Source: Candidatus Saccharimonadota bacterium
GTDB lineage: Bacteria > Bacteroidota > Bacteroidia > Cytophagales > Amoebophilaceae
Reading direction: 5' to 3'
NCBI RefSeq assembly: GCF_965196625.1
Contig: NZ_OZ239769.1
Span: forward strand, 210,001-242,000
Length of the DNA: 32,000 nucleotides
Positions 1 through 32,000 of the stretch are shown in pieces. How positions within the stretch are numbered: the stretch's first letter is position 1; every line of letters begins with the position of its first letter. A program made the translations under genes and the position numbers. Under the pieces are notes generated by a model. That model was not told the origin of the DNA. It did no database searches and was given only the letters and a program-made list of their open reading frames with translations.

Positions 1-20
1 ATTGCTATAACTATTTTTTA

Positions 21-3000
21 ATGGCTTCCTTTATGATATGCTTTAATATGTCCCTATTTATAGTGGCTGCTTTTTTGGTACTAACCTTGGTGGTAGGCGT
101 TTACTTTAGTAGAAAGAAAACCACTTTTCGAGAACATGCAGTAGGGAACAAACAGTTTTCTACCGCTACCTTAGTGGCCACAGTGTTAGCTACCTTGTAT
201 GCTGGGTGCACCTTAATGTCTCATGTAGAGTGTATCTACGAATATGGTTTATGGTGGGTAGTGCTTGTACTTTTAGATTGCTTTGGTTTGTGGACTATTA
301 GCAAATTAGCTATTCGGATGGGCTCATTTATGGAGCATCTCTCCATGGCAGAGACGATGGACCATGCCTATGGTAAGTATGCAAGAATTATAACGGCTTT
401 GGTTGGTACTTGTCGTTGCATTATTATCATTACTATGCAGATTACTGTAATGTCCCGAGCTATTGGTATGTGTATTAGTTTGCCTGATCCATATATACTG
501 CCTACCCTTGCGACTTTATTACTTGTTTTCTATTCAGCATTTGGGGGGATTCGTGCCGTTACCTTCACGGATATATTACAATTTATAACTTTTTCGATGA
601 TTATTCCCCTGCTTTCCTGGTTTATGTTTGTAAAAGTAGGGAAGCCAATTTCAGAGATTCTTCCTATACTACAAAGTCAAGCAAAATTTCAGTTTGGGAC
701 CGTATTTCATTTTGATACTAAACTAATAGCTTTATGCTCACTTACATTGACTGTTTTGGTTTCTTATATAATACAACCCCAACTTATCCAACGGGTTTAT
801 ATGTCTTCTAATATTATCCAGGCTCAAAAAGTTTTTTCATACGCTACTATTTTTAATTTTGTTATAATGTTTTTTATTATTCTAGTTCCGCTATTTGTTT
901 TCGTAAGTACGCCAGATTTACCTAAAGCAGAGAGTTGGGGATATATAATGGCCCATATTCCTCCTTCTTTTAAAGGATTTCTTGCCATTAGTTTGTTCGC
1001 TATGGCTATGTCTACAGCAGACTCTTGCTTAAACGCTTCTACTGTTATGATTACGCACGATATATTGCAAAGTATACAAACACGGAAAAAAGTTAATGAT
1101 GCACATCAGGTTAAAATAGCCAGATGGACCACCTTAGTATTGGGTTTATTAGCTATGATATTAGCTTTTCATTGCCAAGATTTATTAAAATTAACGTATT
1201 GGGTCCTCGATTGTGCTGTACCTATTACAGCTGCCCCTTTTATATTAGCCATTTACGGGTTTCGAGGCACTTCTCTTACTGCTTTAGTTGGTATGGCTAC
1301 AGGTCTACTAACTATTTTAGCCTGGAATAAATGGGTTGAGCCTGCAATAGGGATGGATGGCTCTTTCCTGGCTGCTATAGCCAATGGCCTGGCCATGATG
1401 ACTGCCTACTATCTCCTAAAACAACCGGAAAATGCAGGATGGGTGGGTCCAGATGATACATTTAAACAAATGCAACAAGCACATGCGCGCAAAAGAGCAG
1501 AACGCAAAGAAGCCATTAAAAATGGCTGGGCCAATAGAAAAGCCACTTTGGCCAAGTTAGTACCCAGCCATACTACAATAGCATGTGTAGGGCTTTATAG
1601 TGCCATCATCAGCTTGCTCACTTTCTTTATAGCGCCTATTACGCATCATAGCTGCCGGCTTATGTTGCAACTTTTTGGAGCGGCTTGTTGTTTAGGCTAT
1701 CCATTTCTCCATGACATTTCCAAAAAGATAAGGGCCATTCCAAATTGGTTTATTGGCCTATGTTGGCTAATAGGCTTCGGGGGATATCTGCCTTTCAACC
1801 TGATTTTAAATTGTTTTTATTCTAACAACCCAATTTTTATCACATCCTTATCGCTAGCCCATTGTGCGGTAATCTTATGGGTACTACCCTTCTATTTAGC
1901 CATACGAGTGGTAGCAATCGCATTATTAGTCGCTATTTATCCTATTGCTATTGGGTTATCTTTTACAGTATTATACTCCCTATTGCCGTTGTTTATAGCC
2001 AGTTTACTGGTACTGGCCATGGCTATTTGCTTTAAAAGCAAACAAAATCATCATATCAATCAAATTCTTTACCTAAAAGATCAAGAAAAGATTAGAGCAT
2101 CCCAAAAGCTAAAAGCATCCCTTTATGACTCAGCTATGGTGCCCGTTACTGTGGTTAGTAAAGCCAAAGGCTATGGCCCTATTTTGACGCAAGTGGTAGG
2201 CAAAATTGAGGAATCTATCTCTTTTTTAGATGGCAGCACGCCTCTTTATAAGCAGGACTTTCAGAGTATCATCAACAAACTCTATGGCTGGGCGGCCTAT
2301 TTCAATAGAAGGGAAAAAGCCAAAAAGCATGCACTGCTGCAGCCTACTAAAATTACCTTAGAGAAGCTCATCCGTAAAGTGGAATTGGCTTTGTCCCAAG
2401 AGGTGACCAATCCACCTAGACTGCTGATAGAAAATACAAAAGCGCCTAATAAAGCACCCTGCCAGCATATCATATGCGATATCAACCAAGTAGCTTATTT
2501 ATTGGTTCAAGCTGTTTTACGGGTTGGTAAACTAGAGGGCGCCATAGTTGTGCGCATACAACTCCATTCCACTGTTTTGCAATTTAAGCAAGTTGATCCT
2601 ATTGCCAGCAGCCATTCTACATCCATCTCTTTTCAAGCTACTGCACTAGTAATCAGCCAGGCTACTACACCCTCTGAAGCCCTTCCAAAAGTCAAAGCCC
2701 TTTATGATGATGAAATAGATCCTATCGGCCCTAAAGGGAAACAGAAAGACTCCCCATCTATAGATCTTCAACAAGAAACCATCTCCAGTATTGTGGGCGC
2801 CCACTATGGCCATTTGGAGTATGGTGTCCGCGCGCAGCAGCCTACTATGTTACTGGTATTGCCTAATGATGTCACCGATATTCTGAGCAAGATGACTGCT
2901 GCATTGCCTATAGATTGTTTAACCCTAGATACTCCTGTTACCCCTAAGGAACAAGCCGACTCCATGATGGCATTAATGCAGTTTCATGACTATGTTTGCA

Positions 3001-3605
3001 AATCTTCTCATAACATGGATCCTATTGATGTAGGTACCATTTCGGGTTTGCTTTTATTGTTGCGCAAGCACTTTGGCTTTAAGCGGCATGCTTCGGGTCA
3101 ATTGTTTTATGTACGTGCCGTAGGGATTGCCGAATTGGTCGTAAAATGGGTCTTTCACTCGCCTAAAGTGATTTATGCCGCTTTGCTCTATGAATTGGTG
3201 CGCTATACTTGCTTGCCCCTTTCTTATATCAAAGAACATTACAATTTAGGCGTTTATGCTTTTGTTTTAAATATAACAAGCATAGATAAACACCAAGAGC
3301 TAGACCATCCTTCTTTGCTACATGTACAGAATCGATTGAAAGAAGCCATTAAGGAAGAGCACATACAGCTTTCCGTGCTTTTCATCAAACTGGCCGAACG
3401 GCTCTATGATTTACGCCATGCAGCCGGTTACATCCATCTCACAGAGGTACAACATATGGCACAAGAAACCATTGCCGTAGATGTTCAGCTAGCCCATGCA
3501 TATCTAGATCCAGCAATAGGAGCAGCATTAGAAGAAGCAGCCAAAGCAGCACTAGCGCTCTGTAAGCATACAGCTAAAGAACAGTATAAAAAAAGAACAA
3601 GATAG
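21..3605 (+). CDS. Multi-domain membrane protein, paralog A: sodium:solute symporter (SSS/SLC5) domain + second block of ~5-6 TM helices + degenerate histidine-kinase-like module + degenerate RelA/SpoT-type HD domain
   Basis: 1194-aa ORF. SSS hallmarks occur in the first ~480 aa (GGIRAVTFTDILQF, AMAMSTADSCLN, ~13 hydrophobic segments). The C-terminal ~500 aa aligns by eye to an HK DHp/CA module and a SpoT HD domain (see findings). The start homologous to paralog B is the ATG at 33. Confidence 0.85.
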   Translation: MASFMICFNMSLFIVAAFLVLTLVVGVYFSRKKTTFREHAVGNKQFSTATLVATVLATLYAGCTLMSHVECIYEYGLWWVVLVLLDCFGLWTISKLAIRMGSFMEHLSMAETMDHAYGKYARIITALVGTCRCIIIITMQITVMSRAIGMCISLPDPYILPTLATLLLVFYSAFGGIRAVTFTDILQFITFSMIIPLLSWFMFVKVGKPISEILPILQSQAKFQFGTVFHFDTKLIALCSLTLTVLVSYIIQPQLIQRVYMSSNIIQAQKVFSYATIFNFVIMFFIILVPLFVFVSTPDLPKAESWGYIMAHIPPSFKGFLAISLFAMAMSTADSCLNASTVMITHDILQSIQTRKKVNDAHQVKIARWTTLVLGLLAMILAFHCQDLLKLTYWVLDCAVPITAAPFILAIYGFRGTSLTALVGMATGLLTILAWNKWVEPAIGMDGSFLAAIANGLAMMTAYYLLKQPENAGWVGPDDTFKQMQQAHARKRAERKEAIKNGWANRKATLAKLVPSHTTIACVGLYSAIISLLTFFIAPITHHSCRLMLQLFGAACCLGYPFLHDISKKIRAIPNWFIGLCWLIGFGGYLPFNLILNCFYSNNPIFITSLSLAHCAVILWVLPFYLAIRVVAIALLVAIYPIAIGLSFTVLYSLLPLFIASLLVLAMAICFKSKQNHHINQILYLKDQEKIRASQKLKASLYDSAMVPVTVVSKAKGYGPILTQVVGKIEESISFLDGSTPLYKQDFQSIINKLYGWAAYFNRREKAKKHALLQPTKITLEKLIRKVELALSQEVTNPPRLLIENTKAPNKAPCQHIICDINQVAYLLVQAVLRVGKLEGAIVVRIQLHSTVLQFKQVDPIASSHSTSISFQATALVISQATTPSEALPKVKALYDDEIDPIGPKGKQKDSPSIDLQQETISSIVGAHYGHLEYGVRAQQPTMLLVLPNDVTDILSKMTAALPIDCLTLDTPVTPKEQADSMMALMQFHDYVCKSSHNMDPIDVGTISGLLLLLRKHFGFKRHASGQLFYVRAVGIAELVVKWVFHSPKVIYAALLYELVRYTCLPLSYIKEHYNLGVYAFVLNITSIDKHQELDHPSLLHVQNRLKEAIKEEHIQLSVLFIKLAERLYDLRHAAGYIHLTEVQHMAQETIAVDVQLAHAYLDPAIGAALEEAAKAALALCKHTAKEQYKKRTR
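2462..3143 (+). repeat. Near-identical tract shared with 6153..6834 (probable gene-conversion tract between paralogs A and B)
   Basis: By-eye nucleotide comparison at constant offset 3691 shows one mismatch (2885 g vs a) in ~682 nt. Flanking paralogous sequence is clearly more diverged. Confidence 0.85.
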
Positions 3606-3615
3606 TTAGTGGGTC

Positions 3616-3645
3616 CTATCTAAAAACTACTTAGATAGATTTTTT
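3616..3645 (+). terminator. Candidate rho-independent terminator after paralog A
   Basis: 8-bp stem ctatctaa/ttagatag with a 7-nt loop, followed by aTTTTTT, 11 nt after the stop codon. The stem is AT-rich and therefore weak. Confidence 0.4.
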
Positions 3646-3744
3646 AAAGCAATGCATTTTAAACCCTATCCCCCTTTTTTTTGATTTTTAGCTAAAAATC
3701 CTTACCATAGAACCTGTACTGTTTATATAACTATTTTTAATATT

Positions 3745-6700
3745 ATGATCTGCTTGAGCATCCCCCTATTTATAGTAGCTGCTTTTTTGGTACTAACCTT
3801 GGTGGTAGGCGTTTACTTTAGTAGAAAGAAAACCACTTTTCGAGAACATGCAGTAGGGAGTAAACAGTTTGCTACTGCTACTTTGGTAGCCACGGTACTG
3901 GCTACTAATTATAGTGGAGCGGGGTTGTTGCGTATTGTAGAGTGTGTCCATGACCTTGGCTTATGGTGGATCGTTTGCATATCATTAGCTTCTTTTGGCT
4001 ACTGGGCAATCAGTAGACTAGCCATACGCATGGGACCATTTATGCAACACCTCTCTATAGCTGAAACATTAGGTTGTATCTATGGTAAATATTTAAGGGT
4101 GATCACTGCATTGGTCAGTGTTTGTGGGTGCATAGTTGTTATTACTATGCAAATCACTGCAATGTCTCACGCGATTAATATGTGTTTGGGGTCAATTGAT
4201 CCCTTTTTGATTACGTTCCTTTCCACCTTTCTCCTTATTTTTTACTCCACTTTTGGGGGTGTTCGTGCCATTACCTTTACAGATGTATTGCAATTTCTGA
4301 CCTTTGCTATTATTATTCCGTTTCTAGCTTGGTTTATCTTTGTAAAGTTAGATAAACCTGTTGCAACAATTATGCCTATGCTGCAGCATTATCCTAAATT
4401 TCAATTTAGTAGTGTATTCCATTTTAACGCCCAACTCGTGCATATGCTGCTATTGGTTCTATCTTTTATAGTCGATTATACAGGCCCTGAAATTATACAG
4501 CGGGTATATATGGCTTCTGGCCCCATTCAAGCCAAAAAAGTTTTTTTATATGCTATGCTTTTTAATTTGGCTATAACTTTCTTTATAATTTTAATAGGCC
4601 TATTTGTTTTTGCAGGGGCACCTGATTTACCGAAAGCGCAAATTTGGCCCTATATAATCGCTCATATCCCTCCTCTTTTTAAAGGATTTCTTGCAATTGC
4701 TTTATTCGCTATGGCGATGTCTACTGCTGATTCTTGTTTAAATGTTTGTGCGGTTATGGTTGGCCATGATGTGATACAAAGCCTACAAAAGAAACTAGAA
4801 ATCCCTGATGCATTTCAACTTAAAATAGCCAGGCGGACCACACTAATAGTGGGTCTATTAGCGATGCTACTCGCTTTTAAATGTACAGATCTTTTACAAT
4901 TAATGTACTGGTCTATGGACTGCTATGTACCTATTGTAACAGCTCCTTTTATCTTAGCTGTTTTTGGTTTTCGAGGCACTTCCCGTACCGCTTTAATCGG
5001 TATGGCAACAGGCATATTAACCATTTTAGCTTGGAATAAATGGATCGAGCCTGTAACAGGGATAAATGGCTCTTTCATTTGCATGCTGGCCAATGGTCTA
5101 GCCATGATGGCAGCCCACTATCTACCGAAACAGCCAAAAGGTAAAGGGTGGGTTGGTCCAGATGATCAGTTTAAACAATTGCAGCAAGTAAATGCGCGCA
5201 AGCGCGCCGAACGCAAAGAAGCCATTAAAAATGGATGGGCCAATAGAAAAGCTACCTTAGTAAAGCTGATGCCTAGCGATGCTACCTTGCGCTTAACAGG
5301 TCTTTATATCATTGCTACTGCTATTCTTAGTTATTGGTTTATTAAGCCAGATTACATCTATTGGGCTATGGGTCAAGGTCTTGTGGGTGTGTTTTTTACA
5401 TCTTCTAACACCTTCTTTAGCAAAGCGATTCCAACCTGGGTTACTAGTCTAGTTTGGCTACTAGGGTTAGGGATTTATCTGCCTTTAAACCTGCTTTGGA
5501 AGTGGTGGTATCTGGTAGATCCGATCTTTAGTGCGGCTTTATCTTTGGCCCATTGTGCTGTCATTTTATGGGTATTGCCCCTTTATCTGGCCGTAGGGGT
5601 GGTAGCCGTTACTTCGCTGGTAGCCATTTATCCGATTGTTACTGGACTCTCTTTTTCAGTATTGTCTTCCCTATTTCCTTTATTTATAGCGAGTCTGTTG
5701 GTATTTGCCATGGTAATTTGCTTGAAAGTTAAATTAAGGCACTATTTGGCTAAAATTATTTACCTTGAAAGTCAAGAAAAGATTAGGGCATCCCAGCAGC
5801 TAAAGGCATCTCTTTATGACTCGGCTATGGTGCCTTCTATTAGGGTGAGTAAGTCGAAAGGCTATGGCCCTATTTTGGCGCAAGTGGTAGGCAAAATTGA
5901 GGAGTCTATCTCTTTTTTAGATGGCAATACGCCTCTTTATAAGCAGGACTTTCAGAGTATTATCAATAAACTCTATGATTGGGTAACTTATTTTAACAGA
6001 AGAGAAAGGGCTAAAAGGCACGCACTATTGCAGCCTACTAAAATTACATTAGACAAGCTGATGCGTAAGGTAGAGTTGGCGTTATCTCAAGAGGTAGCCA
6101 ATCCGCCTAGGCTGTTGGTAGAAAATACAAGAGCGCCTAATAAGGCACCCTACCAGCATATCATATGCGATATCAACCAAGTAGCTTATTTATTGGTTCA
6201 AGCTGTTTTACGGGTTGGTAAACTAGAGGGCGCCATAGTTGTGCGCATACAACTCCATTCCACTGTTTTGCAATTTAAGCAAGTTGATCCTATTGCCAGC
6301 AGCCATTCTACATCCATCTCTTTTCAAGCTACTGCACTAGTAATCAGCCAGGCTACTACACCCTCTGAAGCCCTTCCAAAAGTCAAAGCCCTTTATGATG
6401 ATGAAATAGATCCTATCGGCCCTAAAGGGAAACAGAAAGACTCCCCATCTATAGATCTTCAACAAGAAACCATCTCCAGTATTGTGGGCGCCCACTATGG
6501 CCATTTGGAGTATGGTGTCCGCGCGCAGCAGCCTACTATGTTACTGGTATTGCCTAATGATGTCACCGATATTCTAAGCAAGATGACTGCTGCATTGCCT
6601 ATAGATTGTTTAACCCTAGATACTCCTGTTACCCCTAAGGAACAAGCCGACTCCATGATGGCATTAATGCAGTTTCATGACTATGTTTGCAAATCTTCTC

Positions 6701-7299
6701 ATAACATGGATCCTATTGATGTAGGTACCATTTCGGGTTTGCTTTTATTGTTGCGCAAGCACTTTGGCTTTAAGCGGCATGCTTCGGGTCAATTGTTTTA
6801 TGTACGTGCCGTAGGGATTGCCGAATTGGTCGTAGAATGGGTCTTTCACTCGCCTAAAGTGATTTATGCCGCTTTGCTCTATGAATTGGTGCGCCATACC
6901 TGTTTGCCCCTTTCTTATATCAAGGAACATTATAATTTAGGCGTTTATGCTTTTGTTTTAAATATAATAAGGATAGATAAACGCCAAGCCTTAGATCATC
7001 CTTCTTTGCTCTATGTGCAAAATCGCTTGAAAGAAGCCATTAAGGAGGAACATGTGCAGCTTTCTGTTTTGTTCATTAAGCTAGCCGAACGGCTTTATGA
7101 CTTACGCCATGCTTCAGGCTATATACACCTACCAGAAGTAGCGCATATGGTGCAAGAAACCCTAGCGATTGATGTTAAGTTGGCCCATGCCTATTTGGGT
7201 CCAGAGATAGGCGACCTGTTAGAAAAAGCTGCTAGAGAAGCATTAGCGCTTTGTAAAGATTTGAATATAGATAAAAGTATAGATCGTGCAAGCTCCTAA
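3745..7299 (+). CDS. Multi-domain membrane protein, paralog B: same SSS + TM block + HK-like + SpoT-HD-like architecture as paralog A
   Basis: 1184-aa ORF, collinear with paralog A over its full length. The 5' leader (ataactattttt) and first ~40 codons are nearly identical to A. Confidence 0.85.
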   Translation: MICLSIPLFIVAAFLVLTLVVGVYFSRKKTTFREHAVGSKQFATATLVATVLATNYSGAGLLRIVECVHDLGLWWIVCISLASFGYWAISRLAIRMGPFMQHLSIAETLGCIYGKYLRVITALVSVCGCIVVITMQITAMSHAINMCLGSIDPFLITFLSTFLLIFYSTFGGVRAITFTDVLQFLTFAIIIPFLAWFIFVKLDKPVATIMPMLQHYPKFQFSSVFHFNAQLVHMLLLVLSFIVDYTGPEIIQRVYMASGPIQAKKVFLYAMLFNLAITFFIILIGLFVFAGAPDLPKAQIWPYIIAHIPPLFKGFLAIALFAMAMSTADSCLNVCAVMVGHDVIQSLQKKLEIPDAFQLKIARRTTLIVGLLAMLLAFKCTDLLQLMYWSMDCYVPIVTAPFILAVFGFRGTSRTALIGMATGILTILAWNKWIEPVTGINGSFICMLANGLAMMAAHYLPKQPKGKGWVGPDDQFKQLQQVNARKRAERKEAIKNGWANRKATLVKLMPSDATLRLTGLYIIATAILSYWFIKPDYIYWAMGQGLVGVFFTSSNTFFSKAIPTWVTSLVWLLGLGIYLPLNLLWKWWYLVDPIFSAALSLAHCAVILWVLPLYLAVGVVAVTSLVAIYPIVTGLSFSVLSSLFPLFIASLLVFAMVICLKVKLRHYLAKIIYLESQEKIRASQQLKASLYDSAMVPSIRVSKSKGYGPILAQVVGKIEESISFLDGNTPLYKQDFQSIINKLYDWVTYFNRRERAKRHALLQPTKITLDKLMRKVELALSQEVANPPRLLVENTRAPNKAPYQHIICDINQVAYLLVQAVLRVGKLEGAIVVRIQLHSTVLQFKQVDPIASSHSTSISFQATALVISQATTPSEALPKVKALYDDEIDPIGPKGKQKDSPSIDLQQETISSIVGAHYGHLEYGVRAQQPTMLLVLPNDVTDILSKMTAALPIDCLTLDTPVTPKEQADSMMALMQFHDYVCKSSHNMDPIDVGTISGLLLLLRKHFGFKRHASGQLFYVRAVGIAELVVEWVFHSPKVIYAALLYELVRHTCLPLSYIKEHYNLGVYAFVLNIIRIDKRQALDHPSLLYVQNRLKEAIKEEHVQLSVLFIKLAERLYDLRHASGYIHLPEVAHMVQETLAIDVKLAHAYLGPEIGDLLEKAAREALALCKDLNIDKSIDRASS
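6153..6834 (+). repeat. Partner of the near-identical tract 2462..3143
   Basis: See 2462..3143. Confidence 0.85.
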
Positions 7300-7432
7300 T
7301 CGTTGTATACCACTTTGCACTTGATCAGGTTTCAATAAAAAGTGGTAAAATGCTCCATAATCTGAAGAGGAGCTCTCCTTTTTAAAGCGGATTGATTATA
7401 TTGCAACTGATCAACTACTTAAACCAATCACT

Positions 7433-7735
7433 ATGATTCAGAAAGAACAAGTCATAGAAGCCATTAAACAAGTTTATGATCCAGAAATACCGGTAGACAT
7501 CTACGAACTAGGGCTTATTTACGACATTACCATTTTACCACTCAATAACATTGAAATTTTAATGACCCTTACCTCTCCTAATTGTCCAGCGGCTGATATT
7601 ATACCCAGTCAAGTCGAAGAAAAAATTAAAGCAATAGAGGAAGTACACGAAGTAACGGTACATCTTACCTTTGACCCCCCTTATACAATAGACCGAATGT
7701 CTGAAGCAGCTAAATTAGAACTGGGATTTGCTTAA
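7433..7735 (+). CDS. sufT: DUF59/MIP18-family Fe-S cluster assembly protein (SufT-like), copy 1
   Basis: 100 aa with VYDPEIPVDIYELGLIYDI ... MTLTSPNCPAA ... DPPYT..RMSEAAKLELGF, typical of the small SUF-associated DUF59 proteins. Confidence 0.85.
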   Translation: MIQKEQVIEAIKQVYDPEIPVDIYELGLIYDITILPLNNIEILMTLTSPNCPAADIIPSQVEEKIKAIEEVHEVTVHLTFDPPYTIDRMSEAAKLELGFA

Positions 7736-7792
7736 GCAGCTCCCACTTGATCTATCTTATGGTATATCTTTTATTTTTCTTCTGTTTATGCA

Positions 7793-10219
7793 ATGGCCCA
7801 AAATAATTATAAAGTTCAATCAGATACACCCCCCAAAAAAGGGACATCCAATCGACCTGTATTTGACCAACGCATCAAAATAACCATTGGTTTTTTGCTA
7901 CAGGGGGTTAGTATTTTTCTAGCCTTTGCCTTCTCTGCACATCTGATGCATGGCGCTAAAGATCAGCATATTATTGAGTCTTTTCGAACCTTAGGGATCA
8001 AAGCATCTAGTCTAGCCATTGCCAACTGGTTGGGTTTTACGGGGGCTTATGTAAGCTATTACTGCGTCCATATATGGTGGGGCATCACCGCTTTTATCTT
8101 TTTGCCTTTTCTATTTTTAATGGGGATAAAAATGGTCACACGCAGGATTTGGCCCAATATTTCTTTATTAAAAGTGATGATGGCCTCCATTTTTCTTGTA
8201 TTATGGTCGAATATTCTATTGGGTTATCTATATACACTCTACCCAACCGCTACGCTACTCGCGAACCATCTAGGCGGAGTGGGCTATGAGCTTGGCACCT
8301 TGTTTAAAGGATTATTGGGCTATGGTACCTTTATCTTACTTTTTATTACTTGCATCATCTTTGTAGTAGTATGTTTTAACATCACCTCTTTACCGACCAT
8401 TCATTTATTTGCCACTAAAAAGGTAAAAAAGGATAATGACCCTTTAGCCCATCAGGACAATACTAGCGACAGTGACCCATTTGACGGAGAAAGCGAGCGA
8501 CCATCTGGTAAAAAAAAAACGAATGATAGCGCAGCGCAACATCCCACTACAGATGCAGCACATGGCAACGACACAGCCAGGGTAGAAACGGCCCACAAAA
8601 GCCATATAGACTTTGAAGTAGTAGCCGCCCCTCAACCCTCCTCTAAAAATCTATCTAAATCAGCTCTATCTGCTCCTCCATCAACGATACCATTACAGCA
8701 GCTTAGGAGTGAAAACTACGACCCCACGTTAGACCTATCTAGCTATAAGTATCCCTCTTTAGAGCTATTAGAACGGTATGAACAAGCACAACGATCTGTT
8801 ACGCAAGAAGAATTGGCCATTAATAAAAACAATATTGTACAAACCTTACAAAACTTTAAAATCAATATAGCCAAAATAAAAGCTACCATTGGCCCTACTG
8901 TTACCCTTTATGAAATTGTACCCGAAGCAGGGGTAAAGATTTCGAAGATCAAAAATCTTGAAGATGATATTGCACTGAACCTAGCTGCGCTAGGCATTCG
9001 CATCATTGCTCCGATACCAGGAAAAGGGACCATTGGCATTGAAGTACCCAACAAAAACAGAGAAGTAGTACCCCTTCAGGAGATGCTCGCCTCTGAAAAG
9101 TTTTTAAAAGGAAAAATGGATTTGCCCATTGTATTGGGTAAAAGCATTTCGAATGAATTGTTTATTGCAGATTTGGGCCGCATGCCCCATCTGCTCATTG
9201 CAGGTGCGACTGGGCAAGGCAAATCTGTCGGGCTCAATGTGCTACTGACCTCTTTGATTTATAAAAAGCATCCCTCTCAATTAAAACTGGTATTGGTAGA
9301 TCCTAAAAAAGTGGAACTTTCTTTATACAATAGATTAGAGCGTCACTTTTTGGCTAAATTACCCATTAGTGAGGAGCCCATTATTACAGAAACCAAAAAA
9401 GTAATCCATACATTGAATTCTTTATGCATTGAAATGGACCACCGCTATGAGCTATTAAAAGAAGCAGGCACCCGGAATATTAAAGAATACAATGAAAAAT
9501 TTATAAAAAGGATATTGAACCCTCAAGAAGGGCATCGCTTTTTACCCTACATTGTATTGGTTATAGATGAATTTGCCGATATGATGATGACAGCAGGTAA
9601 AGAAATAGAGGTACCCATTGCCCGACTGGCCCAATTGGCACGTGCCATCGGGATCCATCTGGTTTTGGCTACACAAAGGCCCTCTGTAAATGTCATTACA
9701 GGCATTATCAAAGCTAACTTTCCCGTTCGGATTTCCTATAAGGTAAGCTCACGCATTGACTCTAGAACCATTTTAGATGCAAGTGGTGCGGAACAATTAG
9801 TAGGCAATGGGGATATGTTGCTTTCTATGAACTCTGATATCATCCGGCTACAAACGCCTTTTTTAGATACCGCAGAAGTAGAACGGGTCTGTAGCTACAT
9901 TGGTGGACAACAAGGCTACCCATCTGCTTACCTACTCCCTACGTATGATGAAGAAGACAAAGAGGAGACGGTAGATTTACAAGAGACAGATCCTTTATTT
10001 GAAGAAGCAGCCAGGCTGATTGTATTACATCAACAAGGCAGCACTTCCTTGATCCAACGCAAGCTAAAGCTGGGCTACAACCGATCTGGCAGGCTGATAG
10101 ACCAATTGGAAGCAGCAGGCATTGTAGGCCCCTTTGAGGGTAGCAAAGCCAGAGAAGTGTTGGTATCAGATGAAGCGGGTTTAAATGACATCTTAGAACG
10201 GTTGCTGCAGAAAGGTTAA
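7793..10219 (+). CDS. ftsK: DNA translocase FtsK/SpoIIIE
   Basis: 808 aa with N-terminal TM helices and a low-complexity linker. The motor domain has Walker A (GATGQGKS) and Walker B (VLVIDEFADMMM). A C-terminal gamma winged-helix is present (STSLIQRKLKLGYNRSGRLIDQLE). Confidence 0.95.
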   Translation: MAQNNYKVQSDTPPKKGTSNRPVFDQRIKITIGFLLQGVSIFLAFAFSAHLMHGAKDQHIIESFRTLGIKASSLAIANWLGFTGAYVSYYCVHIWWGITAFIFLPFLFLMGIKMVTRRIWPNISLLKVMMASIFLVLWSNILLGYLYTLYPTATLLANHLGGVGYELGTLFKGLLGYGTFILLFITCIIFVVVCFNITSLPTIHLFATKKVKKDNDPLAHQDNTSDSDPFDGESERPSGKKKTNDSAAQHPTTDAAHGNDTARVETAHKSHIDFEVVAAPQPSSKNLSKSALSAPPSTIPLQQLRSENYDPTLDLSSYKYPSLELLERYEQAQRSVTQEELAINKNNIVQTLQNFKINIAKIKATIGPTVTLYEIVPEAGVKISKIKNLEDDIALNLAALGIRIIAPIPGKGTIGIEVPNKNREVVPLQEMLASEKFLKGKMDLPIVLGKSISNELFIADLGRMPHLLIAGATGQGKSVGLNVLLTSLIYKKHPSQLKLVLVDPKKVELSLYNRLERHFLAKLPISEEPIITETKKVIHTLNSLCIEMDHRYELLKEAGTRNIKEYNEKFIKRILNPQEGHRFLPYIVLVIDEFADMMMTAGKEIEVPIARLAQLARAIGIHLVLATQRPSVNVITGIIKANFPVRISYKVSSRIDSRTILDASGAEQLVGNGDMLLSMNSDIIRLQTPFLDTAEVERVCSYIGGQQGYPSAYLLPTYDEEDKEETVDLQETDPLFEEAARLIVLHQQGSTSLIQRKLKLGYNRSGRLIDQLEAAGIVGPFEGSKAREVLVSDEAGLNDILERLLQKG

Positions 10220-10434
10220 GGCTATACTAATCGAGCAAAAAGTTTGGATTAAAGTAGCAATAGTGATTTATATGATTGTGTAATTAAGATTCCTAATCAT
10301 GAAGTACACAGGCTCTATAACCGATTTTTTTCTGGCAAATCAGTTGTAGCGGCTTATGCTACTTATGATTTAGTACGTAAACAGTGTGGTGATATTGTTT
10401 TGACAAATAAATATGGGCAAGAAGAGGAGTAGGC

Positions 10435-11439
10435 TTATCCAATCGGATACCTAGGGAAAGATTTGGCAGCTAAACCAACAAATTCCTTTAACGGATATTT
10501 ATAATAAGCGGTAATCGCTACCATAGCTGCATTATCAGTACAATAGGCCATAGCAGGTATAAAAATGGTCCAATGCTGTTTTTCAGCCAACTGTTTGAGC
10601 TGTTGCCGCAAGTAGCTATTGGCGGCTACTCCTCCAGCCAATGCAATGGTGTGCATGCCGCTCTTTTGAGCAGCTTTGGTCAGCTTATCCAATAACATCC
10701 GCACCAGGACGGCCTGAATACTGGCACAGATATCGGCCCGATTGGCCTTGATAAACTCAGGGGTTTTGCTTTGAATGAAAAGTAAAAAAGCGGTTTTGAT
10801 GCCACTAAATGAAAAATCAAAACCAGCCATATGGGTAGCTGGAAAGGTAAAAGCTTGGGGATTGCCTCCTTGGGCATAACGGTCTATTAAAGCGCCACCT
10901 GGGTAGCTGAAGCCCATTAAATGGGCTATTTTATCAAAGGCCTCCCCGGCGGCATCATCTTGGGTTTCGCCTAAAACCTCCATAGAAAAATAATCTTTTA
11001 CCAAAATGATTTGGGTGTGCCCTCCACTAACGGTCAAACAGAGAAAGGGGAAATTTGGTTTAGGCTCATCGATAAAATTGGCTAGTACATGGGCTTGAAT
11101 GTGATGGACACCTATGAGCGGAATACCCAGCGAACAGGCCAATGCTTTAGCAAAACAACTGCCTACCAAAAGTGGGCCTAGCAACCCTGGACCTTGTGTA
11201 AATCCAATGGCATGCAATGCGGTCTTTTCAATGGCTGCTTCTTGAAGTGCAGCGGTTACAACAGGAATCATATGGGTTTCATGTGCCCTTGCAGCAAGCT
11301 CTGGCACAACACCACCATATTTTTGATGGATCAATTGACTCATGACGACATTGCTTACAATTTTTCCGTCACAGATTACAGCAGCAGCTGTTTCGTCACA
11401 AGAGGATTCAATACCCAAAATGGTTAATGGATGACTCAT
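10435..11439 (-). CDS. tsaD: tRNA N6-adenosine threonylcarbamoyltransferase TsaD (Gcp/Kae1 family)
   Basis: 334 aa with ILGIESSCDETAAAV, GPGLLGPLLVG and GVHHIQAH motifs. Confidence 0.93.
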   Translation of the reverse strand: MSHPLTILGIESSCDETAAAVICDGKIVSNVVMSQLIHQKYGGVVPELAARAHETHMIPVVTAALQEAAIEKTALHAIGFTQGPGLLGPLLVGSCFAKALACSLGIPLIGVHHIQAHVLANFIDEPKPNFPFLCLTVSGGHTQIILVKDYFSMEVLGETQDDAAGEAFDKIAHLMGFSYPGGALIDRYAQGGNPQAFTFPATHMAGFDFSFSGIKTAFLLFIQSKTPEFIKANRADICASIQAVLVRMLLDKLTKAAQKSGMHTIALAGGVAANSYLRQQLKQLAEKQHWTIFIPAMAYCTDNAAMVAITAYYKYPLKEFVGLAAKSFPRYPIG

Positions 11440-11564
11440 TTTAAAAAAAATGCGGCCAATGGCGCTTTAAGTTGAGGCAGTTGCACGACCTTATATTCAT
11501 TTAGCCCGCTGTATCTATTCAGCCAAACTGTCCCACAACAAGAAAAAAGTAATATAAACCTTCC

Positions 11565-12806
11565 TTATCCTTCCTGCAACGCCTCTGTAAGCTTTTTTTG
11601 CCTTAACAACCTAATCGCAAAATATAAGACAACAGAAAGGGTAGCAAGTATCAGCAAATTGGGCCATACAATAACTTTCCAATGGCTATAAATGGGAACG
11701 TAGCGCATATAATAAAGCGCTGGTTCAAGTGTAATATATTTATAGCGATCTTGCAAAAAACAGAATCCTACCCCTAGCACGTTGCCACCTAACATGCCCA
11801 AACATAGGGTACGAAAGCTATTATAAAGCAAGATCGCATCTATTTGCCAAGCATAAGCGCCTAAAACTTTTAAGACCCCTACCATATAACTACGCTCCAT
11901 AAGTTGCACCATAACGGTAGCCACCATAGTAGAACCCGCTACCAATAATATAAAGATGATAAAAATAGTCGTATTCTTTTGAATAATAGTGAGCCAATCA
12001 TAAAAACTAGCATACTTATACCGGGTGCTGGTCAAACGCAAATCATCATCCATCAGGCGTAAAATCGTGTCTCGCAATGGTTTAGTTGGGGCTGCATTTG
12101 CTTCCAAAAAGAGGGTATAACCATGTACCGTTTCTGAAGACCAATTATTTAACCGTTGTATAAGGCGCATATCACAAAAAGCTAAATGTTCATCTATCGC
12201 ACTGAAATAGGTGCGATAGATACCCACAATCTTTAATTTCCGGTAACGTATGGTAGGGTGCACCGTATGGATCACTACTGGATCACCTAGCTTAATAGAG
12301 AGTTTTTGGGCAAGATGGTGGCTAATCGATAATTCATTTTGATAGGTTTCCTTCGTTAAATCAGGCAGCCTACCGACTATTAGGTAATCCTCTAATGGAG
12401 TATGGACCACGGTAGGATCGATACCCTTGCAGCATATACCCTCCACCCCTACCCTTGTATGGATCAACATAAGCTTTTGGACAAATGGAGTGACTTTTTC
12501 AATGGCGCTAGGTAGATCAGCCATCAGACGACTCACTTGTGAAACCTGTAACGGTGTGGGTTCATAAGGGTGCTGGATGCCACTATATTTGGTAATTTCG
12601 AAGGCTCCAGCAAAGGCAGCTATCTTCTTTGTAATCTCTTTTTGAAAGCCTAACATGACCATGGAAGCAATCAATATAGCAGCGGTGCCTATGGCAATGC
12701 TGCACGTAACAATTGTATCGATAGAAGCAGAAAAAACAGCAGGACTGCGTTGCCTAACTCGGTTGGCAATACCTACCATCCAGCCAATGGTCTGCAAGAG
12801 TAACAT
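11565..12806 (-). CDS. FtsX-like ABC transporter permease (LolC/E-type)
   Basis: The ORF track gives 11565..12896. The first 30 codons overlap the proS 3' end, so I prefer Met31 (12806). There is one N-terminal TM, a large extracytoplasmic domain and three C-terminal TMs, typical of MacB/FtsX permeases. Confidence 0.75.
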   Translation of the reverse strand: MLLLQTIGWMVGIANRVRQRSPAVFSASIDTIVTCSIAIGTAAILIASMVMLGFQKEITKKIAAFAGAFEITKYSGIQHPYEPTPLQVSQVSRLMADLPSAIEKVTPFVQKLMLIHTRVGVEGICCKGIDPTVVHTPLEDYLIVGRLPDLTKETYQNELSISHHLAQKLSIKLGDPVVIHTVHPTIRYRKLKIVGIYRTYFSAIDEHLAFCDMRLIQRLNNWSSETVHGYTLFLEANAAPTKPLRDTILRLMDDDLRLTSTRYKYASFYDWLTIIQKNTTIFIIFILLVAGSTMVATVMVQLMERSYMVGVLKVLGAYAWQIDAILLYNSFRTLCLGMLGGNVLGVGFCFLQDRYKYITLEPALYYMRYVPIYSHWKVIVWPNLLILATLSVVLYFAIRLLRQKKLTEALQEG

Positions 12807-12816
12807 ATAGATAAGG

Positions 12817-14289
12817 TCAATAGGCCTGCGCAAAAACCACCCGCCTTTTAGAGGGTTTCCCTGAATAGATACAATAGCCCGGCTCCTCGTTGTCATCTAA
12901 GGGTATACAACGGATCGTGGCTTTTGTTTCCGCTTTAATCTTTTCTTCTGTTTCGGTAGTACCATCCCAATGAGCCATCAAAAAGCCCCCTGTACCCGCA
13001 ACAAGCTTTTTAAAAGTAGGATAGTCATCCACCAACAGGGTACGCGCTTGGTGTACGGAAAGAGCGCGCTGGTAGATGTGGGTCTGAATGGCTTCTAACC
13101 AATCTGTAACCTGTTGGGTCAAATGGTCCATAGGAATGGTTACTTTCTCTTTTGTATCCCTACGGGCCAATTCTACCGTCTTATTTTGCAAATCATTCGG
13201 CCCTAAGGCGATACGAATAGGTACACCTTTTTGCTCATATTCTGCAAATTTATAACCTGGCTTACGGGTAGCTCTGTCATCTAACTGCACACGCACACCC
13301 TGTGCGATCAATAGCGCTTTACAACTAGATAATTGCGCTACTACTGCGGCGCGTTCTGCCTCTGTTTTATAAATCGGCACCATCACTACCTGTATAGGCG
13401 CAATTTTAGGCGGCAATACCAAGCCATCATCATCCGAATGGATCATAATCAAAGCACCCATCAGCCGGGTGGTAATGCCCCAGGAAGTACCCCATACATA
13501 ATCCCGTATGCCGGATTGATTGGTAAAAGTTACCTCAAAGGCTTTGGCAAATCGTTGGCCTAGGTAGTGTGCGGTACCCACTTGCAGCGCCTTTCCATCT
13601 TGCATAAGCGCCTCAATGGTATAGGTGGTTTCTGCACCGGCAAAACGCTCATTTAGGGTTTTAGTGCCTTTTATTAAAGGTATCGCCATATAGTCTGTAA
13701 CGATCCGTTCATACAAATGCAACATTTGTAAAGCCTCTGCTTCAGCCTCTGCCTGGGTAGCATGGGCGGTATGGCCCTCTTGCCATAAAAACTCTGTGGT
13801 ACGCAAAAAAAGCCTTGTCCGCATTTCCCAACGGACTACGTTGCACCACTGATTGAGTAAAATAGGCAGATCTCTGTAGGATTGAATCCAATTTTTATAG
13901 GTACTCCATATAACCGTTTCTGAGGTAGGCCGCACAATCAGCTCTTCCTCTAACTTAGCAGCAGGGTCGACTACCACACTACGGCCATCTTCGGCCATCT
14001 TTAAACGATAATGGGTCACAACGGCACATTCTTTAGCAAAGCCTTCCACATGGCCTGCCTCTTTGCTAAAGTAAGATTTTGGAATGAGTAAAGGAAAATA
14101 GCCATTTACATGGCCGGTTTCTTTAAAGGCAGCATCAAAAATAGCTTGTAGCTTTTCCCAAATGGCATAGCCATAAGGTTTAATCACCATACAGCCCCGA
14201 ACAGAAGCATTTTCAGCCAGACCTGCACGTACGACCAATTCATTATACCAAGCGGAAAAATTGGATGCTCTTGTAGGTAAAGGGGTCAT
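12817..14289 (-). CDS. proS: Prolyl-tRNA synthetase (archaeal/eukaryote-like class II type, ~490 aa)
   Basis: The ORF track gives 12817..14358. Codons upstream of [19 protein letters not shown] are rnpB-derived sequence, so the start is set at 14289. The remainder has the conserved ProRS catalytic core, anticodon-binding domain and C-terminal ...VVFAQAY. Confidence 0.9.
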
Positions 14290-14317
14290 ATCTAAAGAGA
14301 AAAATAATAAAAGAAAA

Positions 14318-14416
14318 ACAAGCCTATAAGCCGGGTTCTGTAGTGCACGATCGCGCACTGCTTGTCATTTATCTGGAGCCATAATCACTTATAGCCTCTA
14401 GCGGCCCACCCACATG
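14318..14416 (-). pseudogene. rnpB: Orphan 3'-terminal ~99-nt fragment of RNase P RNA
   Basis: It matches the 3' end of the complete rnpB at 26631..26729, including ACAGAACCCGGCTTAT (P4 3' strand). It differs from that copy at 2 positions. It is cut off at 14416, where dnaK sequence begins. Confidence 0.85.
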
Positions 14417-15289
14417 GTGTTTTCGCACACCATCAATGGCTGTAATATAGGGGAGATTAATCTCTGTAGTAGTTGCACTAGAAAGCTCAATTTTGGCTTT
14501 TTCAGCAGCTTCTCTCAGACGCTGTAAGGCAGTTGGATCCTGTCTTAAATCAACACCCTCTTCCTTTTGAAAGCTATCTGCAAGCCAATCTGTTATTTTT
14601 TGGTCAAAATCATCTCCACCTAGATGGATATCCCCATTGGTAGATTTAACTTCAAAAATGCCATCACCCAGCTCTAAAATAGAAATGTCAAAAGTACCAC
14701 CCCCAAGGTCAAATACAGCGATAGTGATATCTTTATTTTTTTTGTCCAGACCATAGGCTAAAGCAGCAGCGGTTGGCTCATTAATAATACGCTTTACAGT
14801 CAAACCGGCTATTTCTCCCGCTTCTTTAGTGGCTTGTCGCTCTGCATCATTAAAATAAGCAGGTACGGTAATAACCGCATCTGTAACAGTAGTACCCAAG
14901 TAATCCTCTGCCCCACTTTTCATCTTTTGCAGGATAATAGCAGAAAGCTCTTGGGGGGTATACTGCCGATCACCAATCCGTACACGAACGGTATTGTTAG
15001 CTCCACTTTCTACCTTATAGGCAACTTCATTGATCTCATTAGCAACACTATTGTAACCTTTACCCATAAAACGCTTAATGGAACTTATGCTATTATGAGG
15101 ATTTATAATGGCCTGACGCTTAGCGGGGTCACCTACTTTACGTTCACCCTTTCCTCCATTTAAAAAAGCCACTACAGATGGTGTAATTCTCTTGCCTTCA
15201 TTATTAGGAATCACTACTCGCTCGTTGCCTTCCATAACCGCAACACAGGAATTAGTAGTTCCTAAATCAATTCCAATTATTTTTCCCAT
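14369..15289 (-). pseudogene. dnaK: Truncated dnaK: N-terminal nucleotide-binding domain only (~291 codons), reading into rnpB-derived sequence
   Basis: Canonical [18 protein letters not shown] ... [10 protein letters not shown] ... INLPYITA. Homology ends at 14417, and the last 16 codons are translated rnpB fragment. The substrate-binding domain and lid are absent. Confidence 0.85.
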
Positions 15290-15464
15290 GTTTAATTTCT
15301 ATTTTTATTTGTATTTGAATATTCCCTATACTACAATCTAGAAATCTATATAGCTTTATTGCAAGTAGGGACACTACAAACTCCATGCCAAATCAATTAT
15401 TTTGTAGCAGTTTATGTCAAAATGACATAAACTGCGCCAGCATGGTGGATAAAAAGTATATGGG

Positions 15465-16418
15465 CTATTTTGAAAAGCTTTTCCTGTACCGATTTGGGTG
15501 GTTTAGAATATCTCTGGCTTGCTCCAACATTTCAGTTGCATACCCCTGTTCTGATAGTATATCTATAGCAATGGTTTGATGAGAGGCACCAGGCACTACC
15601 TTATAGGTATAGTGAATTTTCCCATCTTTGCCCATAGACTTAATATAAACTTTATAATTTTTAAACCCTTTTTTAGGCTCACGTTCTTCTAAAAGCATCA
15701 CAATTGGATAGTGGGTAGCTACAATATTCAGGGCGTTACTATATTTTGCAATATAATTTAATACAGAATATTCTGCTGCCGCACCTTCTGCTGGATTGGT
15801 TCCAGTGAAGGGTTCATCAAAAATAGTGAAACTAAACGCCTCCTCTTTTAACCCTTTTAATAATTCTAAATGGGACTGAAAACGATCAACTTCTGCCATG
15901 AATAGTGATTTGCCAGCTACAATGTCATCAGTAGTATAAATATAGGCATTTATTTTACTGAATGGTGTCATTTCACAGGACTTAGCAGGCGCTATACCAA
16001 AAGTTTGACTTAACACAACCGCTGTGGTTACACCGGTTAAAAAGGTAGATTTACCCCCTGCATTGGGGCCTGTTAAAATGATATTTTGGGTCTCCTGGTC
16101 CATGGTGACATCATTGCCAATAGCTGTAGTAGGCGTTAACATAGGATTCCACATTTCAACAAGCGCCAAACGAGGTTTTGTATGGGTGTTGGATGATAAG
16201 AATTTGGTAAATGTATAAGTATGTAGCCCATTGATTGCAGCTGTTTCTTCCATAAGCGTCACTATAGATAAAAAAGCATCTAACTCCCCCAAGGCATACA
16301 TGGCATCATGAAAAACAGCCTTATGCGCTAGAAATAGCTTATAGCTTGCCAATAGTTTGCCAGCATGACCCCATAAATAAGACCAAGAACGGAAGGGTAG
16401 TTCTTCTAAATAACGCAA
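15465..16418 (-). CDS. MutS-related protein, C-terminal half (MutS domain V ABC-type ATPase)
   Basis: Walker A ILTGPNAGGKSTFL, LFMAEV, Walker B FTIFDEPFTGTNP and ATHY. The ORF starts only at a TTG and overlaps the upstream ORF by 13 nt in another frame. Confidence 0.75.
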   Translation of the reverse strand: MRYLEELPFRSWSYLWGHAGKLLASYKLFLAHKAVFHDAMYALGELDAFLSIVTLMEETAAINGLHTYTFTKFLSSNTHTKPRLALVEMWNPMLTPTTAIGNDVTMDQETQNIILTGPNAGGKSTFLTGVTTAVVLSQTFGIAPAKSCEMTPFSKINAYIYTTDDIVAGKSLFMAEVDRFQSHLELLKGLKEEAFSFTIFDEPFTGTNPAEGAAAEYSVLNYIAKYSNALNIVATHYPIVMLLEEREPKKGFKNYKVYIKSMGKDGKIHYTYKVVPGASHQTIAIDILSEQGYATEMLEQARDILNHPNRYRKSFSK

Positions 16419-17572
16419 TTACCTACTTCAGATGGTTCATGTGCACGTGCCAATAGTAGCCTTATAGGACCAAGTTGTGAACCATATAATGCTTCTAAAG
16501 CAGGATTTTGTTGAACCAATGCATTGATTTTTTTAAGGGTAATCAAAAAGGTTTGTAGATCCGCCATACGCAGGGCAAGATTACTCAGCACACCTGCATA
16601 CTCCTTGTAGTTGTGGTAGGCTTTATAGTATTGCCAGAAGGAATAGATGGTAACAATCGAAGGTTGAATGTATTCCAGGAAGATCAAAGAGGCATCAGGC
16701 CTAGGCTTCATATCTCTAATGGTTTTAGTAAGATAATATAAGTTGTATATAGGCAGATACATCCAGTATCGGTTTCTATAGAAAGCGCCACGTGATAGCT
16801 TAGAACCCATTTGATAGGCTAATTCTGTAATAGGAAGCCCTAACACTACAGGATACCACATGTAATTAGAATAAATGTCCCAAATATCTCGCACCAATAC
16901 TTTTCTTTTTTGCAGCGTACGAGCCCTTTTGTTCAAAGCAGCCGAAGGGGTATAAAATAGTTTGGTTAAATATTTATTATATTCTTCAGCATATAAGGGA
17001 TCTATCTCTGTCCAAAAAGAGAGCATCGCTCGTTCAGATGCTTTATAGTTTTGCAGCTCGCCCCTTAAATTATTATAAAGCTGAGTGTTTTTGCACAAAA
17101 AACTTATCAATCGCTGACGTCTGGTAAGGGCTTCAAGATTAGCAACCGGTGCAGCGAGCAGTGAAGCAAACGCCCCCTCCCCTAAAACCGTAACCGTCTT
17201 ATTAATCCGAGATAGGAAATGATAAGCTGGTGTAGTAGCCGTTCCACAAAAAAGATGCAAATCAGACCATGCATATTTATTCAATACATTACCTACTTTA
17301 TTGTATTGCTGCTGGTAGTAGTTGCTTTTGGCAAAAATTTCATTGAATACTGCCGAACGTTCTCCTTTTAGAGAAAGATGAATGTCAAAAATAGTTATAT
17401 CTGGAATTTTTGATTTTTTTATCTCATGAACCTTTGGCAAAGGCACTACTGCTTCAGTAAATGATTTTAAATAGTGCTCAGCTAGTTGAGTAGCCATGGA
17501 AGAACTCTTTTCGATCGCTGTAACAGAAGCTGGCAAACAAAATATAAATAGGAGGGATAAAACGATACGCAT
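16406..17572 (-). CDS. MutS-related protein, N-terminal half (signal-peptide-like N-terminus + MutS core/clamp-like region)
   Basis: MRIVLSLLFIFCLPASVTA|IEK resembles a Sec signal or anchor. TVTVLGEGAFASLLAAPVANLEALTRRQRLISFL resembles the MutS domain III motif (T.T.mG.RlL...L..Pl.d...I..R). It is probably one gene with 15465..16418, split by a frameshift. Confidence 0.7.
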   Translation of the reverse strand: MRIVLSLLFIFCLPASVTAIEKSSSMATQLAEHYLKSFTEAVVPLPKVHEIKKSKIPDITIFDIHLSLKGERSAVFNEIFAKSNYYQQQYNKVGNVLNKYAWSDLHLFCGTATTPAYHFLSRINKTVTVLGEGAFASLLAAPVANLEALTRRQRLISFLCKNTQLYNNLRGELQNYKASERAMLSFWTEIDPLYAEEYNKYLTKLFYTPSAALNKRARTLQKRKVLVRDIWDIYSNYMWYPVVLGLPITELAYQMGSKLSRGAFYRNRYWMYLPIYNLYYLTKTIRDMKPRPDASLIFLEYIQPSIVTIYSFWQYYKAYHNYKEYAGVLSNLALRMADLQTFLITLKKINALVQQNPALEALYGSQLGPIRLLLARAHEPSEVGNCVI

Positions 17573-17824
17573 GGGAAATTGAATGTATAAACTTTGACTG
17601 ACTAAACCAAGGTAGATCGAGCAGAAATCTATAAAAAAAGTTTATATAAAAAAACATTATCCAACTATTGATTTAGTAACGTATAGCCTATAGAAGATCT
17701 AATAACTTTTTACTAAATTGCTTTAGAAAACAAACTTTTGATCCAGCAAACCACTATGGCGCAGTATATATCTTTATCGTGGTTTAAAAAATGGCTACAA
17801 GTTGTTTTCCCCATAAAAAAAGAG

Positions 17825-17832
17825 GAAAAACA
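17825..17832. repeat. Target-site duplication (left) of the IS256-family insertion
   Basis: gaaaaaca directly abuts the left IR, and the identical 8-mer sits at 19165..19172. Confidence 0.85.
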
Positions 17833-19164
17833 GAGCCTGTAAATTATTTTGTGTAAGTGCCGTTTTTTAGGAGAATCTTCCCTCAAATTCGATAGCGAAT
17901 CGATTCAGAGCCGCTCTCCAATCATGTAAAGACATAGTCCACTTTTGTGATGCCTTCTGTATGGCTAAATATACTACTTTTAATGCAGATTGGTCATTAG
18001 GAAAAATTTTACGGTTATTGATAGATTTTCTAATAACGCTATTGAGTGATTCAATGGCATTGGTCGTATAAATAATTTTTCGTATTTCATCAGGATAGTC
18101 AAAAATAGTTATAATGTTGCTCCAATTTTTATGCCATGAACGACTAATAGCTGGATATTTTTTATCCCATTTTTCACTAAAAATAAGAAGTGCTTCTTCC
18201 GCTTGCTCAAGAGAAATAGCGCGATAAATAACTTTAAGATCCGATGCGACGGACTTCATGTCCTTATAGGGTACATAACGTAACGAATTACGAATAAGAT
18301 GAACAATGCATAACTGAATTTTGGTTTTTGGAAATACTGTATTAATAGCATCTGGAAATCCGGTTAATCCATCAACACAAGCAATAAAAATATCCTTAAT
18401 GCCACGATTATTTAACTCAGTTAATACTGAGAGCCAAAATTTTGCACCTTCGGTTTCTGCTATCCACAAACCAAGTAATTCTTTTTGCCCTTGACAATTA
18501 ATGGCTAATGCCAAATAAATTGATTTGTTGATTACGCGTTTATCTTGATGACACTTGATAACGATACAATCTAAATACAATATGGGATATACTGTTTCTA
18601 ATGGACGATTCTGCCAAACAGTAATCTCCTCAATAACAGATTCAGTTACTTTCGAAATTAAACTGTGTGATACCTCTGTACCATACAGCTCTTTGAATGT
18701 ATCTGAAATATCTCTGGTAGTCATCCCTCTAGCATAAAGAGCCAAAATTTGTTCATCAAATTCAGTGAAGCGAGTTTGCCCTTTGCGAATGATTTGAGGA
18801 TCGAACGTGCTGTTTCGGTCACGTGGCGTATTAATTTCCATTTCGCCAAAATCACCCTTTAATCGCTTAGGAGAGTAACCATTACGGCTATTTCCCGTGT
18901 TCCTGCCTTCTATAGCATGCTTTTCATAGCCAAGATGATCCTCTAATTCTGCATCCATAGCACGTTCTACCGTGATTTTTAATAGTTGCTTGCTGAGAAT
19001 AGCTAAATCTTTTTCACTCTTAATAGACTTCGACAATTCATTTAGTAGATTTGGATCTATATTTATTTGTTGTTGTTCCATTGCTTATGACTCATTTATA
19101 ACTAACGATTTAATCCGTTAGATTAGTTAATAATAAGCATTTACACAATTTTATTTACAAACTC
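17833..19164 (-). mobile_element. IS256-family insertion sequence (1332 bp)
   Basis: Imperfect 28-bp terminal inverted repeats (17833-17860 gagcctgtaaattattttgtgtaagtgc vs the reverse complement of 19137-19164, 22/28 identical). It carries a single mutator-type transposase gene and is flanked by an 8-bp direct repeat. Confidence 0.9.
17867..19081 (-). CDS. IS256-family (mutator-type) transposase
   Basis: 404 aa; ...LYLDCIVIK...ACVDGLTGFPDAINTVFPKTKIQLCIVHLIRNS... is typical of the family. It appears intact. Confidence 0.92.
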   Translation of the reverse strand: MEQQQINIDPNLLNELSKSIKSEKDLAILSKQLLKITVERAMDAELEDHLGYEKHAIEGRNTGNSRNGYSPKRLKGDFGEMEINTPRDRNSTFDPQIIRKGQTRFTEFDEQILALYARGMTTRDISDTFKELYGTEVSHSLISKVTESVIEEITVWQNRPLETVYPILYLDCIVIKCHQDKRVINKSIYLALAINCQGQKELLGLWIAETEGAKFWLSVLTELNNRGIKDIFIACVDGLTGFPDAINTVFPKTKIQLCIVHLIRNSLRYVPYKDMKSVASDLKVIYRAISLEQAEEALLIFSEKWDKKYPAISRSWHKNWSNIITIFDYPDEIRKIIYTTNAIESLNSVIRKSINNRKIFPNDQSALKVVYLAIQKASQKWTMSLHDWRAALNRFAIEFEGRFS

Positions 19165-19172
19165 GAAAAACA
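19165..19172. repeat. Target-site duplication (right) of the IS256-family insertion
   Basis: gaaaaaca, identical to 17825..17832. Confidence 0.85.
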
Positions 19173-20309
19173 AAAAATCTTCCTACTACTTTTTTTAAAG
19201 TTTCTTATCTCCTTTGTTTACTCCATTTTAGCGGCACTTAAAGACACGGTTATCGTTACAGCTAGCTGCTCTGCTGCTAACGTTATCCCCATTGTAAAAG
19301 GCTCCATTATTTTCCCTATTTCAATAGGGGTGCTGGTGCTATACACAAAACTCAACAATTACTTAAAACAATCTACGCTCTTTTATGCCACCGTCCTCTT
19401 TTTTTAGCCCTTATTCTTTTATACGGCTTTGTTTTATACCCTAATGCAAGTAAGGTAAGTCCTCATGCGATGGCAGATTGGCTAAGTAGGCATACGGATG
19501 GGCAATGGTTGCATTGGATTACGCTATTCCGCCATTGGATTCACATACTATTTTTTATGGTTGCAGAACTTTGGGGACAAGTAACACTTATGTTACTCTA
19601 TTGGAGTTTTGTAAATAATCTTTGTAAGATTCAAGAGACCAAACGATTCTATGCTATTTTAATTGCTGCAGGAGATGTCGCACTGATTATTACAGGACCA
19701 CTGGTCTTATCTTACACTAAAAAGTATAGCCAAAGTGACTTTTTATACACGATACAAGCATTAATAGGCTATGTTGCTTACTCCTGCTTAGCCATTCTAT
19801 TTACCTACTGGTTTACCAATCATATTATAAATCCAGATGTGACTGGCATAAACCGTAACGTCACTTCTCCCGATCAACCACTACATCTATCCCTCTGGGC
19901 GAGCCTAAAGCATGTGACCACTTCCCGGTATTTAAGAAATATAACCACTATAGTGGTTGCCTGTGGACTCTCTATAAATATGGTAGAAGGGACTTGGAAA
20001 TCTTATCTAAAAGAAGCTTTTCCCAAAGCAGTAGATTATCAAAGTTTTGTATCAACGATTAATTTTTGGACAGGGATCACTGCCCTAATCATCTCTCTTT
20101 TCTTTAGTGGGGGTATTCTGAGAAAATTTGGCTGGAAAACAACTGCACGCATTGCACCAGCAATCATTGGAATTATGGGTATCCTCTTCTTTTTAATGAG
20201 TTATAGTAAACATCATGCTCCCTGTTTAACCAATTGGATGGGCGCTAAGTTAGTCCTATACATAGTGATCTTTGGTGGCATCCATAATATAGCAGCGAAA
20301 TCCCTAAAA

Positions 20310-21104
20310 ATGAAATAGATGCTATCGGCCCTAAAGGGAAACAGAAAGACGCCACACCAATAGATCTCCAACAAGAAACCATATCCAGTATTGTTGGCGC
20401 ACACTATGGCTATTTGGAGTATATGGTGCATGAACCTAACAAAGAAGCTAGTATCCTACTGGTATTGCCTAATGATGTCACCGATATTCTAAGCAAGATA
20501 ACGGCTGCACTACCCCTAGATTGCTTAATCTTAGAGACCTCTGTCACCCCTAAGGAGCAAGCCGATTCCATGATGACCTTAATGCAGTTCCATGACTATG
20601 TTTGCAAATCTTCTCATAACATGGATCCTATTGATGTAGGCACCATTTCGGGTTTGCTTTTATTGCTGCGAAAGCACTTTGGCTTTAAGCGGCATGCATC
20701 CGGTCAACTGTTTTATGTACGGGCCGTAGGGAATTGCCGAATTGGTAGTAGAATGGGTCTTTCACTCGCCTAAAGTGATTTATGCCGCTTTGCTATATGA
20801 ATTGGTGCGCTATACTTGCTTGCCCCTTTCTTATATCAAAGAACATTACAATTTAGGCGTTTATGCTTTTGTTTTAAATATAAAAAGGATAGATAAACGC
20901 CAAGAGCTAGACCATCCTTCTTTGCTACACGTACAGAATCGATTGAAAGAAGCCATTAAGGAAGAACACATACAGCTTTCCGTGCTTTTCATCAAACTGG
21001 CCGAACGGCTCTATGATTTACGCCATACAGCCGGTTACATCCATCTCACAGAGGTACAACATATGGCACAAGAAACGCTGGCTATAGATGTTAAATTAGC
21101 TTAG
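20310..21104 (+). pseudogene. Fragment C of the symporter-fusion family (end of HK-like module + SpoT-HD-like domain), frameshifted and truncated at both ends
   Basis: Aligns to paralog A at ~2712-3500. A 1-nt insertion near 20737 (gtagggAattgcc) splits it into ORFs 20414..20773 and 20742..21104. It ends at ...AIDVKLA, before the family C-terminus. Confidence 0.85.
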
Positions 21105-21232
21105 CCCGTGCAGAAAGTTTTTCTGAAAAAATTTTACTTACAGAGATTGGGTATTTAGGTTTATCTTTAGATTGTGTAATTAATAGAGAGCTAAAGGATA
21201 ATTCTGTAGTCCATAGCTCGTTATCTTCTAGA

Positions 21233-21820
21233 ATGTATTTAGAAGATAATAGTTGGGAATTAGCTGAAAATTATTCACCTAGAAATTTAGCTTTCAAACC
21301 AATACAGAAAATTATTTATTTATATAATAATTTTCTGGAAAACATATCAGAAATAAGTGACTTAGTAGATTTATCGAGTCATTACGTTCCTACGCCCCAG
21401 GATGCTATTTCAATTATTAGTAAAAATAGCAAATGGGAGGATGTGGTATCAATTGCTAATACTACTATTATTCAATATTTAGATGAAGTTTTGCCCGACA
21501 ATGTTAATAAATTTATTATAATACCGGACGTTAATAATAAAGGCTTACTTGTAGAATACTCTAAAGAATGGGCAGATTGGCAAGACTTAGAAAATGCTCA
21601 GATAGAAAATTGTCAGAATAATAAAATATCATGCGTTCCTATAGAAGCTCTGTATTTACATTTATGCCTGCTAATAGAAGAAAGTAGAGAGTCGTATAAT
21701 AAAAATAATAAATTGCTTTGCACCAATAACGTAGATACGAAAGTAGATTTACCTTGTGATAATAAAGTTGATTTATTGAGTGACCTAGATGGTTATACAG
21801 AAGATTATTATCTACAATAG
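21233..21820 (+). CDS. Hypothetical protein (orphan, very AT-rich)
   Basis: A 195-aa ORF in sequence of ~20-30% GC, where long ORFs are unlikely by chance. I recognise no motif. The frame is also open some way upstream of the ATG. Confidence 0.5.
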   Translation: MYLEDNSWELAENYSPRNLAFKPIQKIIYLYNNFLENISEISDLVDLSSHYVPTPQDAISIISKNSKWEDVVSIANTTIIQYLDEVLPDNVNKFIIIPDVNNKGLLVEYSKEWADWQDLENAQIENCQNNKISCVPIEALYLHLCLLIEESRESYNKNNKLLCTNNVDTKVDLPCDNKVDLLSDLDGYTEDYYLQ

Positions 21821-21850
21821 AAGCTCTAATATTAAAGAAAAAGAACTAAC

Positions 21851-23130
21851 ATGAGAATATCGCATTTTCCTTTACCATCTTGGCGACGTGATGGTAAATA
21901 TAATCTTGAGAATATCAACAGGTTATTAGAAATTCTTGATAATCCTCATCTAAAATTACCCCCAGTAATTCATATAGCTGGAACAAATGGCAAAGGGTCA
22001 AGTGTAGCAATGCTAAAAAGTATCTTTGCTGCTAGTGGTTATAACGCCCATACCTATACTTCTCCGCATTTGTTGGAATTTAATGAAAGGATAGTCTTAA
22101 GAGGAGAAAAGATTTCAGATTCTTATTTATTTGATGTTTGTGAAAGAGTAAGAATTGCTTGCAATGATAATAATATTCAGCCTAATTTTTTTGAAGGTAC
22201 AACGGCTATAGCATTTTTAGCTTTTGCTGAAACTGCCGCTGATGTATTAATTCTAGAAACTGGATTGGGGGGAGATTAGATGCCACAAATGTTGTGCCAA
22301 AACCACTTATTACTTTAATTACTCCTATTTCTTATGATCATATAGAATATCTTGGTAATAGCTTACCAGAGATTGCGAGGGAAAAAGCAGGAATTATTAA
22401 ACCTAATATTCCTTGCGTTATTAGTTGTCAAGTTGACAAAGTATATCAAGTGTTATTGGATAAATGCCAGGAATTAAATTCTCCTTCTTTTTGTTATGAA
22501 TATGATTTTGGACTTAAGAAACACATAGATAGTTTTAATTATTTATCTCAAAATGCTAATTATCGATTTTCTTTACCATCGCTACTAGGTGATCATCAAC
22601 TAATAAATGCTGCTGCTGTAATTGCAACAATAGGGTTGATTAATGATAAATTCAAGATTGCTAACCAAAATATTGAAATTGGCTTACAGAATATAGATTG
22701 GGGAGCTCGAATTGAAAAAATAAATCCTAAAAAATACAGTCATTTAGCTGATGATCATGTGCAGATTTGGTTAGATGGAGCTCATAATAGTGGTGGAGCT
22801 CAAGTGCTTTCAACATGGGTTGCTGATAATTTAAAATCACCAATATATTTAATTTTAGGGATGACAAAAAATAGAAATGTTGAAGATTTTTGTTCTTATT
22901 TAAAACCGTTGATAGTTAAGGGATACAGTGTTAGGGTTTTATCTGAAGTCATGAGTTATAATAGCGAAACGTTAAGTGCAAAAACCACTGCTACTGGTAT
23001 TGAGTTTCTTCCAGCAGATTCTTTAGAAGAGGCAATTAAAGCAATTAATGATTTAAAACAGTGCAATACTAACATAATTATAACTGGTTCGTTATTTTTA
23101 GCGGCAGATTTTTTGAAATTGATCAGTTGA
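21851..23130 (+). pseudogene. folC: Folylpolyglutamate synthase/dihydrofolate synthase FolC with a single frameshift
   Basis: P-loop HIAGTNGKGS and TSPHLLEFNERI are present. ...ETGLGG stops at 22277-22279, and the expected continuation RLDATNVVPKPLITLITPISYDHIEYLG...EKAGIIK lies in the next frame from 22276. One missing base near 22273-22274 accounts for this. Confidence 0.85.
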
Positions 23131-23197
23131 TGATTAAGCAAATTTAAATTATGTGTTGCGCGGGGATCCTTAAATAAGGTACGAGGTGATTATCTAG

Positions 23198-23734
23198 AAA
23201 CGCTTTAATACGCACGATATATTGCAAAATATACAAACACGGAAAAAGTTGATGATGCACATCAGGTTAAAATAGCCAGGTGGACACCTTAGTATTGGGT
23301 TTATTAGCTATGATATTAACTGTAGTAGTCAAGATTTATTAAAATTAACGTATTGGGTCCTCGATTGTGTTGTACCTATTATAGCTGCCCCTTTTATATT
23401 AGCTATCTTTGGTTTCCGAGGAACTTCCCGTACTGCTTTAATTGGTATGACTACAGGCATGGCAACTATGCTAGCTTGGAACAGGTGGATTCTACCTTCA
23501 ACAGGGATGAATGGGTCCTTCCTTTCTCCTGTAGCCAATACCTTAGCCATGATGGCTGCCCACTATCTACTGAAACAGCCGGAAAGTGCAGGGTGGGTTG
23601 GTCCAGATGATCAGTTTAAACAATTGCAGCAAGTAAATGCGCGCAAAAGAGCAGAACGAAAAGAAACCATTAAAAATGGCTGGGCCAATAGAAAAGCCAC
23701 TTTGGCTAAGTTAGTACCCAGCCATATTATAATA
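23198..23734 (+). pseudogene. Fragment D of the symporter-fusion family (end of SSS domain + conserved linker)
   Basis: Aligns to paralog A at ~1030-1575, with secure homology from 23209. It has at least two 1-nt deletions (an A5 vs A6 run at ~23244; ggacacc vs ggaccacc at ~23283). A 12-nt patch is replaced by IS-end sequence, and the fragment abuts the IS481-family element. Confidence 0.85.
23321..23338 (+). repeat. Solo copy of the first 18 nt of the IS481-family terminal repeat
   Basis: tgtagtagtcaagattta is identical to 23735-23752. The last 8 nt (aagattta) are native to the symporter gene (compare 1180-1187). Confidence 0.7.
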
Positions 23735-24923
23735 TGTAGTAGTCAAGATTTAATCTTACAGGCAGCAAAAAAATTAGACTTTAAAATTGTCAGTTAAGTC
23801 TAACTTGTCAGATATCTTTTTAAGATACGCGATTTGATTATTTTTTTCAAGGACTAGCTTTTTACTATCTTCCCAGGTTTGTATAGGTGTTTTGCCGTAA
23901 CAATACTTTCCAGAATGCGGTCTCTCATGATTATAGTAACGTAACCAGCTATCTAAATCCTCTTGCAAATCATCTAGGCTTGTATAGATCTTCTTACGCA
24001 TAGCTGTATCAAAGAATTCCTGTTTCATGGTTTTGTTAAATCGTTCACAGAACCCATTGGTTTGCGGTGAATAGGCTTTAGTGACCGTATGTTCTATACC
24101 TTCTATACTTAAAAACAACTTAAAAGCATGATGTTCTATTGTGCCTTTATACTCTGTACCACGATCTGTTAGTATACGTAATATAGGTATGTTTTGATCT
24201 TGATAAAAAGGTAGTATCCTATCATTTAACAGATCGGCAGCTGTTAGAGCCGTCTTATCAGTGTAAAGTTTTGCGTTTGATAATCTAGAATAACTGTCTA
24301 TAAATACTTGCGTGTAAACTTTTCCTATACCTGTAAAGTTACCCACATAATAAGTATCTTGACAACCTAAGTAACCAGGATGCTCTGTATCTATTTCTCC
24401 ACATGTTTCTTGTTCGTTTCTACGTTTTTCCAGTGCTGCTAGCTGGGATTCAGTTAGAACAAGACCATCTTGAGCCATTTTAGCTTCTAAAGCCCTAAGA
24501 CGTTTCTTTATATTGTTTAAGTCATTGCGCAACCAGATAGATCTTACACCACCAGGAGAAACAAGAATACCCTCTTTTTTCAACTCGTTGGATACCCTAA
24601 GCTGACCATAGGCTGGATAGCCTATGGACATATCTACCACTGATTTTTCTATGCTAGGATCTACTCTATTAGCTAGAATAGGCTTCTTACGGATTAGCTC
24701 ATATAGCGCTTCTTGACCGCCTGTTTCGTACAAAGACTTAAAACGGTAGTAGCTATCTCTGCTATAGCCAATACTTTTACACGCTGAGGATATGTTCCCT
24801 AAGGTTTTAGCTAATTCTAATAAGCCTAATTTCGGCTTAATGATTTTTTGATGTAAGTTCATAGTAGTTAGTATTTATATCATTACAATTTAACAATTGT
24901 AAGATTAAATCTTAACTACTACA
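23735..24923 (-). mobile_element. IS481-family insertion sequence (1189 bp)
   Basis: 26-bp terminal inverted repeats tgtagtagtcaagatttaatcttaca (23735-23760) and the reverse complement of 24898-24923, 25/26 identical. No flanking direct repeat is visible. Confidence 0.88.
23774..24862 (-). CDS. IS481-family DDE transposase (HTH + rve integrase core)
   Basis: 362 aa with candidate DDE residues in QDTYYVG, LTDRGTEY and NGFCERFNKT, and the C-terminal YNHERPHSG motif. Confidence 0.9.
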   Translation of the reverse strand: MNLHQKIIKPKLGLLELAKTLGNISSACKSIGYSRDSYYRFKSLYETGGQEALYELIRKKPILANRVDPSIEKSVVDMSIGYPAYGQLRVSNELKKEGILVSPGGVRSIWLRNDLNNIKKRLRALEAKMAQDGLVLTESQLAALEKRRNEQETCGEIDTEHPGYLGCQDTYYVGNFTGIGKVYTQVFIDSYSRLSNAKLYTDKTALTAADLLNDRILPFYQDQNIPILRILTDRGTEYKGTIEHHAFKLFLSIEGIEHTVTKAYSPQTNGFCERFNKTMKQEFFDTAMRKKIYTSLDDLQEDLDSWLRYYNHERPHSGKYCYGKTPIQTWEDSKKLVLEKNNQIAYLKKISDKLDLTDNFKV

Positions 24924-25023
24924 AAATAAAAAGTGGTAAAATGCTCCATAATCTGAAGAGGACCTCTCCTTTTTAAAGCGGATTGATTATATTGCAACTG
25001 ATCAACTACTCAAACCAATCACT

Positions 25024-25326
25024 ATGATTCAGAAAGAACAAGTCATAGAAGCCATTAAACAAGTTTATGATCCAGAAATACCGGTAGACATCTACGAACT
25101 AGGGCTTATTTACGACATTACCATTTTACCACTCAATAACATTGAAATTTTAATGACCCTTACCTCTCCTAATTGTCCAGCGGCTGATATTATACCCAGT
25201 CAAGTCGAAGAAAAAATTAAAGCAATAGAGGAAGTACACGAAGTAACGGTACATCTTACCTTTGACCCCCCTTATACAATAGACCGAATGTCTGAAGCAG
25301 CTAAATTAGAACTGGGATTTGCTTAA
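25024..25326 (+). CDS. sufT: DUF59/SufT-like Fe-S assembly protein, copy 2 (nucleotide-identical CDS)
   Basis: A line-by-line comparison with 7433..7735 shows no difference over 303 nt. Confidence 0.8.
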   Translation: MIQKEQVIEAIKQVYDPEIPVDIYELGLIYDITILPLNNIEILMTLTSPNCPAADIIPSQVEEKIKAIEEVHEVTVHLTFDPPYTIDRMSEAAKLELGFA

Positions 25327-25385
25327 GCAGAGCTCCCACTTGATCTATCTTATGGTATATCTTTTATTTTTCTTCTGTTTATGCA

Positions 25386-25516
25386 ATGGCCCAAAATAAT
25401 TATAAAGTTCAATCAGATACACCCCCAAAAAAAGGGACATCCAATCGACCTGTATTTGACCAACGCATCAAAATAACCATTGGTTTTTTGCTACAGGGGT
25501 TAGTATTTTTCTAGCC
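25386..25516 (+). pseudogene. ftsK: 5' fragment of ftsK (~43 codons)
   Basis: Copy of 7793-7924 with a 1-nt deletion (cagggg vs caggggg). It ends at the junction with the proS duplicate. Confidence 0.85.
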
Positions 25517-26729
<1,213 letters not shown>

Positions 26730-27053
26730 TCTAAAAAACGAACGAGCAGCCCGTCACGCCATAGCGTAGACATGCCTATTTGGCCTTGCAATCCCTAAGG
26801 TTTACCTTGCCTCTATGATCACCCATAGAGCGGTAAGCTCTTACCTCACCTTTTCACCCTTACGCTCTGTATTACAGAGAGCGGTTTGTTTTCTGTGGCA
26901 CTTTCTGTCATATAAAATATATGCCTTCCCGTTAGGAAGTAGGGTGCTCTGCATTGCCCGGACTTTCCTCTTTGACTTTTACTAAAGGCCAAAGCGACAA
27001 GCCGGCTTGTCTTTCATATCTGTTCAAATCAATGGTAAAAAATGAATTTTTAT

Positions 27054-27081
27054 GTTACTTTTTTCTTGATAAAGAAGTAAC
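27054..27081 (-). terminator. Possible terminator hairpin downstream of lepB
   Basis: On the minus strand, the 7-bp stem gttactt/aagtaac with a 14-nt loop is followed some nt later by a T-run. The signal is weak. Confidence 0.3.
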
Positions 27082-27119
27082 CAAAAATCAAGCGCTGATG
27101 AAAAAAGCTGCTGTAAGCA

Positions 27120-28226
27120 CTAATCTACAACATGAAACAACCTATTCCAACGCATACCACTAAAAAAAGATTTGCTTCTATCCGAAGACAACAAGACCAT
27201 CACCGCCTTACCGACCATATAATCCTCCGGAATAAAGCCAACGAATCGAGAGTCACCAGATTGATCACGATTGTCTCCCATCGTAAAGTAATAATTTCTA
27301 CAAAAAGTATAGTTGGCTACTTCCTGACCATCTATCCAACATGCGGTTTTAGTAAACCGAATATTCTTTTTCCCCTCAAATCTTTTGATTGTAGGGCCAT
27401 ATAATAGAATATTTTGTGCATTTATAGGAATAACCATGCCCTTTTTAGGCACCTGAAGGGGGCCAAAATTATCTTTCGTCCACTTCAAAACAGGGCTAAA
27501 AGCATAAAAACTGGGCTCCGAAACGCCTGCTTCATCTTCTACCGGATCTACGGACTGTATATAGGTAGGCAGCACAGTAGTCAATTGTTTCACCTTCGCG
27601 GGTGTAGTATAAATGGTATAGCCCTCACGACCCGGAACAGTAGACCGAACATGGCTTTTGATATCATTTTTTTCAAAAAAAACAGGCGTTAAAATGCGCT
27701 TGGTTTTCATAAAATAACAATATTGCACGCTATCTGCTGGATCAACTGGTGCATGGTTTACATAGAGTTGCTTATGGGTTATCTGGACCCAATCACCAGG
27801 AATCGCGATGCAACGCTTAATCCAATACTCACGCAAATCAGGCGGCTCATGGCCCACTGGGGTATTAAAAACAACAATATCATTGCGTTTGATCTGACTC
27901 AACCCAGGCAAACGATATTGAGGCAATTCAATCCAATCCAGATAAGCAGGAATCTTTGTACCTGGAATGGTTTGATGGGTAATGGGAATTTGCAAGGGTG
28001 TAGCGGGTGTACGGGCGCCATAGTGGATCTTACTGACCAACACAAAATCACCCGGTAAAAGCGTTGGCTCCATGGAGCCAGAAGGTATCACGTAGAGCCC
28101 AATCACCATCCAACGGATTAAAGCAGCTGCCATAGCGGCAAAAAAAACAGAACTGACCCAATCCCGAATGGTACCTACAGCTGAACCAACGCCTGTCTGT
28201 TTTTTAGCTGAAAAAGAAGCCTTCAT
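27120..28226 (-). CDS. lepB: Signal peptidase I
   Basis: 368 aa with an N-terminal TM, the catalytic Ser box IPSGSMEPTLLPGDFVLV, the Lys box, and GDNRDQSGDSRFVGFIPEDYMVGKA. Confidence 0.93.
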   Translation of the reverse strand: MKASFSAKKQTGVGSAVGTIRDWVSSVFFAAMAAALIRWMVIGLYVIPSGSMEPTLLPGDFVLVSKIHYGARTPATPLQIPITHQTIPGTKIPAYLDWIELPQYRLPGLSQIKRNDIVVFNTPVGHEPPDLREYWIKRCIAIPGDWVQITHKQLYVNHAPVDPADSVQYCYFMKTKRILTPVFFEKNDIKSHVRSTVPGREGYTIYTTPAKVKQLTTVLPTYIQSVDPVEDEAGVSEPSFYAFSPVLKWTKDNFGPLQVPKKGMVIPINAQNILLYGPTIKRFEGKKNIRFTKTACWIDGQEVANYTFCRNYYFTMGDNRDQSGDSRFVGFIPEDYMVGKAVMVLLSSDRSKSFFSGMRWNRLFHVVD

Positions 28227-28377
28227 TCGTACGATTTGTTATAATAATAGCCACACCATAAATGATTAAGGTATAAGGTACAATATAATATACTATTGCC
28301 AATTTTGCTAAAAAAAGGCCATTATGCTTCTATTGCGTCAACTTAAGGTGTTACTGGCCGCCAATAAAAACAGCTTA

Positions 28378-29988
28378 CTAGGTTAACTCAACCACCTCTT
28401 TAAATTCCTCATAACTGCCCGGAAAAACTTTTACCTTTTTGTTTTCAATATACCAAATCTTATTAGCCACCTGTTGGATAAAGTTACGGTCATGTGATAC
28501 AAACAAACAAGTCCCCTCATATTGCTGCAACGCTTGTCCGAGTGTATCAATAGACTGAATATCCAAATGGTTGGTGGGTTCATCCAGCAATAAAAAGTTG
28601 GCCTGAGAAAGCAGCACAGTAGCTAAAGCAACCCGTGCCTTTTCGCCCCCAGAAAGCACCTCTATCTTTTTAAATACATCATCCTTCGTAAACAGAAACA
28701 TACCTGCTATGGTACGAAGCTCTTGTTCTGTTCGTTCCGCACCACCACTGCTGCTATAGGCACGCAATGCTTCTATAATGGTATGCGATAGATCCAATGC
28801 CTCTAGCTGATGCTGCGCATAAAAAGCCATCTCTACATTATTGCCAAAGCTTCTTTGTTGCTGCTCAGCTGCTTCATGCTCAGCTATAATACGCAATAAG
28901 GTAGTTTTACCCCGTCCATTGGCACCAATTAAAGCAATCTTATCACCTCTGTTGATTTCTACCGCCGCATCTTTTAAAATCGATACAGGGCCATACGATT
29001 TATTGATTTTGTCTATTACCGCAACAATTTTACTTGGGTTTTGTTTGATGGAAAACTGAATTTTTATCGTTTTACGATGGGCAGAAGGGGCTTCTATTTT
29101 CTCTACCTTATCCAATGCCTTAATCCTAGACTGAACCAACTTGGCTTTACTAGCCTTTGCCCTAAAGCGATCTATAAACTCCTGTGCATGTTTGAGCTGC
29201 TTCTGTTGATTGGCATAGGCATTTTCGAGCAGGGCCCCTCTTTCTGATTTTTGTATTTCATAATCGCTGTAGTTGCCCACATAAACGGTAAATTTTTTAT
29301 CGGAAATCTCTACAATTTTACTGGTCGTACCATCTAAGAAACTTCTATCGTGCGACACCACTATAAAAGCACTATCGTAGTTTTTTAAATAGGCTTCTAC
29401 CCACTTAATGGAAACCAAATCCAAGTGGTTAGTGGGTTCATCCAATATCAGTAAAGAAGGTTGTTGCAAAAGCAACTTGGCAAACATCACACGCATGCGC
29501 CATCCTCCTGAAAACTCAGAAAGCGGACGGTCTAAATCTTTGGTGGCAAAACCTATGCCCTCTAGCATGGCTTCAGTTCTTGACTGGATATCATAGCCCC
29601 CTATTCTTTCAAAGGTTTCCTGGAGATTGGATAGCTGGGCCAGTAAATCATCGGAATAGTTCGCCTCCATCTGCTGACACAAAGCTTCAATCTTTTTTTG
29701 GGTTACCAATGCTTCACTAAAAGCCTGCATGGCTACATTTCGGATGCTATCCTGAGACTGATAAGAAAGCAAGTCTTGGTTTAAAAAACCAATAGAACAC
29801 TCTTTTCTTCTCGTCACTTTTCCGCTATCTGGTGTAAGCTCACCCGTAATAATCTTTAATAAAGTAGATTTGCCAGCCCCGTTGGGGCCGATTAGGCCAA
29901 TTTTATCTTTGGGTTTAATATGCAACGCAGCTGCGTCATATAAAGTTCTTTTGCCCAAATGGTAGGTAAGATCATTGATTACAATCAT
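28378..29988 (-). CDS. ABC-F family ATPase (two tandem NBDs, no TM domain)
   Basis: 536 aa with two Walker A motifs (GPNGAGKST, GANGRGKTT), two signature motifs (FSGGWRMR, LSGGEKAR) and two Walker B motifs (LLILDEPTNHLD, FLLLDEPTNHLD). Confidence 0.93.
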   Translation of the reverse strand: MIVINDLTYHLGKRTLYDAAALHIKPKDKIGLIGPNGAGKSTLLKIITGELTPDSGKVTRRKECSIGFLNQDLLSYQSQDSIRNVAMQAFSEALVTQKKIEALCQQMEANYSDDLLAQLSNLQETFERIGGYDIQSRTEAMLEGIGFATKDLDRPLSEFSGGWRMRVMFAKLLLQQPSLLILDEPTNHLDLVSIKWVEAYLKNYDSAFIVVSHDRSFLDGTTSKIVEISDKKFTVYVGNYSDYEIQKSERGALLENAYANQQKQLKHAQEFIDRFRAKASKAKLVQSRIKALDKVEKIEAPSAHRKTIKIQFSIKQNPSKIVAVIDKINKSYGPVSILKDAAVEINRGDKIALIGANGRGKTTLLRIIAEHEAAEQQQRSFGNNVEMAFYAQHQLEALDLSHTIIEALRAYSSSGGAERTEQELRTIAGMFLFTKDDVFKKIEVLSGGEKARVALATVLLSQANFLLLDEPTNHLDIQSIDTLGQALQQYEGTCLFVSHDRNFIQQVANKIWYIENKKVKVFPGSYEEFKEVVELT

Positions 29989-30010
29989 GGAATTTTATTA
30001 GCTTTTTTGC

Positions 30011-30050
30011 GCATCTTGAAAGGAGCTGCACCATGCTGCTTTCAAGATGC
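30011..30050. promoter_or_regulatory. Perfect 12-bp inverted repeat with 16-nt spacer in the divergent ABC-F/lipA intergenic region
   Basis: gcatcttgaaag N16 ctttcaagatgc, lying 23 nt upstream of the ABC-F start codon (minus strand) and 190 nt upstream of lipA. Confidence 0.4.
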
Positions 30051-30240
30051 TATGGCCCCCAGCAGCAACTGATTTTTTCTTTACGTGCACACCATTGACC
30101 ATTTTATGTTACAGAATGCAAATATAAGCCATTTTTTGTTATTATGATATGCTTACGCAAAAGAGGGCGATATTGTAGAGGTTTTAATATATTGGGGCCT
30201 TGTAGGCTATACAGGATTCAGCTAAACTTTAATAATTTTC

Positions 30241-31104
30241 ATGGAACAAAAAGCACCACCGACTACCACCACCCAGCGTCCAGATTGGCTACGGGTTAAA
30301 TTACCTATAGGGAAAGACTATAGAGCCGTTCGTGCGATTGTAGATCAACACAAGCTACATACCATTTGCACAAGCGGAAACTGCCCAAATATGGGCGAAT
30401 GTTGGGGAGCAGGTACAGCTACTTTTATGATATTAGGCAATATTTGTACGCGCAGTTGTGGCTTTTGTGCCGTAGCAACGGGTAGACCTACTGCCTATGA
30501 TAAGGACGAACCCAAACGAGTGGCACAAGCGATTCATCTGATGGGGGTGAAACATGCAGTGATCACTTCGGTAAACAGGGATGAACTCAAAGATTGTGGG
30601 GCAGAGATTTGGTATGAAACCGTTAGGGAGATCAAGGCTTTGAACCCTACTACTACGATAGAAACCTTAATCCCAGATGTTAAAGCGATTTGGTGGGCAC
30701 TAGAGCGGATGATTAGTGCGGGCCAAGAGGTGGTCTCTCACAATATGGAAACGGTAGAAAGACTCTATAAGAAAGTCCGTCCACAAGCCAAATATGCACG
30801 GAGCTTAGAACAACTTAAACGGATTAAAACATATGGCAAACGATCTAAATCGGGTATTATGCTAGGATTAGGGGAAACAGATGCAGAAGTCTATCAAGTG
30901 ATGGATGACCTCAGGGAACATGGGTTGGATGTGCTAACGCTGGGCCAATACCTCCAACCTACCAAGCAACATCTTGATGTGGTGCAATTTGTACATCCAG
31001 ATAAATTTGCGCATTTCAAAGAGGAGGGGCTTAAGCGCGGATTTGCTTATGTGGAGTCAGGCCCACTCGTGCGTTCATCTTACCATGCAGAACGACACCT
31101 GTAA
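30241..31104 (+). CDS. lipA: Lipoyl synthase
   Basis: 287 aa with the radical-SAM cluster [10 protein letters not shown] and the auxiliary-cluster cysteines [12 protein letters not shown]. Confidence 0.95.
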
Positions 31105-31111
31105 GGAACAG

Positions 31112-31435
31112 TTAATCTATATCCTTTTTTAAAGCAACCAGAAAAGCACGTAAAGCATGCAACCGCTCAACCACCTCTGCTGGGGCAATGGCAGGCGCAC
31201 TGCCATGTTGCTGAATTACTTTGCGTGCGCCTGCTAGGCTATATCCTTTCTCTTTAACGAGCCTATAGATATAACGCAGCTGAGCGATATCTTTTGCTTG
31301 GTACCTTCTAGCCCCTTTGCTATTCTTATTGGGTTTCAGGATGCCACTAAAAGCTTTTTCCCAAAAACGCACCAAAGAAGGAGCTACGCCAAACTGGCGG
31401 GCTACCTCTTGAATGGTAAAATACTTTTTTTCCAT
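31112..31435 (-). CDS. MerR-family HTH transcriptional regulator (small)
   Basis: 107 aa; YFTIQEVARQFGVAPSLVRFWEKAF...RYQAKDIAQLRYIYRLVKEKGYSLAGARK matches the MerR N-terminal HTH plus wing pattern. Confidence 0.8.
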   Translation of the reverse strand: MEKKYFTIQEVARQFGVAPSLVRFWEKAFSGILKPNKNSKGARRYQAKDIAQLRYIYRLVKEKGYSLAGARKVIQQHGSAPAIAPAEVVERLHALRAFLVALKKDID

Positions 31436-31512
31436 ACAATCAGCTATGCAAGTGCCTCAATATCGGATTTTGGGGTAATTTTTTCCACAGCTTAATTTCC
31501 TTTTTTTGCCTA

Positions 31513-32000
31513 CTAAAAGTTCGCGCAAAGGGCTTGGTTTTGATTCGCAGCTTGCTTACGCACGGCATCATATTCATCCGGAGTAAGCTCCCCCACAAAA
31601 TATTGCAGCGGATCCACAAGGCGTCCATTGCAGTAGACCTCATAGTGGAGATGCGGACCCGTTGAATCACCTGAATTACCAACGGTACCAATCTGCTTCC
31701 CTCTTTTAATCAGTTGCCGTTCTTTAACAGTGACCATATGCATATGAGCATAGTGGGTTTGAAAACCATTTCCATGCTCAATCAGCAAATGATTGCCATA
31801 ACCTTTTTTATCTTTTTTAATCCATTTTACATGCCCATTTGCAGCAGCATAGATCGGTGTATGAATAGGCGCTGAAAAATCAATACCCTTATGCATCTTA
31901 TATATCTTATGGAATGGATGGAGCCGCATGCCAAAAGTCGCGGATACGCGCTTCAAATCTTTGTTAGAAAGAGGCGGAAAACTAGGCGTAGAGGACAATA
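31513..32000 (-). CDS. M23-family metallopeptidase (5'-partial; runs off the window end)
   Basis: HKGIDFSAP ... GYGNHLLIEHGNGFQTHYAHM ... GNSGDSTGPHLHYEV carries the HxxxD and HxH zinc motifs. The ORF is open to position 32000. Confidence 0.88.
   Translation of the reverse strand, partial: LSSTPSFPPLSNKDLKRVSATFGMRLHPFHKIYKMHKGIDFSAPIHTPIYAAANGHVKWIKKDKKGYGNHLLIEHGNGFQTHYAHMHMVTVKERQLIKRGKQIGTVGNSGDSTGPHLHYEVYCNGRLVDPLQYFVGELTPDEYDAVRKQAANQNQALCANF

Follow-up and report, generated by a model that had tools for sequence, protein, structure and literature searches.

Pseudo-hydrolases of the RSH family are, to our knowledge, so far essentially limited to RelA, in which a dead HD domain regulates the adjacent synthetase. 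CbrA/CrbS-type SSF sensor kinases comprise an N-terminal sodium:solute symporter followed by a histidine-kinase-type cytoplasmic module. Small alarmone hydrolases (SAHs: Mesh1, PaSAH, RelH, TdActApo2) are soluble Mn2+ enzymes of ~180 residues. In E. coli RelA, the pseudo-HD domain is regulatory and hydrolytically inactive (PMC8012599). Amoebophilus has been classed as 'Rel + rickSpo expansion', with 15 RSHs (Atkinson et al. 2011, PMC3153485), and the family examined here was probably what had been counted as 'spoT/sodium glucose cotransporter' homologues (Brown et al. 2018, PMC6232779).

The 32,000-nucleotide stretch of DNA analysed here (the window) belongs to a Cardinium-like insect/mite endosymbiont and carries, in tandem, two genes for large membrane transporter-like proteins, paralogues A and B. 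Pseudogenes and IS elements are numerous in the window. The features considered are as follows.

21..3605, + strand: paralogue A (from the ORF list), 1194 aa; SSF symporter, second membrane block, kinase-like module and putative pseudo-HD domain
144..1304, + strand: sodium:solute symporter (SSF) domain of A (PF00474, E 7e-21, 74.9 bits)
1431..2090 (boundaries approximate), + strand: linker and second hydrophobic (multi-TM) block of A, from Kyte-Doolittle peaks
2091..2885, + strand: histidine-kinase-like module of A, from Foldseek of a predicted model; coiled-coil/DHp-like part at 2091-2330, CA-like alpha/beta domain at 2331-2885
2973..3590, + strand: putative pseudo-hydrolase HD domain of A (Pfam HD_4 match at 3066-3497)
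3084..3119, + strand: motif I of A, RHASGQLFYVRA, counterpart of R-K-S-G-E-P-Y-x-x-H-P
3183..3209, + strand: motif II of A, LLYELVRYT, counterpart of LLHDxxEDT, with HD replaced by YE and ED by RY
3387..3413, + strand: motif III of A, KLAERLYDL, counterpart of KLADRxHNM, with Asp144 replaced by Glu and Asn148 by Asp
3745..7299, + strand: paralogue B, 1184 aa, domain order as in A (Pfam HD_4 match at 6757-7188)
6775-6810, 6874-6900 (LLYELVRHT) and 7078-7104 (KLAERLYDL), + strand: motifs I, II and III of B
2462-3143 in A and 6153-6834 in B, + strand: gene-conversion tract, 1 mismatch in 682 nt
20311..21102, + strand: fragment C, remnant of a third paralogue, truncated at both ends, with a 1-bp insertion near 20731; motifs I, II and III at 20690-20725, 20790-20816 and 20994-21020
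23330..23730, + strand: fragment of another copy (SSF end and linker), adjoining an IS integrase gene

Profile, pairwise and predicted-fold evidence confirmed that A and B end in an RSH-type HD domain. The HD_4 match (PF13328) that the original prediction had proposed as a check lies above the curated cut-off of 27.2 bits in both paralogues, at 35.1 bits in A (aa 1016-1159, E 1.3e-8) and 33.0 bits in B (E 6e-8). The peptide quoted in that prediction, ...LRKHFGFKRHASGQLFYVRAVGIAELVVKWVFHSPKVIYAALLYELVRYTCLPLSYIKEHYNLGVYAFVLNITSIDK...VLFIKLAERLYDLRH, was found at aa 1014-1133 of A, and its alignment to SpoT was returned in identical register by BLASTP against the N-terminus of the real E. coli protein (E 3e-6, 24% identity over 162 aa). 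The positions first given for the motifs of B were off by 1-6 nt; the motifs themselves are present. A phmmer search against the PDB gave B. subtilis Rel as the best match (E 6e-4), followed by SpoT, T. thermophilus Rel and MESH1. For aa 985-1194 of A, an AlphaFold model (pLDDT 85.3, pTM 0.82) had one low-confidence stretch, aa 1093-1110, in the α6-α7 loop. By Foldseek, it matched the hydrolase domains of Rel, SpoT, RelA and SAH proteins with query-normalised TM-scores of up to 0.71, and superposed on RelSeq 1vj7_B with an rmsd of 2.8 Å over 193 columns. The best 42 matches (to E 0.33) were all RSH or other HD-type hydrolases, with unrelated folds among the few rows beyond.

At the N-terminus, the SSF profile (aa 42-428 of A) scored 74.9 bits in A and 53.7 bits in B, with positions 4-406 of 406 covered; the NCBIfam sss superfamily also matched A, with a score under its cut-off. 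The original view of an HD domain fused to a transporter holds in so far as one ORF contains both, but the fusion is not direct, as ~550 aa of second membrane block and histidine-kinase-like module lie between SSF and HD in A. The second membrane block, with Kyte-Doolittle peaks at aa 520-538, 578-596 and 653-671 of A, is also present in family members of ~690 aa that have no SSF. As predicted, no (p)ppGpp synthetase domain follows: Pfam found no RelA_SpoT domain in A, and the protein ends ~60 aa past the HD domain. In place of the stand-alone, HD-only small protein that defines the SAH class, the HD domain forms the end of a multidomain membrane protein of 1194 aa.

The kinase-like nature of the middle module shows at fold level only, in a model (m41cbed3ac98e) with a mean pLDDT of 66 and low confidence, below 50, in the DHp-like helices. 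Its top 50 Foldseek matches were mostly DHp-CA kinases, including CckA 5idj (E 1e-6), HK853 and RetS, and also contained phytochromes, a hybrid response regulator and BceS; CA-only matches had target TM-scores of 0.62-0.69, with NtrB CA 1r62 at 0.69. Pfam found neither HisKA nor HATPase_c in A, B or their canonical relatives (described below), and phmmer of aa 461-993 of A against the PDB gave chance matches only. In an alignment of 25 family sequences, the H, N and G boxes were absent: the coiled-coil region has no conserved His, 'CD' stands at the N-box position, and only 'AHYG' occurs near G2.

In alignments to Rel and SpoT, all four Mn2+ ligands of the HD domain are replaced in A and B, as are the Glu-Asp dyad and Asn148. 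The H...HD...D metal-ligand signature is absent from A, which has R1032, Y1057-E1058 and E1126 instead; R1061-Y1062 in A, and R-H in B, stand at the catalytic dyad, and D1130 at Asn148. The individual changes, in B. subtilis Rel numbering paired with ORF A residues, are as follows.

H53 (first metal-ligand His): R1032
H77: Y1057
D78: E1058
E81: R1061
D82: Y1062 (His in B)
D144: E1126
H147: Y1129
N148: D1130
R44: H1023
K45: A1024
T151: H1133

Thus the claim that every alignable catalytic position is changed was borne out, and the same three motifs, substituted alike, were found in B and fragment C. Conserved His or Asp residues elsewhere in the domain would have spoken for competence; the profile alignment offered no in-register alternative. 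The change from HN to YD had been counted as part of the lost site, which is right for N148D; H147 to Tyr is not diagnostic, since human MESH1 has Tyr there too ('KLADKLYNLR'). We infer from these alignments that the domain neither binds Mn2+ nor hydrolyses (p)ppGpp. A hard metal (Mg2+ or Ca2+) may be bound at the old site, as three carboxylates (E1058, E1126, D1130) persist near it.

An exhaustive search with the family profile gave 393 matches, many of which are proteins of ~1110-1245 aa with an architecture identical to that of A and B and a canonical HD domain carrying 'SGEPFYLHP', 'LLHDVVEDT' and 'KLADRLHNMRT'. These canonical relatives (P0098 = MBX9890476.1, P0087, P0105 = MEM9738141.1) match a profile of A/B relatives (E 1e-19 to 1e-33) from the second TM block through to the C-terminal end, share the kinase-like module with its 'AHYG' motif, and retain H53, H77, D78, E81, D82, D144 and N148, which A and B do not. 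They score 80-106 bits against HD_4, compared with 33-35 bits for A and B, and also match Pfam HD (PF01966), which has no match in A or B. As they keep the site and score highly, they are presumably active hydrolases. They probably correspond to the 'rickSpo[H] expansion' of Cand. Amoebophilus asiaticus and to the 'spoT/sodium glucose cotransporter' homologues (PMC3153485, PMC6232779). The original prediction took the fusion to be unusual for RSH domains, which did not hold: the whole family carries it in Amoebophilaceae and related Bacteroidota, with a canonical HD site there, and this wide distribution indicates that the SSF-HD fusion is ancestral.

Among 172 HD domains, 62 were fully canonical and 60 had the complete R-Y-x-x-x-E-D pattern, with ~20 further independent degenerate variants. 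Sequence distances place the dead version in one clade of single origin (the pseudo clade): 58 of 59 'RY' sequences formed one split in 60/60 neighbour-joining bootstrap trees, computed with 12 catalytic/signature columns removed and saturated distances capped, and distances were 2.5 between groups and 0.9 and 1.2 within them. The KLAERLYDL pattern retrieved 55 loci of this clade, spread over three Amoebophilaceae MAGs and seven Cardinium genomes. The ORF is intact at ~36 of them, and several of the loci form arrays, such as the four copies within 41 kb in cEhis1. The closest copy retrieved, from Cardinium sp. TP, is 77% identical. One Amoebophilaceae MAG holds both types, canonical (P0098) and dead (P0068), and canonical copies also occur in the Cardinium of Culicoides punctatus, a Cardinium MAG and one further contig. 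The best-scoring long RSH (P0191), used as query, returned Elusimicrobia- and Chitinivibrionales-like Rel proteins, with no Cardinium among the 120 matches listed, and was uninformative on a (p)ppGpp synthetase in Cardinium.

Across 60 complete-motif copies, the pseudo clade has a residue set of its own, with Arg, Tyr, Glu and Asp at old catalytic positions and, in place of Arg44, Pro49 and His147, the residues His, Leu and Tyr, respectively. Arg occurs at old H53 in 60/60 copies and Tyr is fixed at old H77, both clade-defining positions; the 100% values at H53, H77, D144 and N148 are partly circular, the groups having been defined on those positions. Old Asp78 is variable (D30/E22/G7/A1), as is the old Glu81-Asp82 dyad, with R/V/H/C/I/Q/G at 81 (Arg in 38/60) and Y/H/R at 82. 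The near-invariant and chemically capable replacements (carboxylates, Tyr, Arg), and the strong selection on the domain reported below, would be expected if it were still a hydrolase with a rebuilt site, Tyr/Glu/Glu/Asp with another metal or Arg-assisted chemistry, possibly acting on a new substrate. We consider this improbable, as neither of the His ligands by which the HD superfamily is defined remains, the variation at Asp78 and Glu81-Asp82 is unexpected for catalytic residues, and H53R and D144E are also found in the hydrolytically inactive RelA (PMC8012599).

The scaffold of the nucleotide pocket is partly retained in the pseudo clade: Ser46 in 53/60 copies, Gly47 in 57/60, Thr83 in 44/60, Lys141 in 60/60, Arg145 in 59/60 and Arg150 in 48/60, with the base-stacking Tyr50 position aromatic or hydrophobic (F49/L10). 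Together with the two arginines that enter the former metal site (positions 53 and 81) and a very low dN/dS, which suits a precise binding surface, this scaffold is what one would look for in a non-hydrolysing receptor, in which occupancy of the old pocket by (p)ppGpp, (p)ppApp or a nucleotide from the host gates or reports on the symporter. Such a receptor is possible but unlikely, given that the phosphate-contacting residues are gone (Arg44 to His in 59/60, Lys45 to Ala in 43/60) and Asn148 and Thr151 are changed. That the dead HD domain, as a hydrolysis-incompetent alarmone/nucleotide receptor, directly gates the Na+/solute symporter seems to us rather doubtful. If it did, nutrient uptake in an obligate intracellular symbiont would be adjusted to a second messenger or host nucleotide that a pseudo-enzyme senses. 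The active-HD paralogues would work the other way round, with transport controlling alarmone degradation, and both together would make up a 'transceptor' branch of the stringent-response machinery, membrane-bound and so far undescribed.

A comparison of A with B is unfit for judging constraint because gene conversion has homogenised 682 nt, including motif I; the tract runs from the last part of the kinase-like domain through the linker and motif I, and DNA identity outside it is 45-91%. We dropped this comparison in favour of copies from different genomes. Among intact Cardinium copies, the HD domain had a median dN/dS of 0.121 (IQR 0.104-0.141), the lowest in the protein, compared with 0.277 (SSF domain), 0.318 (CA-like domain) and 0.345 (second membrane block). 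It fell below each of these in 149/149 pairs by pairwise Nei-Gojobori estimates, in which the pairs are non-independent, some dS values are near 1 and the paralogues undergo gene conversion. The guess of a pseudo-hydrolase under constraint, for which a dN/dS estimate had been suggested, is thereby supported: as the most conserved part of the protein, the HD domain points to a repurposed pseudo-enzyme, not decay.

Fragments of the family are nonetheless many, both in the window (fragment C, 23330-23730) and in other Cardinium genomes, and 81 'SSS/HD-domain fragments' of Cardinium cTPut have been given as MITE candidates (PMC12039267). With the pseudogenes and IS elements of the window, they would suit a functionless, decaying relic or part of a selfish repeat carried in a degrading, IS-rich genome. 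This we regard as very improbable: the ~36 full-length ORFs are intact in seven genomes, the new residues have become fixed, no other part of the protein has a dN/dS as low as that of the HD domain (0.12), and even fragment C differs from A mostly synonymously (pN/pS 0.09 and 0.26), which indicates recent inactivation. We rejected simple gene decay on the same observations.

We think it probable that the ~200-aa tail of A and B is a catalytically dead, selectively kept descendant of a membrane-anchored SAH-type HD domain, now a non-catalytic regulatory or structural module; by analogy, a regulatory role is most likely. The ancestral family combines an SSF symporter, a second TM block, a kinase-like module and an HD_4 domain with an intact H..HD..ED..D..N site. 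One duplicate lineage, in Cardinium and its nearest Amoebophilaceae relatives, lost all four Mn2+ ligands and the Glu-Asp dyad, then fixed a new set of residues at the old catalytic positions, and expanded into tandem arrays and symporter-less forms of ~690 aa; no part of these proteins is under stronger purifying selection than the HD domain. Arg1032, joined in many copies by Arg1061, plausibly occupies the former metal site and forms pairs with Glu1058, Glu1126 and Asp1130. Like the pseudo-hydrolase of E. coli RelA, an allosteric switch, the domain could act as a non-catalytic module, with a dimeric kinase-like module linking solute binding or transport in the membrane part to an output in the form of an interaction or a change of conformation. 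In another version, the pseudo-HD domain may gate the transporter from the cytoplasmic side.

Compared with known systems, the domain resembles SAHs in being an RSH-type HD domain without a synthetase, and its model has target-normalised TM-scores of 0.6-0.7 to 6yvc, 7p1y and 7qoc; unlike these soluble enzymes, it has no metal ligand. The likeness to CbrA/CrbS suggests a 'transceptor' logic by analogy, although the A/B kinase module lacks the H, N and G boxes and any Pfam kinase match, no response-regulator partner is in evidence, and the output is an HD or pseudo-HD domain. For the canonical relatives, this arrangement suggests an undescribed coupling of solute sensing or transport to alarmone degradation. 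Expression in Cardinium cEper1 extends to all 12 of its putative Na/solute symporters, which may include pseudo-clade members, with two of them ranking among the top genes (PMC5698495). The clade offers an entry point to a family that counts with the most abundant 'symporters' of Cardinium and Amoebophilus and, in cEper1, with the most highly expressed ones, and whose function the genome papers give as unknown.

A close parallel is the pseudo-hydrolase of E. coli RelA. In both, the RSH-type HD fold is conserved, the metal/catalytic motif is lost and the α6-α7 loop is divergent, and RelA shares the changes of H53 to Arg ('LWRGV' in RelA, 'YVRAV' in A), D144 to Glu ('KLAERI', 'KLAERL') and R44 to His. 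In place of HD and ED, RelA has FP and DA, but A has YE and RY. The degeneracy and conservation of a RelA-type pseudo-hydrolase are both found in A and B, but the adjacent synthetase is not: the RelA domain adjoins a synthetase on a ribosome-bound soluble protein, whereas that of A and B ends a polytopic membrane protein. The A/B pseudo-HD domain would be functionally RelA-like without being a RelA-type member, and its origin is independent, so the shared changes, two key substitutions among them, are convergent. The A/B clade would be a second, independent and much expanded case of an RSH pseudo-hydrolase, in a wholly different setting, at the cytoplasmic end of a transporter-like membrane protein of reproductive-parasite symbionts. 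In some lineages, coexisting paralogues of the presumably active and the dead type provide a natural matched pair for the post-enzymatic function of HD domains.

The window has a G+C content of ~40% and abundant IS elements and pseudogenes, and the close relatives of its large ORFs all come from Candidatus Cardinium, a member of the Bacteroidota (Amoebophilaceae) that lives inside arthropods and nematodes as an endosymbiont. Two tandem genes, ORF A and ORF B, each encode an N-terminal sodium:solute symporter domain and, after ~550 aa, a C-terminal HD_4 domain (Pfam); the closest copy of this type of gene, at 77% identity, is found in Cardinium sp. TP. The family members and transposases of the window are:

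21–3605, + strand: ORF A, 1194 aa, tandem paralogue of ORF B
3745–7299, + strand: ORF B, 1184 aa, tandem paralogue of ORF A
17867–19081, − strand: transposase, Mutator/IS256-type (PF00872)
20311–21102: fragment C, remnant of a third paralogue, truncated at both ends, with a 1-bp insertion
23774–24862, − strand: transposase, rve integrase-type, adjoining a symporter fragment at 23330–23730

The HD_4 domain scored 35.1 bits in A and 33.0 bits in B (Pfam cut-off 27.2). By phmmer, its best match among PDB sequences was B. subtilis Rel (E 6e-4), followed by SpoT, T. thermophilus Rel and human MESH1. With the genuine N-terminus of E. coli SpoT (MG1655), BLASTP gave an alignment of 162 aa (E 3e-6, 24% identity), in exactly the register that the original prediction had given. 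An AlphaFold model of A residues 985–1194 (pLDDT 85.3, pTM 0.82) superposed with Rel, SpoT, RelA and SAH hydrolase domains in Foldseek; the best 42 matches were RSH or other HD-type hydrolases, with query TM-scores up to 0.71 and an rmsd of 2.8 Å to RelSeq 1vj7_B.

Hydrolase-site positions (B. subtilis Rel numbering) and their counterparts in A
H53, Mn2+ ligand: R1032
H77, Mn2+ ligand: Y1057
D78, Mn2+ ligand: E1058
D144, Mn2+ ligand: E1126
E81, catalytic dyad: R1061
D82, catalytic dyad: Y1062 (His in B)
N148: D1130
R44: H1023
K45: A1024
T151: H1133

Aligned to Rel, A and B have lost all four Mn2+ ligands and the catalytic dyad to substitution, as had been predicted, and no synthetase domain follows the HD domain in either protein, also as foreseen. 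The change of His147 to Tyr, offered as a further mark of loss, is present but not diagnostic, because MESH1 carries Tyr there too.

Between the symporter and HD domain, a conserved linker precedes a second hydrophobic block (aa ~515–675 in A), which is followed in A and B by a coiled-coil region and an alpha/beta domain. Foldseek matched a model of A residues 641–1194 (mean pLDDT 66; 70–89 in the alpha/beta part) to DHp-CA histidine kinases such as CckA, HK853, RetS and ZraS (E ~1e-6), and to CA-only structures with target TM-scores of 0.62–0.69. In the family members examined, the module lacks a conserved phospho-acceptor His and the N, G1 and G2 boxes, and Pfam HisKA and HATPase_c have no match; we therefore name it kinase-like rather than a kinase. 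Its only conserved motifs are 'CD' and 'AHYG' (AHGGY in some relatives). The HD domain thus shares an ORF with the transporter, as claimed, but does not adjoin it, the kinase-like module intervening.

A word-indexed search with aa 641–1194 returned 58 proteins, all of the named ones belonging to Cardinium, comprising long symporter-fused forms and ~690-aa forms beginning at the second membrane block. An exhaustive profile search for the family returned 393 proteins, including, outside Cardinium, many of ~1110–1245 aa with the architecture of A and B, among them proteins from an Amoebophilaceae MAG and a Bacteroidota MAG. The HD domains of these relatives are fully canonical ('RKSGEPFYLHP', 'LLHDVVEDT', 'IKLADRLHNMRT'), scoring 80–106 bits with HD_4 and matching Pfam HD too. 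Since the same architecture occurs with a canonical HD domain beyond Cardinium, the joining of symporter and RSH hydrolase domain is an ancestral, widespread trait of this lineage, not the unusual feature first supposed, and the Cardinium-side copies are the degenerate ones. This fits published homologue counts: 'Rel + rickSpo[H] expansion, 15 RSHs' for Amoebophilus (Atkinson et al. 2011, PMC3153485), and 'spoT ... /sodium glucose cotransporter' homologues numbering 18 in Amoebophilus and 7, 3 and 2 in three Cardinium strains (Brown et al. 2018, PMC6232779). Transcriptome papers describe 19 putative symporters in Amoebophilus and 12 in Cardinium cEper1 as expressed and of unknown function (PMC8831229, PMC5698495). 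The texts searched mention neither the loss of catalytic residues nor the kinase-like module.

Among 172 HD-domain matches in 200 family proteins, 62 were fully canonical at H53/H77/D78/E81/D82/D144/N148, ~60 read R-Y-(D/E/G)-x-(Y/H/R)-E-D, and ~20 showed other, independent degenerations (e.g. RHDEQDG, NHNDVEI, DNGEDEA). In the R-Y...E-D group the new residue set is fixed, and several non-defining positions are nearly so, with His for Arg44 (59/60), Leu for Pro49 (58/60) and Tyr for His147 (58/60); Lys141 (60/60) and Arg145 (59/60) are kept. In neighbour-joining trees built without 12 catalytic or signature columns, a single split with a long stem held 58 of 59 sequences with Arg at H53 and Tyr at H77 in 60/60 bootstraps, which indicates a single ancient inactivation of this clade. 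The one exception, P0131 (1170 aa), gained Arg and Tyr independently. Residual catalysis by a rebuilt site seems unlikely, because the dyad and old Asp78 positions vary within the clade (D30/E22/G7/A1 at Asp78; R/V/H/C/I/Q/G at Glu81). Outside the Cardinium clade, parts of the catalytic set have been lost independently in ~20 family members, among them the metagenome proteins P0131, P0141, P0115, P0165, P0194, P0156 and P0126. Loss of catalysis seems, from these sequences, recurrent in the transporter-fused family.

We compared pairwise Nei-Gojobori dN/dS among intact long copies, in 149 pairs whose whole-gene dS lay between 0.05 and 1.2.

Median dN/dS by region
Symporter (SSF): 0.277
Second membrane block: 0.345
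Coiled coil: 0.178
Kinase-like domain: 0.318
Linker: 0.259
HD domain: 0.121 (IQR 0.104–0.141)

The HD value is the lowest of the protein, and was below those of the symporter, membrane block and kinase-like domain in 149/149 pairs, although pairs are non-independent, some dS values are near saturation and paralogues exchange sequence; retention under constraint, as originally proposed, is upheld. A and B share a 682-nt tract with one mismatch (A 2462–3143, B 6153–6834), being 45–91% identical elsewhere; the tract is a product of recent gene conversion. It runs from the end of the kinase-like domain through the linker and HD motif I (the region around H53), and the A–B pair was therefore left out of the dN/dS test.

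Fragment C differs from A mostly at synonymous sites (pN/pS 0.09 and 0.26), which rules out a long-dead relic and marks it as evidently a third functional paralogue that broke down recently. A 195-aa ORF without a Pfam match (21233–21820, +), in a stretch of low GC (~32%), follows it directly. Because the rve integrase-type gene adjoins the symporter fragment, IS disruption of a further family copy is suggested at 23330–23730. Other seemingly broken genes lie in 14369–15289 (−), 15465–17572 (−), 19470–20318 (+) and 21851–23130 (+). Apparently broken are dnaK, ending after HSP70 profile position 286/599; a MutS-like gene in two ORFs (domains III and V); a TLC ATP/ADP-translocase ORF covering only profile positions 136–410 of 491; and a folC-like Mur-ligase gene in two ORFs. 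A segmental duplication of 98–100% identity (7334–7906 with 24925–25499; 13205–14353 with 25517–26666) contains an FeS_assembly_P gene (7433–7735 = 25024–25326), the start of ftsK, and proS. In the second copy the ftsK-tsaD-lolE stretch has been lost and proS is split between two ORFs (25702–26418 and 26345–26671).

Scanning one genome per species with a degenerate pattern located 55 loci, in seven Cardinium genomes (TP, cOegibbosus, cBcalN2, cEhis1, cEina3, cBtQ1 and the Tipula unca symbiont) and three Amoebophilaceae MAGs, with ~23 long and ~13 short intact ORFs, often clustered. Single-contig clusters in other Cardinium genomes resemble the tandem A–B pair: L007, L013, L011 and L019 lie within 41 kb on contig 2 of Cardinium hertigii cEhis1, and L046, L017, L020 and L015 across ~80 kb on contig 58 of cEina3. 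One MAG holds both a canonical (P0098) and a degenerate (P0068) copy. Canonical copies also occur in Cardinium, in the Culicoides punctatus symbiont (P0179) and a Cardinium MAG, and P0330 (534 aa; 1,374,024-bp contig) is fully canonical; P0179 and P0330 combine this site with 'AHGGY' in the kinase-like domain. Although P0179 lacks a synthetase domain, its annotation reads 'bifunctional (p)ppGpp synthase/hydrolase RelA'. Some Cardinium lineages retain canonical-HD paralogues; family searches surfaced none in clade-A strains, weak negative evidence. The original prediction was essentially right, amended for the intervening module, the ancestral fusion and coexisting active-type paralogues.

From its residues, we infer that the HD domain of the inactivated clade binds no Mn2+ and hydrolyses no alarmone. 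Its pocket may still bind nucleotide, since Ser46, Gly47, an aromatic at 50, Lys141, Arg145 and Arg150 are kept and arginines enter the former metal site, although Arg44 and Lys45 are lost. In canonical relatives, the membrane part would control hydrolase activity through a dimeric kinase-like module, so that alarmone degradation is coupled to solute; the inactivated clade would keep this conformational coupling, with binding or gating as its output instead of catalysis. By analogy, the domain of the inactivated clade is probably a non-catalytic regulatory or structural module, an RSH pseudo-hydrolase whose architectural and biological setting is new. Its best analogue is the pseudo-hydrolase domain of RelA, an allosteric switch with a divergent α6–α7 loop (PMC8012599). 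By direct alignment, both carry Arg at H53, Glu at D144 and His at R44 ('GH...LWRGV' and 'KLAERI' in RelA), and the counterpart of RelA's divergent loop is the sole low-confidence part of the model of A residues 985–1194.
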